Below, one piece after another: positions 1 to 64,000 of a stretch of 64,000 bases of DNA. Source of the DNA: a virus (lineage: Duplodnaviria > Caudoviricetes). The position numbers and the translations under genes were made by a program. The notes under the pieces were generated by a model. That model was not told the origin of the DNA. It worked only from the letters and a program-made list of their open reading frames with translations, and made no database searches. Positions within the stretch are counted from its first letter, which is position 1. Every line of letters begins with the position of its first letter. The DNA lies in the IMG/VR virus record IMGVR_UViG_3300032227_000893, positions 3,482-67,481 of that record. One strand, written 5' to 3'.

Positions 1-77
1 TAATTGTCACTAATTGCGCGTAAAGCTAGTCGCGGCTGCGCGAACGGTCGAGCATGGACGATGGGGAGTGAGCGCAT
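1..77 (-). CDS. partial hypothetical protein running off the window (MRSLPIVHARPFAQ...)
   Basis: ATG overlaps the TAA of the HNH gene (TAATG at 79-75); frame open to the window edge. Confidence 0.35.
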   Translation of the reverse strand, partial: MRSLPIVHARPFAQPRLALRAISDN

Positions 78-601
78 TAAAACTCTAGGGATCTAACAAT
101 TGCTTCGCCTACTGCTTTTGTCACAAGCTTTAGTTCCTCGTGCGTGGCATTATTTTTAATTGCATTTGCTTTGTAACTAATAATCCATACATTGCCTCTA
201 ACGTAACCTTTTGCAGGATCAATGCGATCCAGCGAAGGGCTTCCTGCTAAGATAGTTACACCCTTTTCTCTGTAAACTGACCATTCCAGAGGAATTCCCA
301 GTATTGGACAAGACAAAACTACAAGAGAACGCACGTATTCGCAATCAATATTAAAATCCAATTGTTTGGACTTCGCTCTTTTTCTTGCACCACGAAACAT
401 ACTGTTTGTTTGACGTTTGATTGGAGACAATTTACTATTAAGAACGTTTCGCTTGTCAGCGCATTTTTTGCATCGACTGGCAAGCTTGCCTGGCCTATCA
501 CTTCTTTTATAAAACATTGTCAATGGCAACTCTTCTCGGCACGTGCTACAACGCTTGGTCGACACAGCATCTAACAGAGAAGCAGCAGTGATAGCAGGCA
601 T
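77..601 (-). CDS. HNH-family homing endonuclease with N-terminal CxxC...CxxC zinc finger
   Basis: KRCSTC...FYK...RCKKC and SPSLDRIDPAKGYVRGNVWIISYKANAIKN motifs. Confidence 0.8.
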   Translation of the reverse strand: MPAITAASLLDAVSTKRCSTCREELPLTMFYKRSDRPGKLASRCKKCADKRNVLNSKLSPIKRQTNSMFRGARKRAKSKQLDFNIDCEYVRSLVVLSCPILGIPLEWSVYREKGVTILAGSPSLDRIDPAKGYVRGNVWIISYKANAIKNNATHEELKLVTKAVGEAIVRSLEF

Positions 602-695
602 GAGCAGCGATAAGTTGCGCTAATCATATCAGGAATCCTGATAAATGGCAAAAATCGAGATTCTCAATAATCGCCTGTTTTTCCCATTGCCTCTT

Positions 696-967
696 AGGGC
701 TCATCGCGCAGGTAGCTCCCAAGAGCGTCGTAGCTTGAGCCCTTTCTTCCTTCTTTTTCTCTTTTCTCTTTCTAGCCGTGTGCGAGCACACCTCTAGCGG
801 CTTTGTGCTCTCGCAAAGTATTGAAAAGGAGATGAGGAGGGGAGGGAGCCTTGTAATCGTAGTCGCTAGGGCTCTTCTCGAAGGCTCCCTTGGCGGAGGT
901 GCTAAAGGAAGAAGGAGAAGAGCCGCTTGGGAAGGATCGCCTTGGGGGCTCCCGGTCGTAGCGGCTC
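696..967. other. array of four stem-loops separated by polypyrimidine/polypurine tracts (candidate ncRNA or cis element)
   Basis: Stems 696-703/736-743, 781-790/804-815, 843-852/881-890, 920-927/960-967; TCGTAG inside three of them. Confidence 0.4.
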
Positions 968-1020
968 ATGGAGCTGAGCGTTACGAACGTGTGCATCGCC
1001 TTTACCTATCGTAAATTGTA

Positions 1021-1054
1021 GTCTCATGAGACGTGAATGAGACTCATATGAGAC
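1021..1054. repeat. GTCTCATGAGAC palindrome plus iterated TGAGAC/CTCA half-sites
   Basis: gtctcatgagacgtgaatgagactcatatgagac read directly. Confidence 0.6.
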
Positions 1055-1137
1055 AGCAGTCATAGCCTTGACCAGTGAAACAATTGTTAGCAAGCTTGCA
1101 TAATTTCTTAACAATTCCCTTAGCTGGTAACCATGGT

Positions 1138-1581
1138 ATGATTCCTGCGCCTCACGACAGAGCCATGGATCAAAGCTTCAGTCAATTCAGCAAAGCCGTC
1201 AACAAGCACGTGCTTGGCAACCAAGACGAATTTGTGCGCCTCAAGGACAGGCTGGAAATGTGCGAGCATGCCACGAGCAAGGCGGGAGCAGCAGCTCTTG
1301 GCTACCTCATGGCAATGGAGGAAATGGAAGAGCTAAAAAGCGAGGCCGAAATTTCCGTCTACGACAAAGTACTGGATGTAGTCGACGGCTTGATTGCTTG
1401 CAATGGCCAGTATTTTGCAGAAAGCGCTTGCGACGAAATCTTTACAATCATCTACGAATGGTTGCTCGAAGAGTTGGAATCATTAACAGACCTCCGTAAA
1501 TTGCCAACGGAGAGGATGAGTCGCAATATCATGCAACAAGACATTGCCACTCTCTTTAAAGAATACATTGTGCAAGAGTAG
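1138..1581 (+). CDS. hypothetical protein
   Basis: Long acidic helical ORF (track 1075-1581); ATG 1138 preferred as start. Confidence 0.65.
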   Translation: MIPAPHDRAMDQSFSQFSKAVNKHVLGNQDEFVRLKDRLEMCEHATSKAGAAALGYLMAMEEMEELKSEAEISVYDKVLDVVDGLIACNGQYFAESACDEIFTIIYEWLLEELESLTDLRKLPTERMSRNIMQQDIATLFKEYIVQE

Positions 1582-1667
1582 TTATTGTTACAATTCTTTT
1601 CCCATTGCCTCTAGCGTGACCAACGTTAGGGGCTTTTCCATGGATGCTGTTTTATCGGCCAGGGAAA

Positions 1668-1676
1668 TGCTAGGGT
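1668..1676 (+). promoter_or_regulatory. extended -10 promoter (TGCTAGGGT) upstream of RNR
   Basis: TGnTAnnnT motif about 45 nt before the ATG; same motif recurs before other operons. Confidence 0.5.
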
Positions 1677-1721
1677 TGGACCGTTGATCGTTCGGGGGCC
1701 AAGGGCCCCTTTTGTTGTCTC

Positions 1722-3149
1722 ATGAATCTCAAGGAAGACCAAAAGCAAGACAAGATTGCTCGCACTGGACGTGTGGAAAGCTGGATCAATTCCGCCGATG
1801 GACGGCTCCCCGTTTCATGCACTGTATTCTCGGTAAAAGATGCAATGGAGGGTGACGATGGCATTGAAGCTAGTTGGCGCTTTGTTAGCCATGGGTTGCG
1901 TTATGGGGCTGGTGTGGCGGTGCATTTGTCTGAACTGCGTGGCAAAGGCGCTGAAAATGATAAAGGGCTAGTTGCAAGTGGTCCTATTAGTTTTGGCAAG
2001 ATTTATTCCGCGCTGAATGAAATTTTGCGTAGAGGCGGATTGTATAAAAATGGGGCTGTAGTGTTGCATCTTGACTACCAGCATCCTGATGCCATGGAAT
2101 TCATCACTGCGTCACGAAGGGAGCTTCCATGGGTGAAACGTTGCTTGAATGTTGATGAGAATTTCTTGGATGACATTGAACCCTCCTATTTGGAAGCAGT
2201 ATTGCAGGCTATTTCTGCAGGCGATTTGTGGCTCAACAAAATTCGCTACGACGCTAAAGGCGAGCGCATCCGCGCCAATGTCTGTTTGGAAGTTTACCTT
2301 CCTCATAGGGGCACTTGTTTGCTACAGCATGTCAACTTGGGCGCTTGCTCCATTGAGGAAGTGGAAGGGGCATTCTTCCAGGGCATGAGCGAACTTTGCT
2401 CTCTCCATGGCAAAACGGGCGTGGGTGACACTGGCGAATACCTTTCGCCTGAGAATGACAAGCAAGTTGGACTTGGGCTGCTTGGCTTGGCTAATTTCCT
2501 TTCCATCCATGGCATTTCCTATGCTGATTTTGGACAGTCCCTAAAGGCATTGAACAATGGTGAGCCGCAGGAGCGTACAGTTGCCTATGAAGCGGCCCTG
2601 GCACTTCAAAAAGGCATTGCATCAGCAACGCAGGTGGCACGAACTTATTCCATGGACCGTGCCTTCGCCATTGCTCCCACTGCCTCTTGCTCATATCGCT
2701 ACACAGATAGCAAAGGTTTCACCACAACCCCTGAAATTGCCCCTCCCATCGCTCGGGAAGTGGATCGGGATAGTGGCACTTTTGGCGTGGAGAGCTTTGA
2801 CTATGGGCCGGTAGAGACTGCTTCCGAAGTGGGCTGGGAAGCTTACAAGCTTATGGCCGACGAACTGGTGCGTATGTATCAAGCCAGCGGATTATTCCAT
2901 GGTTATTCATTCAATTCGTGGTCAGATGTTGTTACTTATGATCGTGAGTTCCTACAAGATTGGCTAGACTGTCCTCAGACAAGCCTCTATTATTCCCTGC
3001 AAGTTCTCCCGGACACGCAGCGGAAAGATGATGCCTACGCGGCATTAGATGATGACTTCAAGAGCATGTTCGGGCTTGGCAATGCTGAGTCCTTGGACGG
3101 TGCTGTCTGTGAAGTGGAGGCTAATTTCTGTACGAGTTGTTCTGAATGA
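1722..3149 (+). CDS. nrdA: ribonucleotide reductase alpha subunit, minimal class I-like (class O / Cyano-SP type)
   Basis: PVSCTVF, NVCLEV catalytic motif, APTASCSY, SLYYSL Tyr dyad, C-terminal CxxC; no ATP cone; 475 aa. Confidence 0.92.
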   Translation: MNLKEDQKQDKIARTGRVESWINSADGRLPVSCTVFSVKDAMEGDDGIEASWRFVSHGLRYGAGVAVHLSELRGKGAENDKGLVASGPISFGKIYSALNEILRRGGLYKNGAVVLHLDYQHPDAMEFITASRRELPWVKRCLNVDENFLDDIEPSYLEAVLQAISAGDLWLNKIRYDAKGERIRANVCLEVYLPHRGTCLLQHVNLGACSIEEVEGAFFQGMSELCSLHGKTGVGDTGEYLSPENDKQVGLGLLGLANFLSIHGISYADFGQSLKALNNGEPQERTVAYEAALALQKGIASATQVARTYSMDRAFAIAPTASCSYRYTDSKGFTTTPEIAPPIAREVDRDSGTFGVESFDYGPVETASEVGWEAYKLMADELVRMYQASGLFHGYSFNSWSDVVTYDREFLQDWLDCPQTSLYYSLQVLPDTQRKDDAYAALDDDFKSMFGLGNAESLDGAVCEVEANFCTSCSE

Positions 3150-3242
3150 CCGTTCATTCCACATCGTTGGTTGATCAGGCCGCAATTGCGGCCTTTTGCT
3201 TCTTCTTTTTGTTTATTTCCATCACCTTTATCCCTGAAGACA

Positions 3243-3986
3243 ATGACAGTAGCGACGATTAAAAACTCTCCGTACATTTCGATGATTTCCAAGAAGCGGC
3301 CTTGGCAAGCCACTGAAGTTGGAAAGGGAGTTTTGGTGGATGGAAGTGAAGATACAATCTTCCGTGCGCTAGCCATGCGCCACCTGGAGCTGCCTGTGGT
3401 CGAACTGTTGGAACAGGGCCTGGCCAAGGACCTGCCAGCCACTCCTGGCGTGATGGAAGCGCTCCGCTCCAATCAAGTGGATGAGGCACGGCATGATGAG
3501 GCTTTGAACTATGTGGCCAAAGCGCATGGCGTCAATGACAAGGCTGAAAAGGAAGTGCAAAGCATCTTGAAGGCATGGATGGACCATCCTGCCCACCCCA
3601 TACTCAAGGCAGCAGTGCTAGAGCGTAGTATTTTCTTCGTAGTGCTACCCTTTTTCCGTTTCAATGGGGATGTGGGCATGCGCACGGTTTCTCAGGACAT
3701 CTCCAAGGATGAACAAGTTCACGTAGGGGTGAATTCGTTGGTTTCCAAGGAGCTTGGAGAGGACTCAAGCCAGAGTATTAACAAGCTGCGTCGTGCTACG
3801 GCCTTATGGTTGTTCGATGCTCTTGGCGCCAGTGATAACAAGTGGTTGGACAAAGATTTTTGGCTTCGCCAGTCTGACAACTTGTTCGAGCGCGGCAAAG
3901 CTGAAGAGCTTGTCGAAAGCCGCCGGAGTCGTCAAATTGCATTCTTTGAAACGGCCAACTACAACCTTCCCTCTTACGGAAGCTAG
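3243..3986 (+). CDS. nrdB: ferritin-like RNR beta subunit
   Basis: Directly after alpha; LELPV, DEARH, LERSIFF, DEQVH carboxylate/His ligands; C-terminal Tyr (LPSY). Confidence 0.85.
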   Translation: MTVATIKNSPYISMISKKRPWQATEVGKGVLVDGSEDTIFRALAMRHLELPVVELLEQGLAKDLPATPGVMEALRSNQVDEARHDEALNYVAKAHGVNDKAEKEVQSILKAWMDHPAHPILKAAVLERSIFFVVLPFFRFNGDVGMRTVSQDISKDEQVHVGVNSLVSKELGEDSSQSINKLRRATALWLFDALGASDNKWLDKDFWLRQSDNLFERGKAEELVESRRSRQIAFFETANYNLPSYGS

Positions 3987-4040
3987 TATTTACGCCGTTC
4001 TGATAACGGGGCGTTAGAATTTATTTTTCTTTGAGCCCCG

Positions 4041-4565
4041 ATGTCTGCAGATAGCAAAGTTTGCATTAAGTGTGGACAGCTTAGGCCGTCAAGATTTTTC
4101 TATAAGGAAAAACGAGTGAGCGATGGATTGACTGCTCGCTGTAAGGACTGCATGAGGAGCGATGCGACAACTAGTTACCAGTCCAGGAAGGAAGAAGTTT
4201 TAGCATCGCATAAGGAAAAATATTCAGCAAAGAAAGAACGCGCAAAATCTCTGATGAATACCTATGGACTGACAATAGAAGAATGGAATGAAATATTTGC
4301 AAAGCAGAATCATAGGTGCGAGATTTGCGGATCAAAAGAGCCGTTGCACAGCAGTGGAAACTTTGTGGTCGATCATTGTCATAGCTTAAATTTTGTCAGA
4401 GGCATACTCTGCGGTCCTTGTAACACCATGCTTGGTCAGGCCAAGGACGACCCAGATACATTGTTTGAGGCAGCCATGTACCTTATCTCCCGAACCCATG
4501 GAGAACCCATAGAGGAACGCCACAGGCGACACGGACACAATAGCCGCAGCAAGGATACCAATTAA
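4041..4565 (+). CDS. endonuclease VII-like homing endonuclease with N-terminal zinc finger
   Basis: CEICG...VVDHCH...VRGILCGPCNTMLG motif; KVCIKC...RCKDC finger. Confidence 0.85.
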   Translation: MSADSKVCIKCGQLRPSRFFYKEKRVSDGLTARCKDCMRSDATTSYQSRKEEVLASHKEKYSAKKERAKSLMNTYGLTIEEWNEIFAKQNHRCEICGSKEPLHSSGNFVVDHCHSLNFVRGILCGPCNTMLGQAKDDPDTLFEAAMYLISRTHGEPIEERHRRHGHNSRSKDTN

Positions 4566-4571
4566 GTCTGA

Positions 4572-4580
4572 TGCTACACT
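4572..4580 (+). promoter_or_regulatory. extended -10 promoter (TGCTACACT) for the tRNA
   Basis: Ends 7 nt before the predicted tRNA 5' end. Confidence 0.55.
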
Positions 4581-4587
4581 GGTCACC

Positions 4588-4656
4588 GTGACTGGAGTGT
4601 TGGCACACGCTAGGCTCATAGCCTAGAATTCCGGGTTCGATTCCCGGCAGTCCCCA
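4588..4656 (+). tRNA. non-canonical tRNA, anticodon CAT (Met or Ile2), with a 4-nt D-loop
   Basis: Acceptor GTGACTG/CAGTCCC (one mismatch), D-arm GTGT-TGGC-ACAC, anticodon arm CTAGG-CTCATAG-CCTAG, T-arm CCGGG-TTCGATT-CCCGG. Confidence 0.75.
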
Positions 4657-4673
4657 TTATTTCTTTCTTTTGA

Positions 4674-4928
4674 ATGGCAAAGTCGGACAAATATTTTGCT
4701 CGTCGCAGTGTATGGGTGTGGTTTAAGCATGGTTTGAATGTCCCAAGCCAGTGGGAACCAGGATTTACCGCCATCGCAGAACCCGTTCCCGGCTTCTACC
4801 GCCTGGAACATCGTGAGTACCGCACTGAAATCCTGCCTTCATGGCGCATCTCCTTTTCCAAGCCCGAGGATATTGACAAGGGCCCTCCCATTGAACTCAA
4901 TGTTGAATGGCGCTACGCTCCGGGCTAG
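4674..4928 (+). CDS. hypothetical protein
   Basis: 84-aa ORF after a pyrimidine-rich leader, in operon context. Confidence 0.65.
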   Translation: MAKSDKYFARRSVWVWFKHGLNVPSQWEPGFTAIAEPVPGFYRLEHREYRTEILPSWRISFSKPEDIDKGPPIELNVEWRYAPG

Positions 4929-4940
4929 CCCTTTTCCACC

Positions 4941-5453
4941 ATGGCCAACCTTTTTCTCACTGCTGACACGCATTTCTCGCATGCTGGGATGTGTCAATTC
5001 CTCAATGCAGATGGCAGCAAGGTGCGCCCATGGGACGACGTAGAGGAGATGGACGAAGCCTTGGTAGAACGATGGAATGAGACTGTGAGGCCCAAGGATA
5101 AGGTGTACCATTTGGGCGACGTTGCCATTCAGCGCAAGGGACTTCGCCTCCTCGACCGTCTTAACGGAGATTTAGTGTTGATCAAGGGCAACCATGATAT
5201 TTTTAAGCTTTCCGACTACACCAAGTATTTCCGTGACATCCGCGCCTACCACATCCTTGACAGAATTTGTTTGTCTCACATTCCTCAGCATCCTGATTCC
5301 ATTGATCGCTTTAGGGGTAACGTCCATGGCCATTTACACACGGGACAAGTGATGCTTGATGGGCAAATTGACACACGGTATAAGTGTGTTTGCGTCGAGC
5401 AGACCAATTATGCACCAGTAGCATGGGAAACGGTGAAAGCCCTTTTCAACTGA
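4941..5453 (+). CDS. calcineurin-like metallophosphoesterase
   Basis: ADTHF, HLGD, GNHD, SH and HGHLH motifs. Confidence 0.9.
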   Translation: MANLFLTADTHFSHAGMCQFLNADGSKVRPWDDVEEMDEALVERWNETVRPKDKVYHLGDVAIQRKGLRLLDRLNGDLVLIKGNHDIFKLSDYTKYFRDIRAYHILDRICLSHIPQHPDSIDRFRGNVHGHLHTGQVMLDGQIDTRYKCVCVEQTNYAPVAWETVKALFN

Positions 5454-5471
5454 TTCCATTGTTCACCAACC

Positions 5472-5717
5472 ATGAACGAACGCCGAACGTGGAACACTCC
5501 CACTCGTGAGCCGTGGAATCCCATCATTCACCAGCTTTTGCGTGCTGTTGATTGTCATAACGAAGCATTCTTCAGGAATGGCAAAGAATGGCATTTGGAC
5601 AGGGCTATCATGCTTAGACAATATGTACGAGAGCTAAAGGACTGGCTTCATGAAGAAGAGACAAGCATTCTGGAAGGTGTGGTGTCATGCTCTCGGCCCC
5701 AAGGCAGGATCGAATGA
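5472..5717 (+). CDS. hypothetical protein
   Basis: Operon context, plausible composition. Confidence 0.6.
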   Translation: MNERRTWNTPTREPWNPIIHQLLRAVDCHNEAFFRNGKEWHLDRAIMLRQYVRELKDWLHEEETSILEGVVSCSRPQGRIE

Positions 5718-5865
5718 AAAAGAAGCCGATATTATTGCTCTTGTGCGAACTGTAGTATTTTTGTCATACCTAACCACCAATATTTTTATTGTCGCTGGCG
5801 TGGTGCGACACTGGGACGATAATGCTTCTAGGCAGGAGGGTTTGAGCAAGGTTAGAGCGCATTAG
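5650..5865 (+). CDS. small membrane protein
   Basis: W..WC.ALG.KAG....EAD followed by a hydrophobic segment; resembles small cyanophage proteins. Confidence 0.6.
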   Translation: MKKRQAFWKVWCHALGPKAGSNEKEADIIALVRTVVFLSYLTTNIFIVAGVVRHWDDNASRQEGLSKVRAH

Positions 5866-5995
5866 CTCGCGAACTGGTGCGGCCAGTCCCTTGCATCGTT
5901 GACCATCGCCTAAAGGGGCCTGAACCCTAGAGGGATGGCTGTAAGCCAGTGGCCACTGGGCTTCTGCAGAAGCTCCAAAAGCTTAGCACGTCTGT

Positions 5996-6235
5996 TCACA
6001 AATCAAAACATTTGCACTCTTGACAGGCAGGTTCCTGCTGGCAGCGCTTGTCCCACCATTGCTCACGTTGATCGTTTTCGTTCATTGCGTAGTATTTGTC
6101 CATGAGCCGCCTGTATTCCCCATTGGCTTGGCTCATTTGCTCGCTTTGTAGGCCATGGACCTGGCCCACTTGCTGCATTTTGTATGCGGCTTCGATGGCT
6201 TGGTTAAAGGCAGTTTCAGTGGCTGGCGAAAGCAT
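5996..6235 (-). CDS. hypothetical protein
   Basis: 79-aa ORF with C-terminal CxxCxC. Confidence 0.6.
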   Translation of the reverse strand: MLSPATETAFNQAIEAAYKMQQVGQVHGLQSEQMSQANGEYRRLMDKYYAMNENDQREQWWDKRCQQEPACQECKCFDL

Positions 6236-6262
6236 GGCAGTTAATTCGCAAGTTTCAACAGT

Positions 6263-6439
6263 CTACTCATTTGCGTCCTTTTGGATTTTCATGGCCTGTG
6301 TGAGTTTCCTCAAACGGGGGAGAAGCGATGGTTGGTAGAAATGGTCTGCAGCCAGTAGCTGCAAGGCTATTTGCTTGTTGCCCTCAAGCAGTGCCACAAG
6401 AAAAACTGCCTCTTTTTGCGAGAGTTGAAAGTTGTTCAC
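6263..6439 (-). CDS. hypothetical protein (58 aa, MNNFQLSQKEAVFLVALL...)
   Basis: Manually translated GTG-start ORF filling the gap between terL and 5996-6235; below the track cutoff. Confidence 0.5.
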   Translation of the reverse strand: MNNFQLSQKEAVFLVALLEGNKQIALQLLAADHFYQPSLLPRLRKLTQAMKIQKDANE

Positions 6440-6494
6440 TAGTAATCAATGCCTATTTTTCCCAACAATACTACATGCTATTTGCTATTTGCGA

Positions 6495-7874
6495 TCAACG
6501 AATGAGGCTATCTATCCAATTGAGGTCGTCATCCCTAGATGCTTGCAAGATTGCTGCCGCCATAGCGAATGCATAGTCATCCACCCCCACCTCTTTGCCG
6601 CCACTAATTGACCACTGCCCGGAGGCCTTGTATATCACGCTTAAATTCTTGAGCTGCTTAATTGCCTTCTCATGATTATAAATATCCACAAGTCCAGCGT
6701 TAAATAATTCCTTCATCTTGCTGAATGCCTTCATCTTGCTGCTAACGGACCAAGTGAGTTCTTCAATAGGGAAATCAGCAGCAAGAGATTGAATGGTGGC
6801 AGAACTGTTGTACTGGTCAAGAACAATGCTGTCAAAATTGTAAAGCTTATGGTGTTCTCGTATCCAGTCCTCCACTGCTTGAATACTCACTTCCTTTTTC
6901 CCATTGATCTCAAAATCTGCAAGGAACGTGTGGAACTTATCCACCACCAGGGTTTCCCCATCGAAATGCACAATGCACGCTGTGTAGTCATCTCGTCCCA
7001 CGCCCCCGCGTGCGGGGTCAAGTGCCAGCACGTACTTGCCGTGGAAATGCACCGAAGGTGGCAACAAGCTCCGATGTTTGTTGATTGCTGCTTCTACCAC
7101 TTCAGAGGCCAGCAGCGCTGACATGTTGCGAGCAAACTGCGCCCCATATTCAATCATGAACTTATCTGGATCGCGCTTGCGCTCTGCCTGCATGAAGGCA
7201 CAGTCATAAGGCAGTTCAGGATTCATCTCCCAGGTGGGAGTGTTTACGGGCTGCATAAAGGGAAATTCCCCACTGGTGGCTTCGCAAAAATGCTGATAGA
7301 ACAGACCGTCAGTGAGCCATGGCGAGGAGAGTTCCAAAATGCGACCATGATTGCCGAACTGAGCAATGGATGGAGAAAGAGCGTCGTAGATGGCCTTCGC
7401 ACCAGCGTTTGCATCACCCTCCTGACTGAAGGCAAGCTCGTCCATGATGATTGCAGCTACGGCGCGACCACGAGACGCACGAGCACTGCTAGAGATGGCC
7501 CTAAATACGCAGCCATTGCTTATTTCAAGCGTGTCCGTTGTCTCTCTTACAATCTCTTGGGCGAAGGGGCTTTCAACAATCAAACCACGAATGGTGTTGA
7601 GCGCAATCTTGGCCTGGTCAATGCCGTTAGCAATAGTGCAAATATACCAACTCTCTCCTTTGCGAATCTTGCGTTTGTATTTCTCCTCTAGGACGAAGCA
7701 AATGTAGGTGCAGGCAACTGCTGCCATGAGCGTTTTGCCAGAACGTCGACCAAGTGCCCACACAGCATGAGTCTTGCCGCCATGGAAAAATTCATCAAGA
7801 ATATCAGCTTGTTTGTCCCATAGAGGAAGCTTTAACGCATGCCGCGCAAAGTCCGAACATTTAATTGCTGCCAT
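6495..7874 (-). CDS. terL: terminase large subunit
   Basis: Walker A GRRSGKT, Walker B IIMDE, nuclease LALDPA...DDY and D-Q-Y; 459 aa. Confidence 0.93.
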   Translation of the reverse strand: MAAIKCSDFARHALKLPLWDKQADILDEFFHGGKTHAVWALGRRSGKTLMAAVACTYICFVLEEKYKRKIRKGESWYICTIANGIDQAKIALNTIRGLIVESPFAQEIVRETTDTLEISNGCVFRAISSSARASRGRAVAAIIMDELAFSQEGDANAGAKAIYDALSPSIAQFGNHGRILELSSPWLTDGLFYQHFCEATSGEFPFMQPVNTPTWEMNPELPYDCAFMQAERKRDPDKFMIEYGAQFARNMSALLASEVVEAAINKHRSLLPPSVHFHGKYVLALDPARGGVGRDDYTACIVHFDGETLVVDKFHTFLADFEINGKKEVSIQAVEDWIREHHKLYNFDSIVLDQYNSSATIQSLAADFPIEELTWSVSSKMKAFSKMKELFNAGLVDIYNHEKAIKQLKNLSVIYKASGQWSISGGKEVGVDDYAFAMAAAILQASRDDDLNWIDSLIR

Positions 7875-8361
7875 TGAGTGTGCTCATAGGGCGTAGGGCT
7901 GTTTTAGGAACAAAAAAGGCTGGCCTTCCGCCAGCAGGATCGGACCAATATTCTTGCTTCATTGCATCCTTGCCGCCAATCCAGCCATGAATAACGGTTT
8001 TCTTGTCTTGAATGGTGACAAGAACAAACTTCTTATTGGGACTTTCGTTCTTTTGCACGATCAAATCATAGCCATGGCGACTACGAGTTTTTACGTCAAT
8101 GCCTGGCAGATCACAAGAGCCACGCTTGGCTTCGGTTTCTTGATAGAGGCAATGCTTAAGGCCGAGATAGCTTGCGACTGCCATTTCTCCTGCGGCGCCC
8201 AACAGGTGAATGGTGAGGGCCGTCGCTCCCGTCGCGGCTCCCCCATTGCGTCCCTTGAGCCCCCGTATTTCGTTAACGGCTTGCCTGCGAAAGGCTTCCT
8301 TGCAAGCGGCTTCGCGTTCTTCCTCGGTGAAGACGAATTCAATGGGGAGAGCGGGGGCCAT
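7861..8361 (-). CDS. PD-(D/E)XK-like nuclease-fold protein
   Basis: GAAGEMAVA...CDLPGIDVKT pattern; overlaps the terL start. Confidence 0.55.
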   Translation of the reverse strand: MAPALPIEFVFTEEEREAACKEAFRRQAVNEIRGLKGRNGGAATGATALTIHLLGAAGEMAVASYLGLKHCLYQETEAKRGSCDLPGIDVKTRSRHGYDLIVQKNESPNKKFVLVTIQDKKTVIHGWIGGKDAMKQEYWSDPAGGRPAFFVPKTALRPMSTLNGSN

Positions 8362-8392
8362 AATGTAGAGGCGTCAGGGCCACTATACCCAC

Positions 8393-8401
8393 TGTTAGCA
8401 T
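8393..8401 (+). promoter_or_regulatory. extended -10 promoter (TGTTAGCAT) for the portal operon
   Basis: In the 63-nt divergent gap, 23 nt before the portal ATG. Confidence 0.5.
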
Positions 8402-8424
8402 AGAAACAACCCCACAATAGAGAA

Positions 8425-10323
8425 ATGGCTGAGGAAACTGTTGATTTAGGGCATGCCACCGAAGCCGGACTGCGGAATGACGGACTCGCCAATGCGCTGA
8501 CTGGCATGGGAAGCGGCAGGGATAAGAGCCAATACACCTACACCAAGCCCATTACTTTCCTTATGCAGGAGGAGCTGGAAGGGCTCTATGGGGAATGGCT
8601 GCCGCGCCGCATCATCGACATCTATGCAGAGCAAGCCACCCGCAAGGGATTCAAGGTGCTGTTTGGCGGCGAGGGCGCCAAGGCCGAGGAAGTGGTGGGC
8701 GTGGAGCAAGTGATCGAGGATCTATATATTCTCGAAAGCTTGATGCTGGCATCAAAGAATTCTCGCCTCTATGGTGGTGCCGTAATCCTGCTCTACATTA
8801 ACGACGGTCGCTCTGCTGATCAGCCAGTCGACAAAAAGAATATTGCCGAAGTTGAGGGGCTGGAAGTATTAGATCGGTATCAAATTGCCCCGGTAATTAC
8901 TGAAGAAAATATCTACGATTACGCAAAGGCAACGCACTATCAAATTATTTCCGGCGATTTGATTAATCAGCCCAATCTCACCTACATCCACAAGGATAGG
9001 ATTTTACGTTTTGATGGTGACTGGCTTCCCTATCGTATCAGGCAAAGGAACTATGGGTGGGGACTGAGCAACTTGCAAGTCGTTTATGACAGCTTCCGTC
9101 ATTATTGGACTGGCTTGAATTCTGCTGCCACTTTGCTGACTGAATTTGACATTTTTGTTCACAAGATTCGTGGGCTAGCTTCCATGCTTGCTGCTGGCAA
9201 GGAAGGGCAGGTCAGGGACAGGCTTGTGCTAAACGACATGAGCAAGAGCGTTTATCGTGGCTATGCCATTGACGCAGAAAAGGAAGAGCTTAACTTTGAA
9301 AGCCGTAACCTTGGAGGTATTGGCGAAATTCTTGAGAAGCTTCGCGTAGATATTATTGGTGCATCTAAGATTCCCCACACCTTGTTGTTTGGCGAGAGCC
9401 CTGGTGGCCTTGGCTCCACTGGCCGCAGTGAGGAGCGTGACTTTGCCAAGACACTTGCTGACTATCAAACGGCAACGTTTAAACGTCCGTTGAAACAACT
9501 GATGGAATACATCCTGCTCAGCAAGACTGGCCCCACCAATGGCCGCCTTCCAGAATCATGGCGCATCCATTTCAACGACTTGTACGAGTTGAATGAGCGT
9601 GAAAAGGCTGACGTAAGGGCTCGTGTGGCAGCCGTAGATGGCCGCTACATCCAACTAGGTGTCCTCCATCCAAAAGAAGTGGCAGACGCTCGCTATGGCG
9701 GTAGCGAGTGGAACATGGAACTCACTCTCGACCCATCGCTTCCTCGCGAGCTGCCAGTGCAGGGGCGGAGTGGAGGGCAGAGTCAGGGGCAGAGTGGCTT
9801 TGCCGTACCCCCTGGTGGCCGCGATCCTCTTGATCAAACATCTGGCAGCTTGCCAATGGATGGCACTCGCAATGCCACTGACAGCACTGGCCCCTACATT
9901 TACAATTACAACACGGTTCACGAACGTAGCACGTTTCTGGAGGAAGAATCAGAAACAAACCGTGAAGAAGAGGATTCCTTCTCTGACAAAGATCTTCATC
10001 AGCAAGCAGTGGCTGCTGCGAAGAGTAGGTTTGCCGTGTATCCATCTGCCTATGCCGGAGCTTACATCTCTCAAAAATACAAGGATTTGTATAAGCGCAA
10101 GTACGGTTCGATGAAGGGTGCATTCAAGGGGAAAAAGAAGGCAATGACAATGCCCAAAACTGATGCCGCAGAGGCCATGAAAGTCTCTGGGCTACTCTTG
10201 AATGATTACGACGAAGCTGCCCTGGTCAATCAATCAGACATTGACGCTGCTCTGAATGAATGGAAGACAGAAGCACCAGAGCGTTTCAAGGACATCCTGG
10301 AGGCAACTAATGTCGAGCCTTGA
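8425..10323 (+). CDS. portal protein (DUF1073/HI1409-type) with long C-terminal extension
   Basis: SRLYGGAVIL, IHKDRILRF, IPHTLLFGESPGGL, ADYQ..FKRPL; first gene of the head operon. Confidence 0.88.
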   Translation: MAEETVDLGHATEAGLRNDGLANALTGMGSGRDKSQYTYTKPITFLMQEELEGLYGEWLPRRIIDIYAEQATRKGFKVLFGGEGAKAEEVVGVEQVIEDLYILESLMLASKNSRLYGGAVILLYINDGRSADQPVDKKNIAEVEGLEVLDRYQIAPVITEENIYDYAKATHYQIISGDLINQPNLTYIHKDRILRFDGDWLPYRIRQRNYGWGLSNLQVVYDSFRHYWTGLNSAATLLTEFDIFVHKIRGLASMLAAGKEGQVRDRLVLNDMSKSVYRGYAIDAEKEELNFESRNLGGIGEILEKLRVDIIGASKIPHTLLFGESPGGLGSTGRSEERDFAKTLADYQTATFKRPLKQLMEYILLSKTGPTNGRLPESWRIHFNDLYELNEREKADVRARVAAVDGRYIQLGVLHPKEVADARYGGSEWNMELTLDPSLPRELPVQGRSGGQSQGQSGFAVPPGGRDPLDQTSGSLPMDGTRNATDSTGPYIYNYNTVHERSTFLEEESETNREEEDSFSDKDLHQQAVAAAKSRFAVYPSAYAGAYISQKYKDLYKRKYGSMKGAFKGKKKAMTMPKTDAAEAMKVSGLLLNDYDEAALVNQSDIDAALNEWKTEAPERFKDILEATNVEP

Positions 10324-10993
10324 TAATCTTGCATCATTTAGCGATGCAGTAATGTCCACCAGGATGGACGCTAATTGGTCTTATGACCCCGTTAGCGGTC
10401 GTTATCGAGGCGAAAACGGCCGTTTCCTTAGTCGAAAAACCGTTGAAGCCCTGGTTGACGGTCGTGTTGGTAAGCTATCAACGCAACTCAAGGACTATAC
10501 GAGGCGGCTTTCTGATGGTTCCATCACCATTGATCAGTGGCAGGGCAGTGTACGTGAGGCCCTCAAGGCGGCGCACATTCAAGCGGCGGTTTTGGGGCAG
10601 GGTGGACGCAATGCGCTGTCACCTTCAGACTATGGCCGCATCGGTCAAAAGCTTCGTCAAGAATACCGTTATCTTGAACGCTTTGTTCGTGATTTACTTG
10701 ACGGGGCTGTGTCTAGCGCCCATGCTATTAATCGTATTGGCCTATACGCTGAAAGCGTTCGTAGTTCTTACTGGGAAGGAACTACGGTTCGTCAGGAGCA
10801 GCAAGGCTACTCACTCATGCGACGAATCCTGGATGGCCAAGCTGTTCACTGTCAGGATTGCATTGGTTACGCACAAAGAGGAGTAGTGCCAATTGGCAGT
10901 CTTCCGATGCCTGGACAACGGTGTGAATGTCGCGCACGATGCAAATGCACTATTGAATATCTGAGGCAGCAAGCTCCGACTGTGCCCATGTGA
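10310..10993 (+). CDS. MuF-like head morphogenesis / minor capsid protein
   Basis: Follows the portal; HCQDC...PG.RCECRARCKC C-terminus. Confidence 0.75.
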   Translation: MSSLDNLASFSDAVMSTRMDANWSYDPVSGRYRGENGRFLSRKTVEALVDGRVGKLSTQLKDYTRRLSDGSITIDQWQGSVREALKAAHIQAAVLGQGGRNALSPSDYGRIGQKLRQEYRYLERFVRDLLDGAVSSAHAINRIGLYAESVRSSYWEGTTVRQEQQGYSLMRRILDGQAVHCQDCIGYAQRGVVPIGSLPMPGQRCECRARCKCTIEYLRQQAPTVPM

Positions 10994-11031
10994 AGAATTG
11001 CTACTATCATCGGACTAATTCCGGTTTTCCC

Positions 11032-12252
11032 GTGGCAAAAATTCTTTACTGTGGCGATGTTGGTTGTCAGACGGGCTTTGGCCGAGTAGCTGAATATCTG
11101 ATTCCTGCACTGGCAAAGGAGCACGAGGTGTACGCTCTAGCCGTCAACTATGGGGGTGACCCCAATGAAATGCAGCAGATATGCCAAATGTACCCAGCGA
11201 TGGCATACGGCACTGACCCATTTGGGTCTGATCGCATTGCTGAACTGGTGCAATGTATTAAGCCGGACTTGGTGTGGGTGACCAATGACTTTTGGATTGC
11301 CATCAATCTCTGGCATCAAATCAAAGAGCTAAAGGAAACAATTCCTTTTAAATTTTTCTGCTATACACCAATTGATTCCTACGGCATCTATCCAGAAACA
11401 ATGCCGCCTACTCAGGAATGGGATGGCCTGGCCACTTACACGCGGTTTGGTGCGGAAGAGCTGAGAAAAGCTGGTTACGACAAGCATATTGATATTGTTG
11501 GCCACGGCACTGATTTTACCAAGTTTTTCCCCATTGAGAAAATGGAAAGCCGAAAGGCTTTGGGTGTGCCTGAAGATGTTTTTATTATTTTCAATGGCAA
11601 TCGAAATCAACCACGCAAGCGAATTGACTTAACGATCAAAGCTTTCATCAAGTTTGCTCTTGACAAGCCAGATGCTCGATTGTGGCTTCACATGGGCAAG
11701 AAAGATATGGGATGGGATTTAGTGCCACTGTTTAAGCGCGTAGCTCGCGACATGGAATACGAAAGCGTTGGCAAGCTCATCCTTACCGGCTCAACATTTT
11801 CTACCCACAACTGTCTTCCTGTAGAGCAGTTGAATCAGGTGTATAACGCTGTTGACATTGGCGTGAACACTTGCATTGGAGAGGGCTGGGGGCTGGTCAA
11901 TACAGAGCACGCTGCTACTGGTGTGGCGCAATTAGTGCCCGATCATACTAGTTTTAAGGAGATTTTCCATGACATCCCCCGCATTCCCATCGAAAGCTGG
12001 GAAGTCGATAGGAACTATGGACTAGACAGGGGACAGCCCTCTCCCGATGGATTGGCAGAGCTTCTCACGCAATACTACGAGGATCGTGAGCTGCTGGCTT
12101 CCGTGGGAAAATTGTGCTACGAAGATGTTCATCAAACAGAACTGACCTGGCCTGCTGTGACGAGCAAGATGGAGGCAATTGTTAAGAGATTGCTTGCGCA
12201 GCCCAGCGAGAAAGAGCCTAAAGGTTTCGGCATGCCTGTGAGGATTGATTGA
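11032..12252 (+). CDS. GT-B glycosyltransferase (GT4-like)
   Basis: TGFGRV, GHGTD, NRNQPRKRID, EGWGLVNTE motifs; GTG 11032 preferred over 10990. Confidence 0.88.
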   Translation: MAKILYCGDVGCQTGFGRVAEYLIPALAKEHEVYALAVNYGGDPNEMQQICQMYPAMAYGTDPFGSDRIAELVQCIKPDLVWVTNDFWIAINLWHQIKELKETIPFKFFCYTPIDSYGIYPETMPPTQEWDGLATYTRFGAEELRKAGYDKHIDIVGHGTDFTKFFPIEKMESRKALGVPEDVFIIFNGNRNQPRKRIDLTIKAFIKFALDKPDARLWLHMGKKDMGWDLVPLFKRVARDMEYESVGKLILTGSTFSTHNCLPVEQLNQVYNAVDIGVNTCIGEGWGLVNTEHAATGVAQLVPDHTSFKEIFHDIPRIPIESWEVDRNYGLDRGQPSPDGLAELLTQYYEDRELLASVGKLCYEDVHQTELTWPAVTSKMEAIVKRLLAQPSEKEPKGFGMPVRID

Positions 12253-12254
12253 TC

Positions 12255-12968
12255 ATGGAAATCTCGCAAATCTTTCTTAGCGATGCTCCGAATGCACAGT
12301 TGTCACCTTTTCTGAAGATGACGACTGGCACTGTTAAAGCTGCCTTCCCGGAGGCTAATCACACTATCTACACCAATGAAACACTTCGTCAATTTATTGT
12401 TGACAACTATAGCTCTCATGTGGTTTGGGCTTACGATTCACTTGCTCCCTATTCGTACAAGGCGGATCTTGGGCGATTCTGCCTCTTGAATAAGCTTGGC
12501 GGATGGTATTTTGACATTGCAGTGAGAGTGATGAATCCAGTGGATATTGGAGAGCGCATTGAATTCCTGGCATTCCGTGATATTCAACGATTTTCGTTCA
12601 CTAGTTGGGCCTGTGCCACAACAGTGCTTTATTCCAAGCGTGATAACAAGGCATTGCAAACTGCCGTCGATATGATTATTGACAATTGTCGCGAAAAATA
12701 CTATGGAATCACTCCATTGTGCCCCACTGGCCCAACGCTTTTGGGTGCTGCGCTGGCCGCAAATGGTGGCAATGCAAACCACGTCTTTGGCGACTACCTA
12801 GAACTCACGCCCACGCACGAACAGAAGAATCGCGCATTCGTGCTGCCTAATGGCACGATTATGGCATGGAGTAAGCCTTCGGGCGGTGGTGACCTCACTC
12901 AACTGGGGGCCAAGGGCACGAACAACTACAACGAACTATGGGCATCCAAAAGGGCGTACACATCATGA
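12255..12968 (+). CDS. GT-A glycosyltransferase (Gly_transf_sug / GT32-like)
   Basis: KADLGRFCLLNKLGGWYFDI and TGPTLLG motifs. Confidence 0.8.
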   Translation: MEISQIFLSDAPNAQLSPFLKMTTGTVKAAFPEANHTIYTNETLRQFIVDNYSSHVVWAYDSLAPYSYKADLGRFCLLNKLGGWYFDIAVRVMNPVDIGERIEFLAFRDIQRFSFTSWACATTVLYSKRDNKALQTAVDMIIDNCREKYYGITPLCPTGPTLLGAALAANGGNANHVFGDYLELTPTHEQKNRAFVLPNGTIMAWSKPSGGGDLTQLGAKGTNNYNELWASKRAYTS

Positions 12969-13618
12969 CTTCTCTCACTGACCTTGCCAACAGCTATAAC
13001 AGCGACAAGGGAAACGTGTATAAATGCGCTCATCACTACACAAAGCACTACGAAGATATCTTCCGGGTTTATAAATCCAGGAAGAATTTGTCCCTGCTAG
13101 AGATTGGTTTGAACCGTGATGACTGCGGCGACATTCCATCATTGCGCATGTATAAAGACTATTTTGGCGAAGAAATAAATCTCTACGGTTTCGATATTCG
13201 GCCAGAATTCAAAGCGTTTGAAAGGGAGGGATTCAATATTTACATTGGCGATCAATCTGCTCCGTCAAGCCTTGAACAATGTCTTGCCAAAGATTATGAT
13301 ATTGTCATTGACGATGGCAGCCACGCATCCTCCCATCAGCAGATTTCACTTCGCGAGCTATGGGCAACCGTAAAACCTGGCGGTGTTTATATTATTGAAG
13401 ACCTACATTGGCAGCCATTTCCCGAATCTTGGCGCAGTACGGCTGAACTTGGTAAAGATTGGTTGCGGGGCGATATGAAGGGGTCGGCATTTCTTTCGCA
13501 GTTATGGATGCAACAGTTTGAAAAAGAGCTAAGGGCGGTAGAACTTTTGCCATCCGCTAGCAAGCTGCATGATCCTTCTTTAACCGAAAACGCCCTCCTC
13601 ATTCTTTGGAAAAAATGA
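12965..13618 (+). CDS. class I SAM methyltransferase, sugar O-methyltransferase-like
   Basis: LLEIG, GFDI, GDQS, IDDGSH, VKPGGVYIIEDL; ATGA overlap with the GT. Confidence 0.82.
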   Translation: MTSLTDLANSYNSDKGNVYKCAHHYTKHYEDIFRVYKSRKNLSLLEIGLNRDDCGDIPSLRMYKDYFGEEINLYGFDIRPEFKAFEREGFNIYIGDQSAPSSLEQCLAKDYDIVIDDGSHASSHQQISLRELWATVKPGGVYIIEDLHWQPFPESWRSTAELGKDWLRGDMKGSAFLSQLWMQQFEKELRAVELLPSASKLHDPSLTENALLILWKK

Positions 13619-14847
13619 CAACTAGCTGGGACTGCTTTGATACGCTTGTCACACGCAGGCGACTTGATCCATTGTCTGTTTTTGACGACATGGGAATCAA
13701 GCTTGACTTAGATAATTTTACGGTGCGCCGAAAGGCTGCTGAAGGTCGGGCTCCTTGGACACTGCATACTATCTACGAAGAACTTGCAAAAGATTATCAA
13801 TGGACTGAAGCACAGAAGGAATATTACAAGCAAGAAGAAATCAACGCAGAGCTAGAACATTGCTGTCCCATTGTTGAAAATATTAACAGGGTTGCAGATG
13901 GTGACTTGATCGTTAGCGATATGTATCTACCGCCGGAAGCTGTTGAAGCTATCTTGCGCAAAAATGGCCTCAATAGGGATGTGCAAGTAACTGTCACCAC
14001 AGGAGGTAAAAGTTCTGGAACCATTTGGAGTACACTTCCACATATTGATTTACATGTGGGGGATAATTTCCACTCAGATGTTGCCAGCCCCCAAAACGCT
14101 GGTATCAAGGGAGAACATTACACGGATGTTCATTTGACACCTTTCGAGCAAAACATGGGCGGAGACATGGCTCTCCTGATGCGCGTCATCCGGCTGGCAT
14201 GTCCCTATGAAAAGGGTAGCCTGATGTGGCATATGTGGATTGATCAGGCGGGGTTAAACATTCCAGCCTTGGTCCTGGCCTCCCTGGAAATTCCTTTGGA
14301 GAATGTTGCCTTTGTGATGAGGGATTCGGTCCATTTAAAGCGCATTTATGATGCACTACATAATACAGTAAGCGCTGAATTCCATTGCTCTCGCATTGCC
14401 CTAGGGAGCGGAGGAGTTGCTTGGAGAAAATATGTAGAAGAAACTGCTAAAGGAAAGCTTATCGTTGATTTACAGGGGACGGGAGGAAGCGTTATTAATT
14501 ACTGGCGTCAAACATTCGGGGAGGATCCTCAATTGCTTTACTTGACCGGCACGTTGCGTCTCGGTACATTGCTAGCCCCATGCCTTCACGATGCAATTGA
14601 AAGGCTTAACTCCTCCCCGCTTGGAAGCTTGTCCGCTTATCCGCATCGCAAGCCTTGTGAGTTCAACAAAGACGTGCTTGACTGCCAGGAAAAAGCAGTG
14701 AGCAATGCTATTGGGCATCTTCCGTATTTCAACTTTTCTCCCAATATCAATGTATTTCGCTTCTTGGTGGAGCAAATGCCCCACACCACAACATTCAAGC
14801 AAAACATCCACGTGGATAACCATGAAAACGTTTCTGATGTAGAATAA
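13615..14847 (+). CDS. HAD phosphatase + phosphoribosyltransferase two-domain protein (ribofuranosyltransferase-like)
   Basis: N-terminal SWDCFDTL, IVSDMY, K-SG, HVGDN..SD; C-terminal FVMRDS and IVDLQGTGGS; ATGA overlap. Confidence 0.7.
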   Translation: MTTSWDCFDTLVTRRRLDPLSVFDDMGIKLDLDNFTVRRKAAEGRAPWTLHTIYEELAKDYQWTEAQKEYYKQEEINAELEHCCPIVENINRVADGDLIVSDMYLPPEAVEAILRKNGLNRDVQVTVTTGGKSSGTIWSTLPHIDLHVGDNFHSDVASPQNAGIKGEHYTDVHLTPFEQNMGGDMALLMRVIRLACPYEKGSLMWHMWIDQAGLNIPALVLASLEIPLENVAFVMRDSVHLKRIYDALHNTVSAEFHCSRIALGSGGVAWRKYVEETAKGKLIVDLQGTGGSVINYWRQTFGEDPQLLYLTGTLRLGTLLAPCLHDAIERLNSSPLGSLSAYPHRKPCEFNKDVLDCQEKAVSNAIGHLPYFNFSPNINVFRFLVEQMPHTTTFKQNIHVDNHENVSDVE

Positions 14848-14876
14848 TTTTTACTCTCATACACTCGCAATAGCAA

Positions 14877-15158
14877 ATGACAATGGAAGATCGTGGAGAT
14901 GCGGCAATGCCTAAAACCAAAAAGGCAAAGCAAGCGAAAATCGCCAAGGTAATGCGCGAATTTAAGGCTGGCACTCTCAAGGGCAGCGACCAAAAAGCCA
15001 TTACCAATCGCAAGCAGGCAATTGCCATCGCTCTTTCTGAGGCTGGCATGTCGATGCAAGGCAAGAGTGACGAATACTGGGACAGCTACGTGGTGACAAT
15101 TATGGGCGGAGAGGAGGAAGAGGAGGAAATGGAGGATCCCGAAGAGGGAAAGTCTTAA
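14877..15158 (+). CDS. small head-module protein (DUF6496-like) with acidic tail; short product of a frameshift gene
   Basis: KIAKVMREFKAGTLK...RKQAIAIALSEAG motif. Confidence 0.75.
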   Translation: MTMEDRGDAAMPKTKKAKQAKIAKVMREFKAGTLKGSDQKAITNRKQAIAIALSEAGMSMQGKSDEYWDSYVVTIMGGEEEEEEMEDPEEGKS

Positions 15159-15183
15159 GGGGAGACGCTGAGTCGTTCTCCCC
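15146..15183 (+). other. programmed -1 frameshift signal (G GGA AAG, 6-nt spacer, GC-rich hairpin)
   Basis: Heptamer 15146-15152 in frame; hairpin GGGGAGACG-CTGAGT-CGTTCTCCCC 15159-15183. Confidence 0.75.
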
Positions 15184-15505
15184 TCCGTCGCCTGTACGGT
15201 CCGCAGCACGTCGCGGGCTTGAATTGCGCAAGAAGTATCGGAAGGGTGGGCTGACCACCCAGGAGGCCGGTAAGCAGGGCATTGGTAGCGGGGTGGCACG
15301 GGCGACGAGCCTGGGCAGCGGAGAATCCGTGAGTTTTGAAACAATCAAGCGTATGGCGGCATTCTTTTCTCGTCACGAGAAGAACAAAAGTGGTGGTGAA
15401 AATGATGCTGGTTACATTGCTTGGCAACTATGGGGAGGAGATGCGGGTAGGGCGTGGGCAAATCGTGTGATTAAGATGGTTGAAAATCGCCAATCAAGAC
15501 AGTGA
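15152..15505 (+). CDS. C-terminal domain reached by -1 frameshift (VLRGDAESFSPP...ETIKRM...IAWQLWGGDAG)
   Basis: Protein-like sequence begins about 24 codons before the first TTG (15224); no ATG/GTG/TTG in that part of the frame. Confidence 0.7.
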   Translation, partial: VLRGDAESFSPPSPVRSAARRGLELRKKYRKGGLTTQEAGKQGIGSGVARATSLGSGESVSFETIKRMAAFFSRHEKNKSGGENDAGYIAWQLWGGDAGRAWANRVIKMVENRQSRQ

Positions 15506-15810
15506 GCGAATACGTCCGTGTGATCGAAGCTGAGGAGGATGGGATTGGCGTGATGAAGGCGCTAGCCATCTTGTCATCCAATGAACATCGCAATACCAGT
15601 GAGTGGCACTTGGTTGAAAAGCAATGCTTCAAAAATGGGCGGCTAGACGAAACGCATATTTATTGCGAGAGTCATTACGACAAGCCTGATGAGTATTTTG
15701 AAAAGACAAAATTCCTCACCTTTGAGGTGGAGGCAATGGCAAAAGCGTACATCATGGAGGGCATTGAAGAAGCAATTCGCTCCACTCAAGAGGAAGGCGA
15801 CGAAGACTAA
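15502..15810 (+). CDS. hypothetical acidic protein
   Basis: GTGA overlap with the preceding ORF. Confidence 0.65.
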   Translation: MSEYVRVIEAEEDGIGVMKALAILSSNEHRNTSEWHLVEKQCFKNGRLDETHIYCESHYDKPDEYFEKTKFLTFEVEAMAKAYIMEGIEEAIRSTQEEGDED

Positions 15811-16058
15811 TCTCTTATTGCGTTGACAACAAAGCTAGGCATGCCCAGAAGCCATAGCACGGACAATCCATAGAGGCCGCTTAACGTGGCTAGTTGCACT
15901 GCGCTTGGCTCTGTTTCGCCGTTTTCAATACGGCAGTAAGTGGATTGTCCAATGTGCAAAACTTGTGCCACATCACGCTGGGTAAGGCCGCTGTTTAGTC
16001 GTGCATCTTTTAGCCGCGAAGCTACCAACGCACGACGTTGGTAGTGTGGCATGTTCAT
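15807..16058 (-). CDS. XRE/Cro-C1 family HTH regulator
   Basis: RLKDARLNSGLTQRDVAQVLHIGQSTYCRIENGETEP...LSVLWLLG. Confidence 0.88.
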   Translation of the reverse strand: MNMPHYQRRALVASRLKDARLNSGLTQRDVAQVLHIGQSTYCRIENGETEPSAVQLATLSGLYGLSVLWLLGMPSFVVNAIRD

Positions 16059-16136
16059 CGCATTGACACTGCTGGCCACAAATCTAGTCACGTGATTCGT
16101 CTCTGGTTCAGGAATCGCAATCTAACACAAAATGTT

Positions 16137-16145
16137 TGCTATTCT
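16137..16145 (+). promoter_or_regulatory. extended -10 promoter (TGCTATTCT) for protease-capsid genes
   Basis: 6 nt before ATG 16152, so the transcript would be near-leaderless. Confidence 0.45.
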
Positions 16146-16151
16146 TAATGC

Positions 16152-17345
16152 ATGAGCACCACATGCTTTCGCTACGATGTAGCGCCAATCGAGAAATACG
16201 AAACCACACCTGAGGGTTACCTGAGGTGCTGGTCTACTATTGCGCGGACAGGTGTACAAAATTACACCAATTCCGATGGTTCGATTCGGCGCGAATATCG
16301 TCCCGTAAGCGAAGTGGCGTCTCCCGAAAGCTTGGCCTCGTTTGCGGGCAAAGCAATCACTCTTGAACATCCTCCCGTATTGCTCGATAGCGACAACACT
16401 AAAGACTATCAAATTGGCTTTAGTGGCACGGAAGTGGTTTATGACAACGGATTTGTCCGTGCAGTCATGACCATTACAGATGCAAAAGCAATTGAGCAAA
16501 TTATGCGTGGTGATGCAAAAGAGGTAAGCGCTGGCTATAGGGTTTCCTATGATCCGACGCCTGGTGTTACCGAAGGTGGTGAAGATTACGATGGCATCCA
16601 AACGGGTATCAGCGGAAATCACATTGCTGTGGTGCGCAGGGGCCGGGCGGGCCCGCAAGTGAAGCTACATCTGGATCGTCTGGATGCCGCTGATCCATCT
16701 CTAATGAATACTGAGGAACCATCTATGACTGCTAAGGTCGTGTTTGATGGCGCCGAGTTCGAGGTGACCGAGAGCGTAGCTCTGGCGATCACCAAAGAAC
16801 GTGAAGACGCCAAGATGTCCTACGAGGACATGAAGAAAAAATACGATGGCATGATGTCCGAAGCTTCTTCCCTCAAGGAAGAAATGGACGCCATGAAGAA
16901 GGAAATGAGCGGTAAGTGCGACTCTGCTGAAGGTCGTGCTGATGCACTCGCCGAAGAAGTGGAAGTCCTGAAAACGGACCTTTCCGCTGCTCAGCAAGTG
17001 AACGTCGACAGCCTCGTCGAAGAGCGCATTGCTCTGATTGACAAGGCTCGCACGTCGCTTGATTCCGCTTTTGATTTTGCTGGCAAGTCTGCTCGTGAAA
17101 TCATGGAAGCTTCCATCAAAACTGTTCGTGGCGACGAATGTGATCTGTCGGATCGTTCCGATGATTACGTGACTGCCATGTTCGACACCCTGGCTGTAAC
17201 CAGCGCTCGCGCTGATTCTGCCAACACTGATGAGCTGCGTAAAGCTGTTGCTTCTATCGCTGCTCCTCTTTCTGCACCTGCGTCCTACATGGACAAGTTG
17301 CAGAATGCTTGGAAATCCCCTCTCTCCGTCTCTAAGGAGCGCTGA
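16152..17345 (+). CDS. DUF2213 prohead protease/scaffold
   Basis: TPEGYL..ARTG, ITLEHP, EVSAGY, NHIAVVRRGRAG; C-terminal coiled-coil scaffold. Confidence 0.88.
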   Translation: MSTTCFRYDVAPIEKYETTPEGYLRCWSTIARTGVQNYTNSDGSIRREYRPVSEVASPESLASFAGKAITLEHPPVLLDSDNTKDYQIGFSGTEVVYDNGFVRAVMTITDAKAIEQIMRGDAKEVSAGYRVSYDPTPGVTEGGEDYDGIQTGISGNHIAVVRRGRAGPQVKLHLDRLDAADPSLMNTEEPSMTAKVVFDGAEFEVTESVALAITKEREDAKMSYEDMKKKYDGMMSEASSLKEEMDAMKKEMSGKCDSAEGRADALAEEVEVLKTDLSAAQQVNVDSLVEERIALIDKARTSLDSAFDFAGKSAREIMEASIKTVRGDECDLSDRSDDYVTAMFDTLAVTSARADSANTDELRKAVASIAAPLSAPASYMDKLQNAWKSPLSVSKER

Positions 17346-17348
17346 TCC

Positions 17349-17909
17349 ATGGCCGTAACTTTCTCTGCCTCGGGGACTGCTTCTGCAGGTGGCGTGCAAC
17401 AGAGCTATGCTCTGACTCACGTTGCTCTGCTGGAAGGTCAACTCTCCGACGCTCGCGATAACACCATTGGCACCTATGTCAATGAAACTGGCGCTGTTCT
17501 TGCCTTTGGCAACGGCGTTTCTTATAACACTAGCGGCACCGTTGCTAACTCTGCAAAAACTCTTGCAGGTAGTGGCGAGTCCTTCTTGGGCGTTAACGTT
17601 CTCACTTATGTGGACGAAACCGCTCTGAATACCAATGGCCGTCCCGGTGTCAAGGCTGCTCAGGTGGCCAACGTCATCAATCAGGGTGGAGTTGCCGTGT
17701 ACGTTCACGGTTCTGTTACCCCTGCGACTGCTGTTCGCGTGATGCACACCACTTCTGGTGTTCGCTACGCAGGTCAGTTCACTGCTGCCGCTGTCCCCAC
17801 CCGCTCGGCAGTGCTGTCCAATGCCCGTTACCTTAACGCTGTCACTGGTTCCGGCCTGGCAATTCTTGAGCTGAACGGTCCTTCCTTCACCCTCACTGGC
17901 GACTCGTAG
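17349..17909 (+). CDS. head decoration/cement protein
   Basis: Between protease and MCP; Ala/Gly/Thr beta-rich. Confidence 0.7.
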   Translation: MAVTFSASGTASAGGVQQSYALTHVALLEGQLSDARDNTIGTYVNETGAVLAFGNGVSYNTSGTVANSAKTLAGSGESFLGVNVLTYVDETALNTNGRPGVKAAQVANVINQGGVAVYVHGSVTPATAVRVMHTTSGVRYAGQFTAAAVPTRSAVLSNARYLNAVTGSGLAILELNGPSFTLTGDS

Positions 17910-17920
17910 GAGACTTACCA

Positions 17921-18835
17921 ATGAACGATTTTCGCATGGATGATGCGGGTCTGTTTCTCCAGCGTCAGCTTGAGTACATCCGCCCCCAGGTATTTGAAAC
18001 TGTTTACGCAGACATCAAGTACCCCACAATTCTGCCTGTAACCAGCGAAGCTGGTCCTGGCGCAACCACTTTCACCTATCGGATCATGGATTCGACCGGT
18101 GAGTTCCGTCTGCTGGCCGACAGTGCTGACGATCTGCCCCGTGCAGACGTGAGCCAAGTCGAGAAGAGCATCAACATCCGCTCCTTCGGTGGTTCCTTCG
18201 GTTATTCCGTCCAGGAACTGCGTGCCGCACAAATGGCTAACGTTGCTCTTGAGCAGCGCCGTGCTACTGCTGTGCGTCGTGCTTACGAGGAGAAAGTGGA
18301 AAGCGTTGCCATGTTTGGCGAAGCTTCTGTTGCTCTCACCGGCTTCTTCAACAATGCCACTGTTGACATTGTTGCTGCTGACAAGTGGTTCACCACTGCT
18401 GGTATCACTGCTCAGGAAATGCTGGAACTGTTGAACTATGGCGTTAGCGCCATCATTAATGGTTCACAGATGAAGGAGCAGCCCGACACCATTCTGCTTG
18501 CTTACGAGGACTACAACAAAATCAGCGTCACTCGCAACTCCGATTCTTCGGACGTGACTGTGCTTGAGTATTTCCTCCGCACCAACCCCTACATCACGAA
18601 CGTTGAGCCCATCAACCAACTGACCAAGGGTAAGAATGGTGGCAAGCTCAACACCAGCCGCATGGTGGTGTACAAGCGTGATCCCGAGAAAGTGCAACTG
18701 CACATTCCCCAACCCCTTGAGCTGTTCCCCGCTCAACAACGTGGTCTTGAGTTCATTGTCCCTGCTCACGCTCGCGTGGGTGGTGTGGCTCTGTACTATC
18801 CCAAGAGCATGATCTACGTTCAAGCTTCTTCTTGA
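17921..18835 (+). CDS. major capsid protein (DUF2184/encapsulin-like HK97 fold)
   Basis: FLQRQLEYI, ADDLP, GYSVQEL, GFFNN, RVGGVALYYP; strongly biased codons. Confidence 0.9.
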   Translation: MNDFRMDDAGLFLQRQLEYIRPQVFETVYADIKYPTILPVTSEAGPGATTFTYRIMDSTGEFRLLADSADDLPRADVSQVEKSINIRSFGGSFGYSVQELRAAQMANVALEQRRATAVRRAYEEKVESVAMFGEASVALTGFFNNATVDIVAADKWFTTAGITAQEMLELLNYGVSAIINGSQMKEQPDTILLAYEDYNKISVTRNSDSSDVTVLEYFLRTNPYITNVEPINQLTKGKNGGKLNTSRMVVYKRDPEKVQLHIPQPLELFPAQQRGLEFIVPAHARVGGVALYYPKSMIYVQASS

Positions 18836-18888
18836 GCCTAGACAAGCAAGGGGCGTTAAGCTAATCATCAGTTCTTAAGAACATTCAA

Positions 18889-19275
18889 ATGTTGATTGCT
18901 TATCGCCCCGAACTTGAAAATCCACCTCGTGAAGGCGGGTTTGGCATTATCACCGAATCAGGCATGATTCAACTTGCTCCTGGTCTCAACCAGGAAATCC
19001 CAGAGCAGCAATGGGCAAAAGCGCGTGAAAACGCTTCCATCAAGCGTCTTATGACAATTGGTGCCATTGAAGAAGTGAGGGAGCAACTGACTGTAGAAGA
19101 AATTCCACATGACGTGCAAACTCTTTCCAACATGCCTCTCGTTGAAGCCATTCGCACCATTGAAATCATCCATGATCTCGGCCAACTGACCGAGTGGAAG
19201 AAGATTGAAGGTCGCGTGAGGGTTCGTAATGCCATTGCCAAACGCCAGGAAGCAATCAAAATTGGCAGGGCATAA
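18889..19275 (+). CDS. hypothetical head/connector-region protein
   Basis: Position after MCP. Confidence 0.65.
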   Translation: MLIAYRPELENPPREGGFGIITESGMIQLAPGLNQEIPEQQWAKARENASIKRLMTIGAIEEVREQLTVEEIPHDVQTLSNMPLVEAIRTIEIIHDLGQLTEWKKIEGRVRVRNAIAKRQEAIKIGRA

Positions 19276-19277
19276 TA

Positions 19278-19592
19278 ATGACCGTCACCTATGCAAGCTT
19301 CCTTGATCGGTTCCCTGAGTTCACTCCCCATCCGGCGGGGATTGTCAATGGGGCCATTTCCGAGGCAACTGCTGATGCGTCTGAAGATGTGTTTGGAGAT
19401 CAAACAGATCGTGCAGTAAAGCATTTAGCAGCTCACATCATTGCTATTCAACTTGCACAGATGGGCGTTCAAATTGGCGCCACAGATGGCAAGGTGTACG
19501 GCAAAGGGCTGGAGGCCACTCAATATGGCCAAGAGTTCAAACGAATGCTTGAAACCGTCGCTGGTTCTTTCACCATTGGTTTTGTCGCATGA
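19278..19592 (+). CDS. head-tail adaptor (DUF4054-like)
   Basis: FLDRFPEF...AHIIA...TQYGQEF. Confidence 0.8.
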   Translation: MTVTYASFLDRFPEFTPHPAGIVNGAISEATADASEDVFGDQTDRAVKHLAAHIIAIQLAQMGVQIGATDGKVYGKGLEATQYGQEFKRMLETVAGSFTIGFVA

Positions 19593-19978
19593 TCAACGGA
19601 ATGTCGCCATTGGCAAACGCTACGCTCACGTGGAGCGTTGCTTCTGGTTACACCACTGATTCTGACACTGGCAATTACATTCCCATGACAAGTGGTGTTG
19701 TGTATTATGCCAGTCTTAGGCAAAAAGCCAATCCACGGTACGATTATCTGCTAGGTGCTGATAATACGGCTGTGTACATGGAGGGACGCTTGACAGGGCC
19801 ACTAGCCCTCTCTGGCATCACTCCCGGCAGCAATGCTTCTGCAACAATCAATGGAAGAGAAGGACGGTTTGAGCTTCTGCCTAACGAGCAAATTGCTGAA
19901 CATTATTGGCAATTTCTCGGCACGCCAATCAGAGGAATATTTAGACTGGTTGGCAAAGGAAGCGTCTTGAACGCTTAA
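19589..19978 (+). CDS. head-closure-like protein
   Basis: Synteny and ATGA overlap. Confidence 0.55.
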   Translation: MINGMSPLANATLTWSVASGYTTDSDTGNYIPMTSGVVYYASLRQKANPRYDYLLGADNTAVYMEGRLTGPLALSGITPGSNASATINGREGRFELLPNEQIAEHYWQFLGTPIRGIFRLVGKGSVLNA

Positions 19979-20009
19979 CCGTTCCTTCTTTTTATCCCAT
20001 CGAGGAAAA

Positions 20010-20591
20010 ATGACTCTCTACCACCCAACTGAATTGGTTAAGAGCCAAGACGTTATCATTCGTGTTGGCTCTATTTCCGGTACTGCTCGCCCTGTGATCA
20101 CGCAGAGCGGCGCTACCTTTACCGTGAGCGGTACTCCTACGCTCTACACCCTGCAGGCGGCTACGACAGCTTCTCTCGCCTTCAACGACAATAACACTGA
20201 GTTCTACGTCCTTGGCGGCGGTGGCTTCTCTGATAGCGTGATCACGACTTCTGCCGTGACTGCGTCAATCACCTCCTACTTCCAGAAGGATATTGACGGA
20301 ACCGTCTTCGTTCCCAACTCTTTTGACGAAGCATTCCAGGTGATCAGCTCTGCTCGCTACGACAAAGATGCTGAAGTGTACGTTGAAATCAACAAGCAAC
20401 TTGGCGTTAGTGGCACTACGTTTTACTATGATCGCGTGGCATTTGTTAGCCGCGTGATGAACTACAACGAGAGCTATCCTGCTGATAACCTCGTGGAAGT
20501 TACCTTCGATTTGATGAGCCGCAGCCGCATTGGCATTCACCAGAATGCAACCAGCTCTGGCACGCTCAATCCTTCTGCTCCCAACAGCTAA
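20010..20591 (+). CDS. major tail tube protein
   Basis: Synteny, Ser/Thr-rich beta composition, followed by a terminator. Confidence 0.75.
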   Translation: MTLYHPTELVKSQDVIIRVGSISGTARPVITQSGATFTVSGTPTLYTLQAATTASLAFNDNNTEFYVLGGGGFSDSVITTSAVTASITSYFQKDIDGTVFVPNSFDEAFQVISSARYDKDAEVYVEINKQLGVSGTTFYYDRVAFVSRVMNYNESYPADNLVEVTFDLMSRSRIGIHQNATSSGTLNPSAPNS

Positions 20592-20613
20592 GCATTTCCT
20601 CCATAGCTTTGCT

Positions 20614-20640
20614 AGCCTTCCTTTACGGGGAGGCTTTTTT
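20614..20640 (+). terminator. intrinsic terminator after the tail tube gene
   Basis: AGCCTTCC...GGGGAGGCT stem followed by T-run. Confidence 0.7.
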
Positions 20641-20644
20641 TATT

Positions 20645-21055
20645 GTGAACATAGTTCAATTTCGAGACACTATTAATACATTGCTAAGCGCCAGTCCCGA
20701 TTTGATTGGCACTTATGCGCTTCCCAACGGAAGCATGGTGCCAGCCATTTATACGGTGGGGAGGCAAAGCGTACCAAGCGACTGGAAGGCAACAGGCCTG
20801 GAAGTAACAATTCGAGAATTTCCAGAACAACTTCCTACCGTCATGGTTGGCACGTTGAGAATTTTACAGCAATGGGAGGTAATGCTGGTGCAATATACAG
20901 GTAGCAGTTCTACGCTTGCCACAGCAATGGAGCGCATGACCAGACGGTTCCCTGATGGTACATTTCGTTTTCTCCCGGGAGATGACGTGGGCTATGACCG
21001 CTGTAGGATTATCATTCCAGACACTATTCTTCGCAACATTTACCCGTCTATATAG
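20645..21055 (+). CDS. tail terminator-like protein
   Basis: Synteny; GTG 20645 lies past the terminator. Confidence 0.55.
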   Translation: MNIVQFRDTINTLLSASPDLIGTYALPNGSMVPAIYTVGRQSVPSDWKATGLEVTIREFPEQLPTVMVGTLRILQQWEVMLVQYTGSSSTLATAMERMTRRFPDGTFRFLPGDDVGYDRCRIIIPDTILRNIYPSI

Positions 21056-21057
21056 CG

Positions 21058-21525
21058 GTGATAATAACCTCTGCCAAAATTCATAACTCCGCCGCGCTCG
21101 AACAAGCACTGGCCAATGCTTTCAAGAAATGGGCAAAAGAAGATATCAATGAGGCGCATTGGGACGACCAGTTCAAGGAAATGGGCCGATGGGCATATGA
21201 CAATGAAACAAAACGCAAAAGGACTGGTGAAGTTGTTGGCAGTCCTCGCGACATTTACGACTATGGACTGTTGTACGAAAGCGGAGTCGAAAGCTTTAAG
21301 ATTAACGAATCGCCATCGGGAATTGAAGCAACTTGGCACTGGGACGCCAAAAACTCATCAGGGGAGGAGTACGCTTGGTACGTTCACTATGGGAAGGGGA
21401 CAAACGTAACAGCGCGTCCTTTTACCGATGACATTTCCATCCCATCGTCGTTCTTTTACAAGGGGCCAGGCAAAGCATTGGTGCTTAGAATCAGGGCCCA
21501 GCTAAAGACTCTTAATGGAAATTGA
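21058..21525 (+). CDS. tail completion (HK97 gp10-like) protein
   Basis: SPRDIYDYGLL...YAWYVHYG...ARPF. Confidence 0.6.
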   Translation: MIITSAKIHNSAALEQALANAFKKWAKEDINEAHWDDQFKEMGRWAYDNETKRKRTGEVVGSPRDIYDYGLLYESGVESFKINESPSGIEATWHWDAKNSSGEEYAWYVHYGKGTNVTARPFTDDISIPSSFFYKGPGKALVLRIRAQLKTLNGN

Positions 21526-21754
21526 CTATCTATGGAGTGACGACGGCTCGGTCCATGCCATAAACTGCCTGAAGAGCAACAACGACTTAGAGGTGGGCAT
21601 CCTTTGCCTTATGTCCATTCTCGAAACCACCATTAGAATTGCTAACGACAAGCATTCATTCGTCGTGGAAATTCCAAAAGAATTTCAATCTCAAAACGAA
21701 CGAGTGAAGGCATTTAACGCCACTTTAAACATTTTAAGCCATGAGCAAGTATAG
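21515..21754 (+). CDS. hypothetical protein
   Basis: Overlaps both neighbours in the operon. Confidence 0.6.
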   Translation: MEIDYLWSDDGSVHAINCLKSNNDLEVGILCLMSILETTIRIANDKHSFVVEIPKEFQSQNERVKAFNATLNILSHEQV

Positions 21755-22280
21755 CTTTCTAGTCGCCAGCAAGGAAATCCAATATTTCGACCTCACCCCG
21801 ACCGTGCGGATGAAGAAGTTGGGTGGCTGGCTTGTCGCCGAATCTATTGAGCAGGAAGAGATTTCCAAGCTTCAAAGTCAATCCACTATTCGTGCTGTTC
21901 AACTGGCAAAGCGCATTGCGGCTGCCAAGGGTGTTTCCCTTGATGAAGCATTTGCTCTGTTGCAGGGCGGCGGTGTTGGCTCCGAAATGGACCTGCTGAG
22001 TGACTTCACGGAAGAAACTCTCAGCATGATTGGTAGCGGGGGCAGTGTGGAGGGCAACAATGCACGACTGGTCACTGCATTTATCCGCTGTCGCGGCGAA
22101 GGCTTGATCGACGATGTATGGACAGCAATGCCCGACTGGTCGATGGAAGACACGACTGGCTTCACCAGGGAGGTTATCAGCAAGGCTCTTGACTTCATTG
22201 GAAGCGAGCAAGAGGTGGAGGCAAAGGCAGCCGCAAAAAAAACACCGAAGAAGACGACTGCTGCCACACCGAACGAATAG
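21741..22280 (+). CDS. tail assembly chaperone (gpG analogue)
   Basis: Upstream of TMP; A AAA AAA slippery site at 22235-22241. Confidence 0.75.
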   Translation: MSKYSFLVASKEIQYFDLTPTVRMKKLGGWLVAESIEQEEISKLQSQSTIRAVQLAKRIAAAKGVSLDEAFALLQGGGVGSEMDLLSDFTEETLSMIGSGGSVEGNNARLVTAFIRCRGEGLIDDVWTAMPDWSMEDTTGFTREVISKALDFIGSEQEVEAKAAAKKTPKKTTAATPNE

Positions 22281-22702
22281 AAAAGCAAGCCAAGGCAGTG
22301 CTTGCGTCCCTTACTAAATGGGACGACATCTATCATCGCTTATGCGCCTCCGACCTCAATGATGGGCGATGGAACGCTCAGCATTTTGGCATGCAGAAAG
22401 TTGACGATGTAAAAAAAGCACTGCAATGGCTGGAAAATCACGACCTGCAGAAATACAACATCAGTAGTATCTCTACCGCGAAGCTGGCCACTTTAGTTCT
22501 TGGCGCTTTAGGGGGAAAGAGTGTGAAGCCAAACGTGAATGACTATCTTCCATTCGACACTCGCCGAGTCAGGAAAGATCGCGGTGTTTCAGCGGAAAGC
22601 CTTGCTGTGCTGCGGCAATTGATGAAAACCAGAAGGATGAATGGACGAGTAATAGCCCTGTTGGCGGATGAATTAAAGATGGCTTCACAGCGTGAAGAAT
22701 GA
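22241..22702 (+). CDS. tail assembly chaperone gpT-like extension via -1 frameshift (track ORF 22298-22702)
   Basis: -1 frame open from the A8 run through GTG 22298 to the stop at 22702. Confidence 0.7.
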   Translation, partial: NTEEDDCCHTERIEKQAKAVLASLTKWDDIYHRLCASDLNDGRWNAQHFGMQKVDDVKKALQWLENHDLQKYNISSISTAKLATLVLGALGGKSVKPNVNDYLPFDTRRVRKDRGVSAESLAVLRQLMKTRRMNGRVIALLADELKMASQREE

Positions 22703-22708
22703 AGTATT

Positions 22709-22717
22709 TGCTATGCT
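22709..22717 (+). promoter_or_regulatory. extended -10 promoter (TGCTATGCT) before TMP
   Basis: TGnTAnnnT in the 38-nt gap. Confidence 0.4.
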
Positions 22718-22740
22718 TGAAACAATAGGGCTCGTGTAAA

Positions 22741-25700
22741 ATGGCAGTCGGAGCTGGAAGTCCAGAGCTTAAGCTAAGCGTTGGTTTTGACCTTAACTAT
22801 TTCAAGGGTCAACTTACGGCTCTCGGAGCGGCTGCGTCTTCATATTATCTGCCAATCAATATCAAGTTTGATCGTCGTGGCATTCAAGACGAAGTTACAA
22901 AATTAGGGAAAAATATTAGCGGCAGACAATACAATTTAAAAGTTGAAGTTAAATCCCTAGAAACTGCCATTAAGCAGGCCAGAGAACTTCAAAAAATTCT
23001 AGGACAAAGCAGGGGACAAACTGCTCGCGCCACTGCGTTGCAAGGGATAACGGGTAAAGATAAATCTGGCAAGGTTATCCTAAAGGCAGACGACATTAGA
23101 AAAGTTTATTCAGCCGCAATGAAGGCTGGCATTGAAGGGCTTTCTGGCAACATTAAAGCAAGCCGACCAGTCATTGAAAAAGAATTAAAAAGCGCTTTTG
23201 GCGGTGCGTCAGATAATGCGCTGAAAGGATTGATCAATGGCCTGGCAAGTGGCGAGGGCGACCTTAAAAAAGTTGCAGGCAATCTTGGCAATGCAATTAT
23301 TGAGGAATTAAATAGATCACTAGAAATTCGCTCTCCATCAAAGAAAACGCAACGAGTGGGGGAACAAAGTATTGATGGTCTGGTCAAAGGCTTTGTCACT
23401 CGTTCTGTGCGCATGGAGCGATTTCTTGCAAAGACAATTAGCAATTTTGCAATTGGCGCTATCTACGAGGGACTGTCCACCCTTGGCAATCTTGCTCCCG
23501 CTTTCGCCCCCCTAGAAAAACAACTCCAATCACAATTTACTAGAAGCTTTCAGAAAGCAATTAGCGCAGGTCTTGAAGCTTCCAAGATCCCAGGATTCAA
23601 GGGAGGATTGCTTGGTCTATTAGGTGGTGGCACAACTGGAGCATTGGTTGGTGGCGCAAAGGGACTAGGCGGAGCTGTCTCTGGCGGTCTCAGTCAACTG
23701 GGAGCGGGCGGCATGCGTGGCGTCCTGTCACAAATGGGACGATTGGGTCATGGCGACACGTCTGCGTGGACATCATTTATTCAAGATGCGATGGACCAAG
23801 CATTGCATCAGGCTTTCAGCCCTAGCATTCTTGGCGCTGTAATTGGTGCTGCCGCCGTTGGTGGAGTAGCAGGTTCTACTGGATTTGTTAAAGGTGCATT
23901 TAACTCCTTGACAAATCAAGTTATTGAGAAAATTGTCAATACGCTTCTTTCCGCAATTTCGGGAGATCTTGTCAATGATGCCGTTCCAGTATTAAGAGCA
24001 TTTGCAAAAACATTTGTTCAATCTTTGACCACGGATCTTGCGCGGCATTTGCCGCTTAATATTTCATTTCCTCCGATGCTGCCGGCTTTGCCTCCGGCGT
24101 ACAGAGGGATCAATCCTGCTGCTGGTCCGGCTGGATTGCTTTCGCCTGGAATCCAAGCCGTAGGCGCATTGCCCCCGGGGCCCCCTCCTACAGGGCTTCT
24201 GCCTCCGGCGTACAGGGGAATCTATCCTGCTGGACCACGATCTCCATTAGGGCTGCTCCCACCTGCCTACAGAGGCTTACCTTCTGGCGCTATGCCAAGG
24301 GGGCTCTTGGGTGCATCTGCGGCGCCATTTGGTCTGCTGCCAAGCGTTACTAAAAAATCGTCTATTGCATCTGGCGTTGAATCTCTATTTGCCGCAGGCG
24401 GTCCAGCTTTCCCGGACGAACCCGCTGGCAAGCTTGCGCTTACGTCTAAAGCATTAAAAGCAAGGGTTGATTTAATACTGGCTGAATATTTTGCGGCGGC
24501 TGGAAAGACAGTTGAAAATGCTTTTGACCCAAGAGCATTTAAAGCACAACTCAATACATTTGCCTATCTTGTTCAAGCTCTTCGTGACGCAGAGTTACGG
24601 ACAAAAGGATTGCTAGGTTCTTTTGGTCGCGAGCGTACTTACACGGGAAGACCTGTTGCCGGAGAGGGCATTAACTTACCAGCAGTTTCCACGCTCGAGC
24701 AACGATTACTGCCACCGGCAAAACCAACTGACTTCACTGGAACGCCCTTCTTCAGAGCCCCCGATAACGCATCAAGCAGAACGCGAATTCGCAGACCATT
24801 GACAACAGGGCAGGGAGTGCCCAGTGGTCCGATGGGTGGGGGCGCGGAAGCAGATGCGATTGTCAGGGCGGCGCAGAATACTCTGAAACTTAACCTGGCT
24901 ACAAATATTGCCAAAAAAAGTTTTGAAGGACTTACCGCCAGTCAGTTACCGTTGATTGGTGGAATTAGATCGCTTGGTGGCGAATTTGCCAATGCCACAA
25001 AACAAGTATTACTGTACGGCACTGCTTACAGAGCGCTTGGTTTTATCACGTCTCTTCCCGGTCAAATTTTAAATGCCGCTAAAAGCCAGCAACAATATAC
25101 AAACGGGCTAAAAGTTGCCACACAAGAAACTGGTACTTTCGCGAAAGAATTGCTCTTCGTTGATAATGTTCAACGGGCATTCGGCTTGAACCTGGAAACA
25201 ACTCGTACTGGCTTTACAAGGCTTTACGCCTCAATGGCGCCCACTGGATTTGACTCTGGATCCATTGAAAAACTCTTCACGGGTATCAGTGCAGCCACGG
25301 CATCACTGCAACTAACGCCAGACAAGGCGGAACGAGTGATTTATGCCTTTGGTCAAATGGCCAGCAAAGGCCAAATCATGAGCGAAGAACTTAAGGGGCA
25401 GTTGGGTGATGTACTGCCTGGCGCTTTGGCCATCTTCTCAAAGGCCGCTGGAATGTCCGTCAAGGAATTCAGCAAGGCGATGGAAGATGGTGAATTTGTT
25501 GGCAGTCGTTTTCGAGAAGTATTTGCCAAGGTAAGCGATGAGTTGATGAATCGCTTTGGCACGGGAGCACAGGCCGCAGGCAAATCGCTCCAAGGCCTGT
25601 TAAATACAGTTGGCGGAGATTTCCAAAGAACGCTTGAATCATTCGCCCCATTGGCAGATACTGTAGCGCAAGCAATTCTTGTGCCACTCGGAGGAGCCTT

Positions 25701-28700
25701 GCGTCAGCTTTCAACAAGTGCTCAGATTGCAATGGGTGAAATAGATCGCGTGCGTGCGCAATACAAAACGGCACTGGGAGATGTGCGTGATTTACGGGCC
25801 GGAGGAGCCAGTGCCGTTCAAATCAAAGCGGCAGAACAGAACGTTGCTGCATTAGCGGCTCGCTATCGTTCGTTGAATCAAGCGCTAGAAGATCCTGCTG
25901 TCGCAAAACAAGTTAAAGACATTCAGCTTTTTGTACAAGAATTGACAAAGGCGGGAACGTTTGTAATGAATGTTGCCAGGGCCATTGGCGGCATACTCGC
26001 TCCTGCTATTAATTTCCTGGGAACTAACTTAACCGCCACAATTGCCACGATTACATCTTTCTACATTGGTTTTCAAACGGCTCGCCTAGCGGCTTCGGCA
26101 TTGATGGGAGTCCTGTTGCTCTATAGGGGGCTGTCAGCCTTGATGGGCCTTAGCACTGTGGCATCTCAGGCAAATGCGTTGGCAGGTGCTTTTAATATTC
26201 TGGGTGTGAGCGCAACTGGTGCTCAGGTTAAGCTGATAGGCTTGCGTGTTGCATTGACAGCTCTTGTCGCCACGACAGTAGTGGGAGCAGTTGTGGCTGG
26301 CATTGTTGCAATTGCAGGTGCCTTTGCGACAATGGGCAACAGAGCGAGGGACGCGGCCCAGGGATCGAAAGAGGCAGCAAAGGCCGCTATGGATGCAGCG
26401 TCAACTGGCAATGTAGCCGGAGCCGCCATGAACGTGCAAACTGTTCTGGCGGAGTCGCGCAAAAATGAGACAGCTCGCAAAACGCTAGAAAGCATCCAGG
26501 CCAGGGCAACAAAGCAGCAAAAGGGTGGCGTTGTCGGAATGAGAATCACTCCAGAAGAATCGGCGGCGTTGCAAGCATCCGCTCTGACGGCTGGAATGAT
26601 TACTGCTGGCGTATCGAGAGGCGGATTCAGGGAAATTCGGGCGTTGTCAAGTAAGGAGCAACTGGCAAGAATCAAGGAATTTGGCAGCGTAGCTGGTCAA
26701 GCCGCAATTGACCTAAAAGAAGCCAAGGCAGCCCTAGTCCAGGCCCAAAAAGTGTCCAAATTGACTGGAATGAACCAGCCCAGTCCATCTACTACGGCCA
26801 TTGATGATGCCAAGGATAAAACAAAAGCAAAGAGCCTGGAAGGCTTTTACAAGCTTGAAGACGACCTCGCAAAAGCAATAACAGAAGGAGAAATTGATCG
26901 CGCCAATATGTTGTTTGAGCATAAGAAAAATCTGCTTAATACTTATTACGACATCCAAGATGCACGTGCCAACAGCTTCCAGAAGGAAACCATTAAGTTT
27001 CAGCGAGAGATTACCAATATTGAAATGGACAGGCAAAAAAGTGCTTTAGATGCTCAGAATTCTGTAAAGAAGATACAAGGTAGCGTTGCGGGCGGCGCCA
27101 CGGGATTGCTTCAAGGTAGCACTGGCGTTTCAAGCGGTGCCCACTTTGACGTGAGGAGGCAAGATGGTAAATACATTAGCCCCGAAGAAGCTCGTGCATT
27201 GTTTGATCCGGCCACAGCAAAACAATTATCACTCACAAGCAAATACGGTCCTCGCACTGCACCAGTGCCGGGAGCAAGCACCTTCCACCGAGGCGTTGAT
27301 CTTGCGGGCCCAGCCAACACGCCATTGAACCTAGCGGCTGGATACAGCATGATGGGGGCAGGAGAGAAAGGCGGCCTTGGTTTCACGGCATCGGTTCGCG
27401 GGCCGCAGGGAACGATGTATGACGTGGGTCATCTACAACGGCCCGGAGCCGGAGCGGGGACCATCCGTCCGGTCAAGGGCAACGAAAGCCGTGATATCAA
27501 GGCGGCGGCAAAAACCGAAATCGAGCTGCAAAAAGAAAGCCTGGCGCTTAAGTACGCCGACGAATTGGCAATTCAAAGGCAGACTGCCGCCATGGCAAAT
27601 TATTTAGCAGCAATGCTGCCCATAGCGGAACAACAGCTTCAAAATCAAATCCTGGAAAAACGCACAGCCCTGCAACTGGCTGGTACTCCCCAAGCGTTAA
27701 TAGACAGAGAGATGGAGCTTTACGAAGCTGAAACAAAAAATACCGCAGCCATTGAACTACACCGGGACAAGATTGCAGAGTTATCCAAACAGAAAGGCGC
27801 GGATGGCAAGCTTACGGAAAACGCAGTCAGGCTCATGGCGCTTGAGCAAAAAGCTCTTGACGAGCTAATTGCAAAATTCCCTAAGTACAAGGCACTGTTG
27901 CAGGAGGCTGGACAATTAAAAATGCAGGCTGGTTTTGCTCGTGACATGGGGGCTCTCAAGGATCAGCTTCAGCTTGCAGCAATTATTGATCCACGAATGG
28001 AACAGAAGCAGAAGTACATACAAGAGGGTCTTACTCCAGGGCAAGCTGATGAAAAAGTTAGGCTCGAAGAGCAACTGGCCGCTGTTACCAGATTGCGAGA
28101 TGGCTACAGAGGGCTTGCTGATTCCATTGGCGGCTCCTTTGGCCAAGCTTTCAAGGGTGTCATTTCCGGCTCAATGACGGCACGGGAAGCGCTGGCTGGT
28201 TTCTTCCAAAGCGTGGCAGATTCATTCCTCGACATGGTTGCCCAAATGATTGCGGCATGGATGAGGACCATGCTCCTCCAAGGCTTCCAGTCATTGTTTG
28301 GTTCCGTCCTTGGCGGCATGGGAGGAGGATTTAAGTTTCCAGGGACAACTGGATTGGGAACCAACTTCAGCTCTGCCATTGGAAACAGCACTGGCATTCC
28401 GTTCCAATTTGCCAATGGTGGCATCGCCCCTGGCGGATTCCGTGCTTTTGCTTCTGGAGGCGTTGTCACAGGCCCCACGCTGGGCCTTGTAGGCGAAGGG
28501 CGTTACAACGAGGCAGTGATTCCCCTGCCAGACGGCAAGAGCGTTCCAGTGAACCTCAGGGGCGGTAGTAATGGCAATAACGGTCCCGTTAACGTCGTAG
28601 TGAATGTTGACGCAAAGGGCAGTACAGTGGAGGGAGATGAAGACAAGGCTAATGAATTGGGACGTGCTATTAGCGCCGCTGTCCAGTCAGAATTGATCAA

Positions 28701-28743
28701 GCAACAAAGGCCCGGTGGCATGCTTTCTGGCCCTCGACGCTAA
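22741..28743 (+). CDS. tape measure protein with tape_meas domain, Pro-rich insert and M23-like peptidase domain
   Basis: 2000 aa; QMASKGQIMSEELKGQLGDVLPG; HRGVD; C-terminal FASGGVVTGPTLGLVGEGRYNEAVIPL. Confidence 0.93.
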   Translation: MAVGAGSPELKLSVGFDLNYFKGQLTALGAAASSYYLPINIKFDRRGIQDEVTKLGKNISGRQYNLKVEVKSLETAIKQARELQKILGQSRGQTARATALQGITGKDKSGKVILKADDIRKVYSAAMKAGIEGLSGNIKASRPVIEKELKSAFGGASDNALKGLINGLASGEGDLKKVAGNLGNAIIEELNRSLEIRSPSKKTQRVGEQSIDGLVKGFVTRSVRMERFLAKTISNFAIGAIYEGLSTLGNLAPAFAPLEKQLQSQFTRSFQKAISAGLEASKIPGFKGGLLGLLGGGTTGALVGGAKGLGGAVSGGLSQLGAGGMRGVLSQMGRLGHGDTSAWTSFIQDAMDQALHQAFSPSILGAVIGAAAVGGVAGSTGFVKGAFNSLTNQVIEKIVNTLLSAISGDLVNDAVPVLRAFAKTFVQSLTTDLARHLPLNISFPPMLPALPPAYRGINPAAGPAGLLSPGIQAVGALPPGPPPTGLLPPAYRGIYPAGPRSPLGLLPPAYRGLPSGAMPRGLLGASAAPFGLLPSVTKKSSIASGVESLFAAGGPAFPDEPAGKLALTSKALKARVDLILAEYFAAAGKTVENAFDPRAFKAQLNTFAYLVQALRDAELRTKGLLGSFGRERTYTGRPVAGEGINLPAVSTLEQRLLPPAKPTDFTGTPFFRAPDNASSRTRIRRPLTTGQGVPSGPMGGGAEADAIVRAAQNTLKLNLATNIAKKSFEGLTASQLPLIGGIRSLGGEFANATKQVLLYGTAYRALGFITSLPGQILNAAKSQQQYTNGLKVATQETGTFAKELLFVDNVQRAFGLNLETTRTGFTRLYASMAPTGFDSGSIEKLFTGISAATASLQLTPDKAERVIYAFGQMASKGQIMSEELKGQLGDVLPGALAIFSKAAGMSVKEFSKAMEDGEFVGSRFREVFAKVSDELMNRFGTGAQAAGKSLQGLLNTVGGDFQRTLESFAPLADTVAQAILVPLGGALRQLSTSAQIAMGEIDRVRAQYKTALGDVRDLRAGGASAVQIKAAEQNVAALAARYRSLNQALEDPAVAKQVKDIQLFVQELTKAGTFVMNVARAIGGILAPAINFLGTNLTATIATITSFYIGFQTARLAASALMGVLLLYRGLSALMGLSTVASQANALAGAFNILGVSATGAQVKLIGLRVALTALVATTVVGAVVAGIVAIAGAFATMGNRARDAAQGSKEAAKAAMDAASTGNVAGAAMNVQTVLAESRKNETARKTLESIQARATKQQKGGVVGMRITPEESAALQASALTAGMITAGVSRGGFREIRALSSKEQLARIKEFGSVAGQAAIDLKEAKAALVQAQKVSKLTGMNQPSPSTTAIDDAKDKTKAKSLEGFYKLEDDLAKAITEGEIDRANMLFEHKKNLLNTYYDIQDARANSFQKETIKFQREITNIEMDRQKSALDAQNSVKKIQGSVAGGATGLLQGSTGVSSGAHFDVRRQDGKYISPEEARALFDPATAKQLSLTSKYGPRTAPVPGASTFHRGVDLAGPANTPLNLAAGYSMMGAGEKGGLGFTASVRGPQGTMYDVGHLQRPGAGAGTIRPVKGNESRDIKAAAKTEIELQKESLALKYADELAIQRQTAAMANYLAAMLPIAEQQLQNQILEKRTALQLAGTPQALIDREMELYEAETKNTAAIELHRDKIAELSKQKGADGKLTENAVRLMALEQKALDELIAKFPKYKALLQEAGQLKMQAGFARDMGALKDQLQLAAIIDPRMEQKQKYIQEGLTPGQADEKVRLEEQLAAVTRLRDGYRGLADSIGGSFGQAFKGVISGSMTAREALAGFFQSVADSFLDMVAQMIAAWMRTMLLQGFQSLFGSVLGGMGGGFKFPGTTGLGTNFSSAIGNSTGIPFQFANGGIAPGGFRAFASGGVVTGPTLGLVGEGRYNEAVIPLPDGKSVPVNLRGGSNGNNGPVNVVVNVDAKGSTVEGDEDKANELGRAISAAVQSELIKQQRPGGMLSGPRR

Positions 28744-28799
28744 CCAAGCCGTTACTGCAGCCTCCAGCCCGCACAAACAACTATCACCTTAAATTTCTG

Positions 28800-29141
28800 A
28801 TGGCCACTTTCCCCTCCATTGCTCCAAGTTACGGAATGCAAAAAGGAAGCAAGCCCAATGTAAGACAGATTAAGTTTGGGGACGGCTATTCTCAACGTGT
28901 TACCGTGGGACTCAATCAAAACCCCAAGAGCTGGAGCCTCACGTGGAATGTATCCATAGCCGATGCTGCCACCATAGAAGCCTTCCTCGATGACCGGGCA
29001 GAGGACGCAGCCTCTTTCACCTGGACGCCTCCAGACACGGATACAAGTTATCAATGGATTTGTTACGATTGGTCCAAAAGTGTTGACAGCGTGAGGAGCG
29101 TAACCATTCAGGCAACTTTTGATCAAGTATTTGAGCCATGA
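28800..29141 (+). CDS. minor tail protein, lambda gpM-like
   Basis: FGDGYSQR...GLN...FTWTPP...ATFDQVFEP. Confidence 0.85.
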   Translation: MATFPSIAPSYGMQKGSKPNVRQIKFGDGYSQRVTVGLNQNPKSWSLTWNVSIADAATIEAFLDDRAEDAASFTWTPPDTDTSYQWICYDWSKSVDSVRSVTIQATFDQVFEP

Positions 29142-30634
29142 CTTACAGCGCATCTCTTAGGGCTGAATCACAAAAGATAAATCCATCGTCGTTAATCGAG
29201 CTATACAAGCTTGACTTATTCGCAAGATTACATGGCTCCACTATTTCTTATTATTTTCATGACGGGACAAATGCATTAACAGAGGGCACTCGCAATATAG
29301 TATGGGCGGGACAGACTTATACAGCATTTCCCGTGCTCGTAGAAGGATTTGAGTATGCAGGAAATGGTCAGCTTCCCCAGCCAAAGCTAAAAATTGCAAA
29401 TACAAGCGGAGGTATTAGCACTATCTTGGATGCCATTAGGCAAGTAAATCCAGGAAATGATTTAATCGGCGCAAAGTTAACTCGCATACGCACGTTTGCT
29501 CGTTTTCTGGATGCCGTTAACTTTCCAGGCAGTGTAAATCCATGGGGAACACCAGACAGCACAGCAGAATGGCCACGAGAAATTTATTATGTAATCCAAA
29601 AGTCAGTTGAGACGAGGGATCTCTGTGAATTCACCCTCGGAAGTGCCTTTGATTTGCAAGGCGTCAGAGCGCCAAAACGTCAATGCTTAAGTAATTTATG
29701 TTCATGGGTTTATAGGTCATCAGAATGCACTTATACCGGGGGAAGATATTACACAGTGACGAATGCCTTGACGATTAACCCGCTCGAGGATGTTTGCTCT
29801 AAGACTATTGACGGCTGCAGGGCAAGATTTGGGGAAGTTCAAACAATTGGACTTGTAACAAAGAACAGTTCGGTGATTACCAATGTTGACTCCGCTGCTA
29901 TTAAGCAAATTTCGCCGGGGGATACAATTTGGGGCTTTGGGCTCACCCCATCGTCCACGACGGTCACAGCAGTGAATACTGAAAATTTGACACTCACAGT
30001 TAGCACACCATCGACCAATACATCAGTGTTTAGCAATTCAACTGGCCATCTGGAGCTGTCTGGATTGGTGGTCAACGATGGCCTTCAGATCAGAATTCCC
30101 AATAGCGGTGAAATTCCCACTTACGGAATGATAGTATCAGGCCCCTTTCTTCCGACAGACGAAGATGTTTATGTTACCAGCGTTACTGGTCCAACTGGTG
30201 GCTATTACTATGTTAATTTAAGCATTTCATTCAACACTGGACTCATTGGAACGCTTCGCGGCACAAGAACCGATGCATACATTTCGTATGCCACTGGCAT
30301 ACCTATTTACATCAATTGGAGTCTAGCTGATCCAATTACCACCATGGTTGTCGGTGATTACATTTTCCCAGGCGTTGATAAACAAGCGAATAGCAGTATT
30401 TACTTAAATACAAAAGTCTCAACTATTACTCTTTCGCAATGCTCGGTCACGCCAAGTAAACCCCTTGGCTACCCGCCAAACACTAACAAGGTTATTGGAA
30501 CAATTAGCATTTATCAGGCGTTGACGCCAACTACATCCACTTATAGCTTTCGAGGACAGAACCTTTATACTGTTCGTACTGGCAGCTTGTTGCCATTTGG
30601 CGCGTTTCCTGGATTGTCCAGCTTCTTAGTATGA
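29138..30634 (+). CDS. minor tail protein, lambda gpL-like, with about 250-aa insertion
   Basis: FLDAVNF, CSWVYRSSEC, DVCSKTIDGC..RFG and terminal PFGAFPG. Confidence 0.82.
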   Translation: MTYSASLRAESQKINPSSLIELYKLDLFARLHGSTISYYFHDGTNALTEGTRNIVWAGQTYTAFPVLVEGFEYAGNGQLPQPKLKIANTSGGISTILDAIRQVNPGNDLIGAKLTRIRTFARFLDAVNFPGSVNPWGTPDSTAEWPREIYYVIQKSVETRDLCEFTLGSAFDLQGVRAPKRQCLSNLCSWVYRSSECTYTGGRYYTVTNALTINPLEDVCSKTIDGCRARFGEVQTIGLVTKNSSVITNVDSAAIKQISPGDTIWGFGLTPSSTTVTAVNTENLTLTVSTPSTNTSVFSNSTGHLELSGLVVNDGLQIRIPNSGEIPTYGMIVSGPFLPTDEDVYVTSVTGPTGGYYYVNLSISFNTGLIGTLRGTRTDAYISYATGIPIYINWSLADPITTMVVGDYIFPGVDKQANSSIYLNTKVSTITLSQCSVTPSKPLGYPPNTNKVIGTISIYQALTPTTSTYSFRGQNLYTVRTGSLLPFGAFPGLSSFLV

Positions 30635-31353
30635 CTTGGAAAACTGATGCCATGGACCATGCCAAGGCAGAGATACCAAGGGAATCTTGTGGCCTTCTTG
30701 TTGTTATCAAGGGACGTAAATGCTACTGGCCGTGCAATAATCTCAGCGCGGATAATACCAACTTTATTTTGGATCCCGACGACTTTTGTGCTGCAGAAAC
30801 TGCTGGAACAGTCGTTGCCGTCATCCACAGTCATCCAGACACCCCACCGCACCCCAGTGCTGCAGACAGAATGGCTTGCCAGCATTCGGAAATGCCATGG
30901 CATATAGTAAATCCAGTCACTGAAGAATGGGGCTTGTGCAAGCCAGAAGAGTTTCAGGCGGACCTAATTGGAAGGGAATGGGTGTGGAATGTTTTTGATT
31001 GCTGGAGTTGCGTTCATCAATGGTATGCACAGCAGGGCTTTACTTTATCAGACTACAAGCGTCCGCCAACTCCAGAAGAGTTTGAGGAATGCCCATTGTT
31101 TGATCAATACTGGGCTGATGCAGGTTTTCGCGAACTAGAGGATGGAGAGCAGCTACAAGAAGGTGATGCGATATTGATGTCCATTGCAGGAAAAACAAAC
31201 GAATTGAATCATGTTGGAGTGATCGTGGAAGACGGTCGATTGCTGCATCATTTGAGGGGGCGACTGTCAAGTGTTGATATGTACGGGTCATGGCTTCAAA
31301 AGAGCACTGGAAGGCGTCTGAGGCTCTACAATTGGACAAGGCGGTCTTCTTAA
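30631..31353 (+). CDS. tail assembly protein gpK-like (JAB/MPN + NlpC/P60)
   Basis: ESCG, HSHP, SAAD, DCW, NHVG, LLHH. Confidence 0.88.
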   Translation: MTWKTDAMDHAKAEIPRESCGLLVVIKGRKCYWPCNNLSADNTNFILDPDDFCAAETAGTVVAVIHSHPDTPPHPSAADRMACQHSEMPWHIVNPVTEEWGLCKPEEFQADLIGREWVWNVFDCWSCVHQWYAQQGFTLSDYKRPPTPEEFEECPLFDQYWADAGFRELEDGEQLQEGDAILMSIAGKTNELNHVGVIVEDGRLLHHLRGRLSSVDMYGSWLQKSTGRRLRLYNWTRRSS

Positions 31354-31357
31354 TCTC

Positions 31358-31930
31358 ATGAGAATTATTAGACTGTACGGACCCCTAGCAAAGTTCCTAG
31401 GTAGGCAAACCTTTGAGGCTCAAGTGGCATCTGCTGCTGAAGCTGTTAGATTCTTGGTGACAAACTTTCCCCAGTTAGAAGCCTTCATGGCCAATAAGCA
31501 CTATCGAGTGAGTGTTGGCAATTATGATTTGGGCGAAGATGAATTGCATCATCCTGCTGGCCAGCAAGAAATTGCAATCGTACCGGTATTCACGGGGGCC
31601 GGTGGTGCTTTTGGGAAAATTTTGCTGGGGGTGGCGCTCATCACATTGTCATTCTTCATCCCAGGCTCCTGGGCAATTGCTGGCATCGCCCTGAAAGGGC
31701 TTGCTTTTACCATTGGCGCAAGTTTGGCATTGAATGGTGTCAGTCAATTGCTAATGCCAGTACCTTCAATGAAAACTGGAGAGGACAAGTCAGCAGATCC
31801 AAAATTATCATACAGTTTTTCGGGCGTGCAAAACGTTAGCAGGCAAGGCGTGCCGGTCCCGATTTGCTATGGCCAAGTGCTCGTTGGATCCATTGTTGCT
31901 TCCGCTGGTATTGACGTGGTGCAAACATGA
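31358..31930 (+). CDS. tail assembly protein gpI-like
   Basis: IRLYGPL..FLGR, SYSFSG..N...QG.PVP..YG. Confidence 0.88.
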   Translation: MRIIRLYGPLAKFLGRQTFEAQVASAAEAVRFLVTNFPQLEAFMANKHYRVSVGNYDLGEDELHHPAGQQEIAIVPVFTGAGGAFGKILLGVALITLSFFIPGSWAIAGIALKGLAFTIGASLALNGVSQLLMPVPSMKTGEDKSADPKLSYSFSGVQNVSRQGVPVPICYGQVLVGSIVASAGIDVVQT

Positions 31931-34900
31931 CTGACAAAATCTTATCAGGCGCTGGTGGCCGTGGTAACCGCAAAGGTGGTGCAGCGCAGCAGCAAGCCTT
32001 CTACACTCCTACGACAGCCGTAGACAATTTAAACAGCATTGCCTATGCCAATGTTATAGATATATTGTGCGAGGGTGAAATCCAAGGGCTCGTTGATGGC
32101 GAAAGCTCAATTTTTCTGAACAATACACCGTTATATAGCAACGGCCAGTATAACTTTAAGAATGTTTCCGTGGCCACAAGGAATGGCACACAGGACCAGT
32201 CATTCCTACCCTCTCTTGAGGCCACACCTATCACCGGAACGCAAGGAATTTATAGTGAAGTAAGCGTAGGTGTGACAGTCGAGTACGGCATTCCAATTGT
32301 TCGCACAATTACCGATCCCAGTGTTAAATTTATAAACGTTACCATTACATTTCCAGCGCTTCAAGAGCAGAAAAGCAATGGTGATATTGTTGGCACACTA
32401 GTTCAACTAAGCATTTCACTACAGGGCGCTGGTAGTGCCAGCTATCAAACTCGACTTGTCAAGCAAATTTCGGGGCGCACTGGTGACACATACCAAGTCT
32501 CTTACCGAGTGGGCTTAACTGATGTAGCTTTTCCAGTGAATATCAAGGTGACGAGAGATACTATCAATTCCACGTCTTCAAGCTTGGTAAATGCTTTCCA
32601 ATGGACAAGTTATACTCTTGTAAAAACAGCACAGTTGAGGTATCCAAATACAGCCTTCGTAGCACTGCGTGTTGACGCTGAGCAGTTTAATTCGATCCCT
32701 GCCCGGTCGTATTTGATAAAGGGTCTCAAGGTTCGCATTCCTAGTAATGCAACGGTCGATCCGGCCACGGGAGCACTTATTTATGATGGCGTATGGAATG
32801 GCACCTTTGGAGCGGCTGCTTACACCACAGATCCCGCCTGGTGCTTATTCGACCTTTTGGTCTCACGGCGCTATGGATTCGGCGATTATATATTAACAGA
32901 CGCGGACAAAGCCAATGTAGGAAATTTTACGGCAGAGAATTTAGACAAATTTGCTTTTTACGCAGCATCTCAATATTGCTCAGCTCTTAACACCCGTGAG
33001 GGCACTACCAATGATTACAGTGCCACGGGAAAACATGGAGTGCGAGATGGCTTTGGCGGCTATGAGCCACGTTTCTCATTAAATGTAAACATTCAATCAG
33101 AAGTAGATGCTTTTCAACTCATAAATGACATGGCATCTGTCTTCAGGGCGATGCCATTTTGGTCCGCCGGTAGTGTTACGGTGGCGCAAGATGCACCAGC
33201 GTCACCAAGCTATCTTTTCAATACAACTAATGTTTCTGAAGTTGGCTTTTCTTACAGCGGAAGTAGCCAAAAAAGCAGATCAACTGTAGCGCTTGTCAAA
33301 TATTTTGATATTGCCAGAAGAGATTATCTTTACGAGGCCGTTGAAGATCGCGATGCAATTAGTAAGTATGGCGTTACTCAGAAAAATATTGAAGCATTTG
33401 GGTGTACAAGTAGGGGGCAGGCTAGAAGGCTTGGAGAATGGCTTTTAACATCTGAAAATCTCGAAACAGAAGTGGTTACTTTTACTACTTCCATGGACGC
33501 TGGAATGGTTATTAGACCCGGTTCGGTCATTTTAATTGCCGATCCAGTGCGCTCTGGTAGCAGAAAGGGTGGACGAATTAAATCCGCCACTACAACTAAT
33601 ATCCAGATTGATGATGTTACAGGTATTTCAGCATTTGGTTCTCCCCGTCTATCAGTAATTATGCCAAGTGGCTTGGTTGAAGAACGGCTGGTCAGTAATT
33701 TTTCTGGAGATATTATCACCGTTAGCTCGCCCTTTTCGGCTGCTCCACAAGCAAACGCTATATGGATCTACTCTACCAACAGTAGCAAGCCAACGAAATG
33801 GAGAGTGGTTAGCGTGGTTGAACAAAAGGGAATTGAATATGAGATTTCAGCGCTTACATACAACGCATCAAAGTATGATTCCGTCGAAAGGGATATACCG
33901 CTTGTCTTTGAGGACGTGAGTGATTTGAGTGTAATACCAGACTCGCCAATTGACTTTAGCGCCTCTGAGAATATTTACGTGTCCAACGGATCTGTTAGGG
34001 CACAAATCCTTGTTACTTGGAAAGCTGCGGAATATGCAGTGCGCTATCGAGTGCGCTATCGAAAAGACTCTGGTAATTGGACCACCACGAATACTTCCGG
34101 GCCATCTTTTGACCTCCCGGATATCACTAGCGGACTGTATGAATTCTCCATTGCATCGCTTGGCTCCAATGGAGTGGGAAGCGTAAATACGCTTGATGGA
34201 TCTATAAACGCTATTGGTAAAACAGAACCGCCTTCAAACGTTACTAATTTTACTGCGTCTGTTGATCCTGCCATTGGTGCCACGTTGTCCTGGACAGGTA
34301 TTTCCGATATTGATTTTTCAACGTATGAAATAAGAAGGGGCTCCTCGTCTGATAGCTGGGATGCAAGTGCGGTCGTAACCCAGGTGAACGCAACCACCTA
34401 CAAGCTTGGATTTGTTGATCCAGGCACCTTTACTTACAGAATTAAAGCAGTTGACACCATTGGTGTTTACAGTACGTCCGCAGCGTCTACGGTAATAACA
34501 ACACTCCCTCCCAATCCAGTTACATCGTTTAGGGCTTTCCCCACAAAGGCTGGAGACGCAAATTTGGACTGGAACCCTCCAGCCAGCATTACCACTTTTG
34601 ACATTAAGGGGTATAAAATATCCTACGGCGATGCTTATGCGTCAAGCACTTACGTCACAACTGCTTCTGATGTATTTGCACTGTTTCAGCTAACATGGAC
34701 CGGTACAAGGAAATTTTGGGTGGTAACACTAGATATGGCCGGCCAGGAATCTAGTCCCGTTTCGGCAACTATGTCATCAAAAATTTCGCTTAGCCCTCCT
34801 ACTGTTACGGGAGACTTCGGCGGAACAGCCGATTATACGGTTAAGTGGACGGTGGTAAATAAGGCCGTTCAAGTGATTCCTACACAGTGGCACATTAGAT

Positions 34901-35370
34901 TTGGCACTTCCTTTGCCAGTGGCACTGAAGCAATTCCACCAGTTGCTGGTACAGCGACATCGGCAAAGATAACTCCAACCACCACGTCTGGCTGGTATAT
35001 AGGAACAAAAACAATTTGGGTGGCGCCATATTACGAAGATACTAATGAATACGGAGAAGCAGGATCTGTCACTGCAACAATTGTCAAGCCGCCTGCCCCA
35101 ACCTTGTCGGTTGAAGTATTTACATCAACCACCCTGACCCTTAAGTGGACAAGAGTTGCCGGAACTCTTCCACTCAGGGAACATGAAATTAGATATTCAG
35201 AGATTACAATTACAAATCCCGATCCCACATGGGATAGCCCCGCAAATAAAAAACTTATTAAATCATCAGGCACTTTTGCGCAAATAACCAATGTATCATC
35301 AAGAAAAGTTTATAGATTTTTTGTTGCAGCAAAAGATACGGCTGGTAACGTTGGCCTCGGAACCACATAA
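31927..35370 (+). CDS. tail tip/host-specificity protein gpJ-like with FN3 repeats
   Basis: EGEIQG, YPNTA, DPAWCLFD, GCTSRGQARRLGEW, serial FN3 units. Confidence 0.9.
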   Translation: MTDKILSGAGGRGNRKGGAAQQQAFYTPTTAVDNLNSIAYANVIDILCEGEIQGLVDGESSIFLNNTPLYSNGQYNFKNVSVATRNGTQDQSFLPSLEATPITGTQGIYSEVSVGVTVEYGIPIVRTITDPSVKFINVTITFPALQEQKSNGDIVGTLVQLSISLQGAGSASYQTRLVKQISGRTGDTYQVSYRVGLTDVAFPVNIKVTRDTINSTSSSLVNAFQWTSYTLVKTAQLRYPNTAFVALRVDAEQFNSIPARSYLIKGLKVRIPSNATVDPATGALIYDGVWNGTFGAAAYTTDPAWCLFDLLVSRRYGFGDYILTDADKANVGNFTAENLDKFAFYAASQYCSALNTREGTTNDYSATGKHGVRDGFGGYEPRFSLNVNIQSEVDAFQLINDMASVFRAMPFWSAGSVTVAQDAPASPSYLFNTTNVSEVGFSYSGSSQKSRSTVALVKYFDIARRDYLYEAVEDRDAISKYGVTQKNIEAFGCTSRGQARRLGEWLLTSENLETEVVTFTTSMDAGMVIRPGSVILIADPVRSGSRKGGRIKSATTTNIQIDDVTGISAFGSPRLSVIMPSGLVEERLVSNFSGDIITVSSPFSAAPQANAIWIYSTNSSKPTKWRVVSVVEQKGIEYEISALTYNASKYDSVERDIPLVFEDVSDLSVIPDSPIDFSASENIYVSNGSVRAQILVTWKAAEYAVRYRVRYRKDSGNWTTTNTSGPSFDLPDITSGLYEFSIASLGSNGVGSVNTLDGSINAIGKTEPPSNVTNFTASVDPAIGATLSWTGISDIDFSTYEIRRGSSSDSWDASAVVTQVNATTYKLGFVDPGTFTYRIKAVDTIGVYSTSAASTVITTLPPNPVTSFRAFPTKAGDANLDWNPPASITTFDIKGYKISYGDAYASSTYVTTASDVFALFQLTWTGTRKFWVVTLDMAGQESSPVSATMSSKISLSPPTVTGDFGGTADYTVKWTVVNKAVQVIPTQWHIRFGTSFASGTEAIPPVAGTATSAKITPTTTSGWYIGTKTIWVAPYYEDTNEYGEAGSVTATIVKPPAPTLSVEVFTSTTLTLKWTRVAGTLPLREHEIRYSEITITNPDPTWDSPANKKLIKSSGTFAQITNVSSRKVYRFFVAAKDTAGNVGLGTT

Positions 35371-35372
35371 TC

Positions 35373-36413
35373 ATGGCATTTGAAGACGACATTGGCGCCA
35401 TTGGATCACTTGACTACACGGTCGAGGGTCCGTCTCAACCAATCGTAACGGCAAGGGTTATAGACAGTACTGTCACTCTCACGTGGACAGATGTAGCTAC
35501 AGCTTTTTCCATTGCTTATTTTGAAATTAGACGCGGATCTACGTGGGAAACTGGTGTTGTTGTTGGCCAGAAGCAAGGTTCATTTACGACTATTACTGAA
35601 TACGCGGAGGGTGAGTACACCTACTGGGTTGCAGGAGTTGACATAAGTGGATCTTATGGACTGCCGAGTTCGGTTACCGTTGAAGTTGGGTCGCCTCCAG
35701 ATTTTACTAGTCAATTCAATGAAAATTCTACTTTTAGCGGAACAAAGGTAAATGCACTAATCGAGGACGGTGCGCTGCTTGTCAATCTGAACCTAACTGA
35801 AACATGGGCCACGCATTTTACCTCCCGCAGTTGGACCACCATTCAGGACCAAATCAATGCAGGCTATGCCTATTATGCACTGCCGTCTACCACCACCGCA
35901 AGTTACGAAGAGATAATTGACTATGGTTCTATTATTGCGGGTTCTAAAATTTCTGCAACGCTGACTCACTCACATGTGGTGGGTAATACAATAATAACGC
36001 CAACTATAAGTGTTAAAACTGCCAGCGGAGATGCGTGGACCAACTATACAAATACGAGTAGCATTTTTGCATTAAATTTTAGATACGTCAAGATTCTTTA
36101 TGACTTTAGTTCGGCTGGGAATAATGATTTACTTCTCGCGACCGGCTTAAACATTCGGTTTGACACCAAATTAATCACCGACAGCGGTTCGGCGAGTGCG
36201 GTAAGCACGGATTCCGGGGGAACGCTAATTTCTTTCAATAAATCTTTCACCCGAGTCACGTCTATTGTCGCGACCGTCAATGCTACATCGGCTAGATTTG
36301 CAACTTGCAATTTTACGGACGTAGCAAATCCTGCATCCTTCAGGGTTTTGGTTTTTGCTGATGACGGGACAAGGCAAAGCAACACTGTTTATTGGCAGGC
36401 GCGTGGAGTCTAG
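35373..36413 (+). CDS. FN3-containing tail tip protein (J C-terminal part as a separate gene)
   Basis: Starts with an FN3-like unit; ends in a fibre-type VYWQARGV domain. Confidence 0.7.
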   Translation: MAFEDDIGAIGSLDYTVEGPSQPIVTARVIDSTVTLTWTDVATAFSIAYFEIRRGSTWETGVVVGQKQGSFTTITEYAEGEYTYWVAGVDISGSYGLPSSVTVEVGSPPDFTSQFNENSTFSGTKVNALIEDGALLVNLNLTETWATHFTSRSWTTIQDQINAGYAYYALPSTTTASYEEIIDYGSIIAGSKISATLTHSHVVGNTIITPTISVKTASGDAWTNYTNTSSIFALNFRYVKILYDFSSAGNNDLLLATGLNIRFDTKLITDSGSASAVSTDSGGTLISFNKSFTRVTSIVATVNATSARFATCNFTDVANPASFRVLVFADDGTRQSNTVYWQARGV

Positions 36414-36448
36414 TAGGATATGTGCAGCGCTAATTTGGTAAGCATCTA

Positions 36449-38179
36449 ATGGCAAACTGGTCCAACCCCACAACGAGCACCCTCTATACCGATGTCCTGG
36501 CAGAACTAAAGGGCAGGGACACAGATGCGGCATTGATGTTCGATGGCACTGGCAGTACAAATGTTCCCAGTGGCGCGGTTGCATGGAGTAGTTCCATTAA
36601 TCGGTGGCAGCGATACAACGGAACCAGCTATCAAGAGCTGACTTCAATTTACGCCTTGACCGGCCTAAGCACTGTGGGGAATGCTGCAATTGGCGGCACT
36701 CTTAACGTTACCGGTCAAACCTCCCTTGCAACTGCTACGGCCACCACGCCTTCGACGGCTGACAATAATACAAATATTGCTACCACAGCATTCGTAAAAG
36801 CACAAGCATACTCCCCCATTGCGTCTCCCACCTTCACTGGAACGGTTACGATTCCTGCTGGAGCGTCCATCACTGGATACCTTACAACCACCTCTGCTGG
36901 CGCCACATACGCTCCTCTTGGCGGAGCTGGCACCAGCGGCACCTGGGGAATCAGTATCACTGGTTCAGCGGCCACTCTTTCCACTGGAAGAACAATTAGT
37001 TTGACGGGCGATGCCACAGGTACTTCTGGATCTTTCAATGGCAGTGCCAATATCAGTCTTAGTACAACATTGGCCAATACGGCAGTAGTGCCTGGAAGCT
37101 ATACCAATGCAAGTATTACGGTCGATTCAAAAGGGCGTCTTACAGCGGCCTCTAGCGGCGCTGGTGTGGCGGGTGATGTTGTCTTGGCAAGCAACAATGC
37201 CTTTACTGGCGCCAATATTTTTACCAATGTAACGGGGCAAAGATTTCGCAATGCCTCAGCCGAAGATGAAATTTTAATTGCAGGTCGCGCTGGTGGCGTT
37301 GGAAGTTATTCTGTCAAGATTACGCCTGGAACATTAACAACAAATCAAATTGCAACCTTCCCAAATCAAACGGGAACAGTGTTGATTAGCGGCAATGCCA
37401 GCATTGTTAACGCAGACGTTTCGGCAAGTGCGGCAATTGCTGGCACCAAGATTGACCCAGCGTTCGGCGCTCAAACAGTTTCTTCCACCACTTTAATCAG
37501 TATCCCGGATGGCAGTGCTACCAACCCTGGCCTTGCATTTACTAGTGCCACTGGAATTGGCCTGTACAACACTGGCAGCGGCTTAGGCATTGCTACAGGT
37601 GGCGCCGAAAAGGCAAGAGTTTCTTCCACGGGTTATTTAACTGGAAGAGTGAATGGCAATGCTTTTGCTGTATATCCCGCCTACCAGTATTACCGACTAG
37701 GTTCAACCCGGCAACTCAGTTCGACGGTCACCACGCCTCAGTCAATCCTTGGGGTGGGGGTATCTGTGCAGGGTTCAACAGTGTACGAGTTTGAACTATT
37801 ATTTACGATAAGAAAAACTAGTAATACTTTCACTCATAATGTTTCCGTATTGTATGGGCTTACGGGTGGCGGAGTGCAAACCATGACCGGCCAGTCATTA
37901 GCTTCACTCAGTTCGACAACGTCCGATATCGGGACCGTCACAGTGGGATATCGTGACTCGGAAGTGGCGAAAATTGTCGGCAGTGGACTTTCAACAACAA
38001 ACCAATGGGTCCATGTTCAGGAGCGAGGCACGGTTCATGTCAGCACGAACACCATACTGACCCCACAAGTGCAATTAAGCGCTACTGGCTCCATATATAC
38101 AGTCCAAGTTGGCTCATCGTTTAGAATTTGGCCAATTGCTGCTAGCGGTGGCAACACTTCCATTGGTACTTGGTCATGA
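36449..38179 (+). CDS. tail fibre protein
   Basis: IATTAFVKAQ, SPTFTG, ITVDSKGRLTAASSG fibre motifs. Confidence 0.8.
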   Translation: MANWSNPTTSTLYTDVLAELKGRDTDAALMFDGTGSTNVPSGAVAWSSSINRWQRYNGTSYQELTSIYALTGLSTVGNAAIGGTLNVTGQTSLATATATTPSTADNNTNIATTAFVKAQAYSPIASPTFTGTVTIPAGASITGYLTTTSAGATYAPLGGAGTSGTWGISITGSAATLSTGRTISLTGDATGTSGSFNGSANISLSTTLANTAVVPGSYTNASITVDSKGRLTAASSGAGVAGDVVLASNNAFTGANIFTNVTGQRFRNASAEDEILIAGRAGGVGSYSVKITPGTLTTNQIATFPNQTGTVLISGNASIVNADVSASAAIAGTKIDPAFGAQTVSSTTLISIPDGSATNPGLAFTSATGIGLYNTGSGLGIATGGAEKARVSSTGYLTGRVNGNAFAVYPAYQYYRLGSTRQLSSTVTTPQSILGVGVSVQGSTVYEFELLFTIRKTSNTFTHNVSVLYGLTGGGVQTMTGQSLASLSSTTSDIGTVTVGYRDSEVAKIVGSGLSTTNQWVHVQERGTVHVSTNTILTPQVQLSATGSIYTVQVGSSFRIWPIAASGGNTSIGTWS

Positions 38180-38490
38180 ACGTAGACGATATTGTTCTTG
38201 AGTGGATCATTACGAACCTTGTTCGGCATTCAGAGAATGACATGATTTTCTCTATTGAATGGAAGTTGAACGCAACTCTAGGCCTTTATGCCACTTCGGC
38301 GGAAGGCACCATTGGACTAAAAGCTTCAGAGCGTCCTATTCCATTTATTGACTTAACTCGCGAACTTGTCATCGAATGGCTACTGGCTGCGCTTGGCGAA
38401 GAGCAGCAGAATGCCATTGAGCAGGGCTTAATTAATACGATTTACGACAATTATCTGGCTCCGTCAACTTATGACGGCATGCCATGGTAG
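38176..38490 (+). CDS. tail fibre-associated small protein
   Basis: W.ITNL.R...IPF.DLT.E.V..W...GMPW; ATGA overlap. Confidence 0.7.
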   Translation: MNVDDIVLEWIITNLVRHSENDMIFSIEWKLNATLGLYATSAEGTIGLKASERPIPFIDLTRELVIEWLLAALGEEQQNAIEQGLINTIYDNYLAPSTYDGMPW

Positions 38491-38550
38491 GCAAGCAGAC
38501 GACACCTGCGGGAATATGCAGTAAGCTGAGCAAGTTGTTTTTCAATCAAA

Positions 38551-38694
38551 ATGGCAGTAAAAAGCAAGGGTGGCAGTGCAGCTCTCAAGCGTTCGCATCA
38601 GCCAGGCCCTCCAAAGCTAACCAAGCAGGGCAATGGGAAGCGCAGCAAGCCTAGCCATGGCAGGAAGCTCCTCAAGGGCCAAGGAAAGTCTTGA
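38551..38694 (+). CDS. 47-aa highly basic peptide (MAVKSKGG...SKPSHGRKLLKGQGKS)
   Basis: Manually translated; resembles small basic cyanophage peptides; below the track cutoff. Confidence 0.7.
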   Translation: MAVKSKGGSAALKRSHQPGPPKLTKQGNGKRSKPSHGRKLLKGQGKS

Positions 38695-38743
38695 CAATGG
38701 CAAGAGGACAGGCTAGTTTCTGGCTGGCCTTTTCTTTTGCCTC

Positions 38744-39019
38744 GTGGCTGCCGACATTAATTGTTATTTCTTTTCCCATCGTTTTTCATCTACACAGGAC
38801 ATTCCTGGGTATTGTGGTTACGAGGAAATTACGCATCAATGCCAGTTGGCTGATGCTCCGGCGCTAGTGCGTTCTTTTGCTCATTTTCTCACTGGTTGCG
38901 GCTTCGCTCCATCGTCTGTTTACAGCGCCATGGAAACCGTTGGAACGGAGTATAATGAAGCATATATAGGCAGGGATAATTTCGATGGGTCAAATCAGCA
39001 GGCAAGGCGAACAGTTTGA
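38744..39019 (+). CDS. hypothetical protein
   Basis: GTG-start ORF after a pyrimidine leader. Confidence 0.55.
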   Translation: MAADINCYFFSHRFSSTQDIPGYCGYEEITHQCQLADAPALVRSFAHFLTGCGFAPSSVYSAMETVGTEYNEAYIGRDNFDGSNQQARRTV

Positions 39020-40211
39020 AACCCACGTAATTGCTGACAAATATGGCAATCTTCTTGATTATGGCGCCGACAGCGGCGTAGTAGATGCATTTGGCAGGCA
39101 GCGTGTAAGCAATCCTTATACGCTGTTTGACAGCACAATGCGCTTTGATAAGCGGCCTGATCAATGGTATGAAATCACGACTGGTGGTGGCAATGTTAAC
39201 TTCCTCACCAACGCAAGCACACTAGAGCTTCGGACTACCACTGCTTCTGGTGACACTGTTCTTCGTCGTACAAAGCAAAGGTTTCCGTATCAACCAGGAA
39301 AAAGCTTAGTTGCTTTGCAAAGTTTTGTTGGGGCACCATTGACTCCTGGTCTCATTCAAGAAGTTGGCTATTTTGACGATAATAATGGAGTGATGGTACG
39401 AGCCAGTGGCACCACTCTTCAGTTTGTCATCAGAAGTTTTACCACTGGCAGCGTGGTGGAAACTGTAGTCAATCAATCCGAATGGAACATTGAAACTTTC
39501 CCCGCTCTCGATTTCAGCAAGGCGCAAATTTTTACTGCTGATTTTGAGTGGTTGGGTGTTGGAAGAGTGCGTTGTGGTTTTGTGATTGATGGTTCCATTG
39601 TGTATTGCCATGAATTTAACCATGCGAATAGACTCAGTAGAGCATACATGCAAACGGCAATCCTCCCATTGTCATATCGAATTTTCAATAGCACTGCTCA
39701 GGCTAGTGGGGCTACTTTTCAACAAATTTGTTGCAGTTTGTTAAGCGAGGGTGGTTACGAGCCGGATGGTGCCACTTATTCTGTTAATCATTCGCTGGCT
39801 AGCATACCAAATGTAAGCGGGGAGCGGGTGACGGCTGGTATTCGCATGGCGAGTGGTCGCACTGGTAACGTTATCTTGCCAGCGAAGATTGACATAGCTT
39901 CTGAAAGCAGTAATGTTGTGGCTTGGAAGCTACGTCTTAATCCCACTCTATCTGGCGTCACTTGGGCTCCGGCGGATAACGGTAGGGGCAATGTAGAGAC
40001 AATCACTACGGCCAGCGCTGTTAGTGGCGGAACCGTTGTAAACACTGGTATCATTTCACAAGGACAGTCGGTCAATCTTAATATTGATACAGCCATCCGC
40101 CTAGCACTTGGCGTGAATGCTTCTGGTGTGAGCGATACCCTTGTGCTCACTGTCAACAGTGAAGTGAACTCTAAGGCCTTGGGACAGCTCGGATGGGTGG
40201 AAATAGTTTAG
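38985..40211 (+). CDS. putative virion structural protein (beta-rich)
   Basis: DAFGRQRVSNPYTLFDS...FPYQPGKS...EWLGVGRVRCG motif. Confidence 0.7.
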   Translation: MGQISRQGEQFETHVIADKYGNLLDYGADSGVVDAFGRQRVSNPYTLFDSTMRFDKRPDQWYEITTGGGNVNFLTNASTLELRTTTASGDTVLRRTKQRFPYQPGKSLVALQSFVGAPLTPGLIQEVGYFDDNNGVMVRASGTTLQFVIRSFTTGSVVETVVNQSEWNIETFPALDFSKAQIFTADFEWLGVGRVRCGFVIDGSIVYCHEFNHANRLSRAYMQTAILPLSYRIFNSTAQASGATFQQICCSLLSEGGYEPDGATYSVNHSLASIPNVSGERVTAGIRMASGRTGNVILPAKIDIASESSNVVAWKLRLNPTLSGVTWAPADNGRGNVETITTASAVSGGTVVNTGIISQGQSVNLNIDTAIRLALGVNASGVSDTLVLTVNSEVNSKALGQLGWVEIV

Positions 40212-40220
40212 ACTGACAAT

Positions 40221-40562
40221 ATGGAACCAGCACGTTACGACATTACAATCCACCAAGGTGCTACCTTTAGCCTTGGCTTGCAATACAGGACTGGCTCTGG
40301 CGTGCCAGTAAACATGAGTGGTTATACAGTGGCAGCTCAGCTATGGAATAGGAATGGCACGGCTAAACTTGCCAATTTTTCCACTTCCTGGACGGATCAG
40401 TCCAGTGGCACTTTCAAATTAATTCTCCAAAGCAGTGTGACATCGGGCATCACGGAACAGGGGCAGTACGACGTGTTAGTTACCGAACCCGATGGAAGTA
40501 AGTCTTATTTGCTGCAAGGTACGTCTTATATTGATCTAGGACTTTCTGGGCGCGGCGTTTAA
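40221..40562 (+). CDS. BppU-N/LtfC-like adaptor domain protein
   Basis: YDITIHQGATF...YDVLVT..G...LLQG pattern. Confidence 0.6.
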   Translation: MEPARYDITIHQGATFSLGLQYRTGSGVPVNMSGYTVAAQLWNRNGTAKLANFSTSWTDQSSGTFKLILQSSVTSGITEQGQYDVLVTEPDGSKSYLLQGTSYIDLGLSGRGV

Positions 40563-40564
40563 CC

Positions 40565-41029
40565 ATGAATGATTTAGTTGTCATCAAGGAAGATGTTCAA
40601 TTATTAGTCGACAATGAAGAACTCCAGCTATTGGTCAGCAGTGACGATGTTCAGTTAGTCATCACTGGCGAAAACGGTCCTCAAGGTGCGTCTGGTGCTC
40701 CAGGACCACCAAAATCCCTGACCATTGCCTACCCAGTGGCAGGAGATAACTTAACGCTGTTCTATACGCAATCCAATACAACCTTGGTGCAGGTGGCGGC
40801 TATCTTGCGAGGCTCAAGCAGTCCGTCTGTCACCTATAGTTTAAGGTATGCTGCCAATCGTTCCAGCGCTGGAACAGCAGCAACGGGGTCAACTACAGTG
40901 AGCAGCACGACCACCGCCGCCATAGCCACCTTGCAGAATATGCCAATTCCAGCCAACAGCTTTCTGTGGCTTGAAATTTCGAGTATTAGCGGCAATCCAA
41001 CTGAACTAAGCATCACTGTTGCCGTGTAG
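40565..41029 (+). CDS. structural protein with short collagen-like GXY run
   Basis: GENGPQGASGAPGPP. Confidence 0.6.
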   Translation: MNDLVVIKEDVQLLVDNEELQLLVSSDDVQLVITGENGPQGASGAPGPPKSLTIAYPVAGDNLTLFYTQSNTTLVQVAAILRGSSSPSVTYSLRYAANRSSAGTAATGSTTVSSTTTAAIATLQNMPIPANSFLWLEISSISGNPTELSITVAV

Positions 41030-41038
41030 TGTTAGAAT
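41030..41038 (+). promoter_or_regulatory. extended -10 promoter (TGTTAGAAT)
   Basis: Near-consensus, 23 nt before ATG 41062. Confidence 0.55.
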
Positions 41039-41061
41039 CTGTCTATTAAACTCAAAGCGTC

Positions 41062-41496
41062 ATGGCCGCATTTAACAAGTTCAACCAGTTTGTTGCTGAT
41101 GTGGCTTCTGGTGTCCACCAGATGCAAACTGGCACCACTCACGTTTACAAGGTGATGCTCACCAATACAGCGCCAAGTGCAGCCAACTCAGTAAAGGCTA
41201 ATATCACCGAAATCAGCGCTGGTAACGGATACACCGCTGGTGGTCCAAGCGTTGGTACAATTACCGGCTCGCAGACATCCGGCACTTTTAAATTTGTGGG
41301 CGGCACAGATCCCGTGGTTACGGCCACTGGAGCCGTTGGCCCCTTCCAATGGGTGGTGCTCTATAACGATACACCCACGTCACCTGCCAAGCCGTTGATT
41401 GGCTACTGGGACTACGGCAGTGCCGTAACGCTAGCAACTGGTGAGACATTCACAGTTGACCTCGACCAGGCTAATGGCATCCTGACCCTTGCTTGA
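41062..41496 (+). CDS. putative structural protein
   Basis: FNKF..F..D...KVMLTN..EI.AGNGYTAGG...LIGYWDYG. Confidence 0.65.
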   Translation: MAAFNKFNQFVADVASGVHQMQTGTTHVYKVMLTNTAPSAANSVKANITEISAGNGYTAGGPSVGTITGSQTSGTFKFVGGTDPVVTATGAVGPFQWVVLYNDTPTSPAKPLIGYWDYGSAVTLATGETFTVDLDQANGILTLA

Positions 41497-41508
41497 TAGG
41501 GGAGCCCA

Positions 41509-43962
41509 ATGGCCACCCTGTACATAGATCCCGATGGTGGTGATGACAACTACGGAGGCACTAGCTTTGCGCTGCTCGCTTCTGGCACCAATGGCCGCAT
41601 TACCAGTACGACCTTTAGTAGCGTTGGTGCATCTTTCCCAAACGACGGATCTTTGATTGGTCAATATCTCAGTATTTTTAACGGCAGCATATTCGCAGTT
41701 TACAGAATTGCGGCGTGGTTATCAACAACTTCGCTAACGCTTGCGGCCATAACCAATGGAACAGCCTTGGCCAACCAAGCCGTAGATCGTCAATATTACA
41801 TTGGCGGTCGATGGGCCACTATGTTGACTGGCGCAACAGCGGTGCGAGTAGAACCTGGCGACACTGTTCGCTTCAAAGCGAGTCCTTATCCCACAAGCCT
41901 GGGAATGAATGGTAAATGGACATCAGGTATCGTGGAAAACACGAAGGTAATATCTGCTGCAACCAATACCACTCCCATACAAATTACTCTTGCGGCACAT
42001 GGGTACAGCACGGGAGACACTATAACTCTTGAGGGTGTTGCGGGAGCAGTTACTGCCAATGGTTTCTGGGAGATCACAGTAATTGATGCAAATACTTTTT
42101 CTCTTGATGGGAGTGTAGCTGCGGGCGTGCGAACTTCGGGAGGGATTACCCGGAGGCGCAATAACTCTGTTGTAATGCTGGATACTGCTGTCACGCAAAA
42201 TATTGCGAGCACTGGGCAACGCACGACAGCATGGACGGCAACCTCCGCAAACGTGACCACTGGGCTGACAACTAATTTTGTCAGAGAGCACTACTACTCG
42301 GATAGTATTTCCATCAATGGCGCGTTTACGACTGGCGTTGCTGCATATTGGCCCACGGGAACACTTAATCTAAGTGGGTATCAGCAGGTTTCTTTTTGGA
42401 TACTGCTACAAAATGGCACTCTACCCCCTCAGGGCTCTCTTAGGCTTCATTTGTGTTCTGACGGTCTCGGTCAAACCCCTGTGAACACTATTTCCATTCC
42501 TGCTTTGGTGGCGCTGACCCGTTGGCAGCCAGTTACTGTAGATCTTGCCACTAACCTAGGTTCAAACATAAACAGCATCGCCCTGTTCGTCAATACTGAC
42601 CTTGGGGCTCAAACTATTATCTTAAGCAATATTATTGCATGTAAGGCAGCTAGCTCCCCTGACTCACTGACTCTCAACAGCCTCATTGGCAAAAATATTA
42701 CAGGCGAGACTTTTTGGAGCATTCAAAATATAAGTGGACGACGAGTTGTCCTTGATTCTGACACCACGCACACCACTGCCAGCACTAACTGGAGGGGGTA
42801 TTTTGGGGCAACTGGAACCGTAACCACGTGGAAGAGAGAAGCTTTTCGGTTTACCCCCGCAGCCCTATCCAACACAGCAGCACTCACTATCCCAGAGGGT
42901 GGTAGTTCCATTGTCTCTCGCATTATTTATAGTGGCGGATGGGATCGCACAAACATGTCGACGCAAGATGGTGTTAGCTGGGTTGACGGTCAAAACGGTA
43001 ATGGCTACGGTATATTTATGTCTGGTTTTAGTTATTTCGACGTTAAACAATTTGCTTTTTCCAGATTTCAAAATGGTTTATATATTCAAAGCTCTAACAA
43101 TATAATTTTTGACATTACAGCCTTAAATAATAACACTAACGGTGTGTTCACTTTTAGCAATTGCTTTGGGCTTGATATGACGGTTGGCCACGTAGCCGGT
43201 TCTTTCAGTAATGGTATTACTTTTAACGCAGCAATCAGCAAGCTATACCTCCAGCACGCAATTGTTAGCATAGGAGGCGCCGCCTTAGACATTAACGTTG
43301 ACTCCTACTCAACGATTAGGGGTTCCGCAACGTTTGTCATGAATAATGTTCAAGGCGTTGGCGCAACCATCAGATCTGTTGGCGGTAAGTTTTACGATTT
43401 GCAATTGCAGGGGGCCACTCAATCCGTTAGTTGCAACGGCATGGTTGAGGCCAGCCTTGTGAACTGCAATCTCGCCAGTGCCACCGAAGTCAATGTTAGT
43501 GGGGGGCAAGGTATCAGGGTTGCATCTCAAGATCACGATCAAACTCCTGGAAATCATAAAATGTTTGGGAACATGGGGAATATTAGCTCGGCTGTGGATG
43601 AACGATATGTGGCAAGTGGTTATAGCTGGAAGCTGCAACCTCTTGATAGCCGGGCCAGTGACTTATCCCCACTAATACTGCCCCTGGCCAAGGTAGCTTG
43701 CGCTGCCAATAGCCTGGTAACGATAACGGCGCAAATGCGTAGAAACAATGCCTTGTTGACAATGCGGTTAATGTGCAAGGGTGGTCAGATTTCAGGGGTT
43801 ACTACTGATGTATCGGCACAAGTATCAACTACTAATGCCTGGGAGCAGGAAACAATTACTTTCACTCCAACGCAAACAGGTGTAGTGGAAATTACTGCTG
43901 AGGCGTGGGGTGGCACCACCCTTTCCGGCTGGGTAGACGCCCTTACCATTGCGCAAGCCTAA
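41509..43962 (+). CDS. large structural/receptor-binding protein with FCCH-like and beta-helix-like regions
   Basis: LYIDPDGGDD; IQITLAAHGYSTGDTI; Asn/Gly-rich repetitive C-terminal half. Confidence 0.7.
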   Translation: MATLYIDPDGGDDNYGGTSFALLASGTNGRITSTTFSSVGASFPNDGSLIGQYLSIFNGSIFAVYRIAAWLSTTSLTLAAITNGTALANQAVDRQYYIGGRWATMLTGATAVRVEPGDTVRFKASPYPTSLGMNGKWTSGIVENTKVISAATNTTPIQITLAAHGYSTGDTITLEGVAGAVTANGFWEITVIDANTFSLDGSVAAGVRTSGGITRRRNNSVVMLDTAVTQNIASTGQRTTAWTATSANVTTGLTTNFVREHYYSDSISINGAFTTGVAAYWPTGTLNLSGYQQVSFWILLQNGTLPPQGSLRLHLCSDGLGQTPVNTISIPALVALTRWQPVTVDLATNLGSNINSIALFVNTDLGAQTIILSNIIACKAASSPDSLTLNSLIGKNITGETFWSIQNISGRRVVLDSDTTHTTASTNWRGYFGATGTVTTWKREAFRFTPAALSNTAALTIPEGGSSIVSRIIYSGGWDRTNMSTQDGVSWVDGQNGNGYGIFMSGFSYFDVKQFAFSRFQNGLYIQSSNNIIFDITALNNNTNGVFTFSNCFGLDMTVGHVAGSFSNGITFNAAISKLYLQHAIVSIGGAALDINVDSYSTIRGSATFVMNNVQGVGATIRSVGGKFYDLQLQGATQSVSCNGMVEASLVNCNLASATEVNVSGGQGIRVASQDHDQTPGNHKMFGNMGNISSAVDERYVASGYSWKLQPLDSRASDLSPLILPLAKVACAANSLVTITAQMRRNNALLTMRLMCKGGQISGVTTDVSAQVSTTNAWEQETITFTPTQTGVVEITAEAWGGTTLSGWVDALTIAQA

Positions 43963-43964
43963 TC

Positions 43965-44159
43965 ATGACTTATCACATTCACGCTGTTGAACAAGACATT
44001 GCTGCCAAATGGTACGCCCGTGTCTGTATCACCGAAGAGAAAGCAGTTTTGTTGAAGTTTCAAAACTATCCAACAATGGAGGAAATTCAAGAGGCCGCTC
44101 AACAGTATGTTGCCTCATTGATGGCAACAGAGGAGGCCACAGATGCCGCTTCCGAGTGA
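43965..44159 (+). CDS. small hypothetical protein (possible fibre chaperone)
   Basis: ATG 43965 two nt after the upstream stop. Confidence 0.55.
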   Translation: MTYHIHAVEQDIAAKWYARVCITEEKAVLLKFQNYPTMEEIQEAAQQYVASLMATEEATDAASE

Positions 44160-46539
44160 CACCAATTTAGAGACACTTGACTACGTCTATCTAGGCCAAC
44201 CATTTGTCAATGTAGAAGCCAAAGCGCTTAATAGCACCACTTTAGATATTGCCTACCTTGGCCAACCTTTTGTCGCCGTTGGCCCAGCAACAGCGCCAAC
44301 GGCTTATGCGATTACCGCAGACAAGGGAACTTTCACCCTTACCGGCGGTGCGGCTAATCTAATCTATACGCCAAATTTAACAAATTACACAATCGCCGCA
44401 AGTGTTGGCACGTTTATATTAACTGGCAATGCAGCCAGCCTCAGTGAAAACCGAAGACTGGCTGCAGAAACAGCAATCTTTGCTCTTGCTGGAAACACTT
44501 CCAATTTAATTTATAGTCGGCGCTTGATTGCCGATAAAGGCACTTTTGCCCTGGTCGGAAATGCTGCCAATCTCAACGGTAGCTTCAAGATAACAGCAAG
44601 CCAAGGTAATTTTGCCCTGGTTGGAAATGCTGCCAATCTCAACAAAGGTCGACGCCTGGCTGCGGAAGCGGGCGTCTTTACTTTTACTGGAAGCGCGTCT
44701 AATTTAATTTACGGCAGGCGGTTAATCGCAAGCAAAGCAACTTTTGCGCTCACTGGCAACGTTGCTAACTTGAATCGCAATTATCGTTTAATTGCCGCAA
44801 GTGGTTCTTTTGTCGAGATAGGCAATGATGCCGGGCTCAGGCGAGCACGTCGTTTAATTAGCGCTACCGGCAGTTTTGCGATAACAGGCATCACTGCAAC
44901 ACTAAGAGCCACACGTTATTTGTCTGGCGGTAGTGGGTCTTTTATCGAGACCGGCCAAGCTGCGTCGCTGGCCAAGGGCCCGCGTTTAGTCGCTGGCGTT
45001 GGCATATTCAGTGAAACTGGCAGGGCTGCCTTCTTTATCCGCACTAGTGTTATTGGTGCAGTTACTGGCAGTTTTACTGTCAGCAGCACTGGAGCAGGAT
45101 TTAATAATCAAAAGCGTATATTTGGTGCAAATGGTTCTCTCGTCTTAACGGGAAATGCCGCTAATTTAAATCATGGCCAACGATTAATTGCAGACAAAGC
45201 AACCTTTTCTGCTGCCGGGAGTTCAGCAAATCTAACCCGTGGCTTAAGACTTGTCGCCTCCAATGGCATCTTTGCCTTGACAGCCAACGCTGCTGATTTC
45301 AAGCGCAATGCGATTCTTTCTGCTGCCCCAGGCACATTTTTGCTAACGGGTAATCCTGTCACTTTCAATGGACAGCGCAATATCCTCGCGGCCGCTGGTA
45401 CTTTTGCCGTTACTGGCAGCGCTGCAACACTTCGCTCAACCCATCGCCTCGTTGCGGAAACTGGAGCATTTTCTGAAACAGGCAACGCTGCCGCGTTAAA
45501 AATAAACCGAAGAGTAAGTGCTGCGTCCAGCAATTATACACTTGCAGGTAACGCAGTAAATCTAAACCGTGATTTAAAACTTGTCGCTTCTGCTGGCGTC
45601 TTTGCCTTGACGGGCAATGCTGTTGATCCCAAGCATGATGCCATTCTTTCCGCCGATCCCGGAACGCTCGCACTTACAGGTAATTCTGTCACCTTCAATG
45701 GGCAACGCAATATTTTGGCGGGTGCTGGCGCCTTTACCGTTGCTGGCAGTGCTGTAATATTTCGCATTACCCGTCGCCTCGTTGCAGAGACTGGAGTATT
45801 CTCCGAGACAGGCAACGCTGCCGCGTTAAGAGTAGATCGAAGAGTAATTGCCGCATCTAATAATTATACGCTTGTTGGCAATGCTGCCACTTTTGCTATT
45901 GCCACGCCATTCCGAACACTGACTGCGAGCGTGGGAACGTTTGCTCTTGTTGGCAGGGCTGCAATACTTCTCCGGGGGCATCGCCTTGCTTGCGAACCTG
46001 GCACTTTTAACGAGACAGGTAGAGCTGCAACCTTCAGGGTAAATAGAAGCATTATTGCGGCTACTGGCTCTTTTGCAGTTAATGGCAACGATGCAAACCT
46101 AATCAAAAACGTTCCATTTAGAACGCTTACCGCAGTTGCGGGAACATTTGCCCTCACCGGCAAGGCGGCTGGATTGCTTAAAGGTTGCACTTTAATTGCA
46201 AACACCAAAGTTTATGCATTAAGTGGCAATGCTGCAACCTTTAGACATACGCGAATGTTGACGACGGAAAGAGGTGTTTTCTCCGTCACCGGCAATCCAT
46301 TCAACCTGCTTGCCACCCGACTTTCCGCTTCAAATGCTGGTGTCTTTACGCTTACCGGGCAAGAAATTGGCCTAAGAAAGCAACAGCAAATCATCGCAAC
46401 CGTTGGAAGTTTTACTCTTGTAGGCAATGGCGTTATGTTGCTTGGTTCTAATAAGCTTCAATCCGTTGCTGGCGAATTTCTTGTGGTCGGCAGTGATGCA
46501 CGCACGTTCAAAACACGTCGGCGAATTATTAATTTTTAG
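44143..46539 (+). CDS. 22-aa tandem-repeat fibre/solenoid protein
   Basis: About 30+ units of R.L.A..G.F.(L/E)TGNAA.L. Confidence 0.8.
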   Translation: MPLPSDTNLETLDYVYLGQPFVNVEAKALNSTTLDIAYLGQPFVAVGPATAPTAYAITADKGTFTLTGGAANLIYTPNLTNYTIAASVGTFILTGNAASLSENRRLAAETAIFALAGNTSNLIYSRRLIADKGTFALVGNAANLNGSFKITASQGNFALVGNAANLNKGRRLAAEAGVFTFTGSASNLIYGRRLIASKATFALTGNVANLNRNYRLIAASGSFVEIGNDAGLRRARRLISATGSFAITGITATLRATRYLSGGSGSFIETGQAASLAKGPRLVAGVGIFSETGRAAFFIRTSVIGAVTGSFTVSSTGAGFNNQKRIFGANGSLVLTGNAANLNHGQRLIADKATFSAAGSSANLTRGLRLVASNGIFALTANAADFKRNAILSAAPGTFLLTGNPVTFNGQRNILAAAGTFAVTGSAATLRSTHRLVAETGAFSETGNAAALKINRRVSAASSNYTLAGNAVNLNRDLKLVASAGVFALTGNAVDPKHDAILSADPGTLALTGNSVTFNGQRNILAGAGAFTVAGSAVIFRITRRLVAETGVFSETGNAAALRVDRRVIAASNNYTLVGNAATFAIATPFRTLTASVGTFALVGRAAILLRGHRLACEPGTFNETGRAATFRVNRSIIAATGSFAVNGNDANLIKNVPFRTLTAVAGTFALTGKAAGLLKGCTLIANTKVYALSGNAATFRHTRMLTTERGVFSVTGNPFNLLATRLSASNAGVFTLTGQEIGLRKQQQIIATVGSFTLVGNGVMLLGSNKLQSVAGEFLVVGSDARTFKTRRRIINF
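45244..45900 (+). repeat. 330-nt (5-unit) higher-order tandem duplication inside the repeat protein
   Basis: ttaagacttgtcgc at 45244 and ttaaaacttgtcgc at 45574 start two collinear similar blocks. Confidence 0.7.
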
Positions 46540-46567
46540 CGCATTGCGAGAGGGCGGAGGCTAACGG

Positions 46568-46576
46568 TGCTATAGT
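46568..46576 (+). promoter_or_regulatory. extended -10 promoter (TGCTATAGT)
   Basis: 16 nt before ATG 46593. Confidence 0.5.
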
Positions 46577-46592
46577 GCCAGTCTTGCCAGGG

Positions 46593-46943
46593 ATGTCAAT
46601 GCAAGACTTTTTAAACAGTCCAGAGATGAGGGCTTTTCGCGAAGCGTGGCACCATGCTGATTTGATTCAGTCTGCCGAAGACGACGCCTGGTGGGACAGT
46701 CTTTCAATGGATGAGAGGGCGCAGGCGTTTCGTCAGATCTGCAAGTTAATTTACAAGGCTGACGTAAAAGACAAAGGTAGCTACCGCTACGCAATGTACG
46801 ATATTTTCAACATTGACTATGGCGATGGTCTAAATCACTACATGCATTTGCATAATCTAATTAGTCGTGGTATTGATGATGAGCAAGGGGCGTTTGTTGA
46901 GCCCGCTGATGACAGTTCAAATGATACAATCGTCCAGTCATGA
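46593..46943 (+). CDS. hypothetical protein
   Basis: Own promoter; plausible composition. Confidence 0.6.
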   Translation: MSMQDFLNSPEMRAFREAWHHADLIQSAEDDAWWDSLSMDERAQAFRQICKLIYKADVKDKGSYRYAMYDIFNIDYGDGLNHYMHLHNLISRGIDDEQGAFVEPADDSSNDTIVQS

Positions 46944-46986
46944 AAATGCCAGTGGTGAGCATAAATAGGCCAACGACAATTTCCAT
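46861..46986 (-). CDS. 41-aa single-TM peptide
   Basis: MEIVVGLFMLTTGIFMTG...; overlaps the 3' end of the + strand gene. Confidence 0.35.
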   Translation of the reverse strand: MEIVVGLFMLTTGIFMTGRLYHLNCHQRAQQTPLAHHQYHD

Positions 46987-47005
46987 GACCAATAAGAATC
47001 TCGCT

Positions 47006-47404
47006 CTATTGTAGCTCGTCAAACTTGTAGGTGATCCTCATTTCGCCACCTAATGCCTTCACTTCATTACTGGCGTCTTCTGCTGCCTCCTGCTGGATCA
47101 GTACCGAAGGAACAACGGCGTCGGGCAATGGGGTGACGATGGCATGTGGATAAAGTTGCTTGGCTTGCTCGACTAATGTTGCAGCATTCTCAATGCGCTC
47201 CTCTTTCTCCCATTGCTCCACAATTTTGACAGTTTGCCTGTCAACATCCTTCATGATTTGCCGTGTTTTCCATTCAGTCCAATCAGGACGGCACCAAACA
47301 ATAAGCCTGGAGAGCCAGGGGTTAAAGGCCATTGAAGGACGCATTAGCACCAACCAAATTGCCAGCTCATAAAGCAGAGCATTGATCAGTGCTGATAGCG
47401 TCAT
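47006..47404 (-). CDS. N-terminally hydrophobic protein in the lysis cassette
   Basis: ATGA overlap with the endolysin. Confidence 0.6.
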   Translation of the reverse strand: MTLSALINALLYELAIWLVLMRPSMAFNPWLSRLIVWCRPDWTEWKTRQIMKDVDRQTVKIVEQWEKEERIENAATLVEQAKQLYPHAIVTPLPDAVVPSVLIQQEAAEDASNEVKALGGEMRITYKFDELQ

Positions 47405-48093
47405 GGTTTGACCAGTACAGCCCAGCCAGAATTGGGCCCCTCAACAGTCCAGCGGGGAGCCCAATATTTCTTCCCATAGTAAACACATTTGCCGCCTTCG
47501 CCACTGATGTATCCACCATGAATCACGTCTGCTGTGCCATACGGGTCGTTGTGAACGATGGAAAGCGCATCAAAGCCCACTGCCACGCTCCAGTGACCGC
47601 CTCCAGAGGGGGCTTTATAGCTCCCATGATGCAACCATCCAACCAGCACTGGACGACCCTCTTTCAGCTCCTTTTCAAGGGCTTCTAGGCCCATGTTTTG
47701 CTTGAATTCCGCCTGGAGTCCCAGGTGTTGCAAAGCCTTTAGTTGAGCGCTGGAATCAGTGGTGTCCCCGTAACGAGCGCGAATGCTGTTGTACTCGTCA
47801 TCACTGCCCACTTTTCCATAGAACTTTGCGACCATGGCGGAGCTGCTGCTAAAGCATTCACGACCGCCAGAGCCACTTTTGTTGTCACGCTGCCATTCGT
47901 AGGGTACGGACAGGATCGGAGATTTTTGCTTTCCATTCTGACTCCAAACCTTAAACCATTCGTTATTTTTGCTCATCAATTCAGGAGCAGTCTTCATGAG
48001 CTGCTCTTCAAGCAATTGCACGGCAGCACTTTGATACGGCAGTCCTTGCTTGTAATATTTGAACAAATCAGAAAGGCGAACGGAGCCAGACAT
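47401..48093 (-). CDS. C39-like cysteine peptidase, probable endolysin
   Basis: PYEWQRDN, ECFSSSSAM, GGGHWSVAVG, HNDPYG. Confidence 0.8.
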   Translation of the reverse strand: MSGSVRLSDLFKYYKQGLPYQSAAVQLLEEQLMKTAPELMSKNNEWFKVWSQNGKQKSPILSVPYEWQRDNKSGSGGRECFSSSSAMVAKFYGKVGSDDEYNSIRARYGDTTDSSAQLKALQHLGLQAEFKQNMGLEALEKELKEGRPVLVGWLHHGSYKAPSGGGHWSVAVGFDALSIVHNDPYGTADVIHGGYISGEGGKCVYYGKKYWAPRWTVEGPNSGWAVLVKP

Positions 48094-48107
48094 GCCTACC
48101 TCCTCTC

Positions 48108-48254
48108 CTACTTAAGCTTGGTCTTAAAAATGGACTTGGCGATGGCAAGAATTAGCTCAACAGTGCTGTTGGGCTTGATGGGAAGAGCGGCGATGATGGT
48201 TTCAATGGCGCCAACGACGATACCGCCGATGAGCATGAGTTCTGCAGGGGTCAT
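48108..48254 (-). CDS. 48-aa holin-like membrane protein
   Basis: MTPAELMLIGGIVVGAIETIIAALPIKPNSTVELILAIAKSIFKTKLK, directly upstream of the endolysin. Confidence 0.65.
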   Translation of the reverse strand: MTPAELMLIGGIVVGAIETIIAALPIKPNSTVELILAIAKSIFKTKLK

Positions 48255-48278
48255 GGGGAATTCTGCTTTTTCCTTAGC

Positions 48279-48488
48279 TTAGCGTTTGATTTCCAAATCG
48301 CGCACTCTTCCTTCGATCCCCTTCATGCTATTTGTTAGTTCGTCCAGCTTTTCAGCAATGCTTTCCACTTGCGTGGCAATCTTCACTTGTTGATTGCCAA
48401 CAGTGACCATCATGCCGCCACTAGCAAGCAGCATGCCTGCAGTGACGGTCGCTGCAAAGTTCATCATGCTTTCTTGCCAAGACTGCAT
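48279..48488 (-). CDS. TM + coiled-coil protein (lysis-associated)
   Basis: Hydrophobic N-terminus; ends IEGRVRDLEIKR. Confidence 0.6.
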   Translation of the reverse strand: MQSWQESMMNFAATVTAGMLLASGGMMVTVGNQQVKIATQVESIAEKLDELTNSMKGIEGRVRDLEIKR

Positions 48489-48575
48489 TGTTCGTTACTG
48501 TTTTTTTATATTCTACACAATCGCCATCGTTAACTTTGGCAGTTTAAACTGTATGGAAGCCAGTTCAGTATCACT

Positions 48576-49058
48576 ATGGGGATGAGAAATGGACCTGAAG
48601 AACTCCTTCAATCTCTCTCCGAACTACGCCCTGGCGAGGCCAAGCGTCGTTACCGCAAAAGCATTTTTGAAGACTTCCCCACAAGAGGACCATTTGGTCA
48701 TTGTGCCTGCGCCTATTGCGGGAAGTGGAGCGAGAAGCTTACGATTGATCACATCGTCCCCAAGAGCAAAGGTGGACCGCACTTTGCAAAATGGAACAAT
48801 AGCCCATCTTGTCTCTCGTGTAACGCAAGCAAGGGAAGCCTGCCGTTGTTTGAATGGTGGCGACCGAAAGAATTCTGGACAGAAGAACGTGAGCTTATCT
48901 TGATGGGCTGGATTCATTCCAATAGTTTTGTTAGCGCTCACACTGATCTGTCTGATTGGGAAGCCTGGTGCCAGGCAACGCAACGTGCATTGCCCATTCA
49001 TGAATCAAAAGAAAAGGGGGCTTTGGGCCCCCTCTCTATTATTTGGTGTGCGGCTTAG
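48576..49058 (+). CDS. HNH endonuclease
   Basis: CAYCG...TIDHIVPKSKGG...N...CLSCNASKG. Confidence 0.88.
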   Translation: MGMRNGPEELLQSLSELRPGEAKRRYRKSIFEDFPTRGPFGHCACAYCGKWSEKLTIDHIVPKSKGGPHFAKWNNSPSCLSCNASKGSLPLFEWWRPKEFWTEERELILMGWIHSNSFVSAHTDLSDWEAWCQATQRALPIHESKEKGALGPLSIIWCAA

Positions 49059-49440
49059 TCCACCAATTTGCATCTAAGCGTTCTGGGGGGCCATGGCGAA
49101 CGGATGGGCAGCCGCTAATCATGTAGGCATCGGGGTCGGTAGGTTCAGCATCGTCTGTAGGCACCATCACGGCATGATCAAGAAATCTTGCTGCAATGTC
49201 TTTAACGGGGTGAGAGAATTCTTCATCGGCCTCCATTGTTTCAATGAGCTTGTTTAAATACCATTGGCATTTAAGCAAATCTTCCTTGCCATTTTTATTC
49301 TCATAGCGCCATAAATATTTCTGGCAATTTCCCTTCAGGAAGCCTTTGAAGGCTTCCCCGCTCATCGAAGCTTGAATAGCTTCAATGCTTTCAATGCCAC
49401 CTTTGGCGTAATGGCTGGGGCTGTTTACGGGGTCGTACAT
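49039..49440 (-). CDS. DUF3310 family protein
   Basis: DPVNSPSHY..GGIE.I...GF.KGN..KYLWRY..KNG.EDL.K..WYL. Confidence 0.85.
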   Translation of the reverse strand: MYDPVNSPSHYAKGGIESIEAIQASMSGEAFKGFLKGNCQKYLWRYENKNGKEDLLKCQWYLNKLIETMEADEEFSHPVKDIAARFLDHAVMVPTDDAEPTDPDAYMISGCPSVRHGPPERLDANWWTKPHTK

Positions 49441-49442
49441 GA

Positions 49443-50165
49443 TCAGAATTGGTAGTTGTTTTCGGCAAACGCCTCGAAGGCTTCAGGGGCGATGGGTTCG
49501 GCCAGCTTAAGAAGGGCCTCGGCATAAACAGCAATTTCATGCTGGGCTCCCTTGCTAATGCGGAGGCTAATGAAATGCAGCAGAGCTTGCAGGGAGCAGG
49601 TCCAGACGAAGCTCGTGTACATGCATGGAGGCAGCACGCCACGAGCCTGCTCACGGCTTACGCCAGCGGCTAGGAGCGCATCATAAGCTTGCCTGCTTTC
49701 CTCCACAGTCTTCGTATAAATCTGAGTTGCCAGGGCCTGCCCCCGTGAATCAAGTGGCTCTCCAGAGGCTTGCCTGTTGCTAGCGGCCTGTGAAGCGAAC
49801 TGAGCAGGCACATAAAATTCTGCATCTTGGGCCGGACAATAGCGGAAGCTCTTCTCATTCCAGCCAAGCTGGTCGTCCACGTAAGTGGACGCAATGGTGT
49901 GTTTGTACCACTGCCGAGCAATGAACAATGGGGCCTTCACCATCCATTTAAAGACAACACCACGAAATGGGCTTGTGTGCTGGTGCTTGATTAAATACTT
50001 GAGGAGTTTTGCATCACGCTCGGACCATTCCTCGGAATGACCATCAAGGCTTTGCCTGGCATCGTTCACAATGGACAGACTGTTCCCCATTGCATCAATG
50101 AGGCACAAATAACTTTTCCCATCGTTCAAGGGGTCAATGGGGGGCGGAAGGCGCAAATCAATCAT
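49443..50165 (-). CDS. thyX: flavin-dependent thymidylate synthase
   Basis: HTSPF, ARQWYKH...WNEKSFRY, EQARGVLP, LLHFISLR. Confidence 0.93.
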   Translation of the reverse strand: MIDLRLPPPIDPLNDGKSYLCLIDAMGNSLSIVNDARQSLDGHSEEWSERDAKLLKYLIKHQHTSPFRGVVFKWMVKAPLFIARQWYKHTIASTYVDDQLGWNEKSFRYCPAQDAEFYVPAQFASQAASNRQASGEPLDSRGQALATQIYTKTVEESRQAYDALLAAGVSREQARGVLPPCMYTSFVWTCSLQALLHFISLRISKGAQHEIAVYAEALLKLAEPIAPEAFEAFAENNYQF

Positions 50166-50514
50166 GGTCGAGGATCAACGCAATGGGGCGGATTCGTTGA
50201 AATGCCACTGTACCACTGACGTGAGCAGTTTTTTTGTCCCATTGGACCATTGCAGCTTTCCTTCCATTGCTTCTGTCGATGCCCACGAATGTGCCGTAGA
50301 TGGACGTTGGCACCACACCAGCCCCCGTGAGGGCGACCAGCGCCACTCGTTCTCCCTCTTGCCAGTCATAGCCTTTTGGAACGCTCCTCAGCTTATAACG
50401 CCGGGAAGCCGGACACAAGATTTCGGGATTCTCGCCATTTTCCACACGTCGTACAAATTGCTTGCTATGCCCTCTTGGTTGTAGCCTAGAGACTGCAAAC
50501 GATAATTTACGCAT
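50158..50514 (-). CDS. hypothetical protein (true start probably near 50447)
   Basis: Overlaps the thyX start. Confidence 0.55.
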   Translation of the reverse strand: MRKLSFAVSRLQPRGHSKQFVRRVENGENPEILCPASRRYKLRSVPKGYDWQEGERVALVALTGAGVVPTSIYGTFVGIDRSNGRKAAMVQWDKKTAHVSGTVAFQRIRPIALILDHD

Positions 50515-50875
50515 GACTTTTTGCGTTCCGGTGGAATTGGTTTACAATGGCAAAAGTAGAGTTGCGATGATGGGTCCATTTGAGCATTCGGCAGAACGTG
50601 AATTCTCTTTGACCGTCAACAGAAAGGCCATTGCAGAATGCCACGACAATGCAAAACTTCGTGAAGTGGCACAGAATTTACTGACTGGCTGGTCATCCAT
50701 GCAGACGGCAGTGCAAAGTCTTATGTTGGAAAACATCCAGCTTCGTCAGGCGATGGCCAAGCAAGAAACAGATTTAGAAGCTGCTGATGCCATCATCAAA
50801 GAAGCTTTGGAGCTTGCCGAACATGCTCAGCAATCAGCGAAAGCCAAAAGGCGTCTTTGGCCATGGCAGATGTGA
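50513..50875 (+). CDS. hypothetical coiled-coil protein
   Basis: Protein-like ORF; converges on and overlaps the nuclease gene. Confidence 0.6.
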   Translation: MTFCVPVELVYNGKSRVAMMGPFEHSAEREFSLTVNRKAIAECHDNAKLREVAQNLLTGWSSMQTAVQSLMLENIQLRQAMAKQETDLEAADAIIKEALELAEHAQQSAKAKRRLWPWQM

Positions 50876-51170
50876 GCAAAAAGATTGTCCAACCGCTTGT
50901 GTAAGCAAGATTGTATTTACGACAATCTCTTTCATAGCCGCTGCCAGTGACATGACGACCACGCATATAAACGCCGCCTTGGATTTCGATGCCAGTGCGA
51001 GAGTCGGGATGAGCAAAATCTAGGCGGTAGCGTTTGGAACGTTTTGATTTGGCATGGCGCTCTTGAAAATCCTTCTCCCAGGCGTCAATCTCACTAAACT
51101 CTCTTTCCAATGGAAGGGAAGGATTGTGAGCCTGCCATAGTCCTAGGAATTGATCTTCAAGAGCACTCAC
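50796..51170 (-). CDS. Vsr/DUF559-like PD-(D/E)XK endonuclease
   Basis: YRLDFA...IEIQGG...H...D.RKYN...GW. Confidence 0.8.
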   Translation of the reverse strand: MSALEDQFLGLWQAHNPSLPLEREFSEIDAWEKDFQERHAKSKRSKRYRLDFAHPDSRTGIEIQGGVYMRGRHVTGSGYERDCRKYNLAYTSGWTIFLLTSAMAKDAFWLSLIAEHVRQAPKLL

Positions 51171-51172
51171 TA

Positions 51173-51766
51173 TTAAACAGCAGCTAACTGTACGTTAGCT
51201 CCTTGGTTCTGATAGTTGCCAGTGTAGGCTTGCCCTACTTCCTCAATCTCCATGAGCATCACTTGCACAATGCCTTCGTTGGCATAGATGCGTGCCGGAA
51301 AGGCAGTGGGGTTGGAGATGCTGATTGTGAGATAACCAGACCAGCCAGGTTCGATGGGCGTCACGTTAATGATGATGCCACAGCGAGCGTAAGTGGACTT
51401 GCCATCGCAAATACCCATAATGTTGTCGGGCATGGAAATCAGTTCATAACTGGTTCCAAGGCCGTAGCTATGGGGAGGTAGGCGAAAATACTCACCACCG
51501 TTGCTGTGGATTAAGGGAGCTTCATACGGGATGGTGCTATTAAAAAGCTTGGCATCCAACTCACCTTTATTGGTTCCCTTGACAGTCTTGCCGTCAACCA
51601 CAAGAAAATGGTCGGGAGACAGTCGAATGTCGTAACCAGCTTGGGACAGGCCGTATGAAATAGCTTTAGTGCCATCTTCCAGGAATCGCCTCTTCTCGCC
51701 CACAAAGGGCATAAAGATGTCGTTCTCCGCAAGTCTGGTAATTTGCTTGTCGTTAAGCAGCGTCAC
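51173..51766 (-). CDS. dcd: dCTP deaminase
   Basis: ISYGLSQAGYDIRL, GKSTYARCGI, TPIEPGWSG, YQNQ. Confidence 0.9.
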   Translation of the reverse strand: MTLLNDKQITRLAENDIFMPFVGEKRRFLEDGTKAISYGLSQAGYDIRLSPDHFLVVDGKTVKGTNKGELDAKLFNSTIPYEAPLIHSNGGEYFRLPPHSYGLGTSYELISMPDNIMGICDGKSTYARCGIIINVTPIEPGWSGYLTISISNPTAFPARIYANEGIVQVMLMEIEEVGQAYTGNYQNQGANVQLAAV

Positions 51767-51956
51767 GATTGAAGATAAAGCGAAGGATCATTGAGCCAGA
51801 AGCCACGGCAGCTCCGAAGCGCACCATTTCCAACCAAGGAAACAATGGCAAAAGGCCCCACCAAAGGGGCCATGCCATCAAGAAGATAAGGAATCCTTGA
51901 ATGGGAATTGCGAGCAATAAACCTACCAGCATGGAACCAGGGTCTTTATTGCTCAT
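51753..51956 (-). CDS. small membrane protein
   Basis: Two hydrophobic segments. Confidence 0.5.
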   Translation of the reverse strand: MSNKDPGSMLVGLLLAIPIQGFLIFLMAWPLWWGLLPLFPWLEMVRFGAAVASGSMILRFIFNRDAA

Positions 51957-51960
51957 GACT

Positions 51961-52224
51961 TCAGAACAGATCGGTGGAGCTGCTGCTGCCGCCGCCATCG
52001 TCGCTCTGCCACACGGAAGCGTAGCCCTTAGGGCCTTCCTTGTCGCCCTTGATCTTGACGGAACCGGTGAAACGCGGGGAGCGCTCAGAGGTCATCTTTT
52101 CGTTGGGCCATACAGCCATGTCGAGGCTGTAGTTGCCACGATCATTAGCACCAGCCTTCTTCAATGCATTGAGAAGGTCAGGGGTGAGATCAATGGCGGC
52201 GGTAATAGTGGGGCGATTTGCCAC
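51961..52224 (-). CDS. small single-stranded DNA-binding-like protein
   Basis: OB-like pattern, acidic tail ending DLF, next to exonuclease and recombinase. Confidence 0.55.
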   Translation of the reverse strand: MANRPTITAAIDLTPDLLNALKKAGANDRGNYSLDMAVWPNEKMTSERSPRFTGSVKIKGDKEGPKGYASVWQSDDGGGSSSSTDLF

Positions 52225-52281
52225 GGTGTTGCTCCTTGGAGGATGTTAGATGCCCGTGAGGGCTGACCAAATATAGAGGCT

Positions 52282-53046
52282 TCAAGCGCCCTTGTCAACA
52301 GTGATGGTGAAGGGTTTGCCTCCTGGATAGAATTCGTCAAAGTACCGGCGAGTTTTGTCGTTCATGATGGCTGCCTGGCAGGCGAGATCACAACCATCCA
52401 TTGTTACGATTTGTGCCTCTTCGCCCTCTCCCGTGTCTGGATCGTAGATGGAGATGGCGCAATAGGCTTCGTTAATTTCAATAGAGTACATTTGCTCAAG
52501 GGCCTGTGCGTAGGCTCCAAGTTGCATTTTGTAATCAGCTAGGTAGCAGTCGAGTTTGCGCTTGTAGCTGGTCTTCCAATCAAGGAGGGCAATGTTGCCA
52601 TTCTTCATGGTGGCCAGCATGTCGAAGGTGCCGGAATAGCCAATTTGCAACTCAGAATTAAAATAGGCAATGGCGCTCTCCACTAGCAACGGCTCGTCAA
52701 TGGTTTCCAGGAAGGGTTCGATGGAATGGAAATAGGGGCGATATTTGCTTTTGGCCTCAAGATGATGCTCAATATCCTCTCCATTCCATAGATCCTCCAA
52801 AACGCCGTGTAACCACACGCCACGATCAATGGAACCCATGGTGCGACGGTTGGCCTCTGCATCGCCCACTCGTTTCCGCCAGTTAATGAGAGCCATGATC
52901 TTGCCCACTGGTGAGCATGCTCCGGCTACGGTTGTAACAGAGGGCAGAACCAAGCCCGCAGGTACATGGTCCAAGCCCTCTGGCACCTTGTAATAGCGAC
53001 GTTTGTCCAGTTGAATTCGGTCCGGGACAAACTGCTTGAACTTCAT
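52282..53046 (-). CDS. PD-(D/E)XK exonuclease (Cas4/MGME1-like)
   Basis: PSVTTV, RGVWLH, YSGTFD...LDWKTS, QLGAY. Confidence 0.85.
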   Translation of the reverse strand: MKFKQFVPDRIQLDKRRYYKVPEGLDHVPAGLVLPSVTTVAGACSPVGKIMALINWRKRVGDAEANRRTMGSIDRGVWLHGVLEDLWNGEDIEHHLEAKSKYRPYFHSIEPFLETIDEPLLVESAIAYFNSELQIGYSGTFDMLATMKNGNIALLDWKTSYKRKLDCYLADYKMQLGAYAQALEQMYSIEINEAYCAISIYDPDTGEGEEAQIVTMDGCDLACQAAIMNDKTRRYFDEFYPGGKPFTITVDKGA

Positions 53047-53053
53047 TGGAACG

Positions 53054-53188
53054 TCATTTGTTCTTCACACAATACCCCCCAGAGCGGTAGTAGCCAAGGG
53101 GGCATGTGCCGGAATAGGTGATGGGCTCATTGCAAGCCACTGCTGGCAGGGCAAATGCAACGACAATCAGAGCAATGATGGCTTTCAT
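53054..53188 (-). CDS. 44-aa secreted Cys-containing mini-protein
   Basis: MKAIIALIVVAFALPAVA signal-like N-terminus, then CNEPITYSGTCPLGYYRSGGYCVKNK. Confidence 0.65.
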   Translation of the reverse strand: MKAIIALIVVAFALPAVACNEPITYSGTCPLGYYRSGGYCVKNK

Positions 53189-53445
53189 GGTTTAGGAGGA
53201 GCAAGGGGGCTTTGCATGTCAACTTTGTAATGGTCAATGATGGCGCCAGTGCCACGGTCCCAAGTGGTGCCACAGTCTGGACATTGCCAGGCATAGCCAC
53301 GATCTTCACGCCAAGACGAAAGATAGATCACTCGTGAGAACCATTTGGAGCCACCGAAATGGTGCTGGCTTTCTTCGGGGATGGGCTTGTCGTGCCATAG
53401 GCTTCCACACTCTGGGCAGTTTTTAATGTCCGAAGAGCTGGTCAC
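53185..53445 (-). CDS. zinc-ribbon protein
   Basis: CPECG and CPDCG; GTGA overlap. Confidence 0.65.
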   Translation of the reverse strand: MTSSSDIKNCPECGSLWHDKPIPEESQHHFGGSKWFSRVIYLSSWREDRGYAWQCPDCGTTWDRGTGAIIDHYKVDMQSPLAPPKP

Positions 53446-53591
53446 TTCAAAACTTCCCCCCAACACACGCGATTTGCTTGCCAAAGTAGAGCCCTGCACA
53501 AATGATTTTCAGAAGGGTCTGGGTCAGAAGCATATACGGAATGCGCTGATTCCCAGGCCGTTAACCATTGTTCCTTTGTGGGGAACTTCAT
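53442..53591 (-). CDS. hypothetical protein (49 aa, MKFPTKEQW...)
   Basis: ATGA overlap with the upstream peptide. Confidence 0.5.
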   Translation of the reverse strand: MKFPTKEQWLTAWESAHSVYASDPDPSENHLCRALLWQANRVCWGEVLK

Positions 53592-53704
53592 TTGATTTTG
53601 ATTGTCCATTGGTAAACAAGTTCGGAAAGGTAGACAATTGGCAGGATTATTAGGCCCAATAAAAGCAGGCCAATAGCAGTCGTAACAATGCTCGCAACTA
53701 ACAT
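53588..53704 (-). CDS. 38-aa membrane peptide
   Basis: MLVASIVTTAIGLLLLGLIILPIVYLSELVYQWTIKIK; manually translated. Confidence 0.55.
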   Translation of the reverse strand: MLVASIVTTAIGLLLLGLIILPIVYLSELVYQWTIKIK

Positions 53705-53783
53705 GATTCGTCAAATGGAGTGCCATCAGCATTGGTGACAATTTGGCCCTTGAAAACAAGAGCCAAACGTGCCGTTGCTATAT

Positions 53784-54695
53784 CTAGAGCTTTCCCGCGA
53801 CGAAGATTCCCACTCCCTCAATGGCGTCTTCAACAGTGCCTTCAGCGCAAATTGCACGAAGAGTGGCAATTTCCTGCGTCATAGCTGCCTTGGTAATTTT
53901 GATGCCCTTCTCCTTCACCCATGCCGATACCATTGCGGTGATTGCATTGGCAAGCATGTGAGCGTCTTTGAGATCGTCACCTTTAGAAAGGCCAAGGCTT
54001 TCAAGAGCAGTTTTTGCTGCCACTAAGCTGGTGCGTTCCTCTGCATATTGAAGGGGATTGGCTTTACAGAAGGCTGTAAGGGCTTCCTTTCCATTGAAGG
54101 CAGCAGTCCCCGTTCCTCCAGCAGCAGGAACGCTTGCCGCAGCAGGCGCCTTGTCCTGTTGCGATACCGCTGCTGGTTTCTTGCTCTCCTGTTGGAGGGG
54201 GAGTTTGGGCGCAGTTTGTACGTTGCCATCGTCAGCAGTGGGAATGTCTTCGCCGGAATAAAGCTTGAGACCAAGGCCCGTGAAAGTAGCAATACACTTG
54301 ACACTGGCCCGTTGAATGTTGTCGCTCACTTGACGAGCATCAAGCTCCTTAACTGCATTGTGCTTGTTGTCCATCAATGGAAAGACCAACGCAGGAGTGC
54401 GACGGCAACCATCCGTAAGGTAGGCCCGCAGAATCCAGCAGCCAGTCTGGCCAAACACCGGCCACCCCATTGTGCTCTCCTCAAATGCCACGAACAACGT
54501 GGGAAATTGCTCCTTGAGGTAGCGGAAAGCAAAAGGCCAGGACAAATAGGAGAGTCCTTTGTAGTTTTTCTCAACGTGCTCGCCAATGGGCAGCATGTAA
54601 GCTTTGGTGAACTGTTCAGGGGTGATTTCCAGAGGGCTGAACAGACCATTCATGCGATCAGATAGAGCTAGTGATGCGGGGGAGGTAAGGTCCAT
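53784..54695 (-). CDS. Sak3/DUF1071 single-strand annealing recombinase
   Basis: KNYKGLSYLSWPFA, PLMDNK, IQRASVKC...GLGL.LYSGED. Confidence 0.8.
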   Translation of the reverse strand: MDLTSPASLALSDRMNGLFSPLEITPEQFTKAYMLPIGEHVEKNYKGLSYLSWPFAFRYLKEQFPTLFVAFEESTMGWPVFGQTGCWILRAYLTDGCRRTPALVFPLMDNKHNAVKELDARQVSDNIQRASVKCIATFTGLGLKLYSGEDIPTADDGNVQTAPKLPLQQESKKPAAVSQQDKAPAAASVPAAGGTGTAAFNGKEALTAFCKANPLQYAEERTSLVAAKTALESLGLSKGDDLKDAHMLANAITAMVSAWVKEKGIKITKAAMTQEIATLRAICAEGTVEDAIEGVGIFVAGKL

Positions 54696-54735
54696 GGGAA
54701 AAGAAAAGATGTCGGAAAAACAAGACTGGGTCACT

Positions 54736-55008
54736 TTACAATTCGGGAACGGAACTGTCCAGGTTTTGAATGAGGTCATACATGATGACCACTTTGTTGG
54801 TAATCTTCTCCTCGTGGTTGACAAGGCTATCGCCAGGCAACGGCCAATCACGAGTCACTCGCACGTCCGTAATGCCTTCAACGTGCTTCCAATCAAAACC
54901 TTCTTCCATGGCACCCTCCTCAAAACAGAGCACCACTTCCATGTCTTCATGGTCCATGACGTAGGCGCTTTGAAGGGCTTGAATCAGTTCAGAGATTTTC
55001 ATAGTCAT
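54736..55008 (-). CDS. hypothetical protein
   Basis: MKISELIQAL... type N-terminus. Confidence 0.6.
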   Translation of the reverse strand: MTMKISELIQALQSAYVMDHEDMEVVLCFEEGAMEEGFDWKHVEGITDVRVTRDWPLPGDSLVNHEEKITNKVVIMYDLIQNLDSSVPEL

Positions 55009-55237
55009 CAAGAGAAGTGGGGAGTTCGGGAGCGGTGTAGTCCACGCATAGGGACCAGGCCCCATTAGAAAGACTTGCGGAGCCTTCCCATATGGGAGTG
55101 GCGCGGATGAGGCGCTCTAACGCTTCGCTACGGGACAGCTTGGCTTCTGAAGCAATGCTGTCTAAGTGGTCAACGGCATCCTGCGTAAGCGTGAAATGCC
55201 TTTTGGTTTTGGGGCTGTCGTAACTGGATTTCGGCAT
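54989..55237 (-). CDS. ribbon-helix-helix (CopG-like) regulator
   Basis: KRHFTLTQDAVDHLD.IA....LSRSEALERLIR; divergent from primase. Confidence 0.75.
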   Translation of the reverse strand: MPKSSYDSPKTKRHFTLTQDAVDHLDSIASEAKLSRSEALERLIRATPIWEGSASLSNGAWSLCVDYTAPELPTSLDDYENL

Positions 55238-55384
55238 GCAGTGGCGCCGTGGTTCCTCCCCACAATACCCGCAAGAGGCCTTCAAGCAACCCATTGAGCG
55301 ATAAGGATGCCTTATGGCTACAGGGATTGCAGGAAACCACCTTGGATGCGATGATGCAAAGCGGCATACCACGTACCACCTTTC

Positions 55385-57340
55385 ATGTCGTTCTCGATCC
55401 TGGACTTTCTGGACCAACTGGAGCCCAGCAAGGAATCAGGCAAATACATCTGTCCCGCCTGCGGGAACAACGACTTTTCGGTTAACAAAAAGAACGGCGC
55501 CTACTCCTGCTGGCACGACCCATCCCCTGCGCACCGCGCCGAAGTGAGAAACGTGCTTGCTCCAATGGTTCGATGGGAAAAGCCGCCAAGGGAAGCTGGT
55601 GTCTATTCATTCCCATATAAGAACCAAGCTGGGAGCGAAGTGGTGCTTGTTCACCGCGACGACACTTCTGGCAGCAAGCGCATCTGGCAAGAATTTCCCA
55701 CCATTGATCACAACGCCACTGGCCACAAGACGCAGCTCCAAGAGGTGAAGGCCAACATCCTTCCCTTTATGTATGAGGAGGCAATTGCCGAGAGCGCTAA
55801 AACCGGCTTGCCCATTGTCGTGGTAGAGGGCGAACTCACCTGCCAGGCCGTCTGGTCCATTGGTCTGCCCTCCGTCACCTTTCTAGGTGGCAGCAAGCAA
55901 TACCGCACTAATGGCGACTACGCCAGCCTCTTCAAAAATCAGAAGCTAGTCCTGGCTCCCGACAGGGATGAGCAGGGCGTTGCTTTCATGAAGGAAGTGG
56001 AGGCCGATAACCCTGGGGCACAGTGGCTTTATGCCGATCCGCGCTCTTGGGAATGGCAAAACCTGCCCAGCGGCAACGGTCTGGATCTTGCTGACTACAT
56101 TGCCGAAGGCGTCACTAAAGACGATCTACTTGCCTCCATCGTCTCCAAGGGAAAGCATTCCGGCAAGGATGGCAAGCCTGCCTACGAAGAAATCATCTCC
56201 ACTGTTGAAAACTTCGTAGGGCTCTATGCCAATGATGCTCGCATCACCTATGAAACTGCCAACTGGCTAGAGCAGCGTGGCGTGAAGATGAGCCAAGCCA
56301 ACGTTGACAAAATCATTGACGAAGCCAAGAGTCGCATTTACGGCAAGGAAGAAATTGAAACCATTGATGCCCTCACCATTGCCAATGCCGATCAATGTAG
56401 GGAATGGTTAATTGCTGGCATCATGCCGCTTGGTAGCGTAATGCTCCTTGCTGCATCTGGCGGCACAGGCAAAAGCACCATTGTCTACAACTGGGCTCTC
56501 AACATTGCTCTGGGTCAACCATGGAGCGGAAGACGCTGCCACAAGGGCAAGAGCCTCATCATTCAAAGTGACGAACCATTGGTGGACACCAGCGAAAAAC
56601 TTGGTGTGATTGGCTTCAAGGATGCTGGTCTGGAAGCTGGATCTATTGCCTTCTGGGAGAACTGGCGCTTTGGTCACATGAAGCAGCTTGAAGATTACGT
56701 GAGGAAGAACCGGCCAGCCTTTGTTGCCATTGACTCCCTCACTGCCTGTCTTGCTGGCATGGACGTGGACTTAGTGAAGAGTAATGCTGGTGATGTAATT
56801 TATGGTCTTCGCGACATTGCCAATCAATATAAATGCAGCATCATCATTCTCCACCACTTAAATAAGAGCGGCGGCCTGCGGGACTCGACAAGCTTTGTTG
56901 ACAACGTTAGTGAAGTGGTGAAGCTTACTCGTGCTGAGAACAATGGCGACCCCAATCAGTTTGTCCTTGAATGGTTGAAGAGTAGAAGCGGCCTCACCGG
57001 CAAGCACAATCTGCAACGCGACACGCTTTCTTACGGCTGGCGCTATGCAGGGCCCCAAGGGGGTTCCCTGGAAGAGCTTGATCAAGTGGTGAACACCGTC
57101 AACATGCGCAAGACTGAACGGCTCACTAAGCAGCAAGTGGCAGCCATGTCTGGCACCTGGGACAATTCATCAACGGGCAAGATGCTGGAAGTGGCACGTA
57201 GGCAAGGCTTAATCACCAGCAGCTTTGAACTTGGGCCCAACGGGGAACGCAAACGGCTTTACCACTCTTGGGAATACAAAGAACCAGACGCTGATTTTGT
57301 GGAAGTTCCCGAAACCGTTGCGCCTCACGATTTCTTTTAA
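55385..57340 (+). CDS. primase-helicase (Zn-binding + TOPRIM + AAA_25/RepA-like helicase)
   Basis: CPACG...CWH, VVEGE...PDRDEQG, ASGGTGKS, IDSL, ILHHLNK. Confidence 0.88.
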   Translation: MSFSILDFLDQLEPSKESGKYICPACGNNDFSVNKKNGAYSCWHDPSPAHRAEVRNVLAPMVRWEKPPREAGVYSFPYKNQAGSEVVLVHRDDTSGSKRIWQEFPTIDHNATGHKTQLQEVKANILPFMYEEAIAESAKTGLPIVVVEGELTCQAVWSIGLPSVTFLGGSKQYRTNGDYASLFKNQKLVLAPDRDEQGVAFMKEVEADNPGAQWLYADPRSWEWQNLPSGNGLDLADYIAEGVTKDDLLASIVSKGKHSGKDGKPAYEEIISTVENFVGLYANDARITYETANWLEQRGVKMSQANVDKIIDEAKSRIYGKEEIETIDALTIANADQCREWLIAGIMPLGSVMLLAASGGTGKSTIVYNWALNIALGQPWSGRRCHKGKSLIIQSDEPLVDTSEKLGVIGFKDAGLEAGSIAFWENWRFGHMKQLEDYVRKNRPAFVAIDSLTACLAGMDVDLVKSNAGDVIYGLRDIANQYKCSIIILHHLNKSGGLRDSTSFVDNVSEVVKLTRAENNGDPNQFVLEWLKSRSGLTGKHNLQRDTLSYGWRYAGPQGGSLEELDQVVNTVNMRKTERLTKQQVAAMSGTWDNSSTGKMLEVARRQGLITSSFELGPNGERKRLYHSWEYKEPDADFVEVPETVAPHDFF

Positions 57341-57346
57341 ACTATA

Positions 57347-57536
57347 GACAGTTGTAACAACTGTCATGATCATCTGGGACAAAAATTTTGGAAATAATAA
57401 GAAGGAGGAGCCCGTTGAGGCTCCTTTTTCTGCGTCTGAAATTATTGAGACAATTTCAGAGCCAGAGACACTTTCAACAATTGTTGAAACGGAAGACAAG
57501 CCTGAGCAAGGTTCGGCTGGTAAAGGGTTCGGCTGG
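57347..57536. repeat. cluster of palindromes and a direct repeat (origin-like)
   Basis: 57347-57365, 57380-57390, 57406-57425, 57435-57460, 57472-57489; GGTTCGGCTGG twice. Confidence 0.6.
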
Positions 57537-57545
57537 TCCTCATAG
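57366..57545 (+). CDS. 59-aa acidic peptide overlapping the palindrome cluster
   Basis: MIIWDKNFG...GKGFGWSS; manually translated. Confidence 0.4.
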   Translation: MIIWDKNFGNNKKEEPVEAPFSASEIIETISEPETLSTIVETEDKPEQGSAGKGFGWSS

Positions 57546-57741
57546 GACAATTTACCAACTGGCACATTTTGATTAGGAGGGGGCGTGTAGACTCGTCCCG
57601 TTCTTTTCCATGGTTCCGCTCCTAGGTATCCTTCGCCGGAGCGCCGTTCGCGAGGGTAGGCCCCCAAGGCCGTCATTCGATTGGCGCTCTTTACAATTCC
57701 CCTCTTCTTCTCTATATTGGCTACGACATCAACGTCGTCCA

Positions 57742-57981
57742 ATGCCTACCGCTCCACCAACCCCCGACCAGCTTCCTTCCATTGATCACAATGGAACGCT
57801 TGTGGAGGTGCTTCAGCACCATGGATATTCCACGCCAGATCGTGGGCCAAGGCCTTCGTCGCGAATCCTGTATGGTGTTCGTGACAAGAAAGGCGAACGT
57901 CACTGGCGATCCTCCTTGCATGAAATCACCAGTTTGATTGACCACGGCTTCAGGACCACTGCTGTTGCTTCTGGAGTTTGA
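57742..57981 (+). CDS. hypothetical protein
   Basis: ATG after a pyrimidine-rich leader. Confidence 0.6.
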   Translation: MPTAPPTPDQLPSIDHNGTLVEVLQHHGYSTPDRGPRPSSRILYGVRDKKGERHWRSSLHEITSLIDHGFRTTAVASGV

Positions 57982-58292
57982 CGATGGAAGAAATCAATGA
58001 GCTGATCGAAAAGCTTTCTGTGATTAAAGCAGCACAGAAAGTTTACGCAGAGAAGGAAACCTTCTACAAAGACCTTTTGCTAAAATGCCTCAAGGAAGCA
58101 GGATCAGAAAAAGAAGAGACTGATTGCGGTTCTGTGCGTATTCAACGTCGTTCTGAAAAGGACTATGGGGAAGACGTAAAGCAACAAGAAGCTAGTATAA
58201 AAGAGCTTAAAAAACTCAAGGATGACATTGGCGACTACGAGATTGTAAAAACTACTGAAAGCCTTGTATTTAATTTTTCCAGCAAGTCATGA
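57978..58292 (+). CDS. hypothetical coiled-coil protein
   Basis: TTGA overlap; charged composition. Confidence 0.65.
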   Translation: MTMEEINELIEKLSVIKAAQKVYAEKETFYKDLLLKCLKEAGSEKEETDCGSVRIQRRSEKDYGEDVKQQEASIKELKKLKDDIGDYEIVKTTESLVFNFSSKS

Positions 58293-58351
58293 CCACGTTT
58301 TTTATGTGGTTTGCCATTGGTTTCATGGTTGCTTTTATCTTCACTGAATAA
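58289..58351 (+). CDS. 20-aa hydrophobic micropeptide
   Basis: MTTFFMWFAIGFMVAFIFTE; ATGA overlap, ends 5 nt before the next ATG. Confidence 0.5.
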   Translation: MTTFFMWFAIGFMVAFIFTE

Positions 58352-58356
58352 TCATC

Positions 58357-59049
58357 ATGCCTAGTCCAGATATCAATTTTCTCTCAGAAGAAGCCGAGCT
58401 TAAGTATGGAGTGAAGACTCTATTGGAGGCTGGCTTTACTGCAAAACAAATTGATCGCATTAGGCATGAAGTGGGCGTTGGTGCAGACAAAACTCCCTAT
58501 AGCAAGGAGCTAACTGGACAACGTCGGCATATGACGAGCGAACTGCTAGCAGCCAACATGAGCAACAGTCAAATTGCTCGTGTGTTGAGGCTAAGCAAGG
58601 AAACTGTCAATGCCGATAGAAAGCACATTAGGCAGCTCTACACCGACGAAATCCTTAAAAGTGCTGACGTGCATCGTGCCCGCCTCCTGAAGGAACAAAT
58701 GGACCTTAAGGATGCGGCAATGAAAAGCTTTGAAGGCAGCAAGAAGAAACGCACCATCACCACCAGTGATAGCAGCGAAGAAGACAGCCGCTCGATTATC
58801 AAGATTGAAGAAAGCGCTGGCGATGCCAGCTTTTTAAACGTGGCCAAGAATTGTCTTGTCGAGCAGGCCAAGCTTCTCGGTCTCAACGAACTCCGACCAC
58901 AACAGGAAGAAAAGAAAGACTACAAAAGCTTTCTGGATGATCTGGCAAAGACCGTGGGTGACATTAAAGAAAGAGAAGCCAATTCCACTGCCATTGATAC
59001 CACTGTTGCGGATGATGACGCTTCTACTGCCATCGTTTCATTATCTTGA
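58357..59049 (+). CDS. HTH protein, candidate terminase small subunit
   Basis: MSNSQIARVLRLSKETVNAD HTH, then KIEESAGD.SFL...AKLLGL. Confidence 0.55.
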   Translation: MPSPDINFLSEEAELKYGVKTLLEAGFTAKQIDRIRHEVGVGADKTPYSKELTGQRRHMTSELLAANMSNSQIARVLRLSKETVNADRKHIRQLYTDEILKSADVHRARLLKEQMDLKDAAMKSFEGSKKKRTITTSDSSEEDSRSIIKIEESAGDASFLNVAKNCLVEQAKLLGLNELRPQQEEKKDYKSFLDDLAKTVGDIKEREANSTAIDTTVADDDASTAIVSLS

Positions 59050-59097
59050 CAAATCCATGGCAAACCAGTCAGACTGAACGCATCCTCATTTGCTTCC

Positions 59098-59562
59098 ATG
59101 GAATTTAGCTCTGTCGACGATTTTCTTCGTAAGGCCACCAATGCAAAGAAAAACGAAAAAGACTTGATTGATGATGAACTCCACGGGATGCTGTCCGATC
59201 CAAGCACTGTTGGAGTGCCGCCTGAACTAGCTAAAACCATTGGGGGGCTTTACAAAGAATATGGGGATGAAGCCCTCAGGCAGGTGGGTATGTTTGCTCT
59301 CGGGAAGTGGATGCATCTTCATAATGAAACCATCCAAAGCCATATTGAAAATGGTGGCTGGCAGGAATCGTTGCTGGTGATGAACGATATCAGCAGGCTT
59401 TCTGCTGCATTGCGCATGGTGGAGGAAATTGGTAGCTTTAGTGGCACTGAGCAATGGACGAAAATGCTGAAGAAGGCGGTTGGGCAGGCCGTAATGGAAA
59501 ACTGCGAAGATCAAGGCATTGACATTTTCTCGTTTTTCAATAGCAACGAGCATGACAACTAA
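59098..59562 (+). CDS. hypothetical protein
   Basis: 154-aa helical ORF. Confidence 0.65.
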   Translation: MEFSSVDDFLRKATNAKKNEKDLIDDELHGMLSDPSTVGVPPELAKTIGGLYKEYGDEALRQVGMFALGKWMHLHNETIQSHIENGGWQESLLVMNDISRLSAALRMVEEIGSFSGTEQWTKMLKKAVGQAVMENCEDQGIDIFSFFNSNEHDN

Positions 59563-59953
59563 ATTTCCCCCCACCGTAAATCTTTGTATTCCGCCAGCTT
59601 TACTGGCTGAGGCAGAGGCCATCGCCTCTGAGCATCCTCCAGTGCATCCCGCATGGTGCAAACTACAGAAGCGTGGCAAGCATTTCGTCATTCGCACGAA
59701 CGATTTGGAGGATATCACGGAAGTGGCTGATTGGGCCCGGTCAGCTTTGGTAGAACCGGCTGGCCCCTTAACGAAGACTAAAAGGCAGGCCTTCCAGGCC
59801 GTCCTGGACAGGGCTTATCGCTATGCAGAGATGGTGCCCCTAGGCTTCTCCCATTGCATTGCCGTGAAGTGGCGTGATAAGCCATTATCAGGCGGCAGCT
59901 TTGTGCGTGGCGATGGTAGCCTCAAAAGTGAAGCCAAGGATAAGAAACGCTAA
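59552..59953 (+). CDS. hypothetical protein
   Basis: Overlaps the upstream gene. Confidence 0.6.
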   Translation: MTTKFPPTVNLCIPPALLAEAEAIASEHPPVHPAWCKLQKRGKHFVIRTNDLEDITEVADWARSALVEPAGPLTKTKRQAFQAVLDRAYRYAEMVPLGFSHCIAVKWRDKPLSGGSFVRGDGSLKSEAKDKKR

Positions 59954-59965
59954 TCACCAACAGGC

Positions 59966-59994
59966 TTGACACTACCCATCGTTTCGTTCATTAT
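59966..59994 (+). promoter_or_regulatory. sigma70-type promoter TTGACA-N17-CATTAT
   Basis: Perfect -35, 17-nt spacer, 24 nt before ATG 60019. Confidence 0.7.
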
Positions 59995-60018
59995 GGGCCA
60001 GTACCAAACAGGCCAGCG

Positions 60019-60351
60019 ATGGCTCCTCTCATGGCTCTCTTCCTGGAAAGCATTCCCAACACGACTAGCGTCTTCACCGACAAGGGCGATTTAGTAATGA
60101 ACCTTGATCGCCCTGTAGTTTCATCGTATCTGCAGATTAAGGAACTGGAAGAGTGGCTTATCACTCTTGAGGAAACAATGGCTCGGGAAACAAATGTTGT
60201 CAATCGCCGTTCTCTTGAAGGCATTTATTTCATGCTAAAAGCTGCCCGTCGCAAGCATCTGGACCAGCATGAGGAAGTCCAGAGTCAGGCCCCCACTGCT
60301 GATGATCTCCAGGCCTATCTTTCTGCTTACGCTGCTGCCATTGCATCATGA
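60019..60351 (+). CDS. hypothetical early protein
   Basis: First gene after the promoter. Confidence 0.6.
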   Translation: MAPLMALFLESIPNTTSVFTDKGDLVMNLDRPVVSSYLQIKELEEWLITLEETMARETNVVNRRSLEGIYFMLKAARRKHLDQHEEVQSQAPTADDLQAYLSAYAAAIAS

Positions 60352-60689
60352 TTAATTCTTCCCCAATCACCCCACTGCCTGAGTTGGTGCGCGAGTGGTG
60401 CGTTCACAGCAACAAGTACGAAACCTACGATCAGTTCTGGAACCATATCGCCACCGAAGCCGCTCGCTGGGGTGCCGACCAGGAGCTGGAGGCGTGTTGT
60501 GCAGAGGTGTCTTGGAACGGAAATAAGGCTCTGGCTGTAGAACTACGCAATCGCCGTCGCCCCAAGCCGCCGACGCTGAAGGAGCAGGCGCTTGCCAGAT
60601 TAGCAGAACTGGAAAGCAAGCTAGGCAACGACTTTCCTAAAACAATTGCCAGCCTCCGCTGCGCCATTGAGGCATTGCCCAATGACTAG
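60348..60689 (+). CDS. hypothetical protein (WGADQELEACC / PKPPTLKEQAL modules)
   Basis: ATGA overlap. Confidence 0.65.
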   Translation: MINSSPITPLPELVREWCVHSNKYETYDQFWNHIATEAARWGADQELEACCAEVSWNGNKALAVELRNRRRPKPPTLKEQALARLAELESKLGNDFPKTIASLRCAIEALPND

Positions 60690-61011
60690 CCACCTCCCCA
60701 CCGACCTCAGCCACCTCAGCGACACAGAGTTCCATTCACTCTGCCCGCAGGGTGAACACGCGCCAGGCCCAGAGCCCCTCTCCCCCGCCGCACAGGCAGT
60801 GCTGGATGCTATCAACAAAAAACTTGACGAAGCCCCTTGGGATGTAAGTTTTTTAGCAGGTGTTAGTGCAGCCGCCGCCCTGCGAGCTGCTGCGGATCAG
60901 GTGGTGCCCAGTGATGCAATGGAACCACGCAATTATTTGCCCATGGCGATTGAGTGTCAACGTATCCGCGCCGAACTCCTCAACATCGCCGACGAACTTG
61001 AGGCACAATGA
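60682..61011 (+). CDS. hypothetical protein (LSPAAQAV...IADELE module)
   Basis: Paralogous segments shared with 61328 and 61488. Confidence 0.7.
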   Translation: MTSHLPTDLSHLSDTEFHSLCPQGEHAPGPEPLSPAAQAVLDAINKKLDEAPWDVSFLAGVSAAAALRAAADQVVPSDAMEPRNYLPMAIECQRIRAELLNIADELEAQ

Positions 61012-61331
61012 CTGAAACCTACCCAGTAACCCAGGACATCTACCTGTCTAATGGTGACTTCTTAAAACAATACCCCGAGGTAACTCGCGTGGAAGTCATT
61101 ACCAACAACGGTCATGAGTTTGTTCGATACGAATGCTCTGACGTTCAAATGAGCCTGCAAGATGACGGGCGAACAATCAAAGTTTTTCTGAAACAAGAGC
61201 AGGTCTCAGAGGAAGAAAATGATAGGCGGTTAAGGGAATATTTGGGGTGGTTAGATAACTTAAGACCGGGAGAACTCACAGAGTTAATAGGCGAGGATTT
61301 TATGGAAGAGTTTCGGAAGGTGTTGCAATGA
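61008..61331 (+). CDS. hypothetical protein
   Basis: ATGA overlap. Confidence 0.65.
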   Translation: MTETYPVTQDIYLSNGDFLKQYPEVTRVEVITNNGHEFVRYECSDVQMSLQDDGRTIKVFLKQEQVSEEENDRRLREYLGWLDNLRPGELTELIGEDFMEEFRKVLQ

Positions 61332-61501
61332 CTAACCTCTCCCCCGCCGCGCAGGACATCCAAGAATTGATGAATGCTTGGAACACCATTGTCACAAATG
61401 TTCGCGCACAATTTCCAAAAACAACCGAAGAAAACATTTATCAATTTTCTAAAAATGCTTTTTATCACTCATTGAGCTGGAACCACAATGACCGACTCTG
61501 A
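61328..61501 (+). CDS. 57-aa protein starting MTNLSPAAQ
   Basis: ATGA overlap; manually translated. Confidence 0.6.
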   Translation: MTNLSPAAQDIQELMNAWNTIVTNVRAQFPKTTEENIYQFSKNAFYHSLSWNHNDRL

Positions 61502-61874
61502 CGACCGTAAAAATCAAATCTGCACAAAATGCGGTGTTGGCAATTACCAAGAAACCAACATTTACGATGACTGGGACGGAGTGCTTCACTGCACCAACAA
61601 AGAGTGCAACCACGAAGTAAAAAGGTACAAGTGGAAAGACAACCCTCCGCCGAAACTTGAAAAAGTCAAGCTATCGGCCGCCGCACAGGCAGTTGCATCG
61701 GCTTACGACAACACGCCTGAGAAAGACACAGGTAACCACCGTTACCTCTGGCTTGCCGCCGCCCTTCGCTCTGCTGTAACCCAAGTAACTCCTGTATCAA
61801 CTAACGCCAGACAAATGAAAATTCGTGATGAATTCCTTGCCATCGCCGATGAACTTCAGGCTATTTCCATTTGA
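61488..61874 (+). CDS. zinc-ribbon + LSAAAQAV...IADEL module protein
   Basis: CTKCG...CTNKEC followed by the shared module. Confidence 0.7.
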   Translation: MTDSDDRKNQICTKCGVGNYQETNIYDDWDGVLHCTNKECNHEVKRYKWKDNPPPKLEKVKLSAAAQAVASAYDNTPEKDTGNHRYLWLAAALRSAVTQVTPVSTNARQMKIRDEFLAIADELQAISI

Positions 61875-61890
61875 AACTAAATTAGAAGCA

Positions 61891-61922
61891 AAAAAAGGGG
61901 GGCCTTCAGGGGCCCCTTTTTA
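61891..61922. terminator. bidirectional intrinsic terminator
   Basis: A6-GGGGCC-loop-GGCCCC-T5. Confidence 0.7.
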
Positions 61923-62040
61923 TTAGCTTGACGAGTTCCGAGAGGCTGAGTGCCTCACAAATCAGGCTTTTGCCATCCATACCATTGCACTATACAGCCA
62001 AGGCTCAATTGGCTTCGTATAAGGTCCGGCTAGTAATAGA

Positions 62041-62240
62041 CAAAAGAAAAGGGCCCTTACGGACCCTCGTCTTTATCACCCTCCGATTGCGCTGCTCCTC
62101 ACAAAGGGAAAGGAACCCAAACGAGCCAACCACAAAGCCCGGTCTATCCTTACGGAGAAGACATTCCTTTCACGCCGTCCATCCTCGCGGGCCCTACGTG
62201 GGGACGTAGAACGAAGCCGAAGCATCAGGACCGAGTGACT
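62041..62240 (-). ncRNA. candidate ~200-nt structured non-coding RNA
   Basis: Own extended -10, paired 5'/3' ends, GNRA tetraloops, terminal GGGTCC-GTAA-GGGCCC-TTTTCTTTT; G-U pairs favour the minus strand. Confidence 0.6.
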
Positions 62241-62245
62241 TGCAA

Positions 62246-62254
62246 ATCATACCA
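62246..62254 (-). promoter_or_regulatory. extended -10 promoter (TGGTATGAT) for the ncRNA
   Basis: Reverse complement of atcatacca. Confidence 0.6.
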
Positions 62255-62312
62255 CACCTCGCACGCCTCCACCCGTGCTAGGGCAAGGTTCGGTTAACCG
62301 TCTCTTAAATCG

Positions 62313-62321
62313 TGCTAGCGT
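62313..62321 (+). promoter_or_regulatory. extended -10 promoter (TGCTAGCGT) for rlpA
   Basis: TGnTAnnnT, divergent from the ncRNA promoter. Confidence 0.45.
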
Positions 62322-62375
62322 CAAGGAGCTGGTCAGGCGACTGTCAGCCCAAACTGACATTCTTCTTCTTTTCCT

Positions 62376-62741
62376 GTGATCAAAACATTATTCTCCGTTT
62401 GCTTTGCTGCCCTCACCTTCGTGCCAGTGGTCAGCGAAGCTGCTTCATCGCGTCAATGCGGCACATCCTCTTGGTATGGCATGGGAGACGGCTTCCATGG
62501 GCAACGAACTGCCAATGGGGAACGCTTCAGTGCTTATGCCATGACTGCTGCCCATCGCTACCTCCCGCTTGGTTCCACGGTGAAGGTGACCAACCCGGCC
62601 AATGGCAGGAAGGTGACAGTCAGGATCAATGACAGAGGCCCGTATTACGGCAGTCGCATCCTCGATCTGTCCTACGCAGCCTTCGCAAAATTAGCCAGTC
62701 CAGGCAGTGGCACAGCGCAAGTGTGCATTGCTCGCCTTTAG
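62376..62741 (+). CDS. rlpA: RlpA-like lytic transglycosylase (DPBB) with signal peptide
   Basis: SWYG..FHGQRTANGERF...TAAHR.LP.G..V.VTN...VRINDRGPY...ILDLS. Confidence 0.9.
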   Translation: MIKTLFSVCFAALTFVPVVSEAASSRQCGTSSWYGMGDGFHGQRTANGERFSAYAMTAAHRYLPLGSTVKVTNPANGRKVTVRINDRGPYYGSRILDLSYAAFAKLASPGSGTAQVCIARL

Positions 62742-62767
62742 GGCATGATGGCTTTGCAAAGTGCTGC

Positions 62768-62800
62768 AAGCGTCTTCTCGGCTGGGGAGGCGCTTTTTTT
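62768..62800 (+). terminator. intrinsic terminator after rlpA
   Basis: AAGCGTCTTCTC-GGCT-GGGGAGGCGCTT followed by T-run. Confidence 0.75.
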
Positions 62801-62850
62801 TGTAACGATTTATTACAGCGCTGGCAAAAGCGGCCATTTGGCTGTATTCT
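62801..62850 (+). promoter_or_regulatory. TGTAA-N7-TTACA site followed by TGGCAA-N17-TATTCT promoter
   Basis: Site 62801-62817; -35 62822-62827; -10 62845-62850; same site at 63936-63952. Confidence 0.45.
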
Positions 62851-62878
62851 TCTTTCACGAGGCGCGACCCTCTCAACC

Positions 62879-63184
62879 ATGCCCACTTCAACCATGTTCA
62901 AGCCCCAAACCAAGACCGACATCATCAAGCGTTTCATCTTCGATGCTGGCAGCAGCATCATCAGCGTTGAATTCATCAAGGCCGATGGCACTGTCCGTAA
63001 GCTGCAGTTCAACCCCCTTGATTCGCAGGAGGTCAAAGGCACTGGCCACGCCCTGAAGAAGCCCAGCATCGTGCGCTGCCGTGATTTTGCAGTTGCTCGC
63101 AAGGCAGGCGAAGGCGCATGGCGTTCATTTGATTGCGAGCGCGTGGTCAAGATTCAAGCCCATGGCACCGTCATCTCTTTCTGA
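62879..63184 (+). CDS. WYL_2/SH3-like beta-barrel protein
   Basis: ISVEFIKADGTVRKL...D......WRSF..ERV. Confidence 0.65.
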   Translation: MPTSTMFKPQTKTDIIKRFIFDAGSSIISVEFIKADGTVRKLQFNPLDSQEVKGTGHALKKPSIVRCRDFAVARKAGEGAWRSFDCERVVKIQAHGTVISF

Positions 63185-63187
63185 GCC

Positions 63188-63370
63188 ATGAAAGATACAT
63201 TCATGAACGGCCTTGCCTTCGGTGCGGCCACTGGTGCTCTCGGCTTCCTGGTGTTTGGCATCGTGACTGATTTTCCTGCACCACAGAAGGATCCGCAAGC
63301 GCTTGCCACCTGTTTAAAGCTGCATCCTGAACGCTACTGCCGCATCACCTACGACGGCCTCAAACCTTAA
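63188..63370 (+). CDS. small membrane protein
   Basis: One TM segment, then CLKLHPERYC. Confidence 0.65.
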   Translation: MKDTFMNGLAFGAATGALGFLVFGIVTDFPAPQKDPQALATCLKLHPERYCRITYDGLKP

Positions 63371-63380
63371 TTACAAAACC

Positions 63381-63596
63381 ATGACCTCCTCTTATCTCGA
63401 CAAAATCGAAGCTGACCGTCAGGCACAGCATAGTGGCACTAGCGTCCGTAAGTACCAAACCAGCAATGGCATCAAATGGGAAGTGTACTGCTGGGAGCGT
63501 GTGACTGAACTGCAGCACATCTCCTACCCTGTGTCTGACTTGTTCGACCACGAATGGCAGGCTCAACGTTTCCTTACCGCCCTTAAGCACCGCTGA
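63381..63596 (+). CDS. hypothetical protein
   Basis: Operon context. Confidence 0.6.
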   Translation: MTSSYLDKIEADRQAQHSGTSVRKYQTSNGIKWEVYCWERVTELQHISYPVSDLFDHEWQAQRFLTALKHR

Positions 63597-63598
63597 TC

Positions 63599-63940
63599 AT
63601 GATTAAGCACAAAGCTGATTTACAATGCTGGGCGGACATCGAGGCATGGGCTGCTAGTGGCGCCAGAGCTTCAACAGACCATTGCATTCTTGAGCTGCGT
63701 GCTCGCATTGAAAGTCTGGAGGAAGATTGCTACGAAGAAAATAAATGCAATCATCATTGCTTTGAGGCCCTTGCACAACGCATTGAAAAGCTGGAAAAGG
63801 CTTGCCTTGATAATTGGGTGCCCGAGGTGCCTAGCGCACTGTTAGATCTTCGTTCCCAAGTGGAGAGCTTAAAAAACGATTGCTCTGCAATTTGCTTTCG
63901 CCTTGACACGCTGGAAAACACTTACGAAAGCCTTTTGTAA
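63599..63940 (+). CDS. hypothetical coiled-coil protein
   Basis: CILELRARIESLE heptad pattern repeated. Confidence 0.6.
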   Translation: MIKHKADLQCWADIEAWAASGARASTDHCILELRARIESLEEDCYEENKCNHHCFEALAQRIEKLEKACLDNWVPEVPSALLDLRSQVESLKNDCSAICFRLDTLENTYESLL

Positions 63941-63956
63941 ACAATTGTTACAGCCC

Positions 63957-64000
63957 ATGTTTTTGACCGTCTACCTCGTCTACCTTGCTCTTGTTCAGGC
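63957..64000 (+). CDS. partial hydrophobic ORF running off the window
   Basis: ATG TTT TTG ACC GTC... open to the end. Confidence 0.3.
   Translation, partial: MFLTVYLVYLALVQ

Follow-up and report, generated by a model that had tools for sequence, protein, structure and literature searches.

PRPP-dependent ribofuranosyltransferases have been characterised as the CrpP-CriT part of the Haemophilus influenzae type b polymerase Bcs3 (PDB 8A0C and 8A0M; PMC10299916), as a Thermobacillus composti enzyme (PDB 7SHG), and as ORF5 and ORF7 of Klebsiella O4 and O7 (PMC11231755). In CriT, D680 and E818 are the acidic pair that binds ribose and residues 821-825 form the 5-phosphate loop, and in CrpP only the first Asp of motif I (D386) is kept (PMC10299916). 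Glycosylation of virions by virus-encoded enzymes is known from chloroviruses, where A064R of PBCV-1 joins two rhamnosyltransferase domains to a methyltransferase domain and takes part in capsid glycosylation (PMC9614988); this protein (A64R) acts on the capsid glycan. The related B736L of chlorovirus NY-2A binds GDP-mannose, a sugar that is missing from the NY-2A capsid glycan. In mycobacteriophages, Freeman et al. 2023, as cited in PMC12801897 and PMC11256854, reportedly linked glycosyltransferase genes with glycosylated capsid and tail proteins.

The window analysed here, a 64,000-nucleotide stretch of a viral contig that is 94% complete, comes from an uncultured relative of Synechococcus phage S-CBS4, with which it shares 63% identity in the portal protein. 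Four genes of sugar metabolism (A to D) lie within its head-gene block, all on the + strand, at nt 11032-14847. The genes and borders discussed below are:

10256..10993, + strand: left flank gene, 245 aa; matches phrog_24776 (6e-81), a PHROG without known function; left border of the island slot
11032..12252, + strand: gene A, GT4-type (GT-B, retaining) glycosyltransferase, 406 aa, GTG start
12255..12968, + strand: gene B, GT32-like GT-A glycosyltransferase, 237 aa, ATG at 12255
12965..13618, + strand: gene C, predicted SAM-dependent sugar O-methyltransferase with a MycE/TylE-type core, 217 aa; a variable accessory gene
13615..14847, + strand: gene D entire, 410 aa, two domains
13615..14160, + strand: gene D, N-terminal domain (about residues 1-182), predicted HAD-type phosphoribosyl 5-phosphatase, CrpP/PRP-like
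14161..14847, + strand: gene D, C-terminal domain (about residues 183-410), predicted compact PRT-like glycan phosphoribosyltransferase, CriT/gPRT-like, without the HB-2 insert
12944..14875, + strand: swappable module C+D, replaced by other sugar genes in phages otherwise 87-89% identical
14877..15505, + strand: right flank, small head-region gene or genes, the first DUF6496 (PF20106, 2e-8); right border of the slot

The initial annotation had described four tightly coupled genes lying between MuF and the protease/capsid genes. The coupling was borne out in full: the stop codon of gene A (12250-12252) is separated by a 2-nt gap from the ATG of gene B, and the B/C and C/D junctions each consist of an ATGA overlap. 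The position of the GTG start of gene A at 11032 is kept in all of about 55 relatives, most of which lack an upstream in-frame start. The site in the head block was likewise confirmed, and it is retained across about 55 relatives. The name MuF is unverified, because the 245-aa protein has no Pfam match even at E 0.5 and belongs to a PHROG without known function; its gene adjoins the portal gene in all relatives. Gene D is not directly followed by the protease gene: four small genes intervene, of which one carries DUF6496, one on the minus strand codes for an Xre-type HTH protein, and two are unnamed. Every complete slot has the small gene or genes of the right flank on that side of the island.

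A hypervariable glycan island, described here for the first time, occupies the slot that separates the minor-head gene from the next head gene. Twenty architectures were counted among 33 complete slots at loci found with gene A, and a second sample of slots, anchored on the protease instead, gave 20 complete slots; in every one of the 33 and the 20 the island has the minor-head gene on one side and the head-maturation genes on the other. Sugar C- and O-methyltransferases, GT2, GT25, DUF4422, an epimerase together with DegT, and radical SAM enzymes are among the variable genes. When the window was compared by blastn with two related loci (L009 and L011), homology stopped at nt 12943 and restarted at 14875-14916, and in place of genes C and D these loci carry DUF4422, with or without a C-methyltransferase, unk217 and a CmcI-type O-methyltransferase. 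Exchange of the C-D module has precise borders, 12943/14875, in phages that are 87-89% identical in the flanks. Genes A and B, on the other hand, are each present in all 20 protease-anchored slots and are the fixed core of the lineage, gene B being the best conserved of the island genes (median identity to relatives, 76%); a search with it returned 717 homologues, and among the 120 listed all are at least 76% identical. Some relatives have island genes in the reverse orientation, so that the island does not in every case belong simply to a single late transcript, an observation counted against the explanation favoured below.

The four family assignments made initially (GT4-like, GT32-like, SAM O-methyltransferase and HAD/PRT) were upheld by Pfam, PHROG and PDB sequence matches and by profile and fold searches. 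Gene A scores above the gathering cut-off of Pfam Glycos_transf_1 (30.2 bits against 26.4; 4e-7) and has the EX7E motif (E284-x7-E292), both as expected of a GT4 enzyme; it also matches phrog_2170 at 9e-55, and its sole PDB sequence match is, over its full length, chlorovirus NY-2A B736L (3oy2, 2.4e-17). Microcystis phage Mae-JY09 has a related GT4 gene between its capsid and adaptor genes, and Tetrasphaera phage TJE1 has one beside its packaging genes. Gene B matches PF04488 (Gly_transf_sug) with 27.0 bits (cut-off 23; 7.7e-6), and its AF2 model (pLDDT 97) has a GT-A fold, the top Foldseek matches being PaToxG, YeGT, SetA, Och1, LtpM, Lgt1 and PBCV-1 A64R, GT-A enzymes found at 4e-8 to 1e-6 (for Och1, 9n3s, rmsd 3.0 over 186 columns). 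The GT-A enzymes in this list are of the retaining kind, and many modify proteins. The canonical DXD is replaced in gene B by D87-I88-A89, and among 51 homologues only D87 is invariant, the third position being T, G, S or A. Because the second Asp of DXD is not conserved, gene B is termed GT32-like and not a canonical member; its lack is also counted against the favoured explanation.

Since the nearest folds of gene B include bacterial effectors that glycosylate host proteins, and gene C (see below) resembles natural-product sugar O-methyltransferases, the cassette might act on a non-structural target, for example a cytoplasmic protein of the host or a small molecule, by glycosylating it, with gene B in a takeover or toxin-like function and no role in particle or envelope. 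We regard this as quite improbable: similarity of fold is no proof of function, a four-enzyme pathway with swappable tailoring genes fits an oligosaccharide and not a single-sugar protein modification, and neither the site in the head module nor the core status suggests an early takeover role.

Gene C matches the macrolide sugar O-methyltransferases MycE (3ssm, 3.1e-16) and TylE (8ia9, 5.6e-14; phmmer against PDB), its residues 6-153 aligning with residues 161-328 of these chains, and it matches phrog_21658 at 1.9e-15, while its score against Pfam Methyltransf_24 lies below the cut-off. By sequence similarity it has the SAM-binding catalytic core of the MycE/TylE type but not the full two-domain architecture (some 400 aa, including an auxiliary domain at the N terminus): at 217 aa it corresponds only to the C-terminal half of the 397-419 aa MycE/TylE chains.

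Gene D is well supported, by profile and model comparison, as a compact two-domain PRPP-dependent ribofuranosyltransferase in which a HAD phosphatase precedes a PRT-like transferase in one chain. The profile of its family finds Bcs3 residues 385-608 at 6e-17 and 7SHG at 2e-5. Its AF2 model (pLDDT 94.9; residues 1-402) aligns by VIA-align with residues 381-965 of Bcs3 (8a0m_C) with Z 21.0 and rmsd 7.8 over 401 aligned positions, and with 7shg_A with Z 17.7 over 371; the next-best matches cover the HAD domain only, with Z 13.6 or less. Foldseek values against the same two characterised ribofuranosyltransferases are 2e-16 and 7e-9. Among 46 homologues, the invariant or near-invariant residues of the HAD domain are D6, S101-D102, K132, G149-D150-N151 and D155, so that the motif I nucleophile and motifs II-IV are all present; motif I reads W-D-C-F-D-T-L, holding D6, and its first Asp alone is kept. 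In the PRT-like domain R236-D237, S259-R260, D285, G288/G290/S292 and E329 are invariant, and in their order and spacing they agree with R679-D680, S707-R708, E818, 821-825 and E874 of Bcs3. Seven distinct viral loci have gene D, in each of them immediately preceded by a methyltransferase gene, and fusions of the types FkbM-D, GT2-D and D-Caps_synth were found. Genes B and D are absent from 50,697 GenBank phage records, save for one weak match to gene D, and no description of a phage ribofuranosyltransferase was found in the searchable literature.

The product proposed initially, a methylated, ribose-containing glycan, is thus well supported as far as the predicted enzymology goes (two glycosyltransferases, a sugar O-methyltransferase and a PRPP-dependent ribofuranosyltransferase). 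For donors, reaction order, late expression and acceptor we infer the following scheme. The four genes would form a cytoplasmic glycan-assembly line, most likely co-transcribed with the head-gene block. Gene A, probably with an NDP-hexose donor, and the retaining enzyme B would add the first sugars to a conserved acceptor, and gene C would methylate a sugar hydroxyl. The PRT-like domain of gene D would transfer ribofuranose-5-phosphate from PRPP to a sugar hydroxyl, and the HAD domain would then strip the 5-phosphate, leaving ribofuranose probably at or near the non-reducing end. The accessory part, here C and D, would be exchanged between close relatives by recombination. A structural protein of the virion, produced at the same time, is the most likely acceptor, for example a capsid, cement, portal-region or tail protein.

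DNA is another conceivable acceptor, the enzymes placing sugars, including a pentose, on a modified base and so evading restriction. T-even phages glucosylate and RB69 arabinosylates their DNA; such modification differs between relatives, and diversifying selection by restriction could explain the turnover of cassettes. Nevertheless, we consider hypermodification very improbable, because a search of the 94%-complete genome revealed no gene of the ThyA type (dCMP/dUMP hydroxymethylase-like), ThyX alone being present. S-CBS4 has a dCTP deaminase, which fits a canonical dTTP supply, the island is far from the replication and nucleotide genes, and the relatives of gene D use sugar acceptors. We also know of no DNA-glycosylation system with sugar O- or C-methyltransferase, DegT or epimerase genes.

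That the cassette gives the virion a strain-specific sugar coat, with a virion protein as acceptor, is the reading we prefer, with a probability of about 50%. It is favoured because A and B are a fixed core, the four enzymes appear soluble (no transmembrane segment in any of them), a search of the 94%-complete genome for tyrosine and serine integrases found none (nor is one annotated in S-CBS4), no priming transferase, flippase, polymerase, ligase or exporter gene was seen in any island, and the related GT4 genes of Mae-JY09 and TJE1 likewise adjoin capsid or packaging genes. As part of this explanation, the phage is most likely a non-temperate, S-CBS4-like cyanosiphovirus. Counted against a virion acceptor are a consensus promoter and terminator scan that gave nothing different from shuffled sequence, and the fact that all characterised relatives of gene D serve capsule or O-antigen polysaccharide synthesis and do not act on proteins (PMC10299916, PMC11231755). 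So is the context of D-like genes in cyanobacteria: these occur in 12 of 401 sampled genomes, in one of which a homologue of about 700 aa lies among GT2, GT61, sulfotransferase, NeuB and DUF6716 genes, a surface-glycan type cluster. The relatives of gene D and its cyanobacterial context favour instead an island that alters an envelope glycan of the infected host, be it LPS O-antigen, exopolysaccharide or S-layer glycoprotein. Sugars, methyl groups and ribofuranose would be attached to lipid-linked or surface intermediates of the host, which would block superinfection or prevent the adsorption of progeny to debris and to cells already infected. Peripheral polysaccharide glycosyltransferases are soluble too, the turnover of architectures resembles that of bacterial surface-glycan loci, and an arms race at the host surface would likewise give hypervariability. 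We still judge this reading less probable than a virion acceptor. Lysogenic conversion is improbable since no integrase was found, and export genes are wanting as noted above. The island also sits within the head-gene block and not in an early or moron-like unit, with no flanking promoter or terminator signal (a consensus scan did not differ from shuffled sequence), and, unlike optional conversion genes, its A+B core recurs in every independently sampled relative.

Cyanophages control picocyanobacteria, which account for much of aquatic primary production, and to our knowledge nothing is known of sugars on cyanophage particles. The lineage is common in metagenomes, to judge from the homologues of gene B. 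Our broader proposal is tentative, and somewhat less probable than not: that the particles of an abundant lineage of siphoviruses of picocyanobacteria bear a coat of methylated glycans with ribofuranose, which differ from strain to strain and are the product of a hypervariable 'serotype' island among the head genes. Should this hold, glycosylation of the virion would have been shown for the first time in cyanophages, and a PRPP-dependent ribofuranosyltransferase for the first time in a virus and at work on a protein-linked glycan. A core glycosyltransferase pair with rapidly swapped tailoring genes would mean variable glycans on the particle surface, which could affect adsorption, stability, grazing and recognition by host defences. 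With the predicted enzyme the PRPP-dependent route to ribofuranose, a recent discovery in the synthesis of bacterial capsules and O-antigens, reaches viruses as well, and the compact size of this enzyme would suit mechanistic and glyco-engineering work.

As in described virion glycosylation systems, virus-encoded glycosyltransferases are placed here among structural genes. The mycobacteriophages infect hosts of a different phylum, and no sequence relationship of the island enzymes to theirs was seen in the GenBank phage search. The chlorovirus enzymes (A064R, and A546L/NY-2A B736L; PMC9614988) share with the island the use of virus-encoded soluble glycosyltransferases and sugar O-methylation, gene A being a full-length relative of B736L and gene B having the fold of the A64R GT-A domain; chloroviruses, however, are giant viruses of eukaryotes, and no ribofuranosyltransferase is described there. 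Gene D shares with the CrpP-CriT enzymes the order of the HAD and PRT-like domains, the SDMY, K and GDNxxxD motifs, the R-D, S-R, acidic-plus-glycine-loop and E motifs in the same order, and a fold match across both domains. It differs in its length (410 aa, against about 590-660 aa for both domains), in having no HB-2 helical insert and few of the helical bundles, in a sequence identity of about 18-23%, and in being encoded by a phage in a head-gene block. Its acceptor may not be a polysaccharide. The nearest system is that of S-CBS4 (NC_016766), in which gp014-gp016 occupy the same slot, after the portal gene and gp013 and before small head genes and the protease. Its gp014 is the orthologue of gene A (61% identity), while gp015 (GT2) and gp016 (Methyltransf_23-type) are not orthologues of genes B and C; gene D is absent and an HNH endonuclease gene follows the cassette. 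Because S-CBS4, with its GT4-GT2-methyltransferase set in this same slot, is a cultured phage, the question of the acceptor is directly testable.

The window comes from a 67.5-kb IMG/VR virus record, nearly all of which lies inside it and which is 94% complete according to CheckV. With Synechococcus phage S-CBS4, a cultured cyanosiphovirus, it shares its gene order, and the portals of the two are 63% identical. In the head module a large terminase gene (minus strand) is followed by the portal, a 245-aa protein, the four cassette genes (A–D), four small genes, the protease, cement and major capsid genes.

Features of the head module and cassette (window coordinates)
8425–10323: portal gene
10256–10993: gene for a 245-aa head-region protein; nothing in Pfam, even with the threshold at E 0.5; PHROG without function
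11032–12252, plus strand: A, GT4-type
12255–12968, plus strand: B, GT32-like; 2-nt gap after A
12965–13618, plus strand: C, sugar O-methyltransferase; ATGA overlap with B
13615–14847, plus strand: D, HAD and PRT-like domains; ATGA overlap with C
14877–15158: small DUF6496 gene (PF20106), the first gene after D
15807–16091, minus strand: Xre-type helix-turn-helix gene, 94 aa (HTH_3, 1.8e-12)
16152: DUF2213-type head maturation protease, after the four small genes

All four reading frames, and the junctions between them, agree exactly with the initial annotation. The position of A's GTG start is conserved across about 55 relatives, and the majority of these lack any in-frame start upstream; a start at GTG 10990, overlapping the upstream stop, was ruled out because the extension is absent from relatives. 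The cassette does lie between an upstream head gene and the protease, as had been described, but it does not adjoin the latter, since four small genes intervene, one of them the minus-strand Xre-type gene. The name MuF given to the 245-aa gene was a guess from its position which the profile searches do not bear out. The base composition of A–D is that of the neighbouring head genes, and none of the four products has a hydrophobic stretch resembling a membrane helix. A promoter and terminator scan gave counts no different from shuffled sequence and no site at the cassette borders, and megablast of the island (the variable stretch between the 245-aa minor-head gene and the DUF6496 gene) found no match among GenBank phages.

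Two other features of the head module can be mentioned. There is a 68-nt overlap between the portal reading frame and the 245-aa gene. In many relatives the match to the portal covers the query up to about 90% and the next gene follows some 350 nt later, indicating that the low-complexity C-terminal tail of the portal is variable in the lineage. The Xre-type gene, on the opposite strand in mid-module just upstream of the protease, is conserved in relatives, and its S-CBS4 counterpart, gp021, is annotated as a transcriptional repressor.

The GT4-like assignment of A is well founded: it exceeds the Pfam cut-off for Glycos_transf_1, matches phrog_2170 at 9e-55, and carries an EX7E motif (residues 284–292). 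Of all solved structures, only B736L of chlorovirus NY-2A matches it in sequence (2.4e-17, full length), a GT-B protein without an established role that binds GDP-mannose (PMC9614988). B exceeds the cut-off of PF04488, but phmmer against PDB sequences gave no meaningful match, so its fold was predicted by modelling. The model (pLDDT 97) has a GT-A fold; the nearest structures are PaToxG, YeGT, SetA, Och1, LtpM, Lgt1 and PBCV-1 A64R, with the glucosyltransferase domains of large clostridial toxins and glycogenin also near. These neighbours are retaining enzymes, many of them protein-directed, although a similar fold does not prove a similar function. Of the DXD motif, the first Asp alone survives in B (D87-I-A) and its family; for lack of the second, B is named GT32-like rather than a canonical member. 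C, proposed as a SAM O-methyltransferase, indeed aligns with MycE (3e-16) and TylE (6e-14), macrolide sugar O-methyltransferases, over their catalytic half. Protein P0246 (1390 aa) naturally combines in one chain a GT4 domain, two DUF4214 repeats and two B-like GT32 domains, an order that mirrors A-then-B in the phage island, and P0276 has a B-like domain fused to a long TPR array.

The HAD/PRT reading of D is borne out by profile and, over both domains, by Foldseek and VIA-align. D has 159 or more homologues of comparable length, and a profile built from 46 of them matches the CrpP phosphatase region of Bcs3, the Haemophilus influenzae type b capsule polymerase (6e-17), and a Thermobacillus composti ribofuranosyltransferase (2e-5). 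The AlphaFold model of D (pLDDT 94.9) finds Bcs3 at 2e-16 and the T. composti structure 7SHG at 7e-9 in Foldseek; VIA-align places 401 residues on Bcs3 381–965 (Z 21.0) and gives Z 17.7 to 7SHG. These two are the only whole-length matches, all others covering the HAD domain alone (Z ≤ 13.6). Invariant or near-invariant residues are D6, S101-D102, K132, G149-D150-N151 and D155 in the HAD part; invariant ones in the PRT-like part are R236-D237, S259-R260, D285, G288/G290/S292 and E329. In Bcs3, motif I of the HAD phosphatase retains only the first Asp, and the PRT-like transferase has a ribose-binding pair (D680 and E818), S678-R679 and S707-R708, a phosphate loop (821–825) and a proposed base, E874 (PMC10299916). 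The residues listed for D occur in the same order, and their spacing agrees too when the 80-residue HB-2 insert is left out of Bcs3; the putative residue equivalences come from this order and spacing rather than from superposition. In the published mechanism, ribofuranose-5-phosphate is transferred from PRPP and the 5-phosphate is then removed (PMC10299916, PMC11231755). Transfer of this kind, followed by dephosphorylation, is the best reading of the predicted function of D, which would then be a compact, 410-aa form of the ribofuranosyltransferase.

Window genes were mapped onto 51 viral loci with A and four with D. Synteny, which the initial annotation had wished to see checked in relatives, is kept in every locus in that A follows the minor-head gene. 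Among these loci the minor-head and DUF6496 genes lie 2.6 to 7.1 kb apart, and the 33 complete slots show 20 architectures. The variable genes include those for DUF4422 proteins, GT2 and GT25 glycosyltransferases, methyltransferases (NDP-hexose-type C-methyltransferase; CmcI-like, FkbM-like and Methyltransf_23-type), a radical SAM/SPASM enzyme, an epimerase/dehydratase with a DegT aminotransferase, HNH endonucleases and, upstream of A, a pair consisting of a xylose-isomerase-like TIM barrel and an FAD oxidoreductase. A sample found through A is biased by its own query, and a second was anchored on the protease. A and B were both present in all 20 of its complete slots and D in two, which marks A and B as core to the lineage and the other genes as accessory. 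Of the island genes B is conserved best (median identity 76%).

The exchange can be located by comparison with two relatives, L009 and L011, which at the nucleotide level are 87–89% identical to the window in the flanks and 79–80% in A–B. Homology breaks off at 12943 and returns at 14875–14916, so that the C–D pair represents one exchanged module. A methyltransferase always lies directly upstream of D, C-type in the window, L005 and L006, FkbM-type in L007, L030, L054 and L056, and an FkbM–D fusion protein exists. This suggests that methylation and ribosylation may occur on neighbouring or identical residues. S-CBS4 has an orthologue of A, but the genes behind it are an unrelated GT2, a methyltransferase of another kind and an HNH gene; its gp015 and gp016 were considered as orthologues of B and C and rejected by tblastn and Pfam. 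Homing-type HNH genes lie at island edges in S-CBS4 (L002, 12317–12874) and in five other islands (L017, L021, L022, L024, L025), and such endonucleases may drive cassette exchange. A metagenomic D homologue of 505 aa on a single 2.5-kb contig (P0009) is recorded as a D–DUF6496 fusion, which could reflect the loss of a stop codon or hint at a role of the DUF6496 head protein as partner or acceptor of D.

Some D homologues on metagenomic contigs are 35–40% identical, and a scan of genome contigs returned mostly distant proteobacterial homologues. A Paraburkholderia locus has transporter, kinase and efflux genes around its D-like gene, with no pointer to glycans. A proposed link of ribofuranosyltransferase–methyltransferase pairs with flagellin genes was not borne out at the one locus inspected (L064), which showed no flagellin ORF. 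D-like genes occur in 12 of 401 sampled cyanobacterial genomes, mostly as forms of about 700 aa in small genomes; in one the gene lies among GT2, GT61, sulfotransferase, NeuB and DUF6716 genes. At locus L084 of a 2.66-Mb cyanobacterial genome (G388:C1, 8807–14720), a 699-aa D-like protein has as neighbours a sulfotransferase and a 761-aa protein in which NeuB is fused to a xylose-isomerase-like TIM barrel; the accessory genes of the phage islands include a barrel from this Pfam family (L009, 6422–7282).

We infer acceptor, donors, reaction order and timing of expression from these genes, and give a virion protein a probability of about one half as the acceptor of the glycan. This reading is favoured by the fixed place of the core genes A and B in the head block, by the solubility of all four enzymes, and by the chlorovirus relatives or fold neighbours of A and B tied to capsid glycosylation. 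No island of the window or its relatives carries a priming transferase, flippase, polymerase, ligase or exporter, which also favours it. Related GT4 genes lie among structural or packaging genes elsewhere, between the capsid and adaptor genes of Microcystis phage Mae-JY09 and in a sugar-nucleotide cluster adjoining the terminase genes of Tetrasphaera phage TJE1. A host surface glycan is a possible though rather unlikely target: every characterised relative of D makes capsules or O-antigens (PMC10299916, PMC11231755), the cyanobacterial D-like genes and the setting of the one described point the same way, and fast gene turnover is typical of surface-glycan loci, but no tyrosine or serine integrase was found in the 94%-complete genome, making lysogenic conversion unlikely. 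Modification of phage DNA by the island enzymes is highly improbable, as the record has no detected ThyA-type hydroxymethylase, only a ThyX-type thymidylate synthase gene (about 49482–50102, minus strand; G000:C1:52963–53583; Thy1, 3.4e-47), and the island is distant from the nucleotide-metabolism genes. Other targets are very unlikely.

Glycosylation of particles by virus-encoded enzymes, the activity favoured here, is known for chloroviruses (PMC9614988), and has been reported for mycobacteriophages in work cited by PMC12801897 and PMC11256854. Judged by titles and abstracts, the searchable literature pairing 'ribofuranosyltransferase' with 'phage' concerns bacterial glycans only, and the PRPP-dependent ribofuranosyltransferases it describes are from bacteria only. 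A search of 50,697 GenBank phage records left B without a match and gave D a single weak one, of full type, in the metagenomic Virus Rctr41k; there the gene again lies near a methyltransferase and upstream of terminase. To these systems the current analysis adds an island built of a core and a swappable part, with exactly located breakpoints, and a compact form of the enzyme.

Follow-up and report, generated by a model that had tools for sequence, protein, structure and literature searches.

A compact candidate PRPP-dependent ribofuranosyltransferase encoded in the head-gene module of a siphovirus

PRPP-dependent ribofuranosyltransferases (Ribf-GTs) have been known only since 2022-2023, and the examples to date all come from the synthesis of bacterial capsules and O-antigens. 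To our knowledge, no ribofuranosyltransferase of this PRPP plus HAD type has been described for a phage. The prototypical dual-domain enzymes are ORF5 of K. pneumoniae O4, ORF7 of K. pneumoniae O7, Salmonella STM0726 and 7SHG, the 648-aa Ribf-GT of Thermobacillus composti. At 1,215 aa, the H. influenzae b capsule polymerase Bcs3 is a multi-enzyme in which an SH3b domain and a ribitol-phosphate transferase of TagF-like type are found as well; structural variety has been reported between Bcs3 and 7SHG. Experiments on Bcs3, K. pneumoniae O4/O7, Salmonella STM0726 and C. jejuni Cj1432 have demonstrated the chemistry of these enzymes (PMC10299916, PMC11231755, PMC11294581, PMC12096443). The D14A variant of STM0726 accumulates the product that still bears its 5-phosphate. 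A more distant comparison is offered by the classical type I phosphoribosyltransferases (HGPRT, XGPRT, UPRT, OPRT and APRT), which form N-glycosidic bonds to bases and are equipped with a hood or flexible loop.

We have analysed a window of 64,000 nucleotides from a virus record that is 94% complete as a genome. The gene of interest encodes a viral protein of 410 aa that, unlike Bcs3, is not part of a larger multi-enzyme. It closes a translationally coupled unit of five genes, which is flanked by the portal gene and the head protease gene (Table 1); the virus is a cyanophage-like siphovirus resembling S-CBS4. Four successive 4-nt overlaps run along this chain (10256-14847), the last of which is the ATGA shared by the methyltransferase stop and the start of our candidate. 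The first gene of the chain possibly encodes a Mu-F-like minor head protein, with a Phage_Mu_F match score of 0.93 that is to be read as a lead only. The methyltransferase has an alternative upstream ATG at 12938. For the candidate itself an in-frame TTG at 13606 was considered as the start and rejected; the ATGA overlap and the homologues, all of which begin at the methionine of MTTSWDCFDT, favour the ATG at 13615. Promoter and terminator scans found nothing above chance.

The first-pass annotation of this DNA had described a full set of HAD motifs followed by a C-terminal FVMRDS...SR and IVDLQGTGGS. Direct translation recovers every one of these in the 410-aa protein, namely DCFDT (6-10), SD (101-102), K132, GDNFHSD (149-155), FVMRDS (233-238), SR (259-260) and IVDLQGTGGS (283-292), and they are conserved. 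Judged from an alignment of 44 relatives, which are 26-67% identical to the window protein, the matches are not due to chance, because ten residues (D6, D9, T10, D102, K132, D150, R236, R260, D285 and E329) are invariant. AlphaFold2 models the protein with very high confidence (pLDDT 94.8, pTM 0.92).

Table 1. Coordinates of the gene chain and of the domains and motifs of the candidate enzyme, numbered from the first letter of the window.
Feature	Position	Strand	Basis or remark
Conserved phage protein, first in overlapping gene chain	10256..10993	+	phrog_24776, 6.2e-81
GT4-family (GT-B) glycosyltransferase	10990..12252	+	PF00534 4.5e-7; phrog_2170 glycosyltransferase 1.4e-54
GT32-like glycosyltransferase, DXD sugar-binding region	12249..12968	+	PF04488 Gly_transf_sug 7.7e-6, above cut-off
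SAM-dependent methyltransferase	12965..13618	+	phrog_21658 methyltransferase 2.3e-15; weak Pfam Methyltransf_24
Ribofuranosyltransferase candidate gene, complete, two-domain, 410 aa	13615..14847	+	TAA stop at 14845-14847
HAD-type phosphoribose phosphatase domain, residues 1-176, with motifs I and II separated by a helical cap	13615..14142	+	
HAD motif I, DCFDT; D6 predicted nucleophile	13630..13644	+	aligns to Bcs3 TFD386IFDTL
HAD motif II, S101-D102 in IVSDMYLP	13915..13920	+	invariant among relatives; aligns to Bcs3 ASDMYLP
HAD motif III, lysine K132	14008..14010	+	invariant; aligns to Bcs3 lysine in QKSTGK, K548 in published numbering
HAD motif IV, GDNFHSD, D150 and D155	14059..14079	+	invariant or nearly invariant; aligns to Bcs3 YGDNKHAD
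Glycan phosphoribosyltransferase (CriT/gPRT-like) domain, residues 177-410, helical bundle and five-stranded alpha/beta core	14143..14844	+	
Loop 1, R236-D237 = CriT R679-D680, pyrophosphate and ribose binding	14320..14325	+	profile alignment 'fttRDc' to Bcs3 'FISRDG'
Loop 2, S259-R260 = CriT S707-R708	14389..14394	+	profile alignment 'hsSRk' to Bcs3 'YGSRKAWRL'
Loop 3, D285-LQGTGG-S292 = CriT E818-FWGRGY-T825, acidic residue and glycine-rich 5-phosphate loop	14467..14490	+	
E329-R-L-N332, invariant Glu, candidate general base near CriT E874	14599..14610	+	register uncertain by one residue

A comparison with the CrpP- and CriT-type domains of capsule polymerases had been suggested along with the motifs. 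Residues 1-176 are homologous to CrpP of Bcs3, at E-values of 2.8e-10, 4e-17 and, by profile, 1.9e-29, and the N-terminal domain matched 7SHG at 3.3e-6 and 4.7e-9. As in the Ribf-GTs, an N-terminal HAD phosphoribose phosphatase domain carries the catalytic aspartate and motifs II-IV. The second aspartate of motif I lies at +3, not +2, as in CrpP, where the first aspartate alone is conserved.

Behind the phosphatase, in the same polypeptide, follows a domain with the CriT/gPRT fold. A profile of this domain alone reaches 7SHG at no better than E 0.1, and neither a single-sequence PDB search with the C-terminal half nor one with a 1,194-aa relative (P0166), tried as a bridge to Bcs3, returned a PDB match. 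The bridge was supplied by a cyanobacterial long-form protein. All three loops that characterize the Ribf-GTs are present: an R-D pair in loop 1, whose CriT counterparts R679-D680 bind pyrophosphate and ribose (PMC10299916), an S-R pair in loop 2, and an acidic residue with the 5-phosphate loop in loop 3. Like the invariant residues of these loops, D237 and S259 are well conserved (each in at least 90% of the 44 relatives), so that the PRPP-binding and catalytic positions are kept, invariant or at 90% and above, in relatives down to 26% identity. The assignments of loop 3 and E329 come from sequence alignments and spacing. For loop 3 these are an acid-to-Ser/Thr spacing of 7 that equals that of Bcs3, an HMM alignment to IVDVGWKGT of 7SHG and a weak BLAST match over a segment of the cyanobacterial bridge protein. 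E329 aligns to the glutamate of 'AERYN' in 7SHG, and falls one residue off E874 when the alignment to 'FFE874PIFAQTP' of Bcs3 is anchored on the following proline. CriT S678 is a methionine in the phage protein, and CriT R712 is without a counterpart.

The classical type I enzymes differ from this arrangement. Their PRPP loop opens with two neighbouring acids (DD), a pair that the phage protein lacks; as in CriT, its acids, D237 and D285, come from separate loops. Similarity to the classical enzymes is also far below that to CriT/gPRT. The proposal that a HAD phosphatase is fused to a PRPP-type transferase has been borne out for fold, domain order and active-site residues. We consider it very likely, on the strength of the alignments and the model, that the gene encodes a compact two-step Ribf-GT of the PRP + gPRT (CrpP + CriT) family. 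What our analysis shows directly is the homology of the domains, the fold, the conservation of residues, the order of the genes and the viral origin; by homology we infer that the enzyme would use PRPP and form a beta-Ribf product.

The protein is small for this family. Its transferase domain has 234 aa, compared with 334 in Cj1432C, approximately 350 in 7SHG and 445 in CriT, and overall identity to Bcs3 is about 14-23%. Two helical bundles of Bcs3 CriT, HB-2 (716-795) and HB-3 (960-1036), are absent: only 25 residues separate R260 from D285, versus 110 between R708 and E818 of CriT, and the structural alignment to Bcs3 stops at residue 969. Since the bundles are missing or different in many relatives of about 400 aa, and given the published variety between Bcs3 and 7SHG, we treat HB-2 and HB-3 as a variant feature of Bcs3 and not as family-defining. 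The phage protein is a minimal form of Ribf-GT.

We propose the following mechanism. The C-terminal domain would bind PRPP-Mg2+, with the pyrophosphate held by R236 and S259, the 5-phosphate by R260 and the G288-S292 loop, and the ribose cradled by D237 and D285. Ribofuranose-5-phosphate would then be transferred with inversion to the hydroxyl of a sugar acceptor, forming a beta linkage and releasing PPi, with E329 probably acting as general base. The HAD domain at the N-terminus, using D6 as nucleophile together with S101, K132 and D150/D155, would subsequently strip the 5-phosphate, leaving behind a beta-Ribf residue open to extension or O-methylation. The candidate and the three upstream enzymes (GT4, GT32-like and methyltransferase) may jointly build a short glycan. 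In CriT, HB-2 and HB-3 wall the active site, so an enzyme without them could handle acceptors differently or even use another donor.

What might the acceptor be? We favour a glycan on a virion protein, a plausible reading that falls short of likely, because the cassette lies inside the head-morphogenesis module, with head genes at 16152-18835, and because family scans of the genes found no initiating transferase, flippase, transporter, lipid-carrier or export gene accompanying it. In contrast, the known dual-domain enzymes serve bacterial pathways for O-antigen or capsule that have ABC transporters. Nineteen related viral loci (L002-L004 plus 16 from IMG/VR) keep the cassette between portal and head protease. 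The candidate gene is missing from S-CBS4, which keeps a GT4 enzyme, a methyltransferase and a further glycosyltransferase, so the enzyme would be an accessory step.

Virus-encoded glycosylation of virions is known from the capsid glycan enzymes of chloroviruses, and Freeman and colleagues reportedly described, in 2023, glycosylation of mycobacteriophage capsids and tails. These cassettes resemble ours in placing glycosyltransferase and methyltransferase genes in or near the structural genes, with glycan assembly in the cytoplasm and no export machinery. They differ in relying on nucleotide-sugar Leloir transferases; we know of no PRPP-dependent ribofuranosyl step in either. More speculatively, this siphovirus and its relatives may decorate a capsid or other virion protein with a short glycan bearing PRPP-derived beta-ribofuranose, capped or modified by O-methylation. 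A minimal Ribf-GT, with an active site that is open for want of HB-2 and HB-3 and adapted to a protein-borne acceptor, would make this glycan. If true, this would be the first viral PRPP-dependent glycosylation and the first ribofuranosylated protein glycan.

The same chemistry could instead be directed at the host envelope. Undecaprenyl-linked intermediates of O-antigen, capsule or teichoic-like polymers would then be modified at the cytoplasmic face during infection, and the resulting change of the cell surface might, for instance, prevent superinfection or affect recognition. The characterised Ribf-GTs all act on cytoplasmic polysaccharide intermediates that depend on ABC transporters, and envelope polysaccharide pathways are known to use terminal methylation as a capping signal. 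A profile search found homologues in 35 of 301 sampled cyanobacterial genomes, so the hosts probably make Ribf-containing polymers; most of these homologues are long-form, and among them is a Bcs3-like pair that is split and accompanied by a TagF-like gene. Furthermore, in large T4-like phages the homologue lies not with head genes but near replication genes, in sugar clusters typical of LPS pathways, among GT25, GT8, epimerase and mannose-1-P guanylyltransferase genes. Against this stand the overlapping frames between portal and head protease and the missing initiating transferase, flippase and transporter genes; no integrase was found among the scanned ORFs either, so classical lysogenic seroconversion is not indicated. 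We regard an envelope acceptor as somewhat unlikely.

That the fold has been retained for a different donor or function seems improbable to us. On such a reading the protein might, for example, be a phosphatase whose PRT-like domain is non-catalytic or regulatory, or a transferase that serves a small molecule or nucleotide in place of a glycan. The transferase domain does fall about 100-200 residues below the characterised ones, similarity in the C-terminal half is marginal, and Salmonella STM0725 is a published case of a glycosyltransferase-like fold without the expected activity. Set against these are the retention of the mapped positions in distant relatives, a domain order and pairing with a CrpP-type HAD (DxFDT motif) exactly as in the family, and the location of the gene among glycosyltransferases in several unrelated phage lineages.

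Finally, phage glycosyltransferases do hypermodify DNA, pentoses included, as with arabinosyl-hmC in RB69 and a pentose on cytosine in the Shewanella phage Thanatos (PMC12838424); Pyle and colleagues also reportedly described such hypermodification in 2024. A pentose-containing glycan on a modified base for restriction evasion is nevertheless highly improbable here, because the 94%-complete genome has ThyX and dCTP deaminase only, without a hydroxymethylase of the thymidylate synthase family, known DNA pentosylation takes UDP-sugars and not PRPP (PMC12838424), the cassette lies in the head module away from DNA-metabolism genes, and the 5-phosphatase step is without an obvious role on DNA.

The phage protein is a viral member of a known enzyme family, and the enzyme class itself is already known from bacteria. 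Our assignment gives a specific, testable chemistry to a family left blank by Pfam, PHROGs and NCBIfam, none of whose models recognises the 410-aa protein. It implies that phages may make ribofuranose-containing glycans, with a bearing on virion glycosylation, host recognition and the evasion of immunity or defence, and it would tie a phage glycan to the PRPP pool that phages also need for nucleotide synthesis. As the smallest natural version of the enzyme, with a transferase domain of some 234 aa, it is attractive for structural work and for the chemoenzymatic synthesis of Ribf-glycans.

Relatives are numerous. A word-indexed search returned 159 from the database, and a profile search of 1.84 billion representatives gave 9,102 matches at E<=1e-3. 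GenBank phages contributed two weak tblastn matches only, and therefore no cultured phage has a close relative, while a scan of species genomes, pattern-limited and not implying absence from cells, hit one 5.3-kb MAG contig. Among the 51 IMG/VR viral loci with a relative, a methyltransferase is directly adjacent in about half; of 47 viral loci, 24 have it immediately upstream, and two unrelated methyltransferase types share this slot. Family members are labelled 'hypothetical' or 'HAD hydrolase' in their sources.

The target is very probably a member of the dual-domain ribofuranosyltransferase (Ribf-GT) family, a solid and useful annotation for a protein to which Pfam, PHROGs and NCBIfam assign no family. 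It has the two domains in the order typical of these enzymes, with the PRPP-binding residues of the active site. The gene is a single ORF of 410 codons ending in TAA, and translating its exact coordinates recovers every motif quoted in the first-pass annotation (see the table). An in-frame TTG three codons upstream was rejected as the start; 36 of 36 aligned homologues begin at the methionine of MTTSWDCFDT, and the ATG shares the sequence ATGA with the stop of the upstream gene. A word-indexed protein search returns 159 relatives at ~35% to 90% identity, and a profile run against 1.84 billion representatives (E<=1e-3) returns 9,102 proteins, the majority matching over both halves. Ten residues, D6, D9, T10, D102, K132, D150, R236, R260, D285 and E329, are invariant across 44 relatives with 26-67% identity to the target. 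The gene is real, and selection acts on it.

The closest characterised relative is Bcs3, the capsule polymerase of H. influenzae b. In a single-sequence search of proteins with solved structures, the N-terminal half of the target matches Bcs3 inside its phosphatase domain, CrpP (E 2.8e-10). A family profile gives 4e-17 for CrpP and 3.3e-6 for 7SHG, the Ribf-GT of Thermobacillus composti, and a broader profile gives 1.9e-29 and 4.7e-9. The target and CrpP (TFD386IFDTL) share a variant of HAD motif I, D-x-F-D-T-L; of the two Asp residues in a standard DxD, CrpP keeps just the first (PMC10299916). The family alignment yields an AlphaFold2 model of very high confidence (pLDDT 94.8, pTM 0.92), with which Foldseek ranks Bcs3 first (1.6e-16), then 7SHG (1.7e-8). 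As a test of the C-terminal half, residues 177-410 were folded separately (pLDDT 94.9) and compared with 48,161 representative chains without the Foldseek pre-filter. Foldseek itself is in agreement, with Bcs3 at 2.2e-4, 7SHG at 0.07 and OPRT, UPRT, APRT and HGPRT at 0.05-0.08. The fold therefore matches, and the concern that this domain might lack a PRT-type fold can be set aside. The fusion originally proposed thus stands, as a CrpP homologue joined to a CriT/gPRT-like domain, and the model places the latter specifically with the CriT/gPRT kind. We rejected a classical type I PRTase, because the adjacent DD pair is absent and the similarity is weak.

In CriT, the transferase domain of Bcs3, pyrophosphate is bound by S678, R679, S707 and S884, and the 5-phosphate by R708, R712, T825 and main-chain atoms of 821-825; D680 and E818 stand in for the PRTase DD pair, their mutation lowered activity, and E874 is the proposed base (PMC10299916). 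Our broad-profile alignment runs past the domain boundary into CriT, laying 'fttRDc' on Bcs3 'FISRDG' and 'hsSRk' on 'YGSRKAWRL'. After a correction of one in the chain index, R236-D237 of the target corresponds to R679-D680 and S259-R260 to S707-R708, whereas S678 is replaced by Met235 and R712 is without a counterpart. Loop 3 of Bcs3 is exposed by the alignment of residues 382-904 (E 1.6e-55) with a long-form homologue from a cyanobacterium, and reads F-V-E818-F-W-G-R-G-Y-T825 against I-V-D285-L-Q-G-T-G-G-S292 in the target; in both, an acid ends a beta-strand, with glycines at +3 and +5 and Ser/Thr at +7. The same segment, earlier called PRPP-loop-like, is also in register with IVDVGWKGT of 7SHG and, through a weak BLAST segment, with FVDVDGTRFT of that cyanobacterial homologue, and the model places strand 282-288 and then helix 291-301 here. 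The invariant E329 (AIERLNSS), a candidate for the base, aligns to AERYN of 7SHG and falls one residue off E874 when the Bcs3 alignment is anchored on the following proline.

The target is compact compared with the characterised enzymes, its transferase domain being 234 aa long against 334 aa in Cj1432C, about 350 aa in 7SHG and 445 aa in CriT. R260 and D285 are separated by 25 residues, compared with 110 between R708 and E818, and thus the helical bundle HB-2 (Bcs3 716-795) is missing; HB-3 (960-1036) is missing too, since the alignment stops at Bcs3 969. These bundles encircle the Bcs3 active site (PMC10299916), and their loss predicts a more open acceptor entrance.

A literature search for 'ribofuranosyltransferase' with 'phage' returned bacterial glycans only, and no description of a phage-encoded Ribf-GT family enzyme. 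A three-component pentofuranose system, mechanistically different from Ribf-GT, has been described in a Caudoviricetes genome. The novelty here lies in the biological setting, a virus-encoded Ribf-GT that is widespread in uncultured phages and paired with methyltransferases, as well as the minimal architecture.

The window covers bases 3482-67481 of a 67,481-bp IMG/VR record with a CheckV completeness of 94%. The virus is a siphovirus; among its relatives is Synechococcus phage S-CBS4, to which the head protease region shows 74% nucleotide identity. Among the ORFs scanned, no integrase was seen. Elsewhere it encodes lambda-like tail proteins and, for DNA metabolism, RNR, ThyX, dCTP deaminase, a primase-helicase and a Sak-like annealing protein. 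The last 68 nt of the portal gene are shared with the phrog_24776 gene. Between 10256 and 14847, each of the five consecutive genes shares 4 nt with the next, stop with start (GTGA, TTGA, ATGA, ATGA), and these four overlaps indicate a single translationally coupled unit. Among the non-structural genes lies one for a 229-aa protein with a papain-like cysteine protease domain (Peptidase_C70/AvrRpt2-like 1.7e-9, Peptidase_C39-like 2.5e-6), and downstream of the tail genes are two large ORFs, of 817 and 798 aa, with no PHROG match at E<=1e-5.

Features of the window, and motifs of the target protein read from its translation
Feature	Position	Strand
Large terminase	6495-7874	-
Portal	8425-10323	
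Conserved protein of unassigned function, phrog_24776; lead only to Phage_Mu_F (Atlas, 0.93)	10256-10993	+
GT4 glycosyltransferase	10990-12252	+
GT32-like DXD glycosyltransferase	12249-12968	+
Methyltransferase (class I)	12965-13618	+
Target	13615-14847	+
DCFDT motif	residues 6-10	
SD motif	residues 101-102	
K motif	residue 132	
GDNFHSD motif	residues 149-155	
FVMRDS motif	residues 233-238	
SR motif	residues 259-260	
IVDLQGTGGS motif	residues 283-292	
Small proteins, first with DUF6496	14877 onward	
HTH repressor-like gene	15807-16091	-
Head maturation protease	16152-17345	
Decoration or cement-like protein	17349-17909	
Major head protein	17921-18835	
817-aa ORF	41509-43962	+
798-aa ORF	44143-46539	+
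Papain-like protease ORF	47401-48093	-

At the corresponding place S-CBS4 (NC_016766) carries a portal, an unassigned gene, a glycosyltransferase, a 'galactosyl transferase' and a methyltransferase, but an opposite-strand HNH endonuclease (record 12317-12832) occupies the position of the target. Ribf-GT is therefore accessory, added to a cassette that is otherwise conserved, and this spot may be a site of gene exchange. Relatives of the target occur at 51 distinct viral loci in an IMG/VR scan; 16 of these, together with three related loci fetched separately (L002-L004), are S-CBS4-like, the gene order being unchanged between the portal and the major head protein. A methyltransferase lies immediately upstream of Ribf-GT in 24 of the 47 loci with sufficient upstream sequence, and at four further loci methyltransferase matches start ~100-200 nt past the end of the Ribf-GT match. 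In the S-CBS4-like group two unrelated types, the class I enzyme of the window or an FkbM-type Methyltransf_21 (e.g. L002:7384-8004), share one slot between the GT32-like and Ribf-GT genes. Such non-orthologous replacement argues that methylation belongs to the Ribf-GT pathway, and suggests that the step is required. More distant relatives (~38% identity) are found on contigs of ~100 kb to 356 kb with T4-type replication and recombination genes (gp32, RecA/UvsX-like, ResIII helicase), in sugar clusters with GT25, GT8, epimerase/dehydratase, mannose-1-P guanylyltransferase-like and UDP-glucose dehydrogenase genes. GenBank phage records yield just two weak matches, one being a 'HAD superfamily hydrolase-like protein' of Virus Rctr41k with a methyltransferase gene two genes upstream.

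Ribf-GT chemistry is experimentally established for Bcs3, the K. pneumoniae O4/O7 ORFs, Salmonella STM0726 and C. jejuni Cj1432 (PMC10299916, PMC11231755, PMC11294581, PMC12096443). By homology, the C-terminal domain would move Ribf-5-P from PRPP onto an acceptor hydroxyl, freeing PPi and leaving a beta-linked residue; the HAD domain would then hydrolyse the 5-phosphate, and the product would be extended or O-methylated. As acceptor we tentatively favour a virion-protein glycan, because the cassette is positioned and coupled within the head module, because export genes are lacking (no lipid-carrier transferase, flippase or transporter was seen among the scanned ORFs), and because the virion glycosylation by phage-encoded enzymes reported for mycobacteriophages provides a precedent. 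A host envelope glycan ranks next and is rather less probable, although LPS-like clusters surround the homologue in large phages and cyanobacteria carry Ribf-GT homologues. DNA is a very unlikely acceptor; a thymidylate-synthase-family hydroxymethylase is absent from the 94% complete genome.

Among cellular genomes, a pattern-limited search of 185,579 species genomes found the subfamily signature on one 5.3-kb MAG contig only. A profile search finds Ribf-GT matches in 35 of 301 cyanobacterial genomes, most of them being long forms (650-700 aa) from 1.7-2.2 Mb genomes. In one such genome of ~2.0 Mb (G180:C5), locus L068:218-3507 contains a gene for a TagF-like CDP-glycerol/ribitol phosphotransferase (PF04464, 3.3e-64) and, 5 nt beyond it, one for a CrpP-CriT homologue of 676 aa (Bcs3 382-904, E 1.6e-55). 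Together the two form a capsule polymerase of the Bcs3 type, split as it is in E. coli K18, and a ribosyl-polyol-phosphate (teichoic-acid-like) polymer is predicted for small-genome cyanobacteria. Among database relatives, the 1,884-aa protein P0121 matches the Ribf-GT profile in five separate stretches and may contain several tandem ribofuranosyltransferase modules. The sole clearly chromosomal compact form in the 301-genome sample is a 702-aa protein of a ~7.2 Mb cyanobacterial genome (G060; L066:1351-3459, minus strand), with N-terminal TPR repeats and a compact ribofuranosyltransferase-like module (profile E 3e-100).

Follow-up and report, generated by a model that had tools for sequence, protein, structure and literature searches.

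Programmed −1 ribosomal frameshifting very probably operates at positions 15146–15152 of the window, by which we mean the whole 64,000-nt stretch of viral DNA analysed here, where it would attach an unnamed six-helix domain, here called X, to a short DUF6496 protein encoded in the head module. The anatomy of the signal, its conservation, the existence of in-frame fusions and the absence of a start codon proper to the second frame can all be read directly from the sequences compared; the slip itself, its efficiency and the function of the product are inferred. The window corresponds to positions 3482–67481 of a 67.5-kb IMG/VR virus record with an estimated completeness of 94%, and the closest cultured relative of the virus is the Synechococcus siphovirus S-CBS4. 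The head module starts with the portal gene (8425–10323, + strand; Pfam Phage_portal_3, E 1.5e-57), which is followed by glycosyltransferase and methyltransferase genes, a 413-aa gene of no known function, the DUF6496/−1 pair, a 102-aa gene, the gene for a DUF2213/phrog_530 head maturation protease-scaffold (16152–17345, + strand; Pfam and PHROG profile matches) and the capsid genes. The locus is thus sited between the portal and the DUF2213 protease. The 102-aa gene (15502–15810, + strand) comes directly after the −1 frame and belongs to the same operon, since its GTG start overlaps the stop of that frame (GTGA). Its product had no family match in Pfam, PHROG or NCBIfam, nor did it show any similarity to the C-terminal half of the X proteins (~260 aa) from Vibrio and Limnohabitans phages, of which it had been considered a possible counterpart.

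The upstream reading frame, ORF1 (14877–15158, + strand), encodes a protein of 93 aa that matches Pfam PF20106 (DUF6496) above threshold (E 2.1e-8; 34.8 bits for a gathering cut-off of 24). It consists of a basic N-terminal DUF6496 core and an acidic, E-rich tail with the end ...EEGKS, and its last codons are GAG GGA AAG TCT TAA. These contain the slippery heptamer G GGA AAG (15146–15152, + strand), which has the form X XXY YYZ and is in phase with the frame opened at 14877. A 6-nt spacer, TCT TAA (15153–15158, + strand), holds the zero-frame stop (15156–15158) and separates the heptamer from the hairpin GGGGAGACG-CTGAGT-CGTTCTCCCC (15159–15183, + strand), made up of 7 bp, a 1-nt bulge and 2 bp. 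The −1 frame, ORF2 (15152–15505, + strand; 117 codons, stop TGA at 15503–15505), reads VLRGDAESFSPPSPVRSAARRGLELRKK...WGGDAG... from 15152, stays open through 15505 and encodes a linker (VLRGDAES) followed by the X domain. The first ATG, GTG or TTG in this frame is the TTG at 15224, which lies inside a conserved motif. Joining 14877–15152 to 15152–15505, with base 15152 read twice, produces a transframe protein of 209 aa (92 + 117), given a start at ATG 14877.

The preliminary description of this locus, made from the window alone, had reported the same heptamer, coordinates and −1 frame and the same lack of a start before 15224, all of which are borne out by the sequence and its translation. 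With ATG 14877 as the start, the sizes announced there for the two products, 93 and about 209 aa, are right. As for the hairpin, described as one of 9 bp, its location and the 6-nt spacer hold, but nine continuous pairs are obtained only if the bulge between the seven outer and the two inner pairs is ignored. Three in-frame ATGs in the region 14877–14910 (14877, 14883 and 14907) are possible starts of ORF1; homologues such as the database protein P0003 begin at the counterpart of ATG 14883 (MEDR...), a choice that corresponds to products of 91 and 207 aa. The N-terminal DRGDA of ORF1 resembles the RGDA that follows the junction and is not kept in relatives starting with MTKKEKQ....

Taken alone, the window sequence is not convincing, since a 61-nt segment of it folds no better than its shuffles (z = −0.45), and the significance of the signal comes from the comparison with relatives. 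The element GGAGG at 15131–15135 (+ strand), 10 nt upstream of the heptamer and within a tract of Glu codons, may act as a Shine–Dalgarno-like stimulator. Of 75 relatives, only 17 have a GGAGG at a distance of 8–14 nt before the heptamer, and in view of this count and of the Glu-codon tract we did not retain the element as a component of the signal. The hairpin was likewise considered as an intrinsic terminator and this was rejected, as no T-run follows it and a terminator scan made no call.

The standard bacterial mechanism of −1 frameshifting is tandem tRNA slippage on X XXA AAG with a downstream stimulator, as in dnaX, in the IS911/IS3 elements and in lambda G-GT. Applied to the window, ribosomes on the DUF6496 gene would meet G GGA AAG with the hairpin at 15159–15183 placed at the mRNA entrance, 6 nt downstream. 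The majority would read TCT, stop at TAA and release the 93-aa protein; in a minority, both tRNAs would slip back by one base (GGA to GGG and AAG to AAA), and these ribosomes would go on in the −1 frame to 15505, yielding a 209-aa protein laid out as DUF6496, acidic linker, RGDAES motif and X domain. A fixed ratio of the short and long products is an expectation from this mechanism. A phased heptamer, a hairpin at 5–9 nt, an open −1 frame without a start and conservation of the signal together give the site the appearance of a canonical −1 frameshift site.

From the ~535 loci that exist in IMG/VR, two scans retrieved 160, and 94 of these are distinct. The counts that follow are approximate, since two artefacts of automatic anchoring had to be resolved by eye, namely the odd heptamer 'CATGGAA' in L029 and one seemingly 'in-frame' locus containing TAG. 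In about 76 of the 94 distinct loci, the DUF6496 ORF and ORF2 are offset by −1, and all of these carry X XXA AAG, in the form of A AAA AAG (about 54 loci), G GGA AAG (14) or C CCA AAG (7). The −1 loci use only the three heptamers (C_CCA_AAG, G_GGA_AAG and A_AAA_AAG) that Sharma et al. (2014, PMC4066793) report to have the highest efficiency in E. coli. The distance from heptamer to hairpin is exactly 6 nt in every −1 locus. This includes L022, L023 and L063, in which a zero-frame TAG directly after the heptamer is followed by 3 nt (TAG GCA, TAG ATA and TAG ACA), so that the 6-nt spacing is retained. In S-CBS4, gp018 ends AGA AAA AAG GGC TAA, with the heptamer A AAA AAG at the same place, and 6 nt after it comes the hairpin GGGGCGA...TCGCCCC; protein similarity between the window and S-CBS4 in the −1 frame starts at the junction, with 77% identity from residue 2.

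Other relatives encode the same two parts without any offset. In about 13 distinct loci (e.g. L008), DUF6496 and X are encoded in one frame, the heptamer is absent and the hairpin has decayed. Six database proteins of 206–218 aa (P0003–P0008) are natural in-frame DUF6496–X fusions, again without heptamer; the PF20106 flag is present on P0007 and P0008, and phmmer matches every one of the six to the DUF6496 ORF of the window. What these natural fusions show extends only to the viability of the fusion protein. The frameshift claimed in the preliminary description is thus upheld by the heptamer class, spacer and hairpin of ~76 distinct relatives, by the in-frame homologues and by the lack of a usable ORF2 start, and the contrary outcome that it had named, homologues lacking the signal, did not occur. 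In two contigs, L054 (= L164, near 2246) and L135 (near 1500), a single base is missing at or next to the A-run (TGCG-AAAAAAG and GGAAAAA-G, respectively), which places ORF2 at +1. On the tree, L054 nests among near-identical canonical loci (L135 is not on the tree), and in both cases the missing base is likely a homopolymer assembly error; a genuine variant that would call for a shift of +1 or −2 is less probable.

The hairpin is conserved to a degree that its controls do not reach. In 42 distinct −1 sequences, 98% of the cells of the outer 7-bp stem are paired, a value attained by none of 500 shuffles, and slid controls gave 66–84%. Four of the seven pairs are invariant, two vary from G–C to G–U and one covaries. 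Among 66 distinct sequences, this last pair is C–G in 30, A–U in 25, a wobble in 5 and a mismatch in 6, and A is never found with G (Fisher p about 5e-12, phylogeny ignored). The coupling is hard to explain by protein constraint, because the 5′ base occupies the third, synonymous position of a Gly codon, and the 3′ base to which it is linked comes first in a Ser or Ala codon. The mean ΔG of the hairpin is −12.2 to −13.5 kcal/mol in the −1 loci as compared with −4.8 to −5.0 in the in-frame loci. The in-frame relatives have the same peptide, RGDAESFSPP, but their codons break the stem (79% paired). Conservation of the hairpin could be in part a matter of coding constraint, given that the hairpin is short, that four of the seven outer pairs do not vary and that RGDAESFSPP is kept in the in-frame forms too.

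In three loci (L022, L023 and L076), the place at which the frames meet is narrowly confined. The −1-frame stop ends immediately 5′ of the first base of the heptamer, and the zero-frame stop lies directly 3′ of the heptamer in L022 and L023 and one codon later in L076; because the overlap is limited to the heptamer region, the two frames can be joined only there. This bears on the idea that ORF1 and ORF2 are simply two genes, with ORF2 translated by re-initiation past the ORF1 stop or through a non-canonical start codon, and with an incidental heptamer and hairpin. The S-CBS4 record presents the pair in this way, as gp018 and gp019 with gp019 annotated from GTG, and separately encoded X, with an ATG ~9–12 codons before the motif F-x-P-P...RRGLELR, does occur in distant Vibrio and Limnohabitans phages and in Brevundimonas, Deinococcus, Saccharibacteria and other genomes. 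For the −1 loci, however, we hold two separate genes to be very improbable. The GTG of S-CBS4 is GTA in the window. From the upstream stop to the heptamer, the ORF2 frame contains no ATG, GTG or TTG in 41 of 60 loci; the other 19 have some TTG or GTG, which would favour separate genes, but these are at non-conserved positions and there is no ATG among them. Moreover, no start codon occurs within 24 codons after the junction in 38 of the 60 loci, and since these codons already include the F-x-P-P...RRGLELR motif, initiation further downstream would cut it, while the conserved peptide begins at the junction itself. The missing start is meaningful because the distant stand-alone X genes have a proper ATG at this place. 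That all ~76 loci have a heptamer from the best three, with constant spacing, and that in-frame DUF6496–X fusions exist, likewise speaks against two genes.

A second way to unite the frames would be transcriptional slippage, with RNA polymerase adding one A at the A-run. One inserted A would lead to an identical protein, ~54 of the 76 loci have runs of 6 to 8 A, the longer of which could support such slippage, and the two contigs mentioned above (L054/L164 and L135) differ by one base at or beside such a run. Yet there are no more than three A at the G GGA AAG site of the window or at the C CCA AAG sites, too few for polymerase slippage; the three types of site are interchangeable, a hairpin at 6 nt has the geometry of ribosomal slippage, and the X XXY YYZ phase is retained in every case. 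Slippage of the polymerase is accordingly judged a shade less probable even than separate genes. The least credible explanation, to which we give hardly any weight, is that the locus is broken, whether because an in-frame DUF6496–X gene has become a pseudogene or because such a gene was misassembled. In-frame relatives do exist, and indels do arise as errors in contigs assembled from metagenomes (e.g. P0049 and L054/L135). The comparison nevertheless effectively refutes this explanation, since the −1 offset recurs at an identical position in ~76 distinct contigs drawn from many samples, as well as in a cultured isolate, since three different slippery heptamers are used and since ORF2 is under clear purifying selection.

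A tree built from the 318 nt downstream of the signal requires at least 14 changes among the A AAA AAG, G GGA AAG, C CCA AAG and in-frame states, and in-frame forms arose 2 to 5 times, although recombination could inflate such counts. The slippery site has thus been repeatedly swapped for another site of top efficiency and not simply inherited. As far as sequences can tell, this repeated replacement argues for selection on slipperiness, and the exchange with in-frame forms shows the fusion protein to be the functional long product. The in-frame lineages also suggest that the short product, or the exact ratio of the two, may be dispensable.

The X domain itself carries no name. Residues 10–112 of the ORF2 protein (P0002) match positions 164–266 of the 740 of phrog_2859 (E 1.2e-19), that is, one domain of a long profile whose function is unassigned; X had no Pfam match at E ≤ 1 and no NCBIfam model. 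In the ESM Atlas, only unnamed viral clusters were returned for X, and the nearest named family, DUF6321, was set aside as too weak (score 0.86). An AlphaFold2 model of P0003, the closest in-frame homologue (94-row alignment, mean pLDDT 80.7), consists in its DUF6496 part of a helix, a beta-hairpin, a second helix and a long acidic helix. A disordered linker (residues 78–92), with the conserved motif R-G-D-A/S at its end, leads to a six-helix domain (residues 103–206) modelled for the most part with pLDDT above 90. A Foldseek search of the PDB found nothing at E ≤ 0.001, and no solved structure resembling either part of the model emerged. The top Foldseek match, chain 9k2v_A of the cyanophage A4 pre-ejectosome, was discarded (E = 1.1, TM 0.17), as were the generic helical bundles that made up the results of a wide VIA-align search (best Z 4.6).

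Among proteins from BFVD and the protein database (P0009–P0122), X may stand at the N-terminus, in the interior or at the C-terminus. It is located after portals and ahead of S78/XkdF prohead proteases, in one case in the order ChaB-X-S78, and it is also combined with 2H/LigT (Acb1-like), InPase, ParB, HAD, Dps, ART and SNF2 domains. X is present in haloarchaeal tailed viruses as well. In the loci L089–L103, from Brevundimonas, Pseudoxanthomonas, Deinococcus, Paracoccus, Saccharibacteria and Doudnabacteria, X has its own start and no DUF6496 partner, and in most of them it is a stand-alone protein of about 107–114 aa; these genes presumably lie in prophages.

Iyer et al. (2017, PMC5512222) have argued that an enzyme joined to a portal or MuF domain is packaged in the virion and injected. 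The fusion partners of X include portals, prohead proteases and enzymes predicted to be injected, and the gene in the window lies between the portal and the protease and capsid genes; on these grounds we infer a role in the head interior. X is probably a head-interior or portal-proximal assembly module, and the long form would be a minor head-interior or portal-proximal protein in which X serves for assembly or anchoring. The RGDA motif, which the preliminary description had taken for a cleavage site, is retained by relatives of either arrangement, −1 or in-frame; distant X proteins lack it. A putative protease site would fit the position of the motif and its retention in the in-frame relatives, where it is free of RNA constraint. 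One may go further and imagine, though we regard this as rather doubtful, a scheme in which frameshifting fuses, the head packages and a protease cleaves. X would be a procapsid- or portal-targeting module borne by portals, prohead proteases and injected enzymes; the frameshift would set the number of DUF6496 molecules that are tethered to X and carried into the head; and the DUF2213 protease would cut R-G-D-A/S in the disordered linker, freeing both parts. Such a scheme would amount to the logic of Gag-Pol applied to phage head cargo and, if it were true, the repeated switching between frameshifted and in-frame forms would tune the stoichiometry of the cargo.

The mechanism proposed here is a textbook one, and the closest parallels to the signal are the cassettes of dnaX and IS911/IS3 (A AAA AAG with a stem-loop or pseudoknot), which share with it X XXA AAG, slippage of the A-site Lys-tRNA and an RNA structure 5–9 nt further on. 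In IS elements, the transframe product is a two-domain fusion, as it would be here. In contrast with these cassettes, the upstream Shine–Dalgarno-like stimulator is not conserved in the present family (17/75), the zero-frame stop falls inside the spacer and the proteins are unrelated; in addition, the shifted product of dnaX is the shorter one, whereas here it is the longer. The lambda G/GT tail assembly chaperone has the identical heptamer to that of the window, G GGA AAG, and is similarly a gene of a phage late operon with a short major product and a C-terminally extended minor one. Unlike G/GT, however, the present gene belongs to the head module, between portal and protease, and not to the region between tail tube and tape measure; the proteins are unrelated, and the hairpin is a conserved feature here.

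The same phage probably has a second −1 frameshift site, in the ordinary tail-chaperone arrangement, which provides an internal control. A slip site of the tail-chaperone type, A AAA AAA (22235–22241), is in phase with the ORF 21741–22280, and from it the −1 frame is open through the ORF called at 22298–22702, before the gene for a 2000-aa tape measure (22741–28743). It was fair to describe the DUF6496 locus, as had been done at the outset, as recoding outside the usual tail-chaperone and capsid cases. Capsid frameshifts, such as those of T7 10A/10B and of the major head protein of Lactobacillus phage A2 (cited in PMC10885494), resemble it in that a −1 shift in a head gene adds a C-terminal extension to a fraction of the product. 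They differ in that the shifted gene here is not that of the major capsid protein and in that the added part is a complete, independently folding and widely mobile domain that also exists as a stand-alone protein. The architectures in which X occurs (portal-X, X-2H, X-InPase and ChaB-X-S78) are those of the phage 'polyvalent proteins' (PMC5512222), with the difference that X is not a Pfam-named domain and that, in this clade, its link with DUF6496 is made mostly by recoding and not by fusion.

In the literature searched, nothing of relevance was found on DUF6496, on frameshifting in S-CBS4 or on ribosomal frameshifting in cyanophages, and a paper on the Pakpunavirus 'Adele' was rejected as a precedent, as it covers the tail chaperone only. 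Within that literature the DUF6496–X gene pair is new, and the S-CBS4 record gives it as two genes. The comparison thus adds a well-supported recoding site to the DUF6496 family and the X domain, in common freshwater and estuarine cyanobacterial siphoviruses. It also sets right how gp018/gp019 of S-CBS4 are annotated, along with hundreds of metagenomic contigs in which ORF2 has been called from arbitrary internal starts. The repeated swapping of the three best bacterial heptamers, and the several exchanges between frameshifting and plain fusion, constitute a natural experiment, which makes the system useful for studying the evolution of frameshift efficiency and product ratio. X, for its part, is a frequent but unnamed head-associated module that deserves a family definition and a structure.

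Some individual loci depart from the common layout. In L016 (1817–2725) and L018, the DUF6496 core is separated from the C CCA AAG site by ~120 extra residues. In L049 (1358–3001), a radical-SAM/SPASM frame runs without a stop into the DUF6496 ORF over 548 aa; this may reflect either a genuine fusion or an upstream frame that simply happens to be open. Finally, three contigs assigned to MAGs with the labels Gammaproteobacteria, Methylacidiphilales and Nanopelagicaceae (L085, L086 and L087) have a locus of the cyanophage type with intact frameshift signals and 82–85% identity; mis-binning of viral contigs is the probable explanation.

Follow-up and report, generated by a model that had tools for sequence, protein, structure and literature searches.

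Does the 500-nt gap that separates an orphan ORF (61488-61874) from rlpA in a cyanophage genome hold an RNA gene in its own right, and if so, how might its product act? The stretch of DNA that we analysed, hereafter the window (64,000 nucleotides), accounts for the greater part of an IMG/VR virus contig of 67.5 kb, whose genes include those for ribonucleotide reductase, large terminase, portal, a 2000-aa tape measure protein, tail protein J, a Sak-like annealing protein and a primase-helicase. This siphovirus gene content agrees with the phage origin that had been supposed from the letters alone. The only match of the window in the phage collection was rlpA of Synechococcus phage S-CBS4. The candidate gene lies on the minus strand, and the surrounding genes are all on the plus strand. 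The original prediction had placed here a multibranched RNA of ~200 nt on the minus strand, bounded by a promoter and a terminator and belonging to no recognised family.

Homologues and transcript boundaries

Loci were fetched via the neighbouring proteins and then searched with nhmmer, which recovered the element upstream of rlpA, with its orientation unchanged, in three further sequence types. The set was then extended by two scans for a sequence pattern and by a covariance model (R1). At least 104 distinct homologous sequences of 138-194 nt were obtained, from about 70 IMG/VR viral contigs, S-CBS4 and at least 68 metagenome contigs (68 of the 72 examined). The pattern used to collect most of these sequences included GGUYCU, CCGYRAGGRUGRAC and AUCGGA, so that their invariance is in part a matter of ascertainment; all three were already invariant in four homologues found without the pattern. 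The covariance model matched the window at 62074-62243 with 89.1 bits, and the S-CBS4 copy (64540-64731, minus strand), which lies between gp092 and gp093 in a gap without annotation, scored 95.7 bits. Exactly one copy was present in each of five complete genomes of 69-77 kb, and there is one in the window.

Among 185,579 bacterial and archaeal genomes, one per species, the core pattern found no copy in a bacterial chromosome. The matches comprised five chance hits and one real copy, the latter on a 20.5 kb phage contig that is binned into a Rhodobiaceae MAG and identical to an IMG/VR contig. This contig, NYTN01000042.1 (L062), deposited in a 'Rhodobiaceae bacterium' MAG, has the same length and the same RNA match as the locus L100, and is probably mis-binned. 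The rlpA loci of other phage types (L022-L027) carry no such RNA upstream. Rfam 15 gave no family match for the window at gathering score, for the locus at E values up to 10 or for five relatives at E values up to 1, as expected for an RNA without a recognised family; the only matches at the locus and in the relatives were the terminator look-alikes STnc320 and ctRNA, which fell on the terminators. The element is not mentioned in the literature examined on S-CBS4 and on structured RNAs of cyanophages. A tRNA or tmRNA identity was rejected: the only ARAGORN or Rfam match in the window is a tRNA-Met gene (anticodon CAU) at 4588-4655 on the plus strand.

The coordinates of the features are presented in Table 1. 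The -10 box proposed earlier is present on the minus strand as TGGTATGAT, and in 102 of 103 distinct homologues a TGnTAnnnT motif ends 0-5 nt upstream of where the model begins. The position of this extended -10 element puts the start of transcription at the foot of helix P1, at a predicted ~62241-62239. A simple two-hexamer promoter scan did not report TGGTATGAT because a good -35 box is absent. At the other end, the hairpin GAGGGUCC-GUAA-GGGCCCUU with its U-run was found where it had been predicted, and the terminator scan reports this site at 62068-62049. A T-run 15-60 nt past the core, consistent with a terminator, occurs in 100 of 104 homologues, with a GC-rich hairpin at the T-run in the representative sequences that were read directly. 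The linker between P1 and the terminator is 8-14 nt long; in the fold described here, a strong intrinsic terminator comes about 10 nt past P1. These conserved signals bear out a minus-strand RNA of ~200 nt between a promoter and a terminator. A single small-share sequencing run, compared over 61700-62800, covered parts of rlpA and its leader only, which speaks neither for nor against expression of the RNA. No ORF is conserved across the RNA: the longest open stretch has a median of 38-49 aa whichever of the six frames is read, and just 3 of the 56 sequences have any frame that stays open from end to end. A hidden peptide was rejected, since the frames are not conserved, and the earlier statement that the RNA lacks a credible ORF holds across the 56 sequences.

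Table 1. Coordinates of the RNA, its elements and neighbouring features in the window
Feature	Position	Strand	Description
Second candidate small RNA	61890-61994	minus	~93 nt; just downstream of the first RNA
Whole predicted transcript	62041-62241	minus	~200 nt; core, linker and terminator, between conserved promoter and terminator
Intrinsic terminator	62041-62068	minus	8-bp stem, GUAA loop, UUUUCUUUUG tail
P1, 3' strand	62076-62081	minus	GGGUGA; partner of 62233-62238
Junction strand	62082-62088	minus	AAUCGGA; AUCGGA invariant, unpaired in the supported model
P3, 3' strand	62089-62092	minus	GCGC; partner of 62172-62175
P5	62097-62107	minus	CCUU-UGU-GAGG; short variable hairpin (helix 11)
P4 arm	62108-62171	minus	9-bp stem GAAAGGAAU/GUUCCUUUC closing the second three-way junction (P4a, P4b)
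P4b	62122-62141	minus	Loop with UGUGG
P4a	62142-62162	minus	GUAA loop
P3, 5' strand	62172-62175	minus	GCGU; pairs with 62089-62092; hand-checked in the window
P2, 3' strand	62177-62180	minus	GGAC; pairing based on covariation
P2c	62183-62190	minus	Invariant CC-GNRA-GG hairpin (GCGA here), followed by AU and then GGAC
P2b	62194-62209	minus	CUACGU-CCCC-ACGUAG (helix 4); dispensable, missing in the relative L083
P2a	62213-62226	minus	GAUGC-UUCG-GCUUC (helix 3); dispensable, missing in the relative L083
P2, 5' strand	62228-62231	minus	GUCC, inside invariant GGUYCU; pairs with 62177-62180
P1, 5' strand	62233-62238	minus	UCACUC; pairs with 62076-62081
Extended -10 element	62247-62255	minus	TGGTATGAT (TGn + TATGAT); predicted from sequence
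rlpA	62376-62741	plus	Secreted DPBB "lytic transglycosylase" domain protein with signal peptide
rlpA terminator	62768-62795		Terminator of rlpA itself

Fold and covariation

The RNA is organised around a three-way junction formed by P1, a GUYC/GRAC helix (P2) and a long arm with a three-way junction of its own. The closing of the two ends upon each other, as first proposed, stood for UCACUC/GGGUGA, which constitutes P1, and was not supported for GGU/AUC; GUCC pairs with GGAC instead. P1 (helix 1) is 100% paired, and both sides change in 5 of its 6 pairs. P2 encloses the hairpins P2a, P2b and P2c, and its middle pair is C-G in 40, U-A in 14 and U.G in 2 of 56 sequences; in the set of 104, the numbers are 72, 28 and 3, and the remaining sequence varies at the adjacent U-A pair of P2 (U.G). 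The P2 pairing supplants an alternative suggested by RNAalifold and by the original prediction, in which a G-C pair is broken in 14 of the 56 sequences. Both sides change in all 6 pairs of P2b, in all 3 modelled pairs of P3 (helix 6) and in 18 of the 20 pairs of the P4 arm (helices 7-10). P5 is of variable length and poorly aligned, and 78.9% of its cells are paired.

The P2c loop is a GNRA tetraloop, and the junction strand contains AUCGGA, in all 104 distinct sequences, both of which the search pattern partly enforces; AUCGGA is also invariant in the nhmmer homologues found without the pattern. The RNA of the window has one UUCG and three GNRA loops, the latter number being that given in the original prediction, whose internal stem GAAAGGAAU/GUUCCUUUC around two hairpins (one of them UCC-GUAA-GGA) and whose CUACGU-CCCC-ACGUAG and CC-GCGA-GG hairpins were likewise recovered. 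A natural minimal version of 138 nt (L083:7800-7937, minus strand) is devoid of P2a and P2b and retains GGUCCU-CC-CCGUAAGGAUGGAC, which fits P2 and P2c as the core.

The UCC of P2 has an alternative partner in the GGA of AUCGGA; this pairing is 100% compatible across the sequences, and the pairing with GGAC is the one supported by covariation. Since the two partners of this invariant UCC are mutually exclusive, a conformational switch between them is possible, judging from the sequences. A pseudoknot between the P4b loop and the P2c hairpin suits the window and L038 and was rejected, since inspection of the other clades contradicted it. The P4b stem of the major clade is AAGGAG ... CUCCU, and its loop contains AUG, a combination resembling a Shine-Dalgarno sequence and a start codon held in a hairpin. 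The P4b of the window has GUG where the major clade has AUG, and no conserved peptide follows this start codon-like site.

The covariation found among homologues gives these helices their main support. In the alignment of 56 distinct homologues out of the 104 collected, the revised model comprises 52 pairs, 96.8% of the cells form standard pairs, and 42 of the 52 pairs show compensatory change on both sides, in line with a multibranched RNA, which here has two three-way junctions. None of 500 shuffles reached the observed values of pairing and covariation, and pairing fell to 39-50% in controls with slid partners. Folding of the single sequence gave z = -1.67 for the minus strand (8 of 200 shuffles equally good) and z = -0.88 for the other strand; the single-sequence fold is thus weakly better than chance, and the comparative evidence is decisive. 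The strand is fixed by pairs rich in U.G, as had been argued from the window alone: pair 10-280 is U.G in 46 sequences and pair 42-67 in 51, and these would be A.C mismatches on the opposite strand, which shows that the minus-strand call is right. The RNA is a family new to Rfam 15 with a well-defined structure. That it represents a real, independently terminated structured RNA gene we consider very probable.

Flanking genes and rival explanations

A key question is whether the RNA acts on its own or controls what lies beside it. The gene rlpA is immediately upstream and divergent in 85 of the 86 distinct loci with enough flanking sequence, and this back-to-back order persists where RlpA identity is down to 44%. 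The rlpA promoter is probably a conserved TTAAAT box at about 62316. Duplex energies between the RNA and the -70 to +30 region of rlpA, calculated with a crude method for 69 loci, were no better than those of shuffled sequences (mean z -0.1). A divergent antisense action on rlpA of the type I-like kind (IstR/tisB style) was rejected, as there is no excess of complementarity to the rlpA leader.

The downstream side is variable. Of 100 loci, 67 have a small MKLS-type ORF next to the RNA, 13 have a second small non-coding unit in that place and 20 have something else. The small ORF (50-85 aa) is on the same strand as the RNA and begins 25-85 nt past the terminator; the protein consensus is MKLS.EQEKERL..W...GE.YDPRNE.DYDTW..G.EP.PGD (e.g. 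L044:8060-8239, plus strand), with the YDPRNE segment lost in some proteins, and the member of the family in S-CBS4 is gp092 (L115:9354-9560, minus strand). The small ORF of the relatives has no match in Pfam, PHROG or Atlas, nuclease families included, and no homologue of it occurs anywhere in the window. A motif resembling CTATACAAnGCCAGCCG is present twice, as a direct repeat, between the RNA terminator and the small ORF (e.g. L069, L074, L044), and a degenerate CTATACAAnGCCAGCCG-like pair lies at ~62037-62000 in the window; this repeat region may be a promoter or an operator.

In the clade of the window, the place of the small ORF is taken by the second candidate small RNA, with a TATAGT box at 61994-61989, a terminator at 61916-61899 and the conserved start AAUGGUAUGGA(U/A)GGCAA. 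Its hairpin GAGGC-ACUCA-GCCUC is changed to GAAGC/GCUUC in 12 relatives, and indels break its frames, so it is non-coding. Two direct repeats of 15-17 nt with 80-82% identity are shared by 61948-61984 and 62233-62254, and the comparison suggests that the 5' part of the second RNA and the 5' end of the first, with its promoter, could derive from an old partial duplication. At 61885-61930, the window has a perfect hairpin with an A-run, a GC stem and a T-run, which would be a bidirectional terminator for both the plus-strand operon ending at 61874 and the minus-strand small RNAs.

Because a small same-strand ORF follows the terminator in most relatives, a cis-regulatory reading is a serious rival. 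According to it, the RNA is a leader, either a riboswitch or an attenuator controlled by protein or RNA, that sets terminator read-through into the downstream unit, which is the small MKLS-type ORF in most relatives and the second small RNA in the clade of the window. The order of elements is that of riboswitch leaders, with a promoter-proximal multi-stem junction bearing invariant nucleotides, an intrinsic terminator and, in 67 of 100 loci, a same-strand ORF; in L083 and L100, unrelated ORFs occupy the downstream position. The two exclusive pairings of UCC would also suit a leader, and by inspection the CCUUU side of every terminator is a potential partner for a purine-rich GGAG past the junction. 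However, a same-strand ORF is not a consistent neighbour, as it is absent in the clade of the window and differs in others, and an orphan downstream gene suggests no ligand. In L102, two terminators separate the RNA from the ORF, and a GATAAT box stands just ahead of the latter; most clades have a -10-like hexamer in the interval from terminator to ORF, a weak argument, as its occurrence is at chance level. The linker sets the fold apart from the terminator, and inspection revealed no conserved antiterminator covarying with P1 or with the terminator across the clades. The RNA is kept whatever lies downstream, including at loci that have lost the ORF or have another unit in its place, and this, together with the L102 layout, the linker and the lack of an antiterminator seen to covary with P1, favours a stand-alone, trans-acting RNA. 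We regard the leader as a rather doubtful explanation, and yet as the main rival.

Unlikely, in our estimation, is a new class of cyanophage sensor or catalytic RNA, with AUCGGA and the competing UCC pairings as the core of a ribozyme or as a switch triggered by a ligand or a protein. If true, such a switch would time the leftward transcription unit beside a secreted RlpA-type cell-wall enzyme during infection of picocyanobacteria.

Slightly lower still do we place a base-pairing small RNA, in which AUCGGA or the P4b loop would be a seed for host or phage mRNAs and the remaining fold a stabilising scaffold. An invariant single strand of six bases is of seed size, and about half of the distinct start regions have CCGAU within ~10 nt of the small-ORF start codon. 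Nevertheless, CCGAU is absent in the S-CBS4-like, L036-like and L070-like clades, and no covariation links its flanks to P1. On these grounds, we rejected a pairing of AUCGGA with the small-ORF start region, where CCGAU is common but not universal. The comparison with the rlpA leader also speaks against a seed, and the eight conserved helices are far above the usual structure of seed-type small RNAs.

A new self-cleaving ribozyme, or a multimer like some large phage-associated RNAs, is highly improbable: the three-way junction has invariant core bases, GNRA loops are conserved and the P4b loop usually has a self-complementary CAUG, but no known ribozyme model matched, a conserved cleavage-site context is not evident and CAUG is missing from the P4b loop of the window.

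The comparison with known systems yielded partial likenesses. A resemblance to 6S RNA (RF00013), suggested from the size and closed ends, extends to the ~200 nt, the closed 5' and 3' ends, the stand-alone gene and the intrinsic terminator. However, the cyanophage RNA is multibranched, with two three-way junctions, and does not have the large central bubble between long irregular helices; a 6S identity was rejected on this ground and because no 6S model matched (E up to 10 for the locus, up to 1 for five relatives). With the phi29-type pRNA (RF00044), it shares the phage origin, a similar size, a three-way junction and a promoter of its own, whereas the cyanophage, a siphovirus of 67-77 kb, has a portal and a large terminase of the ordinary kind, and complementary loops forming a conserved pair were not seen in the cyanophage RNA. 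The pRNA is, to our knowledge, confined to small phi29-like podoviruses. Given the siphovirus background and the absence of a match to any Rfam model, pRNA was rejected as well. GOLLD and ROOL are likewise associated with phages or prophages and have intricate conserved folds and an unknown biochemical function, but they are several-fold larger and show no sequence or model similarity. The order of promoter, RNA, terminator and ORF is also that of type III toxin-antitoxin systems (ToxI-ToxN), whereas the downstream ORF of the relatives is of 50-85 aa, without a family match and missing in the window; a type III antitoxin RNA was rejected, as there are no tandem repeats in 61850-62400 and no toxin-sized ORF downstream. 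A bacterial Y RNA (YrlA-like) was rejected too, as Rfam gave no match and the search of the phage genome for TROVE, which did find the positive controls, gave none either.

Proposed role and significance

The reading that we prefer is an independent RNA gene of a new family, confined to S-CBS4-like cyanosiphoviruses, whose product acts in trans by binding a protein; taken as a whole, this statement has in our judgement about an even chance of being correct. Host RNA polymerase would transcribe the gene from infection onwards, and a near-consensus extended -10 element for that polymerase would fit early expression. The original prediction had supposed an abundant early RNA that would be an RNAP decoy, an antitoxin mimic or a sponge for a defence protein. 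In our reading, the RNA would work in trans as a folded particle, in which the junction, the GNRA hairpin and the conserved P4b loop may together offer a host or phage protein a binding surface, the RNA serving as a scaffold or a decoy; its mode of action would not be through long antisense pairing. A wealth of covarying helices around invariant bases in junctions and loops is typical of RNAs that are recognised through their shape, and such an arrangement in the cyanophage RNA points to this mode of recognition, with a protein as the simplest partner.

We know of few structured non-coding phage RNAs with a known role, and of none described for cyanosiphoviruses. In folding richness and covariation support, the RNA is on a par with established riboswitch or ribozyme classes, and the family is ready for immediate entry in RNA databases. 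It is widespread in lake and estuary metagenomes (at least 120 matches in the scan). Its presence in the cultured phage-host pair of S-CBS4 and Synechococcus sp. CB0101 makes it directly testable, and the 138-nt version is useful for delimiting the functional core. Whatever the RNA binds or senses probably represents one of the steps by which picocyanobacteria, themselves major primary producers, are taken over.
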